Positions 1 to 64,000 of a DNA stretch of 64,000 bases are shown here, piece by piece. The notes under the pieces are model-generated. The model had not been told where the DNA came from. It made no database searches and saw only the letters and a program-made list of their open reading frames with translations. The stretch's first letter is position 1, and each line of letters begins with the position of its first letter. This stretch comes from Takakia lepidozioides (lineage: Eukaryota; Plantae; Bryophyta). The position numbers were made by a program, and so were the translations under genes. The DNA lies in the NCBI GenBank assembly GCA_030704615.1, contig CM060732.1:44888001-44952000 (forward strand). The letters are read 5' to 3'.

Positions 1-3000
1 GGTGAATCATATTAGACGTATAAGACAAATACAAATAATAATCTTTGACATATAGTATACATACCCTGAATCAAATTTATGTAGGTAGTGAACATTGCCC
101 ATTATAACCAAATTATTTGTCTATTGAGAGCCTCTTCATCAAAGGTGTAGATGATAAAATATGACAACTGCACACACAGGACCACACACAAAGAGAGAGA
201 AAGACTCTTCCTAAAGCAAATGTAATGTATGGTGCCAAAGGGCTACTGCCTTCCGCTTGGACAACATACTATACATTTAAATGTTTTGAGAATATTAAAG
301 ATTCAGTGAGATGATTAAACAATAGCGATAAACGCACTTGATTAGCAACAAAAAGAGGATCCTCCTTAGAACAACTTCCTTCAAGCCAATTGCAATAGAT
401 CCATGTTAAGGAATTAGTAGTGTCGATTTCAAAAGAGTACGATTAGCTGGATATCTTTAAGTGTATATAATATAACCTGCATTATATTAACCATCCAGAC
501 ATATAAAATATATAGTTTATTTAGTTGTTAGTTTTCAAATGCGAAATTGATGCAATAGAGACACATTACAAATGAACTAATGGTGTGTATTGCAAAGTTA
601 CACCCACTGAATTATTGGTTTAAAGGCAATATTAATTACCAGTATTGTTGTACTAATTACATGGGATTAACTAATTTACCCCTTTTGAATTGAGACGGAC
701 AAAGGACTATAATTGTTGACCGAACAAGGTGTCCACCTTTCTATCGGAACTTAGCAGTAGTGGTTCGGGTCAAGTGACACCATAAGCTACGCTTGCTTAG
801 GTAAGAGTTCATTCATTTATTTATTTATTTTTGCCCTTTTTCGTTAACCGAACTGATGGACTAAACTAAAAGAGCCCACCTTTTACTAGGATCCATATCT
901 TAGTCTGGTATTGGAAGTTCACAATTCTCATTTATGATTTCCACTGGAGTCTTCTCTCTCAGACTAAACTACTTGAGGGCACTATCTTGTTGTAATGATT
1001 GTTTCAATATGCCTAGATTTAAATTTTTGGTTCAATCTTACTTGCGTACAATGATCTATGGTTCTTGAGTCAAATAATAATCGTTAACCATTATTATCCC
1101 AGCTATGTCTCATATTCGTATTCGGAGTTTTGATTTTGTAAAGTTAAAACTTAAAATTTTAATTGCATGAAAGGTACCTGCTGCCACAGTTTCAGCTAAT
1201 AACCTATGTTTTTTGAAATAGATGTGACAATCTCTATATTGACTAAGTTGCAGTCACAAGTGACAATACATGTCACTTTTCAGATTTTGTTTTGGATATC
1301 AAAGTTCAAACCACGCTAAGAAACCTCTAAGAAATTGCCTTCTAGCAATAACTAATTAATATAATATCTATGTATATTTTAGAAAAGTAGAATGTGTTAA
1401 TTTTATGTAAAGCATTGTCACTATGTATAATCTGTTTGTTGTTAGCAGCATAACAATATGGATTATTTGAGCCTATAATCTATTAGCTTTTGATCTGGAC
1501 AAATTGATTGTGTGAAACTATCAAGTTAATATCTTATGCATTTGTACATCATAAAAACCTTAAGTCAGCTAATAAAACTTCATAATATTTACAACTGAAG
1601 TGGAAAATAAATGTTGAGTCCGTATATGCGAGTTTTGGATTATAAATGTACCTATGGAAATCCTTTGATTCATAAAGTCTATCCCACATGCCTGTGCTCA
1701 CACCAGACAATCCTCTTCCATGTATTGACTTAACCCGGTCCAAATGCAAACTTTGTTTTTCTGCCAACTTATTCGGAATTTGATGTCTATATGTGGAATA
1801 CAAAGTATAGTCAAGACTTAAACTCTCTTCATGATTTGATACCAATGACATGTCAAGCATTGTTGTCCGAGTCTTTAATCCACAACAAGATTATCAGAGT
1901 GAGAGCTAGAAACAAATTGGCCAATTTTTTCTTGTATAGTCTTGGTTGAGGTATAATATTACCGTGATGAGATGGCAACAAATCTTCCTGCTATATTGGA
2001 TGATCCCAACCATCAAAATATGAGCTTGCATAATATTTAGTACATAGAGACAATGTGCACAAGCCTATGATGGCATGAGTAAATTTAGTGACGATCATGA
2101 TTAATGCTCCTAACATTGTTTTCTTAACAAACATCTTGGTCAATTGACAATATCTATATCAATTTATATTCAAAGATTGTGAACTAATACCTGGAGTGTA
2201 CATGGTAAAATATCATTTGCATCTTTGTTTGGCTCTAATGTTTGGGAATGTGCATGCACAAACACGTTTCGTTTCATATTATACTGTTGATGTCATTGAT
2301 AAGATAGAAGTCAAGTCAAGTATAATTATTGGAATATATAGACACATGACAGGAATACAAGATAATGTAGTTGACATTTCACTTGTTCCACTAACAAACA
2401 TGGAATGTATAAATCAATCTTCGAAATAAAGATCATGTTCATGTATGAGTAGAACCCCATTTTAACAAAGATATATTTGTCATATTTTAGCTTAGTGAAT
2501 GTGCTCTCTTTCTGCAGATTTCCAGTTTATTTCAATTGGAAACGCTTACATATACTCCTTCACCAACTTATTCTCTCCCATTATATCATATCATATAGAG
2601 GGCAAAGCTACCTAGAACAAGGCTCATGATTTTTTCTCGCTTGATACACTACAAAATTATGAACACTTGGACAAGTTTCAGTTTGTTACCAGCTTCCAAT
2701 AGATTTTGAATATTTGAAGCACTACCTTGTACACATCTTGTCTAGTTAGCTATATTTTCATTTGTACATATTGAAAAAGTGTGTGTCAAATTATATACCT
2801 CAAACAAGATTTTTTAAAAGTATATTCAGAAATATTTAGAAATGTATATAATGCCTTTAAAACATTGGGATATGAAGAGGTATAAGTCCAATAACAACAA
2901 AAAAATATTTTTGAAAAGGTAAATCATTCAAGATGACTATGAAAAGAAATCTAGAATTCATCCATATTATACTTAGACTCATGTGTTCCTCATGTGGCTT

Positions 3001-5147
3001 TTAGGTAGCTAAAAGACCACATGGGGGTCACTATATGTATTTTTTTTCATATCACGTGCGTACAAAGGTATATTTATACTAGGCTATACTTTTAAAATTT
3101 TGCATTTTTTTCCACCCTATCTTTAGGTAATATTGTAAAACCCTTTGTTTTCTGACACCTTTTTTTTATAATTTTCTTTTGCAACAATTAATTAGATCAT
3201 ATTTTAAATTCTCATTTTAAATAATTTCAAATTTTCAAAACATGTACACAAACAAGTACATTCCATATAACATAAGTCAAATGCAAGACCCAAGAAAAAG
3301 TTTAATTTTCATTAGCCACGGACTCATTCAAAGCCGCAACATCACTTGGATCTAAAGAGTACAAGTCTTTGAGATGGTTCAAATGCCATAGTCAATGTTG
3401 AGATTATGGTATCAACATCAATCCACTGTGTATCACTGGAATCATATTTGAACTTCAGGTGACCTCTACCTGATTTCATCATGATGGATTAGAGCTGGAT
3501 GCAATATGAAAAACTTCACAAGGATGGATACATTATACTGTAGATAAAACCCTTTATTACATTAATTTTTTAAGTAAAACTTTTCTAAAATTTACCTCAA
3601 AAAAATAAATTGCACCCTATATTTGTTCTCACGTGGTTTTGAAAATACGAGGAGTGACCCCCCCAAATAAAAGACTCACGGTGCTAGCATGTTTGCTGGT
3701 AATTAGTCGCTGACCGCACTTGACTACTAGCAAATAAACCGTTGCGCAAAAACTAATTTCGAGCAAATGCGTGAAATTTTCTGTCATTCTTTTGTTTTGT
3801 TTTTTTAATTCCCCGGGCGGCTATGGCGGATAGATAAGCTCCAAGTAATTGTTGTGACTATATGCGTCTGTCTCGGGAAATTGTTTTTAGAATTTAGATC
3901 ATTCAAACTACATTTAAGCAGTTGTACTGCTCCAGCTAAGATGTAAATGAGATTATTTGGTTGAAGTTTTGTTGTGTTCCATTACCATACATAATGCGTT
4001 TAGATATTTGGTGCTCTCATATTGAATCGTATCACATATATGAGCTCAATATTGATGAATAGTTGAGAGGAACGTGGTCTTTGGCGTAACTAGAAAGTTA
4101 CTTTTGTCCTAGAAGTGATATTGGATACGCTCGATATGCTTAAGAGGCTAGAATCAAATGTTGGCTTTATGGACTAGGGTTTCATGAGTGTATCAGGAAG
4201 CCATCATCTTTTTGTTTGAGAGAGATTTTGATGCGTAGAATGATCTGCTTTTCAAAACCCTTCATGTATGTAGGAGACCTTTTGAGTGGATATGTGTTTG
4301 AAGAAGAGTCGAATGTGCCTACTGTGTTTTAGAGAGTGGAGAGGAAGTACAACTTGATTGGGAGAAGTTCGGCTTCTTGTATGAGTTTGTGAGTGGATTT
4401 GAGGAGTACATTGATATCACAAAGAAGAAATACTCGAGACTATGGGATTTTTATCACTGAGAGGAAGATTTAGCAAGATTCGGACACCATTGACCATTTC
4501 TGCATTTTTGGTGATCGTTTAAACTGTTCTTCTTGAGATTATGTTATCCCTCCTCATCATGACCTCGAACCAAGGGCTCTTATTTGTTTGTGGATCCACA
4601 CCTGAGGGACCGAGCATTGTATCAATCAAGAAGGCACATAGTGACACCTCTGTATGTTGGAGAGAGACTGAATTCGCATCAATCTGTAGGTGGCCATCAT
4701 GCAGGTAATAAAAGTCCTTCACGCCTTGCGGTTCATATCTACCATGGTGGAAATATAATTCGTCAACAATAGTGCGTGGAGGCCAACAGTGGAAGCCGAC
4801 ATATTCTTGCAGGTCGGAACGAATTTCAGTCTGAAGGAGGGAGCCGACAGCCAATGGGAGAGATCCAACAACCAATGAGAGAGAGTCAACAACCAATGGG
4901 AGAGGGAAGGTTTAGGATTCAACAACAAAGACAAGAAAATGGTCCGAACAGCACTGCGCATGAGAGCCTCCTCCTAAAAAAAAATCTTCGAAGTGACAAT
5001 GCAACTTTCAATAAGCAGATATGAAGTTTGACAAACAGCCTTCACCTAATGTCTAGGAACGGGGCCAGAAACCTGCATGTGACAAATGAGATTATATTAA
5101 AAGTTAGAGCTTTTTCATGCTATGTCCTGACAACTATCAGTTCATAG

Positions 5148-5576
5148 TACTTTTTCTAGGGGAAGACTGAGTAAATGTTTGATTATCTATTTCTTCCATG
5201 CTATGTTTAAGTCTGTTTATTCTTCTTCCAAAATTCTCCTAGCTGGCTTCCTATATAAAATCTGTCAATTCCAAAACCATAACTGCATAATACTTTTTCC
5301 AGGGGAAGACTAAGTAAACGTTTGGTTATCTGTTTCCTCCATGCTATGTCCGAGTCCACTTTTTCTCCCTCCAAAATTCTCCTAGTTGGCTTTCCGTATA
5401 ATTTCTGTCAATTTCCAAAATCATAACTGCATAAATATTTTTCCAGGAGAAGACTGAATAAATGTTTGGTTTCTATTTCCTCCATGCTATGTCCAAGTCT
5501 ACTTCTTTTCATTCCATAATTCTCCTAGCTGGCTTCATGTATAATTTATGTTAAATTTCCAAAACCATAATTGCAG
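5148..5576. repeat. Tandem repeat, 3 diverged copies of a ~143-bp unit
   Basis: The unit tactttttc(t/c)aggggaagact...ccatgctatgt...aattctcctag(c/t)tggctt...ccataactgc starts at ~5148, 5291 and ~5436. Confidence 0.85.
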
Positions 5577-8405
5577 GCCGCGAAGATGTCAATGATCACA
5601 AGAGCATTCATTCTAAGAAAAGATGTTTTTGTGAGCACTCTCTTCCCAGATGAAAGAGCGGTAAAAGAAGCAATCTTGGCTACATATGGTGTAGCTGAGG
5701 GGACACTATGATGCAACAATTGATGGACCGAAAGATGGGGGCCACAAGATAAAACTTAAAAAGTGAAGCTGGCTTGCGACCTCGTGCAACATCACACACA
5801 TTCAAATGACTAGATGGCATTATATGCATTTGGTCAAAAAAAAAGTTGTATCGAATTTTACAAATACCAAAGCCTCCTCTGAATGCATCTGTGAATTAGG
5901 ATAAAGATGCATGGATAGGAGGCTTGCATTCTTGGGTGAAGGTATGACTTATTGTTAAAACTTTTTGCTACTGTGCTATAGCCTATTTCCTAGTCACAAT
6001 CCTAGTGACCTTTTGTGCAAATTTGGGCAATGTAAGGTTTGGGCGGCAAATCAGATGTATGTAGATCATAAAATTTATACATAGTATATATATGCTACCC
6101 ACAATAGAACTAGTAATGGATGTAGTGGTTTTTGGCTGGCCTTTAGATGATGTTCTTGGTCTTTTTTGAGAGATGAAGAATATTAATGAAGGAAGATCCA
6201 GTCCATGGTTTGGCCAGATCACATGTATGACTTGTGATAATCACAAGAGTATTTGGTCAGAGAGTGGAGGTGCTTGCTGACGTTTTAACATTTGTTGTGG
6301 AGTCTTTGTTTGCTCATTCAAAGTGCATGTAATTTGTTTGTTGTTTATATTCATCAGTTATTTTGGGTCATAAGACATCAGTATCAGAAAAATATAAAGA
6401 AGTAAGTCTTCCTTACATTCAGTAGTCATCACCACATCACCACAGGTTGTGGCATTTAGTCGCTGAATGGTCTGTGTACGTGATGATGTTGAAATAAAAC
6501 TAGAAGAGGGTTGACTTGATCTCATTTATAAATTCCAGTGAAATCCTCTGCAAAAATTAATGGATTCATGGAGAAAGAAAGCCAATAACTTTGTTTGTAC
6601 AATTGTAGTTATAAGCTGACAGCTCAATCAACGACTTAAGGGGGCAGTGGGACTTGGTCTGAGCAGTAGTCACCGTTTAGTAGAGCTAGTACTGTGAGCC
6701 AATCAAATATAGGGATAAAATTCAATTTCACCAGTAGACTTACTATAAACTGGACAAACCCGAATGCAAGTAATAGTTGTATAATTTGAAATGAGTAGTT
6801 CAGGATATACCACAGAAAATTAAAAGAGAATTGTGATATGCTCTATCCCATGTGGGAGTTGTACATTTTTTATGTTTTCAAACTATCTGAATTCAAGCAT
6901 GCCTTGAACATTATCTGAAAGGCCATCTTGTTGGAAGTTTTGTCATATTATATGATATGTTGTATTTATATTACAAAACAAATTATAAAAAAATCTGAAA
7001 GTAATAAATAAATAAGTAGAATGTTTGATATGATCGATTTTCTGTAAAGATGACAACGTATGGATTTCATATTGAAGTTTAATCAAAATAACAAATTATT
7101 TTTAGCAAGGATTCAATATATTACTATCATAATATTCTTATTTGATAAGAACAAAACTTATATCTATGAATTGATGTCAACCTTTGTATGAAACAAAATG
7201 AGAACTCATGTTGCATGTCCATCTAATCGACTTACCAAGCTTCAATGCCGCTAATATATTCTTACAACTACTAATGTCATTATTGGATCAAAATCCGTGG
7301 ATTTGGCATTGAGTTTATAGTGCATGTACAAACAATACCTGCGGGTTTGATTCAATGTTGATTTTAAGTTGAATGAATGTTGCTATTCAAAATTTGAGAT
7401 GTTACTATTCCTTAACTATATTCCTCACTGACTAGTACATGTACAAAATCAATGTCAAAGACAGTGTGTATTTACTATTAGATGTGGAATGAGCAGTGAA
7501 GAATCCCTCCAGTGAGACAGATAGGATTAGGGAACGCTGGTGAAGTATGCCCAATAACATTTTTTGTGTAGATGCATGTCGTTCAGAGCCAGGAAGAGCC
7601 TAGCAAGATGAGTACTGATAAATTGTTGCTCGCCATAAAAAATGGAAGAAATTATGTCTCATGCCATACTTCGAGTTTCAAGTGAAAGTAACTAATTTGC
7701 ATGCAATTTGGCATTTGCAACAATGTCACCGCAAGTGAAATGCAGTGAATAATTTTTTTAAATGGAAAATAATAACAACAAATTTTGAGATAATTGTATC
7801 TGATCTGCTTAGTTTTAAATCATTAGGTGTGAATATGAGTGATATCATCTGCACAAGTGTTACAGTGTAGTGAGTTAGCAGTTGCCAACTTGCAGAAGTA
7901 TAACAAGTCCCTCGATGAAAGTGACTTCTCAGCGACTCCATGTACATCTGTAGTGAAAATGTTGGTACAAGCTAGTGGTGTTTGTCTTGGAATGTGTCAG
8001 TAATATGGTCTTTAGTAAACAAACATCTTGGATATTGTATAAGCTCTAGAAGTATTCTTTGTATCATGGTTCAATGTGAATTTGTTTGAAATTCTAGGAA
8101 CTGCATGGACCCGCATGATCCAACCAAGCTATGTCTGCAACAGCCATTGAAGCTCTCTTTGTATGGGTTATTGAGGGGTCCCCACATTTTTCGAATCTGA
8201 AGTGTTTAGCATTGTCTTCAACATGGAGGTTAGGCCTTCCAGAGATCCAACTTTTAGCTTGGTACTGGTAGGCAATATGAGAATTTTCCCTCACCAAAAC
8301 TGGTTGGAATTGGAAATCGTGCACATGATACTACTTGAATATTCTTTAGATAGTCCATTGGTGTTGACTATCAATCAGCAAATAACCCTTAAACAATATC
8401 GTTAC

Positions 8406-8863
8406 TAGAGGAGTAAATTACTGCATTAACTTACTTAAGACGTATCAACATTGGCAACGGCAACGGCGGGAGCCAGAATGTCGAGTTCATAACTATCTAG
8501 TCAGCTAGTTTATGTTATCCAATGTATTCAAATCTAGCCAGCTAGCTTGCATTCTAGTCCACTGAATTCTAAAATCCTAATGATAGTATTTCCTGCTTGT
8601 GGCATGGATATAGTGTGGCTAAGTAGGCTTGCTTTCCACCTTCTCTATCCGTCGTGTAAGGGGAGTTAGCAGTCTGAGAATAGCTGGAGGGATAGGTTGC
8701 GTGTTTTCCAGCTTGCTTAAGCTGGTGTGTACCTTTTGGCCTGTTTGCAATACAAACATTGTTACTTGCAATTCCTATGTACAGTCTTGTATCACGGGTT
8801 AGTCTGTAGTACTAGTATTGTTTGCTTCAGCATGAAAGTCAGGAGAAAGCTGGTATTCCCTTA
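8406..8863 (+). repeat. 5' LTR of copia element
   Basis: Direct repeat of 11841-12297 with scattered substitutions; termini TA...TA. Confidence 0.9.
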
Positions 8864-8878
8864 GGTTATGGTCCCACG
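8864..8878 (+). promoter_or_regulatory. Primer-binding site for an internal (half-molecule) tRNAiMet primer
   Basis: ggttatggtcccacg is one mismatch from GGTTATGGGCCCAC, the complement of the tRNAiMet anticodon arm used by Drosophila copia-, Ty5- and Osser-type elements. Confidence 0.75.
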
Positions 8879-8955
8879 AACCTGTCCTTAAACTGTGTCA
8901 TTGTTTTTATTCTTATTTTTTGGTTTAGTGCAGCCTGAAGTACGTTTGTGTCAGC

Positions 8956-9700
8956 ATGACGGACGTTACTAAAAATCTGGGAAACATAGATAGGTTCAAC
9001 GACGAGAACTGCGCTATTTTCCTTGGGAAAGTGTTGATTGGGGTAGTGGACGGGACAGAGCCCAAACCAGCAAGCGCTGGTGCTGATCAGTTAGCCTAGG
9101 TCAAGCGAGACAAACAGACGATCCACCTTCTTTGTCAAACGATAGACAAAAAATATTTGAAGAACGTTATCAGTTGTGTGACCTCAGATGCAATTGGGCG
9201 AAGCTGATATTGATTCAAGAGCAAGATGCCAACGAGAGCGTTCATGTCTTGCAACAGAGGTTTTACAAAGTACAGCTATGGGAAGGAAATGGGATCGCCT
9301 CTTTTCTCCGCAATGTAGACATGGTTGTTAGTCAGTTGGCTAGTCGGGGAGATAAGATGTTCACTGAGGCTGCCATCATTGCTAAGATCATGGCCAACCT
9401 TCCGTCAAGTATGATAGCTTGCTATCATCGTGGGATATCACTCCGAATGCATTCAAGACTCTGGAGAATTTGACCTTGCGCTTGCTGCAGCAAGAAGCTC
9501 GGATCAAGAGTCGTCAGGATGCTAGTACAGACAAGGTGACGACTTTCGTGGCTGCGAAGTCAGAAGGAGGTTCCAAGTCTGGATAGTTCGGAGGTGGCGA
9601 GAAGCAGAAGCAAACCTTCACGTACAAGCAACGTCAGGTTATGTAGGGAGATAGAAGACCAGAAGAAGAACACCGCGTGTCACAAGTGCAGGCGAAAGGG
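8956..9700 (+). pseudogene. gag: Copia gag remnant
   Basis: MTDVTKNLGNIDRFNDEN..., AAIIAKIMANLP and the start of a zinc knuckle (CHKCRRKG); frameshifts and stops; truncated at ~9700. Confidence 0.8.
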
Positions 9701-10151
9701 GGCTCTGCCATCGGTATCATTTTTTTTACTAGCCTTGGAGCCTTCTTCATTTGTGCATTCGCGTGCCCATATTTCCGCGGATTACTATATAGCCACCCTA
9801 TATCCGAGGATAGTTTATGAACATTCTGACTTTGATGATTAAAATCCAAATATAAACTCATACCCATATTTTGCAGGATCAGACAGTGGACCAGAAAGAC
9901 TAAATATTTATTTTATTTAGTTTTAAAATTTATCTAGGATATTTAAACTGATATAAATATATATTCAGATTCAAAACTGACATCAATATATATTATTTCA
10001 AAATAAATCCTATTCTTATTATTATGTCATTCACTCATTGTTTATAAAAAGAAATTATGAAATTTTACTATATTTATAAAATAAAATTCGGATTTCAGAT
10101 TTGGCCCAACAAAAATTATACGATTTTATTTTACTTTATTTTATGAAAACG

Positions 10152-10742
10152 GGTATGTGCCGGCCCATACGAATGGGGGCCACTGTCCCTTGTTTTGTTA
10201 ATTGTTTAAAAAACAAAAAAAACAAACACTATTGTCTGGTATGTGACGGCGCATACCAAATGTGAGGGCCATTGTCCCCTGTTTTGTAAGGAGAGAGAAA
10301 AAAAAAAAAAAACAAAAAAAAAAACACATACACACATTGTTGTCTGGTATATGCCGGCGCATACCAAATGTGAGGGCCATTGCCCCTGTTTTGTGTTAAA
10401 AGTTAAAAAAACACACACACACACACTTTCTTTCTGGTATGCGCCGGCGCATACGATATGAGGGCCATTGTCCCCTGTTTTGTTATTATTTAAAATAATT
10501 TAAAAAAAAAAACACTGTTGTTTGAGATATATTTCATCTGTATTAGAACCTATATGCGTCTGCTTATACCCAAAATGGAAACTGTTGTCTGAGATTCATT
10601 TTGTCATGAAAACCTGTATGAGTCTGCTTATACCCAAAATGAAGACATTGATGTCTGATATTAGAGCTTCCCTAAAATTGTATGTGCTTGCGCATACCCT
10701 AGATGAAGGCATTTCGAACGGTATGCGCCTGTGCATATACTA
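10152..10742. repeat. Array of palindromic motifs (GTATGCGCCGGCGCATAC-like) in an insert within the copia element
   Basis: Four long units (~10152, 10238, 10346, 10436), each with the palindrome plus gagggccattgtcccctgttttgt; about four more degenerate copies to ~10740. Confidence 0.8.
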
Positions 10743-11179
10743 AATGGTCAAACCCTAGTTTTCTTTTAATATGTTCATCCTAAATCTTATGCACATGTTC
10801 CACAAGCAGAACATCCTTTCGGGGCAGTATCGTTTTCATGTCGCATATTAGGACTTTATCGCATGAAGAATGTTCCAACTCATTTCATTGAGATGATAAT
10901 GGCCTCCTCTATTGAGCAACATCCTGCCTTTGTAGGAATTGCTTGCAATCATCTAAAGGTGCACGGTTGTAGTTAGACCTCTTATGTCACTCAAAAAATG
11001 TCTGCGGGAATAGGGGGTTTTTATGTCGTAAGGCTACACGGTTATAGGTCTTCCGGTATTCAATATGTAATTCGTGGGAATATGGGATTTTCCCATTCGT
11101 GAGCCTATGCTCAGGAATACAAGTTCACAGCTCTCAAGCTTACACATTTAGGCTCACAGAATAACATTCCTACTGTAAA

Positions 11180-11806
11180 TACTACAACATACGTTTTGAA
11201 CAGAACCGGCACGAGAACCTTGGAGGGATTACTCCATACAAGGCATGATTCCGTGTCAAGCCATCAGTCGATGACATCAGAGTATTTAGATCAGATGCTT
11301 ACATACATGTATCCAAGGAGCTGAGGCACAAACTTCTACCGAAGAGCAAGAAGGGGATTCTCTTGGGCTACTCAGACACGAGTAAGGCATATAGACTATG
11401 GGATGTGGCTGGCGGCAAGGTCGTCGAAAATAGAGAAGTGTTTTTTGTTGAGAGGCATGTGCCAGACCTGACATCAAATGGAGAAGAAAGATTTGTCCCA
11501 GATCTCAACAAGAGCTTCTTCGATGTTGGGGAGATAACACCAATTGCATCAGTTCCAACAGTGGGAGCCCCCGATAATGGCTCAAACGAGGAGCAAGTAA
11601 CTCAAAGCAGTGTCGATGGATTGGCCGGCCACTTTGCTGATGACAACATTCACGATGAAGTTAGGGTAGACGGCTCACATAAACCATTCAAATTTAACGA
11701 TATAGGAGCTGATTATGAAGACGAACAACTAGTTTCTAAACATTATGTTGACATTATTGATGAAGAACTGGCAGTGCAATCGGCAGTTGCTCTCACAGCT
11801 GCTTGA
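11180..11806 (+). pseudogene. Copia integrase C-terminal remnant
   Basis: VNTTTYVLNRT...TPY...KPSV..IRVF..DAYIHV.KELRHKL.PKSKKGILLGYSDTSKAYRLWD...VVENREVFFVE is the typical copia post-catalytic region. Confidence 0.85.
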
Positions 11807-11840
11807 TTATATGTCACTACCAATGTTGTGCAAGTGGGAG

Positions 11841-12297
11841 TAAAGGAGTAAGTTACTACATTAACTTACTTAAGACGCATCAACACTAGCAACAGCAACG
11901 GCGGGAGCCAAGGTGTCGAGTTCATAACTATCTAGCCAGTTAGTTTACGTTATCCAGTGTATTCAAATCTAGCCAGCTAGCTTGCATTCTAGTCCACTGA
12001 ATACTAAAATCCTAATGATAGTAGTTCCCGCTTGTGGCATGGATATAGTGTGGCTGAGTAGGCTTGCTTTCCACCTTCTATATCCGTCGTGTAAGGGAAG
12101 TTACCAGTCTGAGAATAACTGGAAAGATAGGCTACATGTTTCCAGCTTGCCTAAGTTGGTGTGGACCTTTTGGCCTTTTTGCAATACAAGCATTGTTACT
12201 TGCAATTCCTGTGTGCAGTCTTGTGGCACGGGTCAGTCTTTGGTACTAGTATTGTTTGCTTCAGCATGAGCGTCAGGAGAAAGATTGTATTCCTTCA
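11841..12297 (+). repeat. 3' LTR of copia element
   Basis: Direct repeat of 8406-8863; termini TA...CA; followed by TSD GTTAC. Confidence 0.9.
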
Positions 12298-13162
12298 GTT
12301 ACTTCAGGAGTGAGTCTGCAACTTACAGTTGGAAAGAGTTGGGTGTAGAAACATAAGATGTTGTCAGGTACTTGAACATGAACGCTCAAGTGCGATATCC
12401 ACTGAAATATGATCCCACGCACTTCAATTTCTACAGAGCATTACCATTGCATAAGCAACGAGATCAAATAGCCTTTGGCAATGATGCAATGCTGTGCTCG
12501 ATTTTGAACAGCATGAGGAGAACAACAGCAAGGGCAAGGTCATGAGCTACCCAAAATGTTCTGGGTTCTGTTTTTGCAAGGTGACAATTTTTTGGTGGGA
12601 CAGTAAGGATTGGAACCAGGAATCCTTCCTCGCATTTGTATTGTATAAACTTCAGAAAGAACTCATTTTTGACTTATGGAAACCCCCTTGAATATATGAT
12701 ACTGTGGTTTCTGAGTTTGTCTGCAAATCTTCTAGGTAAAACTCAGGTCAGATCCGACTGCATTTGCAGCTTGAAGGTAAAAAGCAGCGACGAGCCAAGC
12801 GTGGCCGCCAGGAACGGATTGATTTCTAGACTTACTTCTACTAATATTCTACTCAGCATTACTCCAAAAATTAAAGGCCATTAGAGTTGGGTTGGACCTC
12901 GTATGAAGGTTGACTGTCCGTGATAACGCTGTTGGCCATTTTAGCTTCAACTGTAGCAGACATGTAATTGCTCAGTTTCGTGGCTTGCAGGTTCGGTTGC
13001 GCGCTGAGGAGTTTAACATATACTCTGCTGTGAAAAATGGGTGGTATATAATGCCCACGTATGTGTGTATAAATGATCGTGTCAGGATCCACCTAACTCC
13101 AGTCATGGCGTAGGATCCTGGTTCACAAGGACGGAGGAGCTCAAGCGATTCGATGAGCGCAA

Positions 13163-16059
13163 TCATGAGAGGAGAGGAGTTGTGGTCTCTGAGCGGGGAA
13201 GGATCTCGGGGAACTTGGCCGCTGTAGAGGCAGGCAGATTACTTTTTCTTAGACCAGGTCTGTCGTTGACGGGCTTCTTGTAGTTGTGGACGGAACTCGC
13301 AAGACAAAACACAGCAAAATTGAGAGTGCTAACCGCCGCCAAAATCAAGTAGTAATAGTTCAGATGGTTATTGTTCAGATTGTCGTCTGCAAGCCATCCT
13401 CCGTTGAACTTCTCAGTGAAGCCATTGACAGCATTCGCCAGCTCACCACTATGGGAAAATCCCATTGCCACGGGAATGAAAGAGATGCTTGTGCCCATGC
13501 TCCTCATCTCCACAGGCGCCTCAGACCAGAAGAACTCAAACAGCCCGACGTACGCAAAGAACTCGGCACTGTATATCAGGATCCATTGTGGGAGGAGCCA
13601 GAAGATACTTAAAGGTACAACTGCACTGGGATCATCAGTAGCGTTGTGGGAGTTTGCAACCTCCAGACGGATCGATTCAAAGCCTGCAGCATACAACATG
13701 GCGACAACAGAGAGCCCCAAACTAACCCCGATGCGCTGCAAATGGGTGATGCCATGAGGGTAGCCAGTGAATCGACGTATGAAAGGCACAAACCAGCGAT
13801 CGTACGCAACCACTTCGATCAGCACAAAGCCCACAGCTACAGCCGACAGTGATACTGCAGGCGGGTACTCAAAGCTCTTCCCGATCTTTCGCTCCATGGT
13901 GTCGGCTTGAGCTACTGCCCAGATATGCATCTGAGCCATCACTAAATACAAAGGGAGAGCACTCATGAGGATTGGCACGCACCGCACAAGGGCCTTCAGC
14001 TCCTCCACCTGCGTAACTGTGCACAGCCGCCATGGGCTCACAGCGTTCGCCGCGCCGCTTCTGGTCTCGGACTCCTCCACTATCGCTGCTTTGTCTAGGA
14101 CCCTTCATAGAAACAAGCCGCATTCTTCAGTACCAATCCTCATATTCAGAATTTACCAATCCTCAGGCTATATTGAGGCCTAAAGTTGATAATCCGCGCA
14201 CATGCTTATCTTATATTTTCAAAAGGCGCTCCACGTTTGCTAAACCTGCCCCATTTCAGTTCCGTGTACATGTTAACTGAAATCAAGTGCAATTTCTGAG
14301 GAGAGACATTTAGCTCGGGGCTTCTAGGGCTTCGTAGTCTACTGCATAGAGCAACATAAAACGTAACACAAACCTAAAGCTCAACATCTCCCTCAAGACA
14401 CTTCGTCCATCTTTGAGAAACTATATATACATATAAAGTTCTACACTTCCAAGAGAGGGCTCACCCCAAGCCTTCCGAGTGAGGGAGCAAGTGATATCTT
14501 GTGTGGCTGGATGGAGCTGACTCCTGATCATGAACCTCAAAGAGCATGCTGCTGTCAGCTGGTAAGGTTGAGCGCCATTTCCGAGCAGCTGCAACCAGAA
14601 CTTTGGCTAGGCGAGTCAACGGGCTCCCGTGAGCCCGTTGAAATCTGTAGAAGAACGTACCCGAAAGAAAGCTGATGCTCGCAAACACCATGGCCAACCC
14701 TATTGTCGCCAACCCCCACACCCATGAGGCGTTCTGTACTAGATTCGTCACGATTGTCATGGCCCCGATGGCTCCAATGCTCATGTAAAAAAACAACCAG
14801 TTGAAGTAGCTTCGGATACTTTTCCTCTCTTCTGGATCCTCCTGGTCGAACTGGTCGGCCCCAAGGGTCCAGAGAGTGGGTCTCAAAGCACCTGTTCCCA
14901 GAGCTACAGTGTAGAGACCAAAGAAAAATAACGAATATCCTGGGGTCCCAGTGAAGGGCGGGCATGTATGATCGCTGACTGGGCAGTCCGGTTTCAATCC
15001 CGGCACTGAAACTGAGATCACCATTAAAAGGATTCCCTGCATCCATGACAGTACCGTGTAATGAGCAGCTTTGCCACAGGTGACCAGTCACTGCATGGAC
15101 AATCACACTGCACGCAGGAAATCCACTGCCCAAATACTTTCTATGCCAGCGAGATCACTGAAAGCCTCCACATCTGGTCACTGTTCAAATAGTCCCTCCA
15201 GTCCTTCACGAAATTATTTCATAGATCTATCTATTTGTACACTCAAATTTAAACGCAACGAGTGACCCTGCAAAACGTCACATTGCAAGTAGTGATCCGA
15301 CCCAGAATTTGTGATGGTGCACTTACCAGGAGTTCAATGAGTCCTGCGATGACCGTGGTCCAGAACCGTCCCAAGAAAGTGTCAGCGACAAAACCCCCAA
15401 CGAGGGAAGTCATGAACGTTTGTGACCAGTAGTCCGTCACAAGCTTCGCACCCTCCACTCTGGATATGTGCATCGGGCCCGTCAAATACGATATCAGATT
15501 CAACGCGATTCCTAGGCTCACTATTGTCTCCAACATCGCAGCCCCTGTGCCATAGAGCCAAAACATTCAAGAACTCACCTTAATTGGGATCTCTATTTGA
15601 AATTGCTCTGTTAAGTTCTACTCTTGAAAATCTGCTCCCTTTAGTACATTAGATCATCTTCCCTTTCTCTTTGTCTTGAAGACATACAGAACTGAGCCAG
15701 CAATTGAGAAAAATCCCTCGAGTAGATCATGGTAGAGATTTAATGGATAAACTCTGACGCTTCCAGGCTGCAAAGGAGGCTGAAGTCTAGGCTCGAATAA
15801 TTTAGTAGCATTTGAATTCAAAAACGTCGCAATCATGTGGAGTGCATGCTGCCAAGTCGATACCATAAATAAAATAGGCTGGTTTCCACCCTCCAGTCTT
15901 GGCCTTGTCAGCTGGGTGTCCTCTTAGATCGACAGTCCCGTCCTCTGTCGTCCCCAGCAGCCCCTCGCTTACATCTGCCCAGGCTTGCTTGGCATTAATC
16001 TCGAGGTCATCATCCTGCTCCGCCTGAAATACGTACCCACAGCCGATTTCCCAGTTCAT
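13163..16059 (-). CDS. NPF: NRT1/PTR family (NPF/POT) transporter, 4 exons, ~641 aa
   Basis: Exons 16059-15864, 15544-15327, 15036-14465 and 14102-13163 with GT-AG introns join in frame (1926 nt). Motifs DGTVDLRG..KTGGW, GGFVADTFLGRFWT, GADQFD...SYFNW, GSPLTR, LDKAA, PWRLCTVTQVEE, LQRIGVSL, EFFWSEAP. Start codon less certain. Confidence 0.93.
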
Positions 16060-17959
16060 GTTAAGACTCGAACTCGGTGTTTCTCCACTGCCTAACAACA
16101 GATGAGCTCACTTCTCTATAGGCATAGCAACACTGCTGGACGAGGATAAGTACGAGTACCTAGCTGACCTTTGCAGAATTAACGTGCAGGCATAATTTAA
16201 TGTGAGGAGTTTGCATGTATATGTCAATCTTCCAGTCCATGCTTAAAACTGCGACAAACTCTGACCTGAATTCAATGAATTTGCCCCTCTCGATCGAACT
16301 ATAATCTGGCTCCGTGTTTTCTTAACCGTCCAGGCTCTTTCTAAATTGTGTGAAATTAACTGAACATATACATGTACGCACCAGTTTGTACACTTTCAAA
16401 ATTTTTGTGGCTGTCAGGACTACATCTACATTCAGCACAGCTCAATTTTGCTACATGGCTGTTTACAGTTAAGTAATAAATCATCGATGTTCGGAAGCTT
16501 CAGATAGTGTACGTGTACTTCAATATTGAAATGCGTGATTTTCGTTAATCAATGTACTACAGGTACAATATGCATCAATTTCGTGCAGCCGGGGTCAGAG
16601 AAGCATCTACTGTAAACTCTGAAGGATTACCTTTAAATTTCCAATAACCGGTACGGACGCGGGGGCAGTAAACACCATCTCGAACAGCACGTGCAAGGAT
16701 ATCCTTGAGCTCTAGATGTCTGCGTCTCCCTCTCGAATTTTCTCGGTCCGGGACTTCAAGCCTCCCGAATGTGCCTTTGTAGCTCCGAAAATTCTTTCCT
16801 CTGACTTGTCAGATGCCAACCTCTGTCTCAGGCGCTTGCTCCTCCTCTCCGCTGATATCACCTTTAGTCTTACTCAGGACTGGTCGAGCGACCTTTCTCT
16901 CCAGACTGTCACTCTTAATGCTCACAGTCTTCACTCACTCTTCTTAGAACCAAGCGCCTGCAATAGCTTTGTTGCCTGACTCTCTTTAGCTCCCAATTGT
17001 GCACATCCAGCCAGGTATCTGCTTCCGCCCCTCAATCACTCGTCCTCCGGCAATCACAATGACTCTTCCTTGCTCTTCTCTCAATCAAGTACGTCTAGAC
17101 ATATGTCAATGGCATGCATGTGAGGCACATTAGGTCAATAACGCGACTAAGAGCAGGGGGGTTTCGGGCTGTGAGCAAGAAGCGTGGACTAGTAGATGCA
17201 GTATGCGGGTATCAAAGAAAACGGGATCCCACACAAGCGGGGTCAAATGCAAAGCCATCGCTGCTTTCCAGCAGTCGAGGCAACGACCACGACCGCCGCC
17301 GTCGTTAGTGGGATTATTAGTGACTAGTAATGTGCAACCGGTGAGTAGTTACTGTCAACAAGGGTGGGTTAGTAAGCACCAAGGGCGGGTTAGTGAGAAT
17401 GGACACACTATAGCATGCGCATGGGCGGCAGCGGGTATCTTGACGTCTGTGCTCTGACCTGGTCAGGAGTGACAGGCCTCTTTCCGGATGGCTCTTTACC
17501 GGCCGGATAAATGTCCGCTATGCTGTAGGGGTTAACGTTGGCCGGGCAGATGGGCGGGCAATCATTGTCAAAATATACCTTAGCTAAAGTAGATCTTGTA
17601 CAAGGTACCCCTACATGTATATATATGACGCCAGCTGGAGCTAGCGTAAATAAGAGCCTCCTCCCCCTCTTCCCTTTGCAGGTACTGGCCCCTTTTATAC
17701 CATAGTGGCCAGCTGGCCACTTTCAATCTTTCTTTTGTTGAGGATTAAGGCTCTAAAAATTAGTGACCTAATCAATCTATGAATAAAGACATTTGTTGTT
17801 TGTTTTGTTTTGTTTTGTAGCGTTGAGATGTCCCGAACCGCGAGGCCCCGGGGCTGGTGCTTGGTACCGTTGGAAAGCCCTCGACGAGGAGGGGTGCATG
17901 GGCTTGGTCTCATGATTTTTGGACCTGCGGTGTGGGAAATACGGAATTCCAAGTACTTT

Positions 17960-18545
17960 TGGTAGTTGGAAATTCACAAAAAAATAGCAAAAATGGCAAA
18001 GTGGGCATTCCTGGGACAATGGTTGGAGCTTCGACAGGAGAGATATCAAGGGAAAGGTCTCCGGTTCAAATCTGGTCATAGGTTCTGTGGAAAAAAATGA
18101 TTAAATATGGCTTGCTTCATATATTGATGCACTTGGACTTAGATGACATTGGACACTTGGGCCAACGGCACAGGCTACCCTAGACTCTAGGGCGATATAT
18201 CAATATATATTACTACTCAATAAATTCATGGAAAAAGAAAGTGGGGCCTTGATATGGGAGACGTACTTGGATACGTAGGAGATTCCATTTGGGCTTAGAT
18301 AACACTGGACACATAGGAGATGCACTTTGATACATAGGGGATTCAAGCACTTAGACTTAGATGACATTGGACACTGGGCCAACAACACAGGCCGCCCTAG
18401 TACTTGGGGTCACTGGAAATTCACAAAAAATTGCAAAGTGGGCATTCCTGGACAATGGTTCGACAGGAGAGATATCAAGGGAAAGGTCTCCGGTTCAAAT
18501 CGGGTCGTAAGCTCTGTGGAAAAAAAAAATGATTAGATATGGCTC
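17960..18545. repeat. Locally duplicated segments (probable TE-derived repeat)
   Basis: ggaaattcacaaaaaa...caaagtgggcattcctgg...gagatatcaagggaaaggtctccggttcaaatc at ~17968-18100 and ~18415-18540; gcactt(g/a)gacttagatgacattggacact at ~18130 and ~18347. Confidence 0.7.
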
Positions 18546-19109
18546 CAGAAATTAGAAACGGCCCGAATTATTGGGACCTAGAAAAGAAAACCCTTTATTC
18601 AGGCTAAGAAGAAGGGTGCCCAAAAGCAGAGACCCTTTAGGCAGACACCCCATGTATGGGGAGATTTGGCAGTGGATGGTATTCCTAGTGGGACCCACAA
18701 AAGGAAAATCTGCAGCACCCCTAACCAAGCTTCCAGAAGTCTCCCTTGGCACGGCCGACACCGCCACCGCCATGACCATCTATTTTGCACGCATGTGGAG
18801 ACTGACATTCTGCCCGCTCCATGGGGATTCTAAAAGCCATTGCAAGGAAGACGGGACATGTTGAGGACGAGGGAAAAGCTGAACAAAATGCTCCAAAGAA
18901 AAGACGTCTCAAACCAACATAGGAAACCAAAGCAGGAAGCTAAAGCGAAATTTTTGCAAGCCAGTGTCACGATTGGTGTTGGAGCAAAATTATGGAATAG
19001 GTACCACAAGAAATTATATGTTAGGTCAAATAAGTATCTAGAATACTAGATTAGAATTAGTAAAAACAAAAAAAAACAAAATATAGACAATAATTTTGCC
19101 ACTTAATTA

Positions 19110-19136
19110 GGCCCCGGCCGCACCGGGCTGCTATCG
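19110..19136 (+). mobile_element. Putative PIF/Harbinger left terminus
   Basis: TTA followed by GGCCCCGGCCGCACC...CTGCTATCG; a near-identical terminus follows TAA at 26656; a Harbinger transposase lies downstream. Confidence 0.6.
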
Positions 19137-19441
19137 TAAAACAGTTGCTAACGGGTTAGCAGGCCCGTTTTCCTAACAGCTGCTCCAACTAAAATTATCT
19201 CTGCCGCACAAAAGTTATCGTAACAAAAGTTAGCGCGACGTTTTAGTTTGAAAGCATCGTTCGCTGCCCGTGCCCGTTTACCCTCGCCACGTTTGCTCGT
19301 CGTTTCTCCTATCAGCATGCTTTCAGTTGCGGTGCGCTATTGTTCAGTGGCCTGACAAGTGAGTACCATTTCTAACATGGTTTCTTGCGCACTGTGAATG
19401 AGTAAATCTGACAAAGAACTAATCCAACATTTGTGTTGCAG

Positions 19442-20551
19442 GCATATGGGAAAAATCCAGGATGCAGACTACAAAAGCTTGGTGGAATTGGCCACAAAAC
19501 ATCTGACTCTCAATGATTGTCCAGCGCAAGAAACAGTCTAGTTGCAGGTCGACCCTAATAGCCTTTGCTTGGGAACTTGAAATTTCTTCCCTTCTGCACA
19601 TGAGTACCTCTCTTTGGCCAGTGAGTGTTAGCAGCTTCTAAGTTTACACTATTTCTCATGTTTAAATGGAGGACAACAGATCCATATATCATACCAATCT
19701 GACCTGAGGTATATGTCTCATAAACAATCGCAATCTAAAGTGGCACATGCACCATGTGGGCTTCACAACAGCCATGTACTTGAAGATGCCTGGGCTTCAC
19801 TTCTATCTTCTTGCTTGCAGGTTACTGCCCAGGCTGCATTCCACTTTGCAATCAAAGAGATGGAAGATGATTCGGACAATAAGAGACAGACTTTGGATAA
19901 GCTCATGCAGATAATCATGGACACCAAGGTGTCTCCGACCACCTACTCACTTGCAATTGTCTCTATTCCCCACCCCGTCCCCTACCTCCCTTTTGCATTT
20001 AATCCTTCACATGTCCTGCTTCATCCAAAGTCCTCCCACCCCTTTCTCTGCTTTCAGCGGACGTTATGAAGCACCATTTCATTTCATTTCATTTCCTTTC
20101 ATTTCTGTTCCTTTTCAGAGGCCCAGGCAATGGCTGAAATTACTGCACTACATGTGTGCTTAGTTTAACAGAAAGTCTCGATTAGCCATAAGAATTGCCC
20201 CACATCAAGTAGATTTTAGTGACCACAAGCCTCACTGACCTGTCCAACAACAGATCAAAGGTCGCTGCAATGTACCAAATAAGACACAGTGCCACTTCAG
20301 GTGGTGGACATCCGAAAGTACTATGAAACAGTTGAAGTCATGCGCTACATGATGGAGTATAATCAACAACTGGATCATTTCACTATCACAGATGAGGCTG
20401 AGGAAATTAATGAAGCTGAGCTCTCCATAGCTCTTGAGAGTGTGTTTCCAAGAAAAGGATTTTTGCATTGGATGGACATGCCCAATGAAGAAAAGGTGCT
20501 ACAAATACAAGAATTGGCTGATGTTGTCCTGGGTGTCCACATTTTTAACAA
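19442..20551 (+). pseudogene. CFAP206: CFAP206-like (cilia/flagella-associated) gene fragment, 3 exons
   Basis: Exons ~19442-19547, 19821-19928 and 20301-20551 with GT-AG introns. ELSIALESVFPRKGF...EEKVLQIQELADVVLGVHIFNK resembles the CFAP206 AALQSVFP...QLKELTMIVTGIRLFN block. One in-frame stop; no full gene. Confidence 0.65.
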
Positions 20552-21923
20552 GTAAGAGCTTACCTCAGTCAAAGCAATGAACACAAATTGATTTTGTCGT
20601 TCTATATCTCTATGCTCTACCTCCAGAGTTCAGATCTGAATAAAGAGATGAGAATGCATACATGGAGGGTCACAGAGTGAGGGTCCTCGGCAACTGATTT
20701 GTCAAACCATGTGCCCTCATTTGTAATAACAAATGTCAATGAAGAGAAAAATGACATCATAAACATCCAACAGATGGCCCAGTGGTAAGGGTGCAAATCT
20801 GCTTGGTTATGGCCATCGGAAGGTGTCCACCTTCCAATTGAGAGGAAGTAGCCCTTTACCAGGTGAATAATCTACACTTGCTTTGGCACAAGGCCATCTG
20901 TTTTGGCATCTTGTGCCAGGCCAAGCTTGCGTTATCACTACTTGGAGACTCAAATGACCACTTCCCCCCTAGCCCTGTGGAGGGAGTAGAACTTGTCCCT
21001 CTTTCTGCTCTTCATTTCTAATAATGCTGTAACTAGAACCACGATAGTTTGTCTGTGATGGTGGGCAGATATATGGGGAAAGGGGGATCCACTCTACAGC
21101 TTCTCTTTGAGCCATATGAGATGGAGTACGCCATAGCCGAAGGTCGTGGGTCATTTTGAAATGAAGGATGCTCAGTCTCTCTTTGAAAGATGAAGGTGTT
21201 GTCGTTGCTCAGTCTCTTTGAAAGTTTTGTGGGGTGCGCAGCCAGCAGGCCGCCAAGAAAGAACACTGGTGAGCTACGAGACCCTGCAATAGTACAGACA
21301 GTGCATCTGTGGAACTGTCAAAGCAACTGCTGGTTGTAGCAGATGAATGTGCGGTAACGCCTCATATGTTTTAGTTGTGACCCAGCTCTTTAGTCACAAC
21401 ATTGCAATATACAAGCTAATGCCACCAATGGTTTGCAGGATCTGTATATGTTGGCATAGTAGCTAGGGACATTTACAGATCAAACCTAGAAAACTCCCCA
21501 GACCCCTGATGGCTTGTGCTTGACAGCAGTTCATGTATAATGTGGAGATTTTCTTCTAAGTAAATACAACCAAGTGTCATACACCAGTAATTGCTCGCTG
21601 TGGTGCTCTGTTGCAGGGGCTGAGTGGGCAAGCATTATGCAAGACACACATTTGAGCTGCGGGGATGTTGCCATCTTTCCACATTTGTGAAGACTTTGCA
21701 TACTCACCGCAATTCCAAAGTCAGCGTGAATCTAGCAGAGGCATGGTCGAAAGAAGACCCATTTCTTTTTGCCAGTAACAATCGCATTAGCAGAGGAATT
21801 GGGGAGTTTATCTACCAGAAACAATTCTACAGGAGTAAATTTTGTATCTCTCCTGCTAGATAACAAGTCAACAGTGCTGCTGGGTCTGTAGCCACACTTC
21901 GGACTTGGAGCCCATATTGTTGG

Positions 21924-23255
21924 GTGAGTCACAACTCCTTTCCCTCCCCCACCATTGCTCATAGGATGGAACCGGTGATGGACAAGAATGTGCTCCTGGT
22001 ATTGGCAGAAATTCTGGTCCTCATGCAATACATACTGGATCAATTTCCAGAGTTGTTTGGATTAGGACATTGCCCACCAATTTTGCATATGGAAGCATCG
22101 CTTTTACAAGTCCAAATTATGGAGGAGGACGAAGATGATACCCTTGAGGAATGCATCCAACAATTTCGTTCGAACCTCAACACGCTCTTCATGATAAAGT
22201 ATCTCAAGCCTAGAGGTTCTATTCCGTCTGGGATGTGGTTGAAGCACAGGTCTAGAGCATGGTTTCAAGATTTTCTCTTGGAGTATGATGATGAACGATC
22301 GCTCACATTCAATTGGCTTTGCAATGTCCTTGCTCCTTGGATTCTATGCAGGACACTAACTATCGCAAGGCTCTATCTATTCCCATGCGGGTTGGGGCTG
22401 TATTGTACAAATTGATATGGGCAGCAACTACCGCAGAAATTACAGAGGCATTCGGGATTTGTGCGTCTTCATTGTATGACCTTTTGCGTTAAGTTGTACC
22501 CGCCATTGTGTCTGCATTAGGGCACCACCTTTAATGGCAAGCTGGCGACACCCTAAGAAAATCCATGCTTGAAAATGAAAGGAGGTCTGGAATTCCGAAC
22601 GTGGTTGGTGTGATTGACTGTACACAAATTAGGATTCCAGCCCCTGCAAACAACATCAAACATGACTACCGAAACAGAATGGGATACTATTCTATGGTGT
22701 TGCAAGGGGTTGTAGATCCGGATGCTAAATTCATAGATATCTACGTTGGGGAGCCAGGAAGTATGAATGACTCAGTATGAATGACTCTAGAGTGTTGCGC
22801 AATCCCTCCTCTTCTATCCAGCGTCTCAGGGGAGGATACTGCGGGGAGAAAGCGTCATTTTGGACAATGGGCATACGATCCCTCCTATTCTTCTTGGTGA
22901 TGCTGTATATCCTTGCCTTCCTTGGCTAATCCCTAGTTACAAAAGAGCTGCTAATGCTCCGGCTCTCTCTAGAGCCAAAACTGTGTTCAACCATCAATTG
23001 TCAAAGGCGAGGATTTATAGTGAAATTGCATTTGGGCGGCTCAAATGTACTTTCAAAGAAGTGGGCTGGAGAAGCGGCCTTCACATTGAGTTCCTGCCAC
23101 AGGCTGTTCATGCATGTTGTATTCTTTACAACATTCTGATGGACTTTGACGATGTGTTCAACGAGATGGATGCACTTGGAGCAATTAGGGAACGGGATCA
23201 TTTGGCCCAAGATCGAGAACCAGCTGCCGATCGGGTCCAAAATGTGGCCCGCTGA
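21924..23255 (+). pseudogene. PIF/Harbinger (HARBI1/DDE_Tnp_4) transposase, disrupted
   Basis: VVGVIDCTQIRI (D1), NRMGYYSMVLQGVVD...GEPGSMNDS, LLGDAVYP (D2), FNHQLSKARIYSEIAFGRLK (E); split by frameshifts and a short duplication at ~22763-22790. Confidence 0.9.
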
Positions 23256-23406
23256 GCTACGGGATATTTTATGTAGCCATATTTTGCACGCATAGTGAGG
23301 TCAATGTTAAGCTGCTAAACTATCTTCGTTCCATCAGGTCTTGTTGACATTGTTTCTTATAGCAAGTAAAGCAGAATTCACAACTTCTGTACTTTTTCTT
23401 TCACAG

Positions 23407-23620
23407 GGCTAAAGACCCTGCCATTTGCAATTGGAGTGGCCATCTATGCGTTTGAAGGCATCAGTCTTGTTCTTCCTCTTGAAACATGCATGGGGAATAG
23501 ATCCAAAGTTTGGGATTGTCTTGGGGGCTGCATGACTTGTATCCTGCTCTTGTACCTGGCATTTGCAGTCCTTGGATACTTCGCATTTGGGTGAAACAGC
23601 AATCCGAATAGTAACAAGAG
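23407..23620 (+). pseudogene. Amino-acid transporter (Aa_trans, ANT1/AVT3-like) exon fragment
   Basis: After a ttttcacag acceptor: GLKTLPFAIGVAIYAFEGISLVLPLE, then frameshifted LLYLAFAVLGYFAFG. Confidence 0.75.
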
Positions 23621-23977
23621 ATTCTGGTTGTAAGATCTTGGCTTTTCTAAGGTCTGTCTCACAATCCATTTGTATCCAGTCAATGGAAAGGACCTGAGCA
23701 CGGTGCTTCCTTGCTCTTCTCCCTCTCAACGGAAGGTCACACATATTCAGCAAGTCACTATCAATCTTCTGGCAGACATCCTTTGGTCTTGCTTGTAAAT
23801 CGAGACTCGCCAGATGTTGCTCATTTTTACCTTTGCAATGTGCCTTGTAATATGTAAAGAAAGAGAATCATTAGCAGGTAAACCAGTGGTTGGGCGCTCT
23901 CATCACTGAATAATTGTGTTTGCTGTAGCCTTTGCCATAGACCTTTAGTGAAAGCAGAGAAGGAGACTGACACAGCT

Positions 23978-23996
23978 TTTAGGGTTTAGGGTTTAG
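23978..23996 (+). repeat. Short interstitial plant telomere repeat (telo-box)
   Basis: tttagggtttagggtttag. Confidence 0.6.
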
Positions 23997-24803
23997 ATTG
24001 ACAATGACTAATTGAGAGACATGGAATTAAAGACTAGAAGGGAGGGGTCTGGAAGAGATGGGTTTCAGTCTGGAAAGGAGGGGTCTCGAAGAGATACATA
24101 TCAGTCTGGAAGAGAGGGGTATCAGTATGGATCAGGAAATGGGTATCCGTCTACTCGTAAGTACCTCTGCTCTGCCTTTTCTTCCATTGTATATCCTAGC
24201 ATTGGTACCTTGCATGTTGTTTGTTGACTTGCAGGCCTTACTTAATTGCTGAATTTTGAGTGACCTCTATTGAGATTTTATTTGTCTGATTGCAATAGCA
24301 ATGTGGTCTCCATTGTGACATGGTGTAGAGGGAAGCCCTTGCTGGAAATTCTGCAAGCTGAATAGTTGTTCCAAGTGTCCAGAACCTTTGCAGGGCCATC
24401 TTGTGCCTTAGAGACCTCACCTTGACGACACCAAATCATTGTTTCCTTTTGTCCGAGGAACTGGTACTCTGCATATTGTTTTTTGCTCTTGAGCAAACTG
24501 TTGAGGTGTGAATTTTGGTTACAGGTGATGTTCTGTTATGGAGCCTATGATGGCTCAATACCCTAGCAATATTGTTCTGAGTTCACTTGTTTTTGTACAC
24601 TCTTATCTGAATTGCATAATGTAGGTCAAATAAATGTGTTTGTACGATCATCTACACTATTTAATTTTAAATAAAGATTCTAATCTGACCCATGCATTGA
24701 TGTAAATCCTACCTTGCGCCGCGCATTTGATGGGGTGCAAAGGTTAATCTTGTTCATTTCTGGTTGAGTCTATGTATTAATTGGTCTGGCTGGCTGGTTA
24801 CAG

Positions 24804-24897
24804 AACAAAAAGGAGAGGAAGAAGGTCTGAGAGGTGGGGATTCTGAAGAAGGACCTGCATGCCATCAAGGAGCAAATCAGAAAACTTGAAATGATGA
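24804..24897 (+). pseudogene. ELF5: WBP11/EARLY FLOWERING 5-like single exon fragment
   Basis: NKKERKKV*EVGILKKDLHAIKEQIRKLEMM between cag and gt matches the WBP11/ELF5 N-terminal NKKERKKVREVGILKKD motif; CGA-to-TGA stop. Confidence 0.7.
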
Positions 24898-25499
24898 GTG
24901 TGTGCTTTTTTCTTCCCATTTAGCACTATTTTCCTTTGTTTCATGTATCATGTCAGAGTAAGTGCAAAAAGGAAACTACTGTGGCCAGGGAGACCTGGAA
25001 GAGAGAGGAAGATAGTAATCCTCTCCAACCCTTCCCTCTTAATGCTGGCTTGTTTTTGAGGGCATAGTCCCTGCAAGCTACTAACCCTCCCAGTGCTGTT
25101 ATGTGTTGAAACCCACCAGGTATGCAGCTATGTGTGGGGTCTTACAAGCAGATGACAATCAGCTGTTGTTGGATTTAAGGGAGGCATTTACATCAAAACA
25201 ACAAAGCCTGGTGTTGTAATTGGCACTGCTACTGTAGCCCCCTTTCTTAACCAAGATTTGTCACCGGTGGTGTAGAGGGAAGGGTAACACATGTGGGAGA
25301 TGGGGAAGTAATGAAGAGAACTAGGTGGTGTTTACATTTACAATGTCACAGTTGACTTATCCTGATGTGCATAGAAAGGCAGATGTTTACATGCAAGGAG
25401 TTTTAAAAATTGGTTGGAAGTTAACCTTTTCTGTTGGCAGATGGTGGAAATGGTTGAGTTTATGACATTGGCCATTTGAGCCATTTGATCAACTCTACC

Positions 25500-25640
25500 C
25501 CTGCTGTACACGTGGGTGTAGCAAGCCTGATGCGAAGGAGGAGTTCGACAATATGGCTAAATGAGATGTGGTATTTTGGAGTGCCATGATTGCAAGGTAT
25601 GTGCAGCATGGGTATAGGAGTAAGGCTTTGGAAACCTAAG
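25500..25640 (+). pseudogene. PLS-class PPR motif fragment
   Basis: CSKPDAKEEFDNMAK*DVVFWSAMIARYVQHGYRSKALET resembles the PPR consensus A..VFD.M..RDVVSW.AMI.GY.QHG. Confidence 0.7.
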
Positions 25641-26149
25641 AATGAAGTCTGAAGTGCTCCCACTACTATTCTGGAAGGCAATGAAGGAGAAGAAGCTGGC
25701 TATGATAGGTTGTTGTTAACTGGGAGCACGAAGGCCTAGAGAGATAGAGGAAGAAGAAAGAATGAGAGGCTGTGAAAGTCAAAAATTCGGGAAAAACGAA
25801 ACAGTTGGACAAGGGTATAAGTTGGCAACAAGAGTGGTTTCTAAGTCGAGACTGGATTAAGATGAGTGAATGACGACATTTGAGTGGTCACAGACAGCAA
25901 AGTGGGAGCTGGTGGACACGAGCAGCCTGAATGGCACTCTGCTCAACAAGCGACCAGTAGCTGCAGTCCCCATGGCTAATGTATCCGGGAGGCAAGAAGA
26001 TATAACAGGTGTTTTGTAATGGCAGGAAATATATGGCAGCAGATGGTAGAGACAGGCAGCGTGTAGCAACATTCTGGGGAGTAGGGGCTGGCCTGCTTCT
26101 GGCAGTGGTTGCGTTCGCTGCCAGAGCGTGGCAACGCCAGTCAAGACCT

Positions 26150-26510
26150 GCCAAAGTGCCGGTCACTCTTCTGTCAGGATTTTTGGGTGCAGGCAAGGTA
26201 GGACTTAGAATTGAATGGGACAAATTAGGCTGTGAAGATTGGCATTCTTATATATACCACATGCATGTCAGTCTCCACCCTATTCACTTTCTTGTAAAAT
26301 GAGACGCCCCACACAAGCCCAATAGCAAGTGTACAATTGTGTACTTATTGAACTGTGTGCATGCTCTTAAAAAAATGTATGTGCAGACTAATGAAAGGGT
26401 GGTGTGGGAAGTGGAGGATACAAACAACACTTTTGGCACAGCTGCTGAAAAATGCCACTGGTCTCCTCCTTGGAATTCGTGTAAATGATCTCGCCGAGGT
26501 TAAACTTTGA
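26150..26510 (+). pseudogene. COG0523/CobW-family GTPase N-terminal fragment
   Basis: KVPVTLLSGFLGAGK, then a gtagg donor, then TTLLAQLLKNATG..GIRVNDLAEV (P-loop plus VND motif). Confidence 0.75.
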
Positions 26511-26655
26511 TGTCCCACTCTTACTTGTTTCCTATTGTGAAAGGGCAACCTGAAAGAGATTCACATAGCATGTCACATACCAGAATCCTGCTGTTATTAA
26601 AAAAAGTAATACCGGCCCAACACTCGTCTTTACAAACCCACCTTTAAGGAAATAA

Positions 26656-26683
26656 GGCCCCGGCCGTACCAGCCTGCTATCGC
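26656..26683 (+). mobile_element. Second putative PIF/Harbinger left terminus
   Basis: TAA + GGCCCCGGCCGTACC...CTGCTATCG, similar to 19110; lies ~380 bp upstream of a Myb/SANT ORF. Confidence 0.6.
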
Positions 26684-27037
26684 CTGCTACGCGGGGCCTA
26701 ACTACTGCTACATAAAAAATCGCGGCCGCATTGAACTGCTTAAAATATTTTAGCGATAACTATTGTTATCTATCCTAAGACTTTCCTTCCTAGTTTAGAG
26801 GGAATTTAGCACTACCCCCCCTCCAGTGCTAAATCTAAACAGCACGTCGTTTTTGGGCAGCTGCCCGTGCCATTCTTCGCCATACGCCATTCACATTCGC
26901 CATTTGCTTCTCCTTCGCTCTTCCCTTCTCTTCGCGTTCCTCTTGCTCAGGTTCCTCGCAGACATAGAAACAGCCCACGCTTATCAACTCTGTCGATTCT
27001 GCTGTTTCTTGCTGTAGTTCCTCTCCTGCATTGCATC

Positions 27038-27553
27038 ATGTCCACCACGACGACGACATCGGATAGGTCGGAGAGTGCAGCTGATGCGGTGGATTCGCAT
27101 GGGGAAGTACCTGCGACATATACTCATGTCGGGAGGCGACCTGGAAAGAGACCACGACAGACGAATTGGTCTGAAAGGGAAATGCACTGGCTTGCAGTTG
27201 CGAAGAAAGAGGAATGGGAAGCATGGAAGGAATCTACTGCCCGAGGGAATATGGTTGTGGACAGGGTGAAGTGGGAAAAGGTGGTTCGGTTCATGGAGAG
27301 CCACGGGGTGAAGGACCGTGATGTGGTCAGCTGCAACAACAAATGGAATATGATAACAAAATTGTACAGAGATATCCGAGGACATCAGCTCCACGCGACA
27401 GGCAATCAGGATTACTGGGGCATGGATGGCAAGGAGCGAGTAGCTCTAGGCCTTCCAAAGGCATTCAGCAAGGACCTTTACAGCGACATAGACTTTTTGG
27501 CGGAGCGAGCATGCAATGCTCTGCGAGCCACTTCGAGCAGCATGCACATGCAG
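27038..27553 (+). CDS. Myb/SANT trihelix DNA-binding protein (Harbinger ORF1-type), first exon or partial
   Basis: RQTNWSEREMHWL...KWEKVVRFMESHGVKDRDVVSCNNKWNMITKLYRDIR...YWGMDGKERVALGLPKAF; ends at a caggtaa donor. Confidence 0.8.
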
Positions 27554-28099
27554 GTAAACTTTTGCAGATAATCCCCTTTTATATGGTTACACTCATGCTA
27601 AACAGTCAGGAATTTTGAAGTATGCAAACCCCGGCTGCTTGCAATGAGGTAGAATTCTGAGTTGGTTCTTAGTTTGCAAGTTGAGGTCAAAATTTGTCTG
27701 AACTACTACCATCAAACTGTCTATCCAGATCTGTCTCCATACCTCCCTTTACATATCCTTGCAGGAAAACCAGTTTTTGGGTCCACAACATAGCGGGAAA
27801 AAATGAAATGTTATGTCCAAGCTGGAATTATCTGTACATGCTCTGACAATTGGGGGCTTAACTATACTCGTTGTGCGTTCAGCAACCGTGACTTCAGTGT
27901 CATTAGCTTTCTTCAGTCCAATGTCTACTTCTGAATTTGCAGCCTCATGTATTGGCTGGCCGCCCCCTTCGTCAACAGCTCTTGGGTCCCTCCAGCAGCC
28001 AACAGAAGCTGCACAACAATAGCTGCTTTGTGTAAACTGCAAACAGAATTAGCATATCCTGAGCTGAGGGACATAAAATCAAGCACACTCAGAGCACAT

Positions 28100-28780
28100 T
28101 CATGTACCTGCTGCGGCCATTGCTGGCCATGGTTTTGGCTGATCAAGTCTCTTTGTTGCCAGCAGCACCCTGTTTCTCCACCAAATTCCCAAAATGCTCC
28201 ACAAGTTTCCCAAAGTGGCTAACCATTGCTCGCCTATCCTCGGATGCTGCCCGCCGATCCACTGATATCTCTTATTCCGCATTGACAGCTATCTGAGCCT
28301 TTTTAACCTCAAACTGGAACATATTTTTTTGCAGCTCCAAAGTCTTTTCAAACCTGTCTGTCTTCTCTTTCCTGCTCTCCTCCATGTTTTTTGCTACACC
28401 CTCATTTGCAGCTTTAAACGCATTGAGCAGCTCTGTGCTAGCAGTGAATTTTTTTTCTTGCTAGTGGAGTTTGGAAATGGGGCTGTTGATGTGCTCGTGT
28501 AACGGGGCATTGGAGGCCGCCACTGGCCAAGGTTTGAAAGCGAACGAAAATCATTTGGATGGGCAACCATCCGTTGGCCCATTGAACGAATTTCGATTGA
28601 TCTCATATTACTCTGGGGCCTCTTACATGGAGGTGGGACTGCAGGTTCTTCGACATTTGCATCCGATCCTTCAGTGCCCGCTGGAGGTTGCTCCAAGGAC
28701 GGATCATCAAGCTCAACCTGCAATGCAGGTGTCTCAACTTGCACGACCGGTGGCTCAACCTCCATGCAGGCAATCTGCAC
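28100..28780 (-). pseudogene. Low-complexity / coiled-coil ORF remnant, possibly the C-terminus of a Harbinger ORF1
   Basis: Acidic/Pro-rich stretch followed by MEESRKEKTDRFEKTLELQKNMFQFEVKK; frameshifted. Confidence 0.3.
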
Positions 28781-31700
28781 AAACCCCTCCAGAATGAATA
28801 GAAAGAAAAGAGAACATGAATGTATGGAAGTAGAAAAGATACTACATGAAACTTTTCCCTTATGAAAACCCTTGAACTATGATAACTAATATCTCGCAGC
28901 TTGTTGGGGGAGAAAACCTCACTATTCCAGAAAGCACATGGAACATCAACAGTGAAGGGGTGGTGGCACCATTGTTGATTATGGTACAACTCTCATATAT
29001 TTGACTGAGGGGCACCTCTATCACATATTGTCACCATTGATCAAAGTGGTCTTGTCTCACTAAAACTTGAGAAAGATCACTTGCTCTCAATGGCATACTT
29101 ATCTTGGAGAAAGGAACATTGGATTACTCTGTAATAGACGGCACTTGACCATGATCAGACAATGACTATTTAAACTGTCGATTCCCCGACACAATTAAAG
29201 CTCTAGCTGCAGACATACTGGGAGACAAGAACCAAGATATGATATTAACCTTGCACGCCATCCTGTGAGAAAGTTACAACCCCACTGATTCCAGGAGTCC
29301 CTGTTAGCACTGCCACAGCCTTCAATGGTGCCACTGGCACCTTCGATATGTGAGTCTTTCCCTTGGATCCTGTGGAGGCAATGTTGCTAAGAGTAAAAGA
29401 ACAAGTAAATGGGAGGCAGAAGGAGGAGGAGGACTACCAGACAAGACAAATCTCAAGGGAACTTGTCCCTTAGTGACACCCACTGGAAGCATGGGGCCTC
29501 TGCTGGTTGGAATCTGGTGCCAAGGAACTCTTTAGGTTTTTACCACCTGTGCCACTAGACCAACCAAGCAAGTCTGCATGAGCACAAGTTTTGTGGCATG
29601 TTTTTCAAGCACCATGTTCTGGGTTTTGTTACCAGATTCTTCTTGCGGAGGGGGGGTGTCTCGATAACAAGTACTACTCAGATCTCTAGTAACCTTTTGG
29701 AGGCAAACTTCTCTCTGTTTGACTCCATGAAATTAAGGCCTGATTCCTAGAGTGTTGTCATTTAATGTTGTGTGCGTTTTGCATTTCTTCTGTGACCGCC
29801 TTTCTATTGGGTTTTTCTTAATAGAGCCATACCATTAGAACCTACACAACACTGTAATAGCTACCCAGAGCTCAATTGTGGAAAAATGGGCAATGAGGCT
29901 TTCCTGTGGATGGGGGGCTTCAAGTTTATTTGATTCCAATCACATGTGATGGAGTTTGATAAGAATTTGTTCTCTTTGAATTCATAGCTGTCACATATTT
30001 CTACACGGATAGAGATTGAGACTTTTGTGATCCTCTGGGAGTGTAAACACTCATCAATGTAGTCAACTGCAGAGAAAATTTGCCTTCCCAGAAACCAATT
30101 TGCATTTTTAGGAACCCCCTGAGGATGGCCCTGCCCTTCCCATGAGCCCAGTAGTCCACCCCTGGATGCTACCAAACATCATCAATGTCACTAAACACCA
30201 CATTGCAAAGCATTGTAGCTCAAACTACCCGGCCTCGATTTGAGAGCTGAGCATCGGTGCTATACAAGGGTTTACAGCACCAGAAATTTTCATTACATCA
30301 GGTATGCTTACAGCTTTTTGTCACGATCACAGTTCTACCATTACAAAACAGAGTCTGACTAGTTGTTGGTAATACAAGCAAATTTTATTCAAGGAGGAGT
30401 TTAGACTTGAACTATATCATCACTCCAGCAGAGAGCAATGGGAGCTCTCCTTGAGTCCTCTCCCTATCAATCGCGACCCTCCAATCCAGATAACCCATGC
30501 TACGAAACCTTAGAAGAATATTGGAAGGACTAATAAAGAAGAACCGCAAAGACCAAATCGCATATCAGTGGTGTCCTTTGCCACCATGTTTGGCCTCCTC
30601 CTCAGCATGGCGCAGGTGCCGAATCTCCGTGGGCCAGCCAACGGCGTAAGAGAGAAGGAAGAGGGAGATCATCGCATCGTTCAAAGGCCTGACGCTGTCA
30701 CACTCGACTTCACAAAGCTGGGCACTTCCTTCAGCTTCATGCTGGCAAGCCCTCTCAGCGACGAGAACGCCATCTTCGGCTGCCTTGCTCAGAACAAGCA
30801 TACTAACAAAGACCTCCTCGCCTTCGATTGCAGGCTCTCGAGAACACAGACAAGTTTGCTGACCCTTTCTGGCCACTTCCCTTTCCTCCTTTCCGTTTCT
30901 CTGTTCCATTCATGGGAACATGTTCTCGAGAAGTTTTCATTGTAGACTGTTTCGAGAACTGTTTCTTTGTCTCTCTTTTCACAAAAACATGGGCTCATGT
31001 TGTGAAGAACAAACTGAGACCCATCAGTGCTGTCTTTGCAGGGATCATGAGGAATACTGGATGGCAAAGGAAAATTTCCAGAACAAGACTCGGTAGCTCG
31101 AGTCTGAAGCAGAGGTCAAATTCGATACTCGATACTGCCATTCATAGGCCCCTGTCAGCGTCCTCTCTCTTTGGTTTTGGCAGGTCAATCGTATGCCATT
31201 GTCTCTCTACTCTTACCGTTACCAGTGTTGCTTGCTCTGTCTGGATATAGGTTGCTTCGTTGCTTCAATGGGGATTAGGTGTTGGTAGTTGAGTTTCTCG
31301 AGTGCTAATTGCAGCTCCCTGATCTTTCTGTACTTCCACAATCCCTGATCTTCATCTATTCAGCAGCATTTGTGTGTGTCACTTGTTCACTGCCTGACGT
31401 TTCTTCTGTTTGTTTATTCAACCCCAATGTCGATGTCCTGCACATCTGTTTTCACATCTCCTTGCTATGACCGCCTCTGTGTATCCCCATCGTTCCTGCG
31501 AACGTTTGATATGACATACCTGGTTGGGGGGTTGAGCCCACTGATATACCACAGCCAGCAAGCAGGTTCGAAGGGAAAGAGTATTATTCATACTAGAGAG
31601 CATCGATCGTGCAGAGTATGACGTTCATTAAACCACTGCTGCTATAGCCTTCCAGTATCAGCACGGGACATAGATAGAGAATGTACTCATAGACGTTGTT

Positions 31701-32532
31701 TGTTAGCCTTGTGGCCATTGACCCCGCGCCCGGTTTGAGCGGAACACAAAGGGGCAGAACCTACGTTTGTCAAAGGCTGATGCCGTTAGTAAGACTTACC
31801 TTTGAATAAACAATTATTGATCTAGGTTTCCCAGCTATCCTCTAGAAATCCCTTTCCAGATGCGTCAACCTGCTGTATGTGGTTTGGGGCCCAAAAAGGG
31901 CCTGGGCTTTTGGCTCAGCATCAACTCTTTCAAAGTTGATAACCAGAGGTACAGGCACAATTCCCTTCGTAAACTTGAAGAGAGCATCTCTCTGGTGAGA
32001 GAACACAAGAGAAAGAATCAGAAAATGAATAGTCTTCAGGTTGCCCACACAATGGGCAATTGCAAGCTCCCTTTCCTCTCTGTGCAGTATCACAGAAACC
32101 AAGAGCAAGGAAAATAATGCTGCACAAGGACTGTCTCATACAGGGCTCTTTGGGTCCCCTGAAGGCCTCTGCCAGGGATCTCCGAGAAAATAGGGCACCA
32201 GAAGAAAACAGGATCTTCTGTCTCCACTTGTACCATTGGACAAGTCCTGTACTCGAGAGGAGACAATGTACATGAGACGTTGTTTGTTGTAGCCTTGTGG
32301 CCACAGACCCAGCACCCAGTGTGGGCAGAACAAGAGGGAACAGACACTACCTTTGTGAAGGGCTCATTCCGGTAGTGGGATGGCTTACCTTGATATAAAC
32401 AATTGGTTCAGGCTTTCAAGATATCCTCTAGAAAGCCCTCACACAAATCTGCTGTGTCTGAGCTGCCCGGCAATTAGACCCCAACAGTGCCAGGGCTGTA
32501 GGCTCAGCCTCGGGATTTTCAGAGGGAGAGAG

Positions 32533-32855
32533 AGAAATGAAATGAAATGAAATGGTGCTTTATAACGTCCGCGGAAAGCTCGTAGAGCTTATGGGACAAA
32601 ATGGAAGAAAACATGAGAGAGGAACAAATCCAGAAACCACAATTAATGTTCTAGCGATTGTCTAAGGGTGAAGGCCTCGTGTAAGTAGGCTGCCACGCAT
32701 TTTTGATCCTCATAGTGAAAGACATCAGTGAGAGTTTGGGTTCCACTGAATAAACAGTGAAATCTCCCACGGATCTCGTAGTATAGAGGGCAGTAGAAGA
32801 AGTGTTCTTCAGTTTCAATTTCCTTGCAGCGCCCTATGCAAGCTGGACATAGGCG
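32533..32855 (-). mobile_element. 5'-truncated non-LTR retrotransposon (LINE) 3' end
   Basis: RLCPAC...ETEEHFFYCPLYYEIR (CCHC-type ORF2 C-terminus), short 3' UTR and (CATTT)n tail; GAGAGAGAGA on both sides is a plausible TSD. Confidence 0.8.
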
Positions 32856-34399
32856 AGAGAGAGACACACACACACACACACATACACACACCTCTCAATG
32901 GCTAATCAACCTCCCATAACATCTGCAGCTTCTTTAGGTCTGTCTCATATACAGCCTCATTTGTCTGCAAGCTGGCCTCCTTCGCCACCTCTATCAATGG
33001 GAGAGCAGCAGCAGCAGCAGCCTCCCTTTACTTCTTCTCAGCCTTTGCAATCGCCCCAGCCTTCATTGTGTTTCTCTTGTTGCTGTTGCTCATGACTGTC
33101 AGATTCCACGCAGCCTTCCCGTTGGAGTGAGTGTTGACCTTTCACCTTTTCCACCTGGGCATTCTGAAACAAAATCAGTGGGTTTCACACGTGCTAACTT
33201 CCAGTCTGCACTATGATTCACTGAGAACCCACAGTTCATCTGATTTCAACAGCCTGCATAACACCTACACAAGGACTATTTCCCCAAACGAGCTAGATCA
33301 GCCACACAACAGCATTATTCAGTCCCTCTTAGTACCTACCTGTCTGTCTGGTAAATCCAACCCCCCACCGACACACATAAAACCCTGCCAATGCACCTTT
33401 TATCCTGTGGTCTCTGTACGCGTTGTCCACCTAGTAAGGTGCCAAACCAGCTTCACTAGCTGGAAGTAACAAGGGTTGTGACTAATCATCTCTCTCACAG
33501 GTGGCAACCATGATGACTAAGAGGGAGAGACAAACCATTGCCTCTGTAGGTAATGAAGTAATCTGCAAATTCGTTGACTGGATGCTGTAGCTACAATTCT
33601 TGATGTCTCAGATCATCATCACCTCAGAAATTCTTGACTTCTCTCACACTTCAGAGTATGATCATACAATTCCCTCATTAAAAGTGCTGCCTGACAATCT
33701 TTGTGCCAAAATGAGTGCATGTTTCTTGTGTCCCAGACCCCATGCTTGCGAACTGGTGGGGGTCAAATCCAATCCTCACCACCAATTTCCAGAACATAAA
33801 TGTTTCATCCACATGGAAATTACGTCTGGGGATTTCATATCCCGTGACCTAAGAATGTTTTATTTTGCAGATACTGTACTGACACATATCTGCACACATC
33901 ACTATAGCTCAGACAAAATGATTCTCCACTCAAGACTTCAGTAGCAATGATTATCCGGGTGAGATCTGGACATACATGGGTTCCTGAAGTAAGTGCCATC
34001 CAAGTGCCAAGCACGTTAGAATTCTCCTCCATGACCCCAGTAGATTCCATGTCACTTCCAGGCACGATTGATGTTAAGACCAACCGACTACATGCACCCA
34101 ACGAATCCTCATATTCGCCAAGTTTAGAAGGCACAGTGTGAATTATTCCTCTCCAGATGAACACGTCATGAGTCTCAGGCTTGTTCACCTCTTTCCTTCT
34201 CAGATTCAACATCACCCGAGAATTCTGAATGACAAACTCAGAGTCATGTGCAAGAGCAACACATACAACCCCTAAATTCCACCGACCTTGACCCTCACTG
34301 CAATGGAAAGACCTTCCTGGATAGGGCTATGCACATGCACACCCGCAGATTGCCCCAACCATATTGAATGCCACACTTGGGGCTGATGAGATTACTAAA

Positions 34400-34965
34400 T
34401 CAGGTGGAATGGCGGGGTGTAAAGAGGGAAGTGGAGTGGTGGGAAGCACCTGCAAAGAAAGCTTTGGAAGGAGATGAACGACCTCGCGCGATGCATGCGG
34501 GCAAATAAATGTCCAACAAGCATTTCTTATCAGGTCGGCAAACCAGCCATAGCAATGCCACTCGGACAGCTGCTTCTAAGCAACAAAAGTGTCCACCCTC
34601 AAGTTGGCTACAATGCACTGCACACACTTGTCACAGAACTCCATCCAACAAAAACACCCTGCGACCAGTGCTGCCATCACATTATCTCCAATGAAAACTG
34701 GGCTCATACCATACATGTAGGAGAAGGCAATCTCCAGTCCCTCCGCGCTCACAGAAGGGTCATCAATCTGCAGTTCGATTTGCAGCTTTCTGTACTCTGT
34801 CCAGGGGCCTGAGAGAAGTAAATGGAAGTACGAAGACTGCAAGAGTATAATCCGATAGAGCGGATAGTCCTTCCCCATAAAATTTAAGGTTATGTCCGAG
34901 AACATATACCCCTGCAACCCCTGCTGCTGCACATGCTCGCAAAGTGCAACCCCCGCCTCCACCAC
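34400..34965 (-). pseudogene. BTB/POZ (germ-cell-less-like plant family) gene remnant
   Basis: FSDITLNFMGKDYPLYRIILLQSSYFHLLLSGPWTE...IDDPSVSAEGLEIAFSYMYG; stop, then IRNACWTFIC...LLPKLS. Confidence 0.75.
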
Positions 34966-36489
34966 TGCACTTTTCCCCTCTCTCCCCCAACCCGCTTCAA
35001 GTCGCAGTGCAACCCAGAATCTCTCATCCCTCCCTCACCCGCAGCCCAGGTGTCACTCCCGTCGTCCCAGGGAAGAAGACACCTGCTGCACCTATCTCCT
35101 CCACAATGTGCAGCATCTGCTGGTCGCCAATAAATTTCTTCTTCCATGGGCTCTGGCATCTGCTTGCAAGCCAGGCCTCCTTCCTCAATACACCATAGTG
35201 TTATGCGCTTCTTACTCCAGTTCTTTGGATGGTTTATGGACAGGCGGCCTGCAATCGAAAGCTTCGTGGATGGTTGCTGGACTTGCACAACACATCTACC
35301 ATATCGGAACCACAGCTTCACTTCACCAACATTCAGCACAAGCAGAGCAGAGCAGGGCATACAAGAGCTTGGTCGTTGATTGCGACACCTAGAAAATGTA
35401 CTCACGAGCCACAGACTCACATCAACTTCACTGCCTTGCAGTACAAGAAGACCCGCGAAGGACAACAGCATGCATCAACCCCTACCTTACAGTAGCACTC
35501 TCTCTCTGCCTACTACGAATGAGCACCCCCAAATCACTCGCACTCACTAAAGCATCAATATTGGACCAGCAAAGTACATGCCAGGGGGTGCAGGCTATTT
35601 GCAACTAAGTTGTGGCGTCTCTCCATCTCGCATTGCTTCTCCCCTCCCCTCCCTCCCCCTGCTGGTACTACATAAATGGACCCATGGCACGTGGCTGGGC
35701 ACAAGGACAGTGAGCAGCAAGGGACACCGATTCACGGCACTGCCAGGCAGCACAGATGGACCACAGGAGTGCTTGAGGAGGCTTGCTGGATTTTTGCTGG
35801 TCCTGTGCAGCATGTCTAGTAGTTCGACATGCTTCCAACCCCCAACCCCCTTGCTAAGCAGCTTGCATCTCCACTTCCAGTTCTCTGTCTCCTCATGGGC
35901 TTGACCAACCTGCCCCAATTACAACGTGGACCAGATGCCAGGGCACATAGGCTGGATGCAGCCATGTATCTCCAACATCAATCTCTGTTATATACATTTC
36001 TCCCCCTGCTGTGCACCCCAATGGACAAATCACTCCACTACCAGGCAGTGTAGAATTGCGCTAAAAGTAAGACGGGTTCCTCAGGACATCTGTCCTGAGG
36101 AGCTCATCTTATTTTTAGAGCAATTCCACGGGTCCTCGTGAACTCCTGATCGCCCACAGTGAGTACCCAAGGCGGAACGCGTCAAGATCATAGAATAAAC
36201 CGGCAACATCCTATCCACGCAAGCCACCATCCTCTTCAATTGAATCTTCAGCTCTGAGACCTCAGCAGCGAGTTCCTCAACCTTCTTGTACACAGACTCG
36301 GATGGTACATCATCGGAGCTGAACAACCTAGATGGCACCAATCTTCGCAAACCCAAAGCATGAAAGCGCACTGAAATCTCCCGCATGGCCGCCATCATCC
36401 TGCAGTTGCTTACACATGTCAATATGGAAAGTAGAAGTGGTGATTGAACATAGACCCCTACTCTCAATCAAATTGCCAGCTGAACTGTG

Positions 36490-38200
36490 CTAAGTTCCTT
36501 GTCAAAGGTGAGGTGGTCTTATTGGGTGACTTCAATGCCCCACCATTGGGCCTTTTGGTGAGGATGAACTGAATTTCTAATGGAAGACGGTCAAATAAAC
36601 TGTCCCAAAGAACTTTAACTTTCAACCTTGAATAATAGGTCAAAAGGAGACCTAATGCAATGGACCTGTAAAACCACCAACCTGTTCTTTATGCCCATTT
36701 AAGCTGACAAGCTGAATTCCATACACATCACAAGGGAATCTACCCATCTATCCTCAATTTTATGGACCTACCAAACTGTAATATATTTTTGGAGCTTCAT
36801 CATTTCAACACCCATTTTGAGCTGAAAGCCCAAACTGAGGAACCATCCATTGTGGATTACCAAGCTTAAGGGATACCGTGGTATCCATGATAAACCATTA
36901 CGGCATGGTTTGATATTACGAACAGAACAGGTATCATTGTGGACAAGAGTTTGTTTCCCCACAGTGCCAGTGTGTTTGATTGACAGAACTGATATTAGTA
37001 CCTCTGACCACATCTTGGTTTGGACTAAAGATCAAAACATGTTTCCCCAACACCAAAAGATCTGTGAAATGTTTGATTCGGAAGTGGCACATACAAAAAT
37101 TTCCAAAATGAAGAGGTCAAGGCTGAATATGTCCAGGCCTTGCAACAGGTTCTCCCTCAATTTGTCTATTCGCTCCAAGACTGGCAGTGCAAGAAATGAA
37201 GTCAAAAGAGCTGTGGATTCTTGGGAGAGTTTCATCTCCTCTGTGGCTGACAAGATCATAGGGAGGACACTAATTGTCTGCAGTAGAGCTATTGATTGGT
37301 GGACCAATGAGATCAAACTCAGCCGAGAGACGAGTCCTCTATAAAGACTGCCGCAATTTGAAAGTCAACAAAACAAATTGTGGGCTAGGTACTACCAGAT
37401 CCGCCAAGATAACAGTCAGCTTGTAAGGTTTCAGAAGAAAATATATACCGGGACAAGTTATACAATGAAATAAACTCAAATCGCCATGGTGGTAAAGACA
37501 AGGGATTCTGGTTGGCCCTTCGACGTCTATACTTGTCAGCATGTACAAGCGCTGAGGACTACTAAGGGTGGAGTGGTGACTTCAATGGTTGATACTGTCA
37601 AAACCTTTGAAACTCACTACAGTATCCTTGGTAGACATTCTAGCTCTAGCTGTGAGGGGTCTTTTGAAGAATGGAAAGACGCACTTGGAAAAAACTGTTC
37701 CTTCGATTCAAGACAGCCCTGATGACCTGGAGTATATTTCAAAGGGTTACAACGCTCCCATTAGTTCTTCTAAGATTGTGGAAGCAATTGAGCATTTACA
37801 CGGATATAGAGCTGGTGGACCTGATGGCATAGTCAACAAGCTAATCAAGCAGGGTGGCGGCCCCATCATAGAGGCCCTTGTACTTCTCTTTAACCTTATC
37901 TGGAGGACTGACATGATCCCCTTTTGCGACAGGGGATCATTGTCAATCTACACAAGAAAGGTGACAGAGAAGAGCTGGGGAACTATTAAGGCATCACGCT
38001 TCTCAATGCAGATATTTTGCAGAGATATAAGTACTCGTCTCGAGGTCGATCTGGAGTACTAGAGGTTGTTTCCACAAAGGCCGAGCTGGCTTTCTGAGAA
38101 ACAGGGGCTGTGGGGATCTTCACTCTAAGCCAGATTATTCAGTGAAGGAAAAAAGAAGGGAAACCAACCTTTGTTTTTGTCTTATGACACAGTGTGGGGA
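36490..38200 (+). mobile_element. Degenerate LINE ORF2 (AP endonuclease + N-terminal RT)
   Basis: VVLLGDFNA and SDH (APE), DWWTNEIK, AGGPDGIVNKLIK...LFNLIW...IIVNLHKKGD..LGNY.GITLL (RT domains 0-1); many frameshifts. Confidence 0.85.
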
Positions 38201-38559
38201 AGACAACCTGAGTCAGTTGATTCGGGGAGGGCAGAGGGTTGGTGCTCAAACAACTTGTACTGGAGTTAACAAGAGATGGTCCAGATACCTGCGAGACACC
38301 AAAGTCATGGCACACCTATGACAATGTCAAACAATACCCGATTTATCCTGCAGGAGTTATAAGTTGCTTGGAGAAGGGCATGGCTTTGGTGGACTCTAGG
38401 AGATTTCAGGTCTCTAGGGGAAGAATAGGCAACAAATTGCACTTGTTCAAGTTCCTAATTTCACTTTCTCATAAACTGCACAGCAAAGTACCTAAAAAGA
38501 TATGTATGTCAACGTATGCCACAATCATACTCTACACAAAACCAAGACAACAACAATGC

Positions 38560-38985
38560 AGATTCCATTTCAGAAATGTCTTTTGCCTACTTCTACACAT
38601 CAGGTCTAATCCGCAGGGATGGTGGTAAGAACAGCAAGCATCCTTTGATTCATTCTATGATTCATATCTAGTTGTGGAAGAAAGAACGAAAGAAGCCCAC
38701 ATGCAGAGACAGAAAAACACAGCCACAGTAGAGATTGTGGGCAGGACACAATGCGAGTCAGAAAATGAGCGGGAAGATATCTTTGACAAAACAGAGAGAC
38801 GTGCGTTGCGGAAAGAAAGTGGATGAAGATCTTGGCACTTTCAGAGAAGGCAAGAAGAGCGTCCTTATTCACAGGAATATCCTTCTTCCTCCCAGTGCGC
38901 ACGGGCGAGCTCCGCAAGCTTCCCTTTCACAATTCTCTTCACATTGGCCTGCGGTAGGTCTCACTCTCTGGCCCTGCTGCCATAC
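38560..38985 (-). pseudogene. Histone-fold DPB4/POLE3 (NF-YB11-like) gene fragment
   Basis: LPQANVKRIVKGKL...KDIPVNKDALLAFSESAKIFIHFLSAT, an intron, then AKDIS; frameshifted. Confidence 0.75.
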
Positions 38986-41819
38986 CTCCCCCCCTCTTCT
39001 CTCCCTCTTAGCGAGACAATGTATACTAGGAACACAGACACGCACACGCACCAAGCGAGACTCAACACAAAGGGGGCACCGACCAAACGAGGGTATTGCA
39101 AGGCGGAAGATGTTCCATCCGAGAAAAGACAAGGAAATGAAAACGGGGATTGTATGCAATCCTACGGTTCAAAAGGGCGGACTGCAGGCACAACAAAGGC
39201 CAGCACGGCAAGGTCGGCAGAAATGCTCCATAGGATAGAATGAGAGAATAAAATAAGAAATCTTAGACATTTCAATTGTTGCGACTATACCCTCATGAAA
39301 ACACCACGGACCACAAACCCCGAGCAAAATAACACATATGTAGTCGGAACGAAAACCGCTAGGGTAACCGCAGAAGCCTTAAAGACAGGACAAGGAAGTA
39401 AAGAAAAATAGCGTTAACAGTACAACACATATCGTCCGAGGATATGCACTCGAGGAAACTGATGCAGCGAAGTGCAAGCACCAAGCAGATGACGAACAAT
39501 TGTGTAAAGGAAGAAAAAAATAAGAAGCAAGGTAAGACAGCATATGACTAGATCGAAACACATACCTTGCTGATCACAGGTTGCAGAATCACTATGAGGT
39601 CTTCGTGCTCCTCTCAACTCACGTCGCGAAGACTCGGACTCGCGAGGGTTTGCCAGCATACCCTTCTCCTCCAACCAGCAATACATGGATGAATGAATGC
39701 ATCCGAGGAGATGGATGACCTTCGGGGAATCTCAAGATTGGAAGATGCTTTTTGAACAGGAGAATAACAGAATGTTGAATTAAGTTAAAAGGAAACTTAA
39801 TTTGAATTTTGTGTCTTCGCAACTGTTCTGTCGCAATTACCTTCATAGAGGTATATAGTGTGTATTTCACTGACAACAACATCAAGACGAGACTCCGCTG
39901 TAAGCCTCCACGGCCTCCTGTTGTGATGGGTTGTGCTTGGTATACAATTTGAAATGGGACTGACCATTGCTTGTAATTGCAACACCTTTGTTCGACATTC
40001 ACTTAACCCTCAAGTGTCAAAACTCATTTTCACCCTCTCGTGGAAAAACATGACTCTGGCCCACAATTTTTTTTTTATCTAGAGAATCTCTGTGTCCCTG
40101 TAAAACTGACCGTTGGAATTACTTTCCACCTACCCAACCTCCTACCACAAAAAGTTTCACCAAAATCCAACTGCCAGATCTGAAGATTATAAAGTGTAGA
40201 GTGGGGACCAAAAAAAATCTCCACTAAGAACTAGGTGCCAAAAAAAGCAGTTTTTTGCTCGTATTTGGGCATTTTTAATTTTTTCTGTTTGAGAGTCTCA
40301 AGAATGTTGCTCCATACCTGATAACACACATCCTCATAAAATTTCAGTTTTTTCTGAAATGTTCTCAAGTGGGCTCCTTTGTAGTGACAAATTGGGGGGT
40401 CAAAATATGCCATTTTCTTTGGGCAGGCCAAAATCTCTTTGCCTAAAATTATACAAAAAAAAATCAGCCGCCAGTCAATCCCTAACCCTCCGGTTGAAAT
40501 GTCATGGGCTTCCATATGAAGTCCCCGAAAAACTTTGAGGCCAATCAGCCAATGCACCGCATCCTTAGTTTCCTTGCCCAAGACTTCAAATGGCACACCT
40601 TTGACATAGCTTGCAGGCCTAAGATATTTGGAGCCGTAGCCCAGAAAGGCGCAGGGTTTGGGAGCTCCTCTGGCTACCCGGCCTTGCTTTCATGGGGGGC
40701 CACTCCACCCTCAACCCTCTCAAACCCCCGCCCTAGGTTTGGCCCACCCCTCGTGGCGTTTTTCTCGAGCCCCGAGCTCTGCCGCCATCGCAGCTGCACT
40801 CCCTCCAGGCCGCCCTGCATGGCGTTAGCCGGAAGCTGCCATCGCCGTGGATTCAGGCTAGGGCCCAGGCCTACTTGTCAGTGTGAACGTTCATGTCGGC
40901 ACCGAGAATACTGCTGGATCCACCCTCAGGAAAAACTGTCAGGAGATGTTATTTCGTCGCCGACATGGCTATCATTGTTATACATATAGGATATGGAATC
41001 ACACCTCTCACCTTCATGCATGTATCTTGAAACATTCTGCTCGATTTCAATGTGCGACTTCCAATCGTCGATGGCCTCGGCAATTCCAATTATGTGGTGT
41101 CACTAAGCCTTGGTCTGTTGTTGTCTCATACTTGCCAACTTCGTGCGGTGTTCGATCGCTCCCAATTCATACACTATAGTTTGCTGTCCTCCGCAACTTG
41201 GGAGAGCCAGGATCCCAAACGAGGGAGGACTTTGCGGAGTGACTGAAACTTACCTTTGTTCCAAATTCAAGCTCAAACCAGGCACACTTTATTTGGAAGA
41301 AGAAAGGAAGGATGTTCCTGGACAGGTTGATGAGACCATTGTCGTGCTAGGTAGCGACGGAGGTTGCGGAATCGCGTGGCACTTACCTCCATCAGACACC
41401 ATCTTGTACCGAGCTGTGGGAATGCCCATTCCCTTTCCGAATCAGTCGCTTCCGACACCATTCACAAAGGAGTCGGGAAACCGACAGGCGGCCACTGCCA
41501 ATAGAGAGGTATGCAACGATAATCATTCCCAACCTGGACTCGAGACGATGGGCCATCAATGCGACGCGTATTTCATCGTCTGGACCCCATACGACGGCAA
41601 GTGGAGCCTACTCGAAGTCTGATAATTCTGTTGGAGGTTGAGGCTTCGGACCTAGAGGGCAATGAAATCATGTTTGAAGGCAGCTTCGAAAATCAGAATG
41701 CTCAAATCACTGCGTGGTCCCAAATTCAAGGTCACTATCGATGGTTGCAGGGACCTATAAATCATTTGAGTCAAGAACGAAGAGCCGAATACTTGGTAAG
41801 TACCATTTGTCAGATTTTG

Positions 41820-42508
41820 GATTTTCTCCAACTCTAAACAAGTCCAAGATTTTACCGCTCCTCGAGGGACTCGGCGCTAGAGGAGGGGGTGATGTCACGG
41901 ACATAGCCCAGAGAAACTTACCAGAAATAAATACCAGAAGTTACCAAGTTACCATGTTACTGGAAGTTACCATGATTTACCATGATTTACCATGATTTAT
42001 CATTATTTACCAAGTTATCAGGAGTTTACACCAAAAGTAATTTGAGAAACTGCTCAGAAAGCTTCCTTTGGAGGAAACTTCTCTATTAAGATACCTCCTT
42101 TGTTTAAGGAAGCTTCTCCATCAAGAAACCTTTGTTTAATCTTGGAAACTTCTCCAGCAAGAAACCTCCATAGGGAAAGCTTCTTAGAGAAACTTCTTAG
42201 TAGCCAGTATATATAGGAGGCGAGACTGGACACTCTTCAGTCTCGCCAACACCAGTTCAAACTACTGTTGTTTCCAGTTTTCAGTACTCTAGCCCAATTT
42301 CCAGTATCTGGTACTCCAGCCCAGTTTCCAGCATTCCAGTATTCAAGTCGCATTCCAATATTTTGTACTCTTGTTCATTGTTATAAAGATCGTCTTGATT
42401 CCTATTTACTCATCGTGCATTCGGCCACGCCGACCTTGACTTCTTGTCTAGTCTTGTACCTCTAGTCTGATCTCTTGTTTATGTCCAGTCATGTTCTCGT
42501 CCTTGACA
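41820..42508 (+). mobile_element. 3' remnant of an LTR retrotransposon: PPT plus a 616-bp LTR
   Basis: PPT agaggaggggg(tga) then LTR 41893-42508 with termini TGTCACGGA...TCCTTGACA (8/9 inverted), TATA-like tatatatag at ~42208 and internal atgatttacc repeats. Confidence 0.8.
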
Positions 42509-42990
42509 AGTTGTGCTTATATGAATACAACGTGCATTTTTTGGAATTTTGACAAAACTTTTGAAATTTCGTTGACAAAACTTGGGTTTTAAGGGTATGT
42601 AAAATTGTCAGTATATTGAGCTATTTAGACTCGCTGATGAAACCCAAGTTTTCATCTTATTACATTGTATTTTTTAATTTAGCTAAAAAGAAGATGATGC
42701 CGAGTTGGCCCGAATGAAGGGTAAATTATGGTATTTCTTCGTCGTGATGGACTGCTCGCGACTACTATCTTTCGTTGGAAAGTAGACACTTTGAACCTTA
42801 GATCACCTCACTTATCCACCAACCCTATGACTACTTGTTCTTGTGTTTAGAGGTATAAATATGTTTTTTTTCTCTTTTTGGAATAAAACATCATATCTAC
42901 ACCTTTCAGATTCTAAATATAACCAATGGACATAATGATAATTACCGGAATTCTTTCATGTTTTGATTCTGCATATTTTCATGATTCTAA

Positions 42991-43450
42991 GAGTATCTCC
43001 TGCAGCACAATAAAGGCACCGGGCCGGCGCCAACTGGTCCCGCCGCAAAGGGTGGGGCCCAAACTAAACCCCAATGGTGCAATAAAGCGAAATATTTTGT
43101 GACGGGGCCGCTCAAATTGACATTTGCCCTGCCAGATTCGGGCTTATGTAGTGGGATACAATTCTGGGCCGCCAAATGTTTGAATCCCTACTATGACGAC
43201 ACGTATCTCCAACCCACATTAATGCGCGGGTGTTGCCATGACAACGTCTTTATCCCAAGCTCTCCTACGGCTAGCAGAGCGGGTGGGCCCCAAGCCCCAA
43301 ACTTGCTAGCAATGCCAAGATAGCAAGGCATTGGGCTTGCATGGCAGGGGTCCTTTTCTACTCTTATGATATTTTGGAAATTGGCCCCGTCAAGCTGGCC
43401 GCCACAATGCATTTGGCGGGGCATTTTGGCTTGCACCGTAGGAGATGCTC
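42991..43450. mobile_element. Tourist/Harbinger-type MITE 1
   Basis: TAA|GAGTATCTCC...GGAGATGCTC|TTA. Confidence 0.75.
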
Positions 43451-43453
43451 TTA

Positions 43454-43900
43454 GAGCATCTCTACGGTGCCATGGAACTTACTCCAAAACAGCAATCTAC
43501 CGGCGCGGGGTCCAAAAAAGTAGCGCAGCTTGATCCACAGTTGGCTCATCCCGGTAGAATTGTTGCCGGCCCCGCCTTAAATATGCCTCCCGCCCGGCAC
43601 TTTTGCCAATCATACCGGGACCCCACCAACCACGGTACATTAGATTCGTGAGTTATTTCTGAGTTAATGAGATATGATCTCCTCGGTCCACGCGCCAAGA
43701 TTGTGATCGAGATATGATGTCCTTGGTCCATGCGCCAAGATTGAGATCGAGCGGCCGGGCCTGCCTCGGGGCTATATCTGCCGGGTCTTGTACCGTCCCA
43801 ACCGTGGAGTGTCAGCCAACCAGTCATTGTAAGAAATACCGTCGCCCCTGTAACCAGGGTATATAACGTTTGATGGGCCGTGCTCACCGTTGAGATGCTC
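43454..43900. mobile_element. Tourist/Harbinger-type MITE 2
   Basis: TTA|GAGCATCTCTACGGTG...CACCGTTGAGATGCTC|TAA (15/16 TIR match). Confidence 0.8.
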
Positions 43901-44844
43901 TAAGGGCTAGAGCTGACGTCCTAAGAACCAACTAAAAATAAATCAAAATTTTAACCTTAAAAGAAAAAAAGAAAAAATGGAGACTAAATAGAGTTACATA
44001 CATCTATTATCTATCATACAATCTGAAGATGTGTATTTATAGTACATTAATAGATCTGTATATCTTATTGTCTAAATATAGATAAGAGATAAAAAAATCT
44101 AATATTGACATTTCATTAGCTATTACTATTATCTTATTTATAATATATATGTAATAATAATATATTGATAATTCAGAAATTAGACAAACCATTGATTTCT
44201 GTTTTGTGGTTTTATCATAATTAATATCTAGAAGTGCTATAATACTATAATAGAATATGTGAAGAAATGAAGAAAGCAAAATTGAAGCAGATTTGCAATG
44301 AAATTCATTTTTTTCGGGCAGCTTGAGAAATTAACAACGATGACGTGGATGACAAATGAAAGGAAATGATATTAGAGTAGAAAGATTTTTAAAATTTTGT
44401 TTTTTTTTGTTTTTTCTTTCCCCTAGGTATCTTATAAAAGACGAGGATGGTCCATGGCTGACAATGGCAATGACCCTATTCCTGCTCTACACCACAACTA
44501 GTTTCCGACCCTCAGTTGTCACTAAAATATGTGTTATACTAAGGCTACGCGTTGCTCTGCACTACTAGTGACGACTTTTGAGAACACCGTTCTTTTTTAT
44601 TGGAAATATATTTTGTGTGAAAAATAATATGAACAATGTAACAATAGAAAAAAAACTACGGCTAGAGTTAGCATAACTAAAAGCTATATATTTAATTGTC
44701 TAAAATATAGACAAGATATAGAAATCCAATATTAAAAGTTTTGAAATTTTATTAGCTATTACAATTATCAGATTCATAATATGTATATGTATTCTCGTAA
44801 TATATTAGTAATTTGAAACTTGCTAACCATAAAACCAAAGGGTG

Positions 44845-44928
44845 TGTCGTGGACATACATATCGCTACACAACTACATCGCTGTCCAAACCACACCACAC
44901 ATATATGCACAATAAAGTAGTCTACACA
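44845..44928 (-). repeat. Terminal repeat A, outer copy (84 bp, TG...CA)
   Basis: Nearly identical to 45283-45367. Confidence 0.9.
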
Positions 44929-44929
44929 A

Positions 44930-45280
44930 TGATAAAAAGCTAAAAGACACACACTCCCAACACAAAGAAATATAAATCCATCGCTATCACTCTTGAAACT
45001 AGAAGTCGAGCCAGGGGCACCCCAAGCTATGGGGACTCCACCCCACAACCAACTATCCCTACATAAGCACACTCAGATCTAAACGCATGCAGGAGCTCGG
45101 TCGCGCAGGCTCAACTCGAGAGAGATGAGCTGCGCGACTGCCGCTCTCGTGAAGATAAGACGGACCAGGTGTCAAACTAAACTTGACACCTGATTTAACA
45201 CTTGACCTAAATCCAAGTGTTAAATACAAATAACTAGTTTTATTCTAGCTGTTTTCACACTGTGCTTATTTAACTTGACA
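44930..45280 (-). repeat. LTR core B, 3' copy
   Basis: Direct repeat of 56387-56743; TG...CA termini. Confidence 0.9.
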
Positions 45281-45282
45281 GC

Positions 45283-45367
45283 TGTCGTGCGCATACATAT
45301 CGCTACACAACTACATCGCTGTCCAAACCACACCACACATATATGCACAATAAAGTAGTCTGCCACA
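45283..45367 (-). repeat. Terminal repeat A, inner copy (85 bp), directly after the PPT
   Basis: Copy of 44845-44928; on the minus strand it follows the purine tract AGGGGGGCGAT (45378-45368). Confidence 0.9.
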
Positions 45368-45629
45368 ATCGCCCCCCTAGCTGGTGGATAGGTCCCTCTA
45401 CCTCCAGATAGCTACAAGATGTAATAGCCACAGCCGTACTAAGTCCTCTATCACTGTCCCTATTGTACTCAAACTCTATAGACCAAGAGGCCGGGTACAA
45501 GAGTAGCCCCATCGTTAGTCGCCGTCTTGCAATCTGTGAACTTGAGCCAGGACTCGTGTGTTCAAGGTCTCCTGTAGCTGGGCCGCGTTCTTGTTAGCCT
45601 TCCATGGTTGTATCCACTCCCACTATCCA

Positions 45630-47040
45630 ATGCATGTGGACATAACCAATCCCCATCTGGAACCATCTCAAGAGGTGGAGTCAAGCATCCCTATGCCAAC
45701 CTCTAGAGCATCGATCACACACCAGCATGGTGGCTGCCCCTTTAGCAGACCCACACAACATGCACCTCAAACCTGCAGATACCACTGCCAGGTTTGGGTC
45801 AATCCTGCCATCGACATTCGGAAGGTGACATGGCGCACAATTACGCACATGGTCCTTCCAAGTTATGCCATCCCGACCCTCCAAGACCAAGACGCCTGAG
45901 GGCAAGACCTCTCGAACCCTCAAAATAACACGTCCTGCAGTCACATCCAGGGTCGTAGGAGCAGTCTGCTGCAGATAGACATAGTCACCAGGGTTGAATC
46001 TCCGAACCCCAGGACGATAGCCCCCACCACGTATGGTAGCATACCTCAACGTATCACGGGTTGTGCATGGCAAGGTTCTCGAAAGCCATGGGCATGACTC
46101 TCTTGAACAACTCTGCACGCTGCTCACATGCACGTGCCCACACGTCCGGATCGTCAAGGTTAAGAACTGTAGCAGCTTCTCTGCGAATGGATGTAGGCAA
46201 ATCCGGCTCTCGGCCAAAGAGAAGAAAGTATGGTGAGAAGGAGGCAAGTGATGCTTGCTTGCTGAACCTGTAGCCCATGGCTAACCAGGGTAACTGAAGG
46301 TCCCAATCTCCTAGGTGTCCCTTCTGCAAGCCATACTTGCGCAAACCCCTCTTTACTGTCTGAACAACTCTCTCTGCCAAGCCATCGGCTTCAGGATGAT
46401 CCCGAGAAGTGGTGCGGTGGTCTATCAAGGCCTTGTCACACAAAGCCTGAAACCCCAAGAACTCTCTCCCTTGGTCCGTGAGTACCTCAGCTGGAGCACC
46501 GAATCGGCTAAGCACACAATCCAGGAATGCATACGCAGCTCCCTCACTAGCCTTATCAGGCAATGGAACCAATTCAATCCACTTGGAGAAGTGCTCCACC
46601 ATCACCAACACGTACTTGTTGTGGCGCATGGTCAGTGGCAACGGCCCTGCGAAGTCAAGACTCCACCTGTAGCCCAATCCCATGATCGGAAGAGGGTGCA
46701 ATTGTGGAGTAGGGGCGTTGAATGAAGCACGCACCCTGTCACACACCATGCACCTAGCCACAAATTGTTGCACCTCTGTGTGCATACCACGCCACCAATA
46801 CTGCCCCTGCAGTAGACTATGAGTGCGTCGCACCCCAAAATGCCCCAACTCCTCATGGGCATGCCGCACTAACCGTGCCCGCTGTGTTGGGTGAGGCACA
46901 ATCCTCACTCGACCATCCTCCCACACTCGGAGCAGGTGTGTCCCCTCCCACTTGAACCTCTTGGCTCGTTGTAGGATCCGATCCCTCTCCTTGGCAGTCA
47001 TAGTGGCTGCCGTGTCTCCACTGCGGAGGTAGTCCAACAC
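45630..47040 (-). CDS. Gypsy integrase with C-terminal PHD finger (frameshifted)
   Basis: HHCC (HEELGH...CMVC), DDE (WSLDFAGP, LTDQGREF, GLAERVV), RRFNPGDYVYL, then CMLC...CDRCSRGWH.GCLTPPLEMVPDGDWLCP. Confidence 0.9.
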
Positions 47041-47315
47041 AACTGAATCCTCATGTATATCTTTGGCGCCACCCTTGCTAATTGTGGCCTCAGGTCCTCA
47101 GACACTTGATCTACAGTCATCCATGTTGTAGGCCCAACCTGGCCTTCCGCCTGCCAAGATACACAGAAATGCAGATGCATGCCATCCGGGCACCATCTCC
47201 TCGTCCGTCTCACCATGCCACCGAGCTCCAGTGTCATCCTGCTGGCTCGTGCATGGATTGCGACTCAACCCATGCATTTCGATTGACCAAACCCGGTCGA
47301 TGCCACCACTGAAAG

Positions 47316-48700
47316 TCATACTATGAAGGATGGTGCCCACCGTGCAAGCTTCCCCGTAAGCTTGTCTGACTCCATCAACCACTGAGTGGTTGGTGATCCG
47401 TGACAAGGTGAAGAAGAGATTGCCGTATAGATAGCACCTGAAGTGTGCCACGGCCACACTGCAGCTAAGCATTCTCCCTCATATGAGCTATACTTAGACT
47501 CTGCAGCATTGTTCGAGCGGCTAGCATAAGCCACTACGAACTCTCTTCCCTCATCATCCACCTGTGTGAGCACCGCTCCAAGCCCCAGCATGCTCCAATC
47601 TGTATGCAACTGAAAAGGACGCCCCCTGATAGGTCGTCTCAAGATGGCGCCGAGGTCAGCCTCGCCTTGAGCTCTTGAAAAGCTTGTTCTTGCTCATCTT
47701 CCCACTGCCGCTCCTGGTCCACCTTGGTCAGCTTGGTTAGAGCCTTTGCAATGGCACTAAATCCCTTAACAAACCGTCTGTAATAGTTTGCTAACCCCAT
47801 GAAAGCTCGAACTCGGCTCACATCCGTGGGGCGTGGAACCTGTGCAATGGACTCTACCTTAGTCTGCTGTACCCCCAATCCTCCAGGATATATCATGTGA
47901 CCCAGATACTCAATCTGGTTGTGGAAAAACTTGCACTTGCCCGGATGTAACTTCAATCCGTGCGTCCTCAAGCGCTCAAATACCCCCTGAAGGTGTCTCT
48001 CATGCTCCTCCACCGTAGCACTAAAGATGATGATGTCATCTATGTAGCACCGAGCAAACTCCACCCCTGCTAGAATCCTGTCCATGACTCTTTGAAACTC
48101 AGCGGGAGCGTTTTTTAAGCCCAAATGGTAAGAACCGCCACTGGTATAGGCAATCCTTCCCGTGCTCATTGATCCCCCAGAATGCCGTCTTTTGCTTATC
48201 CGCCTCCTTGATCGGCAACTGGTGATATCCGGATCGTAAATCCAACGTGCTAAAGACCTTGGAATGCCCAATGGCATCAAAGATCTCCTCTGTGTTGGCA
48301 TGGCATACCTATCGGACTTGGTCTGACGATTAACAGGCCGGTAATCACCGCACATACGTCTCTCCGTCCAATTGCCATAGACATCCTTCTTAGCTGGCAT
48401 CACTGTGGCTGAAGCATACTCTCCACCAGAGAGCTCCACCAAACCTGCCTCCCAGAGATCTTGAGTCCTCATCTGAATCAAAGACCTCTCCATGTCACTG
48501 TATCTATAGGGTCTCCGAAAGATTGGCGTGTCAGTGGCCAACTCAATACGGATCTCTTGACCCTTCAGTGCTCCCAAGTCCTTCAAACTGAAGGCAAAGC
48601 AATTCCTATAAGCCCTCAGGAACCGCCGTATACGTCGTCTCTCTCCTCCGGTGACAATGGGTCCAATGTCAGGCTCCCAATTGTCCTCCGTAACTGCAAC
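47316..48700 (-). CDS. Gypsy reverse transcriptase and RNase H (frameshifted)
   Basis: RRMCGDYRPVN, GLKNAPAEFQRVMD, YIDDII, KCKF...YLGH; RNase H FQLHTDWS..GLGAVL...AYASR...YEGECLAAVW. Confidence 0.95.
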
Positions 48701-49039
48701 CTTAAGTCCAGTGGGCTTAGAGGTAGAGGACGCGTCCCGTGGTTGCTACGCTGCAACCTCTTGAGCAGTATCCCCTTCCTGCTCAGTCAATGACAAGGCC
48801 TCATCCTGCCCCATCATCTCATCATTGAGAACCTCCTCATCCCGAGAGAATCCCCAACCTCATCCATCACAGCTGCCTTCGCTGCCAACTCCCTCTGAAC
48901 CTCGAGCACCTCCCACGTGTGCCATGGATGTCTACACCTCGTGGTCCTCACCGGCTCGCCCCCACTCGCTGCCTGTACCGTCTCGGTAGGCAGAGAGACC
49001 GTCAAGGGAAGTGCACTCCGCACTCTACGTTGCTCAGCC

Positions 49040-49995
49040 ATAGCCAAGCTGACAATCCAGGTCAAGCAATTGAGATCCATTGCTTGCCCCAACACCTGAC
49101 GACGTGATGCCTCAGAAAGAGAAGGCACCGCCGTGGTCCCAGTGGAAAACCCCATAGCCCGCTCTCGCTCGTCGGCATTAGGCTCCACTAACTGCTGCAA
49201 CTGAGCATCCCACAAGAGGCCAGGTCCACCATCCCGAAAAGCATGGGATCCTGGGAAGCTGAGCAGTGTAGGTAATGCTGCTCGTGGTTGACCCACCTGT
49301 TGACCACTGCCAAAGGCGAACGGTCATCGTGTCTCACACGTTGAGACTGCCTTCCTGTGTCCAAAATGCCATCCACGGTGAGGTGTGCTGGCCGCTGCAC
49401 CCCATCAAATGCACGCTTGAGCAGTGCGGGTGGCATCAAGTTAGTCCACCATAGTCGTGGACGATGAGCCCGTGACCCCACTGCAGCTGCATCCAGCAAT
49501 ACTGCTGACCCAAGCCACGACCGGACTTGATGCACACTGGCCATCACCCTGGCCCGAGAATCACCCATCAGTGGTACATTCTCCAAGATGTATGCTGGAG
49601 ATACAGCTTGATGAAGCTGCAAGCAGCGCAAAATCCGCACCATCTCCCAAAACAGACCCGTCCTCGAGTCTCGCAATCCATTGCCATGCCCGGCTGATGA
49701 ATGCCCTTGGCAGGGCCAACCTGCCACTATCAGATCAATGGAGCCAACCTGCTCCAAATCTTGCGCCCCCAACAAGGAAATGTCTGCTGGCAAGGCTTGT
49801 TGGTATCCACGAACTGCAGACACAGGCAACAAGTCAGGGTACTGCTGTACCAACTGAGCCACATGGCGCAGTGAGACGCGTCGTGCAGTCTCATCCCTCT
49901 CCACATACAGGTAACGCCTTACCCGCACACCTGCCTGTAGCACAGCAGCCAATCCGGTGCTGATCCCGCCAAACAAGTCCAGAAGGCAAATGCCT
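49040..49995 (-). CDS. DNMT3-like C5 cytosine DNA methyltransferase domain within the polyprotein
   Basis: Motif I LLDLFGGI, II YLYVERD, III ADI, IV AGWPCQ, VI ILENV, VIII HRPRLWWTN, IX ERERAMGF, X RRQVLGQAM; one frameshift near 49295. Confidence 0.9.
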
Positions 49996-50101
49996 TCATC
50001 CGGCCGCTGCCACACAAGAGGTGTGGTGTCCAATGGCGACAACTGAGGTGGCCCTGGTGCAATCACCGCACTCTCCTCCTCTCCTGACGGTACAAAAGCT
50101 T

Positions 50102-51049
50102 CTACCCAAGCTTGTTGCACCGTCCATCAGCAGCTTGCTGCAAATCCTTGCTCGTACCCCACAACGGAGTGTGAGCAACCATGGCAGGCAACTCCGCCGT
50201 ACCATGCATGTCATCCTGCTCTGCTGGAGGTGGCACATCCTCTGCATGGGCATTGCCTTCCAGCAACTCTCCAGGCCAACTAACTGCAGCTGTGAAGGCG
50301 GCTAGTGTTGGCATCTTGCCCCGCTGGGCAGCTGCAATACCCCCAATGAATGTCACAGGGAGCTGTGCACGGCGACCATCCCCTGACTGCCATCCAGGCC
50401 TGTAGGATGCTGACTCCTCCCAGAAATCCAGGGTGAAGCCCATGGGGTATAACACTGCCCCACCAACGAGGACATCGTAAGAGACCGCGTCTGTCACAAT
50501 GGCCTTGGCTCGCATCACTGAGCCATCTACAGGATGATCCGGCTGCAGTCTAATAGCCAACTGATGCCGTGTCATGCCGCGAGCCTGCTCTGATCCTCCC
50601 AGAGATGTCTGTATCTGGAAAGGACAAGGCTCCATATCCGCCTCCATGAGGCCCAAACCTGCAATAGCAGCTCTGCCCAACATCAGTGGCTGAGCTCCTG
50701 AGTCCAACAAGACCCGCAGTGGCCGGTACTTCTTGCCTGCCGGTCCACTCAAAGTGAAAATGCCTCCCTGGTTGTCTAACAAGACAACTCCAGGTGTCAC
50801 CATGGCGCGCTCAATGGCTGGCCTAGCTGGCAGCTCCGTCAACCTGGCAGCTGCAACTTGCCATGGCGCAGCCGTGGCAGTCTTGACCCTCAAATCCGAG
50901 GATCCCTCTGCCACTATACCTTCCACTAACTCCGCAGAAGATGAAGTGACCTCCCCACTCTCACAGAGAGTTGCTGCTAGTCTGAACACTGCAGCTGGTC
51001 TCACCCCGGCGTCGCAATCATGGTTGCCGAGAACAGTGGGGCTTGACAC
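50102..51049 (-). CDS. Retropepsin-like aspartic protease region
   Basis: RVLLDSGAQPLMLG active-site motif and SYDVLVGG C-terminal motif. Confidence 0.85.
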   Translation of the reverse strand: MSSPTVLGNHDCDAGVRPAAVFRLAATLCESGEVTSSSAELVEGIVAEGSSDLRVKTATAAPWQVAAARLTELPARPAIERAMVTPGVVLLDNQGGIFTLSGPAGKKYRPLRVLLDSGAQPLMLGRAAIAGLGLMEADMEPCPFQIQTSLGGSEQARGMTRHQLAIRLQPDHPVDGSVMRAKAIVTDAVSYDVLVGGAVLYPMGFTLDFWEESASYRPGWQSGDGRRAQLPVTFIGGIAAAQRGKMPTLAAFTAAVSWPGELLEGNAHAEDVPPPAEQDDMHGTAELPAMVAHTPLWGTSKDLQQAADGRCNKLG

Positions 51050-52920
51050 ACAGAGGTGGCTGCCCCCAATAACACACCGGTTGCACTAGCCTTGGTAGCA
51101 GGTGTCAGTGCTGCACGTGTAGCTCTCCCCAATGGCATAGTAACCTCCGCCTCGGTAACCGTCGGGCGAGAACTAGGTGCCATGGATGGCGTTGACACTG
51201 TCTCCGCCAAGGTGAATGACTGAGGCAGCCTCGCCTGACGGCTTGCCTCCCCACGTTGTGGATCCAACTCCACCTCTGCACCTCGTGGCTCAGGAACTCG
51301 TGCTGCTCCTCGAGTCACGGCTGCAGCAGACTCCACCTGCTCTAGTGGTAGTGCTGCTCCGCACATGAATCCCATGCCTCCCATATCTCCTCCATCAGGA
51401 GCAGGAGGTGGACCATCCCGCCTGGGAGCCGGTACCGCCTGAGCTATAGCCATGGCAGCGAGCCTCTGCTCTAGCTGCTGAAGCCGATTGGCCATGCCTT
51501 GGTCAACACCTTGACCTCCGCGTCCTTGGCCATGTGGAGCTTGCCCTTGGCCTGCACCTCGTGCCCGACCACCTCGTCCTCTTTGGGCTGGTCCACCTCG
51601 CCCCCGGCCACCATTGTTCCCTTGGAACTGGCCTGGGCGCAACTCAGGATGCAAGTCATAACACTGGGCATCTACATGCCCATACTTGCCACAATGCCCA
51701 CACTGCAACTGTGCAGGCTGTGCTTGTGCCGGCCTTCTGCCATTCTCTGGGCAATCTCTTTTGACATGGGGTCCTCCACATGTCCAACATATCACCCATG
51801 GTTGCTGTTGGCCTGCAAAAGATGCCACGGGCCTCTGCACCTGAGGTCCCCTGTGTGCTCCATGGAACTTGGGCTGGGCTACCTTGCCCCCCTGACCACG
51901 CTGTTGGGCAGTCCCTTGTGCCTGTGGGCTGACAGCTGTGCCCCGTACAGGCATGTCCTTGCCAAATCCAATTGTAACAACTCGCTCCTCCACCATGTTG
52001 AGCTCAATCCGCTCAGCCAGCAGAAACACATCTGCTAATGTGGGTTGGGCTGCTTGTAACAGGGTTGCATCTCGCACCCTTCTCTTGAGCTCCTTGTCCA
52101 GAATTCCATACCAAAACTGGATTGCCTGAGCTTCAGTAACCCCTTGGGTCACACTTATCAAGCGCCTCATACGAGTGTACGCCTCTCGCAGGCTCTCACT
52201 GGGTTTGCGCTGGAAGTCTTGCAAACTTCGCAGCTTCTCTGTCCGTACACCTTGGTAGTTCCTCCGCAACTCCTGGAAGAACTCCACCACCGGGTTGAAT
52301 CTAGGCACATGTGTTGTAGTTGTGGCAGGAGGAGTAGTAGCACCTTTTGAACTGGTACCACCTACAGAAGTACCAGCACTACCTGCTCCACTACTAGTGC
52401 TGGCAGTGGGAGCTATTGGTACTGATGCAGCTACTGGTCGCGTCGTGCCTCGAGTAATGGAGACGTAGTCAGGTGACCAATACATCCTCCACTCCTCAAT
52501 CTCTGCTTCATGTCCTCGCCTGAACTCGTGGTAATCGTCCATAGGCGGGCCTTCCAAATGCTGGAACAGTCCCTTCCACGCCATGAATGGGGTGAATAGC
52601 TGTGGATTGCGCATCTGCTGCAAATCACACCAGCTGTCGAACTCCTGGATAAAGTCATCCAACTCGATTGTGCCCACAGCTCCAGAGTACCTACGAGGCC
52701 CCTTGGTAGCTCCATACATCTCCTCCATGTCGTCCCACAACAATGGCGAATGAAAGTGCACACCTGTTGATGAAGCCTCCGAGTCTGTGTCTGACTCTAC
52801 AGTAATTGAGGGTGGCGGTGAAGGTGGTCTGAACCAAATACCTCGTCTTGTGAACCCACTCTCACTGTTACTGCCTGTAGCCGTACTCCCCTCAACCCTT
52901 GGGTAACTCCGTAATGACAC
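51001..52920 (-). CDS. gag: Gag with two CCHC zinc knuckles
   Basis: 639-aa ORF with capsid-like FQRKPSESLREAYTRMRRL, CWTCGGPHVKRDC, CGHCGKYGHVDAQC and an RGG-rich tail. Confidence 0.9.
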   Translation of the reverse strand: MSLRSYPRVEGSTATGSNSESGFTRRGIWFRPPSPPPSITVESDTDSEASSTGVHFHSPLLWDDMEEMYGATKGPRRYSGAVGTIELDDFIQEFDSWCDLQQMRNPQLFTPFMAWKGLFQHLEGPPMDDYHEFRRGHEAEIEEWRMYWSPDYVSITRGTTRPVAASVPIAPTASTSSGAGSAGTSVGGTSSKGATTPPATTTTHVPRFNPVVEFFQELRRNYQGVRTEKLRSLQDFQRKPSESLREAYTRMRRLISVTQGVTEAQAIQFWYGILDKELKRRVRDATLLQAAQPTLADVFLLAERIELNMVEERVVTIGFGKDMPVRGTAVSPQAQGTAQQRGQGGKVAQPKFHGAHRGPQVQRPVASFAGQQQPWVICWTCGGPHVKRDCPENGRRPAQAQPAQLQCGHCGKYGHVDAQCYDLHPELRPGQFQGNNGGRGRGGPAQRGRGGRARGAGQGQAPHGQGRGGQGVDQGMANRLQQLEQRLAAMAIAQAVPAPRRDGPPPAPDGGDMGGMGFMCGAALPLEQVESAAAVTRGAARVPEPRGAEVELDPQRGEASRQARLPQSFTLAETVSTPSMAPSSRPTVTEAEVTMPLGRATRAALTPATKASATGVLLGAATSVCQAPLFSATMIATPG

Positions 52921-53461
52921 TCACAATGTGCACCTCCTCCACGTGACACTATAAGGCTCTAGTACTAATCTAATAGTGACACGGGTGGGCACCTGTTGCA
53001 GTTTAAGGGTCATATCCCAATGGCTCAGGGCACCTGCACCTGCATCCACCGCAAGAACTCCTATGGTTGGCTGGTCATCAACCCAACCTCACCATAGAAG
53101 AAACACTGGTGGTCTTGCTGGTCATCACTCCAGCCTCACCACCGACAGCATACTCTAGGATTGACCGGTGATCAAATCCGGCCTAATCCCTATGAAAGCA
53201 AGCGCCCACACAAAACCAACATGGCGCACAGTCAAGCATGCAGGTGTTGGGGGGGATCCAAACACAAGAAATCAAAACATCAACACCCCCACACCAAAAT
53301 CCAGCTGCAATGCTGATCCTGCAGAATATCCCAGCCCAAAACCCCGGACTGACTGGCCTCCACCAAGAGAGGCTTTGGCAACTACAAGTACAAGGTAATG
53401 AAAATAGTACAGAGATGGAGGGGAAGAATAGAAGCCCAACCAAGCAAGATCTAATCCTGAT

Positions 53462-54210
53462 CTATGCTATCAACTGCCAGACTTCTCTCACAGTGCCTCG
53501 CTCTGCATGATGGTAAGGTGTAGGAGGTATATCTATGTCCAGAAACCTGCCACTAACCTTGTCCCAAGCTACAGTAGCTCGCTCTAACCAACCCTCCTCC
53601 TCTTTCTGCCAGGTAGAGACAAAGCAATACTCCCCTATCTCCCGCTCACTGAACACTAAAGAAAACAAAGGTAGGGTCTGATAGTCTCTCAACTCGAAAG
53701 CTTTGAGACGGTTGCGGGTGTCCTCATTGCGAATGACTGCATCTCCTTCACGCACAACAAACATGTCATTGCTGATGAACCCCCGCTCGTGGTTGCCCTG
53801 TGTAGAGCGTATCCGGCTGCAACCATGTCTGATTGCACAAACTTGTGTAGCTCCTGCTCCTCTGCTCCAGTACACCACGGCCTTGTGACTGAACACCTTG
53901 GTCCCCGGGGCTGTCTTTGGCTGTGTTCCAAGCCTAGCTTTCACCCACTTTGGTATTTCACCTACAGCTGCAAACTGTTGGCTCCAACAGAGTTCTGACT
54001 GTCCAAGGCGATATTGAGGCCCTCAATGCCAACTACAGCAGTCTGTTGTCTACTGCTAATGCCTGACTCCCAGTATGCAATCAACTCGTCCAACTGTTCT
54101 CCACTCAAATCAGTCTGAGTTCCTTGGGAAACATAAATCCTGTCCCCTTGTGTGCACAGACTAAGAGAAGAGACCTGCCCTTCAATTACGTCCTCATTTC
54201 CCCCAGCCAT
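53462..54210 (-). CDS. Additional ORF of unknown function upstream of gag (two pieces, probably one frameshifted ~250-aa ORF)
   Basis: The 82-aa and 160-aa ORFs are co-oriented and joinable by one frameshift near 53975; no motif recognised. Confidence 0.45.
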
Positions 54211-54463
54211 GCAAGGAGTACATCCACCAATTTGTCTCTCATATAGACCAGCACAGGTTCTAGAGACAGGATTGTGGATCTTTCATGGCACACTCACACT
54301 CTAAAAATTCCATAGATTTTTAGTAGAGTCCCAAAAACAGAAACCAGGTCTAGATAGGTAGATTTCCCCTTTCTGCAGCTATCCCCTCAAAAACTGAGTC
54401 AAACGGAGCTCATTTGACAAAGAAATGACCAACCAGGCTCTTTAAACATTTAAATTAGATCAA

Positions 54464-54468
<5 letters not shown>

Positions 54469-54499
<31 letters not shown>
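54469..54499. repeat. 31-nt poly(T) (poly(A) on the element's sense strand)
   Basis: Homopolymer visible in the sequence. Confidence 0.9.
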
Positions 54500-54503
<4 letters not shown>

Positions 54504-54819
54504 CCAAAACGCTTTTGCCATTACAACCTGTTCCCAGGTTATCTACGAGTTCCCGAGGTCGTTCATGTAGTTCTCACAGGTTCCCTTACCAATGTCCACA
54601 GAGCTTGAGCTGCCAAAACAAAACGGGATCTTTGCACCACGGCCAAGGAAGGGGCCGCAGCAAGCCGCGTGCATGCCATTGCTGTCGCCATCTCTTTCCC
54701 GCTTCCTCACCTAGCCCAAGCTTGCAAACTCTGAGTGGGCTCTATTGCGAGTTTCTCCTCGCCGAGCAGATGCCAGCACAGCGACGGCAGATCGAACGGA
54801 CGGCCAATCTTCGAACCTA

Positions 54820-55111
<292 letters not shown>

Positions 55112-55230
55112 TGATTTGGTGTCCGCCAGACTTATGCTTCCTGGCCCCAGCCGAATAGAGAGAACGCTGCCCCAACAATTGTAGACTTCCGCTTCGCTTA
55201 TTTGAAGACGATGCTTGGCAAAATCTTATC

Positions 55231-55830
55231 TCAGTAAGTGATATTAAGAAACTTGGCCATGGCTTCCACGGCACCTGGTGGCCACTGCAGCTCTACACCA
55301 ATCCACCTGATATTGCTGTACTGCGGTTCCCGAGCAGTGGTCTCAGAGAACCGTTCCTCTGCCCGGCTGCGGTCACCTTCTCTCCACAGCACTGCCGCTA
55401 GAGCTGCATGAGCCTCAGTGTAATTTGGATACTTCCGGACAAGGCCTTGTATCAGTTTCTTGGCCTCCCCCAATCTGTCGAGCTGAAAGAGAACCAGAGC
55501 TTACTTGAGTCGGTATCTGAAATCCTGGGCCGCCTCCTCAAACTTCAGAAGGGAGACCCTCACACTCCCCCGGTTGGACCAGACACTGGCATTTGCGGAA
55601 TCCTCATCTATCAAAGCTGAAAACAATTCTTCAGCAATTTCCAGGTCTCCAGCAACCGCCGCCCTGAGAGCATCCTGCAGCTTGGGATTTTCAACGTCTT
55701 TGAGCTTTACTCTCGTTGAAACTGCTGCTTTTGCAGGAAGATCAACATTGCCCAACCTTAGTGCTCCAAGTGCCACAGAAAGGCTGAATAACAGCTGGCG
55801 TCAGGCAGTTACTGACGAGTGCCCTGCGAT
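55231..55830 (-). pseudogene. Captured thylakoid-lumen-type TPR protein sequence, processed and internally deleted
   Basis: (R)RQLL...PAKA targeting-like signal, VWSNRGSVRVSLLKFEEAAQDF (TPR), in-frame stop, then LVRKYPNYTEAHAALAAVLW.EGDRSRAE...WPP. Confidence 0.75.
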
Positions 55831-56159
55831 ACCGGCATTACCATCTCTTCCTTCTCGTTGTAGTCGTCTCTCTGCCTGGCCGCTCCTCAGCTACAGACCG
55901 CAGGCTTCGTTGAAACTTGAGCTGGGTAATACCCTGATTCTTGGGCTCTCCATAAGCGGTACCCTTGCTCACAGGCCTCTTCAATCCAAAAAAACGGGCT
56001 GGCTTGGAGTCACCCACGGCAAGCCCTTCATTTCCACTCCACACGGCAGCCCTGAGACGATGACAGGATCGCTGCAGAAGAATCTAGGCACGAAAAAGAG
56101 CTAACCTCTAACCCGTTGTTACTTGATGAATCAATCAGGCAGCATTCATCTCCAGTAGC

Positions 56160-56291
56160 CTGAGCAAGATCTCTACTAAACGCGTGACTCCAGCAAGATC
56201 CGCTAGCAGTAACTGCAAGTGAAGTATCCACCGCAAGCTTAATAGCTTTCTGCCGCTCCGGAATGGTTAAACACTCAGTTGAATCATTCAT
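56160..56291 (-). pseudogene. Captured IBH1/AIF-like atypical bHLH N-terminal fragment
   Basis: ERQKAIKLAVDTSLAVTASGSCWSHAF resembles the IBH1-like AIKL.AD.AMA......WSRAL motif. Confidence 0.5.
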
Positions 56292-56370
56292 AGACCTGTG
56301 TCACACCAAGGTATATTATAATAGTGCTAAAACAAACATTATATCTAGCTTAGCACTAGAAAACTAGATG

Positions 56371-56386
56371 GCTGATCTCTCTCGAG
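56371..56386 (-). promoter_or_regulatory. Putative self-priming PBS
   Basis: Minus-strand CTCGAGAGAGATCAGC directly abuts the 5' LTR and is complementary (15/16) to LTR positions 56578-56593. Confidence 0.65.
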
Positions 56387-56743
56387 TGATAATGAAGCTT
56401 GAAAGGACATACACTCCCAACACAAGAAATATAAAATCCATCGCTATCACTCATTGAAACTGAAGTCGAGCCAGGGGCACCCCAAGCTATGGGGACTCCA
56501 CCCCACAACAACCTGTATCCCTACATAAGCACACTAAAAACCTAAACACATGCAGGAGCTCGGTCGCGCAGGCTCAACTCGAGAGAGATGAGCTGCGCGA
56601 CTGCCGCTCTCGTGAAGATAAGACAGACCAGGTGTCAAACTAAACTTGACACCTGATTTAACACTTGACCTAAATCCAAGTGTTAAATACAAATAACTAG
56701 TTTTATTCTAGCTGTTTTCACACTGTGCTTATTTAACTTGACA
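56387..56743 (-). repeat. LTR core B, 5' copy
   Basis: Direct repeat of 44930-45280; flanked externally by TSD GGTG. Confidence 0.9.
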
Positions 56744-57704
56744 GGTGGAATTTCTGAGGGTTTTAAAAACTGGGTAAATTATTAAATTCTGTTTGATGGT
56801 TTTATCATAATTAATATTAAGTGCTGTTACATTGAATGTATGAAGAAACAAAAGAAAAAAGTAATACTAGATTATATTTTCGAAAAGGATTTTTAGATTT
56901 CGTTTTTTTTTTCTGGGGCAACTTAAAAAATGACCACGTGGTGATGATGACAGTTTTCAAAGTTCAGTTTTCTTTTTTTTCCTTGTGGCTTTAAAATGAC
57001 GACGATGACATGACTGCCGATTAACAAAATTCATTTCTTTTATGGGCAGCTTTAAAAATGATGGAAATGACATGGCTGATGATAATGTGGTGATGATGAT
57101 GTGGTGACCATGCCATATCACTGTTCCATCCTATTATTGCTCTACAACACTAAAACTAGTCTTCGACCTTCATTTGTCACTAGAACTAGGGTCGCACATT
57201 GCTTCGTACTACTCGTGAGAACAATGTCAAAAAAGTTCAACGTTTATTTCATTTTGATTGGAAATATATTATATGCGAAAAATAAGGAGTAATGTAAGAC
57301 TTAATGTAGGAGTGCGAAATGTGAGTAGTTTTGCTGGTTTGGAATAGCATCAGCTTCTTGAGCTTGTTGAGAAAAAGAGAGTATTATGGATCAACCGATT
57401 ACTTACCCTTCCATGTTGCCCTGGTTACGGCCATGTTTACCTTCCAAATGGAAAGCGGTAGTCTTTCAGGGTGAAGTGACTCCGTATAAACAAGAAAAAT
57501 CCTAGTATTAAGATTTTTGATATTTCATTAGCTATTACCATTCAGATTTAATATATATACATATACACTGGTAAGCTGAAACATGCTCACCACAAAACCA
57601 AAGGGTTGATCTTGTGAGGGTTTCGAATTTCTGTTTGGTGATTGGATCATAGTAATGCGTAGAAGTGCTATAACAATTACATTGAATATCTAAAGAAAAC
57701 TTAA

Positions 57705-59329
57705 CCTCTACAGAACGAGCTAAATTCCTGCACTTTTGGACAAAAAGCGTACATACCCTGTATTGCCTTGTTGTATCTTCCTTCCACATACATCCACAGG
57801 GATGAACCGTACAATGTCATCCCTACTGACATAATGAACACTGTGACAAAATTTCATGAGATTTCACCATTGCAAATGGAATATGATAGCAAAAGAAAAT
57901 GCCCCAAATTGAAAACAAATCGATTACCGGCCCATGACAAATTCACCTTTGACCAATGCTTTTTGGCATTTTTGCAAACTTTTGTAGAGTGATTGGCCTC
58001 CACATTCTGGATTTGGGGCATATAGCAGGTGCTCCCTGCAAATATCAGTCTGATCCACCAAAAATAGGGGGGTGTTGCTTTGTATGTGAATTATGGGGGG
58101 GTAAATTCATCCCAAGTTCCTCTACTCACCCAAAAGCTCCTAAATGCCCACCAAAACTAAACTGACTGCAGATTCCACTGGTTATTGCATGCACCACTGT
58201 TTGGCAAAGGTCACTGCCCAAAAGAAAATTTGATTCAGAGGAAATTCCCCGGGTGGATGTGATTTTTTTTGGATTTTCCGGCCATCGCCAAACCAGGCAT
58301 TCTGGTGCCGGACCGGTGTCTTCTCTGGCCAGAATGGATTTCCGGCCTGCCACGTGGGCAGTCAACGGGTGTAGACCAGTGTTGGTCTGGTATCTTGAAT
58401 TGGAAATACCAGAAGAGTTCTGGTATGAAGTGCTGAATTTTCTTAAGGTAGGTAGGTTTTCCAATAATGCAGCCCCTGATTTTTTCAAGTATGAATCTGG
58501 TATGCATAGAGTGGTTTAAGAAAAAATCAATCCGGATATGAGCAATGGTATCTGAATGTCAATAACCTAGAAATATGAACTCGGATATGGTATTAAGAAA
58601 ATAATAAAATAAAAATGGTACTAGTATTCAAATTCAAATTCAATATTGAAATGGCCATTTGAACCGTTCAAATGGCCATTTCAATATTCAAGAATACCAC
58701 AAGGGGAACCTACTCATCTCATAGGATACCAACCCCCATACAATTATACACTGAATCAGAATTGCTGCATCCATAGTGTCTCGCAAATGAAGATCAAAGT
58801 GTCATTGTTATAATCAAATAGCTAGTATATGCCCCTAGCCCTAAATCTCTACTCTACATTACAAAGTACCCCAGCGCATATTAACAAGATACCCGAACAG
58901 ACCTGTAGCGACGAGTCGAGCTCTGGTAGGGGTCGGGGAAAGGAGAACCCTAACTGCCGCCTGGTAGGGTTTGGGGGGCTGCCAGAGAACTCGAGAACCT
59001 TCTGGTAGGGTACTACAAATGTTTACGGGAACAGAGAACAATAGGTTAGGTTAGGAGAGACCCGGGTTGATACCCGGCGAAACCTAGATACCAGACCAAC
59101 ACTGGTGTAGACACCCCGGAGCCAAGAAATTCCTGGACCCCCTCACACGTCGAAAATTCCACCATGCAGGGAATTGATTGTTTTCCGGAAATCAATTTCC
59201 GGGCGTGTAGAGGACACCGGGACCCACCTTTTTCATTGAGGGCACACTTTCATCTGAGTTCATCTGGCTCAGTTACTACCTAGATCAAAAACGACACCAC
59301 CGGTTTCGGGTCGCGTCATCGTTTAGGGG
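57705..59329. mobile_element. TTAA-flanked non-coding insertion with internal inverted repeats
   Basis: TTAA at 57701-57704 and 59330-59333; interrupts an AT-rich repeat unit; internal palindrome and inverted repeats; weak termini (CCTCTA / TAGGGG). Confidence 0.5.
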
Positions 59330-61321
59330 TTAAGAGAGAAAGAAATCAATATTAGAATAAAATTGATAAAAATGATTGTCATAATTTAGTTTTTTTTTTT
59401 GGCGGGCAGCTTAAATATTAGAGCAGATTTGACAAAAGTGATGTAAATAATTCAGTTTTTTCTTTTTTTTTCTTTTTTTTCTCTGGGCAGATTCAGAAAA
59501 TCTGACTACCATGACGTGTTGATGCTAACATGGCACTCTGCCACCCTATTCCTGCTCTACACTAAAACTAGCCTCCAAACTTCAGTTTCACTAGAGTTCA
59601 TAAGGCAAATGTTAAATGTTAATTTTTTAACAATGTTCTCAAAAGTCGTGTGGAGCAACGCACTATAAGGTTCATCCCCATGGACGATTGGGGGTAAAAA
59701 GGTACAACCTTGTCCGTGAGGGTACATATGCAAGTTATTAGTGGGCCCACCAAAATAGTGCTTGTCGTTTAGTGCAGGGCTTGCACATCATCCATTAACG
59801 TGTTTTTGTGCTCGCAGGTCTATTTTGGCTTATCATGTTGAAGTCAACAGAAGAAAATGTGGTCAAAGGATCTTACACAATGTGAAGGCTCTGATTGGTG
59901 GTTATGCTGAGTCATGCTCCGGTTTTGGGATGAGTTTTGCCGATTTGTCACGTTCTTATTGGCTCAGATGACGCTGAATATAACCCATATTCTTTGCCCT
60001 TCATGTTTAATCGGTTCTGGATGATTTTTGCCTATGTGCCAAGTTGTTATTGGCTCTGAGGACACTGGAATATAACCTATATTCTTCGCCTTCAAATTTG
60101 ACCGGTTCAGTCAATCTTGATTGATTTGACGATGCACAAAGGATTTTAAGAAATGGACGACACAGATGGGAACAATGTAACGGCTCACCTGATCCAAAAA
60201 CTGGTTATGTCACGTAGCCGGTGCGAGGTGGTAATGTGGGCCCTAAATATTGTGCCCACATTACAGCCGGTAACCACGCTCCTCGCACCGGTTACCTAGT
60301 CCTTACCTTCCTCTTATGTGTTGCCAAAGCAAGAGAGCCCATATGTAAACCCAAGTTTCAATCAAAGAAAAACAAGCAAGAGTTACTGGGGGCTAGTGAA
60401 GAGGCGGGACAAGGACATGCCCGCCTAAGGTAGTGGTATCTAGAAGTGTGCTTTTAAGCAATGTGCAATGTCCACAAAAATTACATGAGTTGAATAGCAA
60501 ATGAAGCAACAATCGTTGTGTAAAGCACATAATTTTCCAATCATTAATGTATTATATATGAATTATCAAAATCAATGTACATATTATCCCACTTCTGCTC
60601 AGTAGGTCCCTCCTGTAATGCCATACATTGTTCCTTGATATGCGCTTAAAGGTGCCATGAGTGCACAAGGTGTGCACCTACACCTTTCCCAAAAAATTAC
60701 CAAAACCAGGCCATGTGTGGGCCCAAATGTACCTACCTCCCAAATCCGTGCATCTACCTATGGAAGGACCCATAACTTACCTTGCATGGATCACAACTTG
60801 TGCAATTTCTGACCATACATGTATCAAGTAGAACCCCTAAATCTGCCCTGAGATGACCTACAAATCCTCAGACATGACCATCTCAGAATCTTAAAGTAGC
60901 CATCCCGTAGACACACCTGGAAGACTCGAGAGCTCCCTCATTTCCCATTCTCCTGCCATTCCAAGGCAACTTCCGCCAAAGACTTGCTCCTCCTGCTCCT
61001 CCTTATTCTGTGGACTTCAGGGTGCCTTAAGTTATGCATGCTCTCACTGCCTTCCGTTGATCACACCCCTATGTGGTGTCAAATGTGGGACCCCATGTAA
61101 CTGGCCCGTGTGCCTAGCTAGGAGCCACGGTGACGAATTGGCTGGTGTCTTCACTGTTTTTCTTTGCTCGACGTCGCCGGATTGCCATGGCTTGGTTATA
61201 CCTGCATATGTTCGGAATCGATCCACAGAACGGGGCATGGTGCCTGATGGGCCCTCCCGACTTCATCAGTGCATGCAAGTGATAGCCATACTCCCCCAAT
61301 GCCTTGTTTGTCCATTGTGCG

Positions 61322-61560
61322 TCATATGCTTTCTTTGCTGCCGCTTCTTCCTTTTCTGATCCGAGTCGCCTCTTGCTTGGCTAATTTTTCTGCTACCTTC
61401 TTCTCCCGTGCAATGCATTGGTCCTCTTGTTTCTTCTCTTTGGCTGCAATTGCTTCCGCCTTGAGTCGTGCTTTATGCTCAAGGGAATTGACGTAGTCAT
61501 CGTTGGTCATAATTATGGATTTGGAGTAATCGATTAACACTTGCCCATCTTGAGTCATTC
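61322..61560 (-). pseudogene. Possible pogo/Tc1-like transposase C-terminal remnant
   Basis: IDYSKSIIMTNDDYVNSLEHK followed by a K/E-rich coil; no catalytic core seen. Confidence 0.35.
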
Positions 61561-62208
61561 GTCTTCTAGTGGGTGCAGAGCCTCCGGAAGGGTGAGAAAC
61601 CTAGCTATACTAGTGGACCCGTGAATGTGTCTTGGGTAGCATTGTGGGTAGTAATCTGAATGCCTGGCTAGGACGGAAATCCATGTCTATCGCTCCACGA
61701 ATTGCTATTGCAGAAAACTGCAGTGTGATAAAATGTGTGCACTGTAGCAGTATATAGAGTGAACCATGCATCCTATTTGCATTCATGCCTGACTGTTGTA
61801 TTAACTGGCCGTTGTCCCAAAACACCCGCCCCCCACTTTCAAAAACAAATGAGGAATTTGAAATGGGAATCATTAGTCGGCTGTTTAATTAGCTTCACTA
61901 ATCCACCATTAATTAAGCCCCTTGTACTCCAAAAACGCCCTATAGTGTACTTAATCCAAAGTAGTAATTAACCTTGAACTACCTCCATTGCAAAAGTGCA
62001 CAGTACTAGGATGAAAAGGGTGACTTCATTCATAAAAAATAGGGGACAGAAAAAGGCAACGCGCACTTTTAGATGCTGCTACCTTAGAGAAAAAGGAGGG
62101 GGGGCTCCTGAGTAAACGATGGGCCGGGCTATAGGGATGTCTGTTTTATTTATAGAAGGTTAAAAATAGGCCCACCATTGGAGCAGCCAATGGCGGGTTA
62201 GGATTATA

Positions 62209-62410
62209 GGTTTTATAGGGTAAGAATTAGTGGAAATGTGTCAAAGGGTGGGGTAAGGTAGGACTCGTGGGGGTGTCACTAGGGTCTTCTAGAAGGCCCC
62301 AAGATTAGAGGTTTTATAGGGTTAGAATTAGTGGAAACGTGTCAAAGTGTTAAAGGGTGGGGTAAGGTAGGACTCGTGGGGGTGTCTCTAGGGTCTTCTA
62401 GAAGGCCCCA
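62209..62410. repeat. Direct tandem duplication of ~95-100 bp
   Basis: ggttttataggg..agaattagtggaaa.gtgtcaaag...ggtaggactcgtgggggtgtc.ctagggtcttctagaaggcccc occurs twice. Confidence 0.8.
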
Positions 62411-63564
62411 CCACCGCCTCGCAGGGTCTTCTCGAAGTCTCCAGCACCGCCTCCCAGACTATATAAGGGCCGTTTGTTTTTTTATGTTCACATGAGGAAT
62501 ATGCATAGGTGTGTGCTACAAAAAAGCTCTGATGCCTTCCAAAGGAAGTGTGGTGCCTCTTGACTCTTGGCCTCGAAGGGCTACTATTGGTATGTGCTCT
62601 TACTATGCCAAAACGGTAAATGTAATGCCAGTTTGCATTTTCCTATGTCTAAAACGACAATAGGAATAATGTAAGAACTTACTGGACGCATGTGATTTGA
62701 CGGTACTTTTGGCAGCCTGGGCTCCTCCGGCGGGGCCCTTGTCAAATCCTCCCCACCCCTTCTTACCTCGGTTTTGCTATTAAATACTTAATAGTTGTGG
62801 TGGGTAGCGTGATGGTAAGATATTGCAAGTGGCGAGGTTTAGGGTTCAAATCTTGATGGGGGGTCTTGTAGTGTAACCCGAGTATTAGTATTCCAATCGG
62901 TTTAACCCTTTGTAACGCCGGTTTCTCATGTAACTCGGGTTAGTCTTGAACTCAAATCAAATTTCGAGACCAAGTGTGAGGTACACCGAGTGGAGTTACA
63001 CTCCATTTTGTGTAACCCCGAGTGGAGTTACACACTTTGTGTAACCCCGATTGGAGTTTATACTCCTTTAGTTCCATGTCACTCTCAAGAGAGAGTGGGG
63101 AAGATTTGACATGCCAAAAACCGGTGTACCATCCTGTCAGAGGTTGCACATGTGCATGCCCTTCTTACATTATTCCTATTATATTCCGTCTAAAACATGT
63201 CACATTATTCTATTCATATCTGCCGGCCTCAAGATCCGTCACAAATGTATCAAACCTACTTCAGATCCAGCAGGCATAACCGACGGATAATTGGCAAAAT
63301 GAAAATCTACTAATTCGTAAGTGGCCAATGCATGCTCAACATTCCCTGGCACGATCTGGATCATTGGATGTTGGCAGAATTAAGTTATTTTGTTGAATCT
63401 TGGGCATGATTATTGCTCAACTTTTTGGACCCCATTACTTTGGCTGCTTCTCTGGTGTTGACATGTGTTAGCCTTGCACTGGCCAGTCACCTCGGGCAAT
63501 GGCCATTGGGAGGCGAATCCCTAAAATAATCCCACTAGCCACGGCTTTGGTGCAAGATCTTTGA

Positions 63565-63953
63565 GGGCCACTTTACACTAGGGACCAAGACCAAGTGGAA
63601 ATGGAGCAAAGAGAGAGAAGATTCCGGCCAAGGCCGGCGTAACTAAGAGCCACTTCGCCCTGCGGCTACTGCCCCTTATGAGGGGTGGGCCCTATGGAAA
63701 TGGAGAGGGCCGAAAATTGTTCCCAAGGGCTTTACATTAGGGACCAAGCCCAAAAGACCAAAGCGGGCCAATAAGCTTAAATGGCACCTACTTTTTGCAC
63801 GAACTTCTTGGTTTAGACCAAGGAAATGGAACCCTCTTGATAGCGGGGCCAACTCATTGCCTCGCTGAACCAAGACGTAGGACCAAGACCAGCCCAAGAG
63901 TGGCACTTCTCGGTCCCACGATTTCTTGGTCTTGGTCCCTAGTGAAGTGGCCC
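63565..63953. mobile_element. MITE with ~30-bp TIRs (Harbinger-like GGGCC ends)
   Basis: GGGCCACTTTACACTAGGGACCAAGACCAAG ... CTTGGTCTTGGTCCCTAGTGAAGTGGCCC; flanks TGA/TCA are not identical. Confidence 0.75.
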
Positions 63954-64000
63954 TCAGTATCACTCCTCTAGAGACCATGCCGTTCCAGTTATGATTCCGA

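Follow-up and report, generated by a model that had tools for sequence, protein, structure and literature searches.

A decayed Ty3/Gypsy retrotransposon of Takakia lepidozioides represents an abundant bryophyte family that carries a DNMT3-type methyltransferase ahead of a conserved stop codon and is bounded by split repeats

We describe a dead, decayed copy of an abundant, DNMT3-carrying Ty3/Gypsy retrotransposon family in the genome of the bryophyte Takakia lepidozioides. The element occupies positions 44845–56743 on the minus strand of the window, that is, the whole 64,000-nt stretch analyzed here (assembly GCA_030704615.1, contig CM060732.1, positions 44,888,001 to 44,952,000). It is 11,899 bp long, has the ends TGTC...GACA, and is flanked by 4-bp target-site duplications at 56744–56747 (5′ side) and 44841–44844 (3′ side). 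The explanation that we regard as reasonably probable is that of a dead copy of a high-copy Gypsy element that would place a Gag-level DNMT3 in its particles, express Pol by readthrough, prime itself and integrate by means of a palindrome-cutting integrase.

The coding region, all on the minus strand, starts with gag with a zinc knuckle (51004–52728; 50% identity to Marchantia Mp4g09160 and a weak match to PF03732), followed by an aspartic protease (LLDSGAQ) with a linker (50132–51003; PF13650 is matched by relatives), a DNMT3-type C5 cytosine methyltransferase with motifs I–X (48814–50126), a YIDD reverse transcriptase (RT) with RNase H, broken in the window copy (47300–48745), a DDE integrase with an H2C2 zinc domain (46066–47073), and an integrase C-terminal region with a weakly matching PHD finger, broken near 45690 (45600–46058). 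The best PDB match of the integrase is Ty3 Gag-Pol, and its closest structures are those of Ty3 and foamy virus. Apart from the inserted methyltransferase, the order gag-protease-RT-RNase H-integrase with a DDE integrase, along with the primer site, purine tract, TG...CA ends and 4-bp target duplication, is that of Ty3/Gypsy elements; two identical terminal LTRs bounded by the priming sites were not found, the layout being A-int-B-A-B or A-int-B. No tyrosine recombinase was matched in 12 scanned frames, which instead matched rve and H2C2, and a Pfam scan gave no chromodomain match after the integrase, where the PHD finger is present instead. Compared with intact relatives, the window copy has approximately 10 frame changes from gag to the PHD finger, and length differences occur at such places in numerous further contigs from this organism, so that the window copy is a decayed one.

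The 5′ leader holds a copy-specific, host-derived insert of approximately 1.85 kb (54458–56307, minus strand) that ends in poly(A), seen as poly(T) on the plus strand at 54458–54500, contains by Pfam matches a piece of a TPR-protein gene and an antisense kinesin piece, and has AAGGT at both edges. Sequencing depth is about 1000-fold lower across 54632–56083, which makes this insert particular to the window copy; it is either a retrocopy insertion or a template-switch capture. An older AT-rich repeat surrounds the element, with pieces on both sides (43900–44844 and 56748–57700). Elsewhere in the window, exons of an NRT1/PTR transporter (13163–15087, minus strand) show 54–55% identity to clusters that include Sphagnum proteins and at most 44% to seed-plant proteins with a named source, a pattern indicative of a bryophyte host; pieces of a Harbinger-like transposase and a Myb/SANT-like frame, judged by eye, lie at 21864–27571 (plus strand); and 460-bp direct repeats 3.4 kb apart (8406–12298) flank a copia-like integrase fragment, forming a shortened LTR element.

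The earlier note, made from the sequence alone, had read a series of C5-methyltransferase motifs between the DSG protease and the YIDD RT, and each of these motifs was recovered from the minus strand, in the order quoted there. LFGGI, YVERD, GWPCQ, ENV and RPRLWWTN fall in the frame 49188–50126, and ERERAMGF and RRQVLGQAM in the frame 48814–49323; the two frames meet near 49300, where a frame change breaks the methyltransferase ORF. The protease motif lies in the frame 50102–51085 and YIDD in 47639–48745. The PF00145 search proposed there as a check gave, for the unaltered 312-aa N-terminal piece, an E-value of 1.4e-13 and a score of 51.5 bits, the cut-off being 22, and the matches in the ESM Atlas were to PF00145 clusters only. 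The DNMT3-like assignment was likewise borne out, both by profile search and by the fold of a natural relative. In a PDB profile search with 21 sequences, human DNMT3A (2.7e-17) ranked ahead of DRM (3e-9), HhaI (1e-5) and DNMT2 (5e-5), and DNMT3A and DNMT3B both stood far above these three. The relative P0001 (71% identity) was folded from an alignment with 74 homologues at pLDDT 88, and the predicted fold matches the DNMT3A-DNA structure with a TM-score of 0.83 over the target; a single-sequence fold reached pLDDT 34. Across 67 distinct loci (the best 80 of 222 relatives confirmed in a metagenome scan, minus 13 near-duplicates), the catalytic cysteine is present in 66 of 66, a count that is biased, as are all counts for motifs I and IV, because both motifs served as scan bait; the glutamate is kept in 61 of 67 and the RxR arginines in 44 of 65 and 46 of 64, the remainder being CpG-type decay, including the arginine losses in motifs VIII and IX. 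The methyltransferase domain is thus assigned by sequence to the DNMT3 type, with a fold that modeling of P0001 predicts to be complete.

The methyltransferase belongs to the family as a whole. The gene order gag-protease-DNMT-RT-RNase H-integrase was found in many of the best 80 of the 222 metagenome loci and is standard where contigs are long enough; it recurs in proteins of Marchantia, Calypogeia and Sphagnum, so that the domain is shared family-wide, by Sphagnum-type loci and Marchantia proteins alike. The DNMT relatives with a named source are those of Marchantia, Calypogeia and Sphagnum, with which the window DNMT falls into a 19-row group (SH-aLRT 99) in a quick 50-row tree. At least five full-length Gag-protease-DNMT3 models of the family are present in Marchantia polymorpha. 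In one run, the summed contig depth over the element, the DNMT included, exceeds that of the flanks more than 1000-fold, a value that is not a copy number; a run guessed to be RNA spans a large part of the element, but does not count as evidence of expression. A scan of a viral collection yielded one weak locus, which was without retroelement domains. Five proteins of 1570–2000 aa (P0143, P0148, P0149, P0272 and P0278) carry the DNMT after RNase H and ahead of the integrase, end in a PHD finger, and form a group of their own in the DNMT and RT trees.

These data leave practically no probability to the idea that a piece of a host DNMT3 gene was captured once or inserted as a nested fragment. 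The window copy did take up other host sequence in its leader; however, the depth of the DNMT equals that of the rest of the element, the gene order is identical in liverworts and mosses, and the DNMT, RT and integrase trees divide the same groups, and on these three grounds the capture scenario is refuted.

Selection on the domain was examined between and within families. The prospect that the DNMT evolves neutrally is not borne out between families, where dN/dS is near 0.1, indicating purifying selection. The median values for the window versus the 67 distinct loci are 0.12 and 0.06 for the DNMT parts, 0.09 for the integrase and 0.14 for the N-terminal part of the RT, all of them rough because dS is near saturation; in the same comparison, synonymous sites are saturated in gag, protease, RT core and RNase H. 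Within the Sphagnum-type family, variants confined to one copy have a nearly neutral dN/dS of 0.9, as expected after insertion, and variants common to at least four copies give 0.61 and 0.42 for the DNMT, 0.29–0.47 for the RT and 0.41 for the integrase, the constraint on the DNMT at this level being weaker than that on the RT core and RNase H (0.29). Extra CpG depletion, taken as a sign of self-methylation, was absent both from the window element (observed/expected 0.51, against 0.52–0.55 in the remaining window) and from six Sphagnum-type copies (0.49–0.57, against 0.17–0.50 in the flanks).

A conserved stop codon follows the methyltransferase. In the window, the RT frame reads GCG TAG CAA CCA 16 codons ahead of the RT match, with the stop itself at 48746–48748 and the stop plus its context, a predicted readthrough signal, at 48740–48748. 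A stop occupies the matching place in 41 of 42 distinct junction-spanning loci (28 TAG and 13 TAA) and is followed by CAA-C in 40; it is also found in three divergent families besides that of the window, and no conserved methionine follows it. The linker between DNMT and RT keeps both in one frame in undamaged copies. Five Marchantia gag-protease-DNMT models of 1278–1281 aa are unbroken and end at the matching place, and no YIDD RT follows in any of 13 long proteins that have a zinc knuckle, the catalytic motif and motif X. Two Marchantia models, P0129 and P0133, join DNMT to RT, and both are without the linker that holds the stop.

The earlier claim of a single polyprotein whose junctions were damaged by 1-bp shifts therefore stands in part: DNMT and RT do share a frame, but the DNMT-RT junction is not only damage, given that the conserved stop at 48746–48748 separates the two. 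To judge from the reading frames, a single polyprotein would be made only through readthrough. The conserved stop assigns the enzyme to the Gag-protease-DNMT3 frame, and the RT is likely to need readthrough. This first frame, closed by the stop, would yield the methyltransferase at the level of Gag, and RT, RNase H, integrase and PHD finger would come from occasional readthrough, in the range of a few percent. In plant viruses, CAR-YYA after a stop directs readthrough (PMC2194720, consulted in part); the window and the locus L002 match this signal in full, and the Sphagnum-type context, CAA-CCC, matches it partially. That the codon is instead a true stop, with pol expressed by splicing, from a separate RNA or by re-initiation, we consider unlikely. 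The TAA identity of 13 of the 41 stops would suit such a route, as would the CCC in which most Sphagnum-type contexts end, a methionine three codons past the stop in the Sphagnum-type family, and the outcome of RNA folding, in which no shared structure was found 3′ of the stop (z-scores −1.9, 0.4 and −1.5). That methionine is, however, missing from the window and two other families, and a true stop does not account for the frame that is kept across it or for the nearly invariant CAA-C.

The ends of the element have the layout A-internal-purine tract-B-A-B. Repeat A1 at the 5′ end (56387–56743, 357 bp) differs from A2 (44930–45280) by 15 mismatches over 347 aligned bases. Immediately after A1 comes a primer-binding site of the self-priming type, without a TGG start (56375–56386), that is complementary to a 12-nt stretch within A1 (56578–56589), the predicted transcript 5′ end and self-primer; a complement of 12 nt was reached in none of 2000 shuffles. 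On the other side of the coding region, a polypurine tract (45369–45380) immediately precedes repeat B1 (45283–45368), which is followed by A2 and, with no spacer, by B2 at the 3′ end (44845–44929). The joint of B1 and A2 is marked by the palindrome GACAGCTGTC (GACA-GC-TGTC, 45277–45286), the predicted integrase cut site, which is matched once in the window versus 0.07 times expected.

The Sphagnum-type family has diverged from the window almost to saturation at synonymous sites and has the same A-int-B-A-B layout, the same purine tract ahead of B, and a palindrome that is identical in three loci and differs by one base in a fourth. The primer site and the stretch complementary to it have different sequences in the two families, and within each family they nonetheless pair with one another; in the Sphagnum-type family, the pairing extends up to 16 nt and lies approximately 26–30 nt below a TATA box. 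The same primer pairing extends over 18 nt in a contig of another study, and, of 20 distinct old copies, only 11 retain an exact complement of at least 9 nt. Among seven complete copies, the 4-bp target duplication is exact in five (control: 2 of 223 mismatched pairs); one of the other two has three of four bases matching, and one is ambiguous, with a damaged 5′ end. At none of 22 distinct 5′ ends does B stand ahead of A, and 17 of the 22 start exactly with TGTCA; of 14 readable 3′ ends, a count that leaves out one rearranged and one edge locus, five continue from B into A and nine stop at B. The A|B joint is exact in all four readable cases (the window, L017, L064 and L067). A rearranged copy (L022:12587–13483, and L024) has inverted pieces of gag and repeat A ahead of B and is still flanked by a 4-bp duplication; this rearrangement could be a product of auto-integration.

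It is very improbable that these split repeats are ordinary LTR biology misread, with B a duplicated piece of an LTR, the A-int-B copies recombinants, and the free ends processed normally. Recombination between B1 and B2 would also yield A-int-B, which is the more frequent of the two forms, at 9 of the 14 readable 3′ ends. An ordinary LTR is hard to reconcile, however, with a purine tract ahead of B and a primer site after A in both families when none of the 22 5′ ends starts with B, with target duplications that abut the start of A and the end of B, or with a palindrome shared letter for letter by two families that differ in the remainder of their repeats. The end structure, the target duplications and the shared palindrome largely refute that interpretation.

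Under the split-repeat reading, the minus strand would be primed, as in Tf1-type elements, by the RNA 5′ end paired to the site after repeat A, and the plus strand would start at the purine tract ahead of B. From the two priming sites it follows that the copied unit is B+A at each end and that the reverse transcript should be B-A-int-B-A. Because the inserted ends, the start of A and the end of B, lie inside this unit, the integrase most likely cuts the palindrome, and we consider such internal cleavage, as deduced from the arrangement of the repeats, likely. If both strands were cut behind the CA, in staggered fashion, at the B/A joint (GACA^GC-TGTC), the products would be CA-3′ ends with 5′ overhangs of 2 nt. 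CA-3′ ends are the usual substrate for strand transfer by integrases. The HIV integrase is able to cut its own palindromic circle junction (PMC1905944, consulted in part).

If the A end were first joined to the start of B, in a two-repeat circle or by an extra template switch onto the B2 copy in the RNA, integration would give A-int-B-A-B, the replicating form; without prior A-B joining it would give A-int-B, which, having no terminal redundancy, would be dead on arrival. Both forms are present among the copies. From a simple circle with two repeats and two equal cut sites, one would expect A-B-A-int-B at the same frequency as A-int-B-A-B; the former is seen at none of the 22 5′ ends, although A-B-A-int-B could be lost when its two copies of A recombine. 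The exact A|B joint in the four readable cases is better explained by templated copying from RNA than by end joining. More tentatively, and with somewhat less than even confidence, we propose an ancient green-plant Gypsy lineage that does not integrate through free ends, in which the DDE integrase must cut a palindrome in the cDNA, much as tyrosine-recombinase elements and bacterial IS circles work through a junction, and the particles carry a Gag-level DNMT3. In its boldest form, DNMT3 would mark the cDNA, perhaps at palindrome-adjacent CpG, and so choose between the two possible cut sites; if true, this would explain why A-int-B-A-B was found and never A-B-A-int-B.

Gag-fused domains are delivered to the site of cDNA synthesis, and the same may hold for the DNMT3 of this element. 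Fusion to Gag would place the enzyme where cDNA is made, which makes methylation of the cDNA its simplest role; on the basis of domain order, we consider methylation of new cDNA in the particle moderately probable. The alternative, which we find rather unlikely, is that DNMT3 acts outside the particle, in the nucleus on host or family DNA in trans, whether as self-limiting silencing or as a disturbance of host silencing, or that it serves as a nucleic-acid-binding module. A slot in the abundant Gag frame suits any bulk role, the element shows no CpG depletion, and related elements place the DNMT elsewhere, between RNase H and integrase; the algal relative from Klebsormidium, moreover, produced no methylation in yeast, a result that its authors call inconclusive (PMC5890265, consulted in part). 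Against such a role, the catalytic motifs are kept across families, the modeled fold appears complete, and Gag fusion would bring the DNMT to the site of cDNA synthesis.

The closest known system is KnitGypsy-Dnmt3 of Klebsormidium nitens (PMC5890265, known to us from the published description), and the kinship that the earlier note had drawn with it holds at the level of design: a DNMT3 in a Gypsy element with DIRS-like repeats. Both have Gypsy domains, an intronless, non-permuted DNMT3 under purifying selection and, according to the legend of Fig. 4c in that paper, A-coding-B-A-B repeats as in DIRS. KnitGypsy-Dnmt3 is described as having the DNMT3 inside the Pol ORF, an algal host and few copies, whereas the element described here is found in a land plant at very high depth, with its DNMT in a stop-closed Gag-protease frame that is shared with the RT across the stop; in comparison with that description, it further differs in its integrase PHD finger, defined palindrome, self-priming site and 4-bp duplication. 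The accessible part of that paper gives no mechanism for the KnitGypsy repeats and does not mention Marchantia or PHD. The tyrosine-recombinase element SymbioDIRS-Dnmt3, with split direct repeats, likewise combines A-coding-B-A-B with DNMT3, and its DNMT3 domain methylates CG in yeast (PMC5890265), but it uses a tyrosine recombinase, in contrast to the DDE integrase, purine tract and 4-bp duplications of the window element. Tf1/Sushi elements and plant Tcn1 chromoviruses, the latter with moss hosts, likewise have a primer site complementary to the 5′ repeat and not to a tRNA (PMC6317226); the window element is unlike them in its PHD finger, the lack of a chromodomain match, the DNMT3 and the split repeats, and in the available portion of that plant LTR survey the words PHD, methyltransferase, Marchantia and readthrough do not occur. 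LTR elements with both a methyltransferase and a chromatin-reader domain also exist in Euglena and Cymbomonas, as EpiLTRs, but their DNMT is sister to DNMT4 and is accompanied by a Dam enzyme and a chromodomain; in that preprint, as far as its accessible text goes, the streptophyte Gypsy-DNMT3 is treated as a separate acquisition (bioRxiv 10.64898/2026.05.21.726589). In the accessible parts of later papers, the 2018 case is cited as "streptophytes", with no land-plant case (PMC12344493; bioRxiv 10.64898/2026.05.21.726589). At the HIV 2-LTR circle junction, a DDE integrase likewise cuts an internal palindrome of two abutted ends, but as a side reaction (PMC1905944, in part), whereas in the window element the cut would be the required route, at a palindrome within the repeat with a 2-bp spacer.

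In the open-access literature, we found no land-plant Gypsy-DNMT3, conserved stop or palindrome of this kind, and the 2018 KnitGypsy legend was the one mention of split repeats in a Gypsy element. Among other known elements, REM1 of Chlamydomonas is a PHD-bearing Gypsy, and the circle junctions of the IS3 family embody an idea similar to the proposed cut. Software for LTR finding expects two terminal LTRs and would thus miss or mis-trim A-int-B-A-B elements, which may be why such elements have gone unreported in bryophytes.

With the DNMT cargo, a design known from algae extends to bryophytes, among them a model species in which the frames are intact; the surprising parts are the signal for Gag-level expression and the palindrome-based ends. 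The palindrome, if cut as proposed, would make this an LTR element that integrates through internal cleavage, a testable proposition; to our knowledge, the one known instance of internal cleavage is a side reaction of retroviral integrases. The dose of the enzyme would be set at the level of Gag by the conserved stop. What retrotransposon-borne DNMTs do has been an open question from 2018 on, their hosts having been hard to work with. Marchantia polymorpha is a standard model, and with at least five full-length Gag-protease-DNMT3 models there, the role of the DNMT becomes testable in that species.
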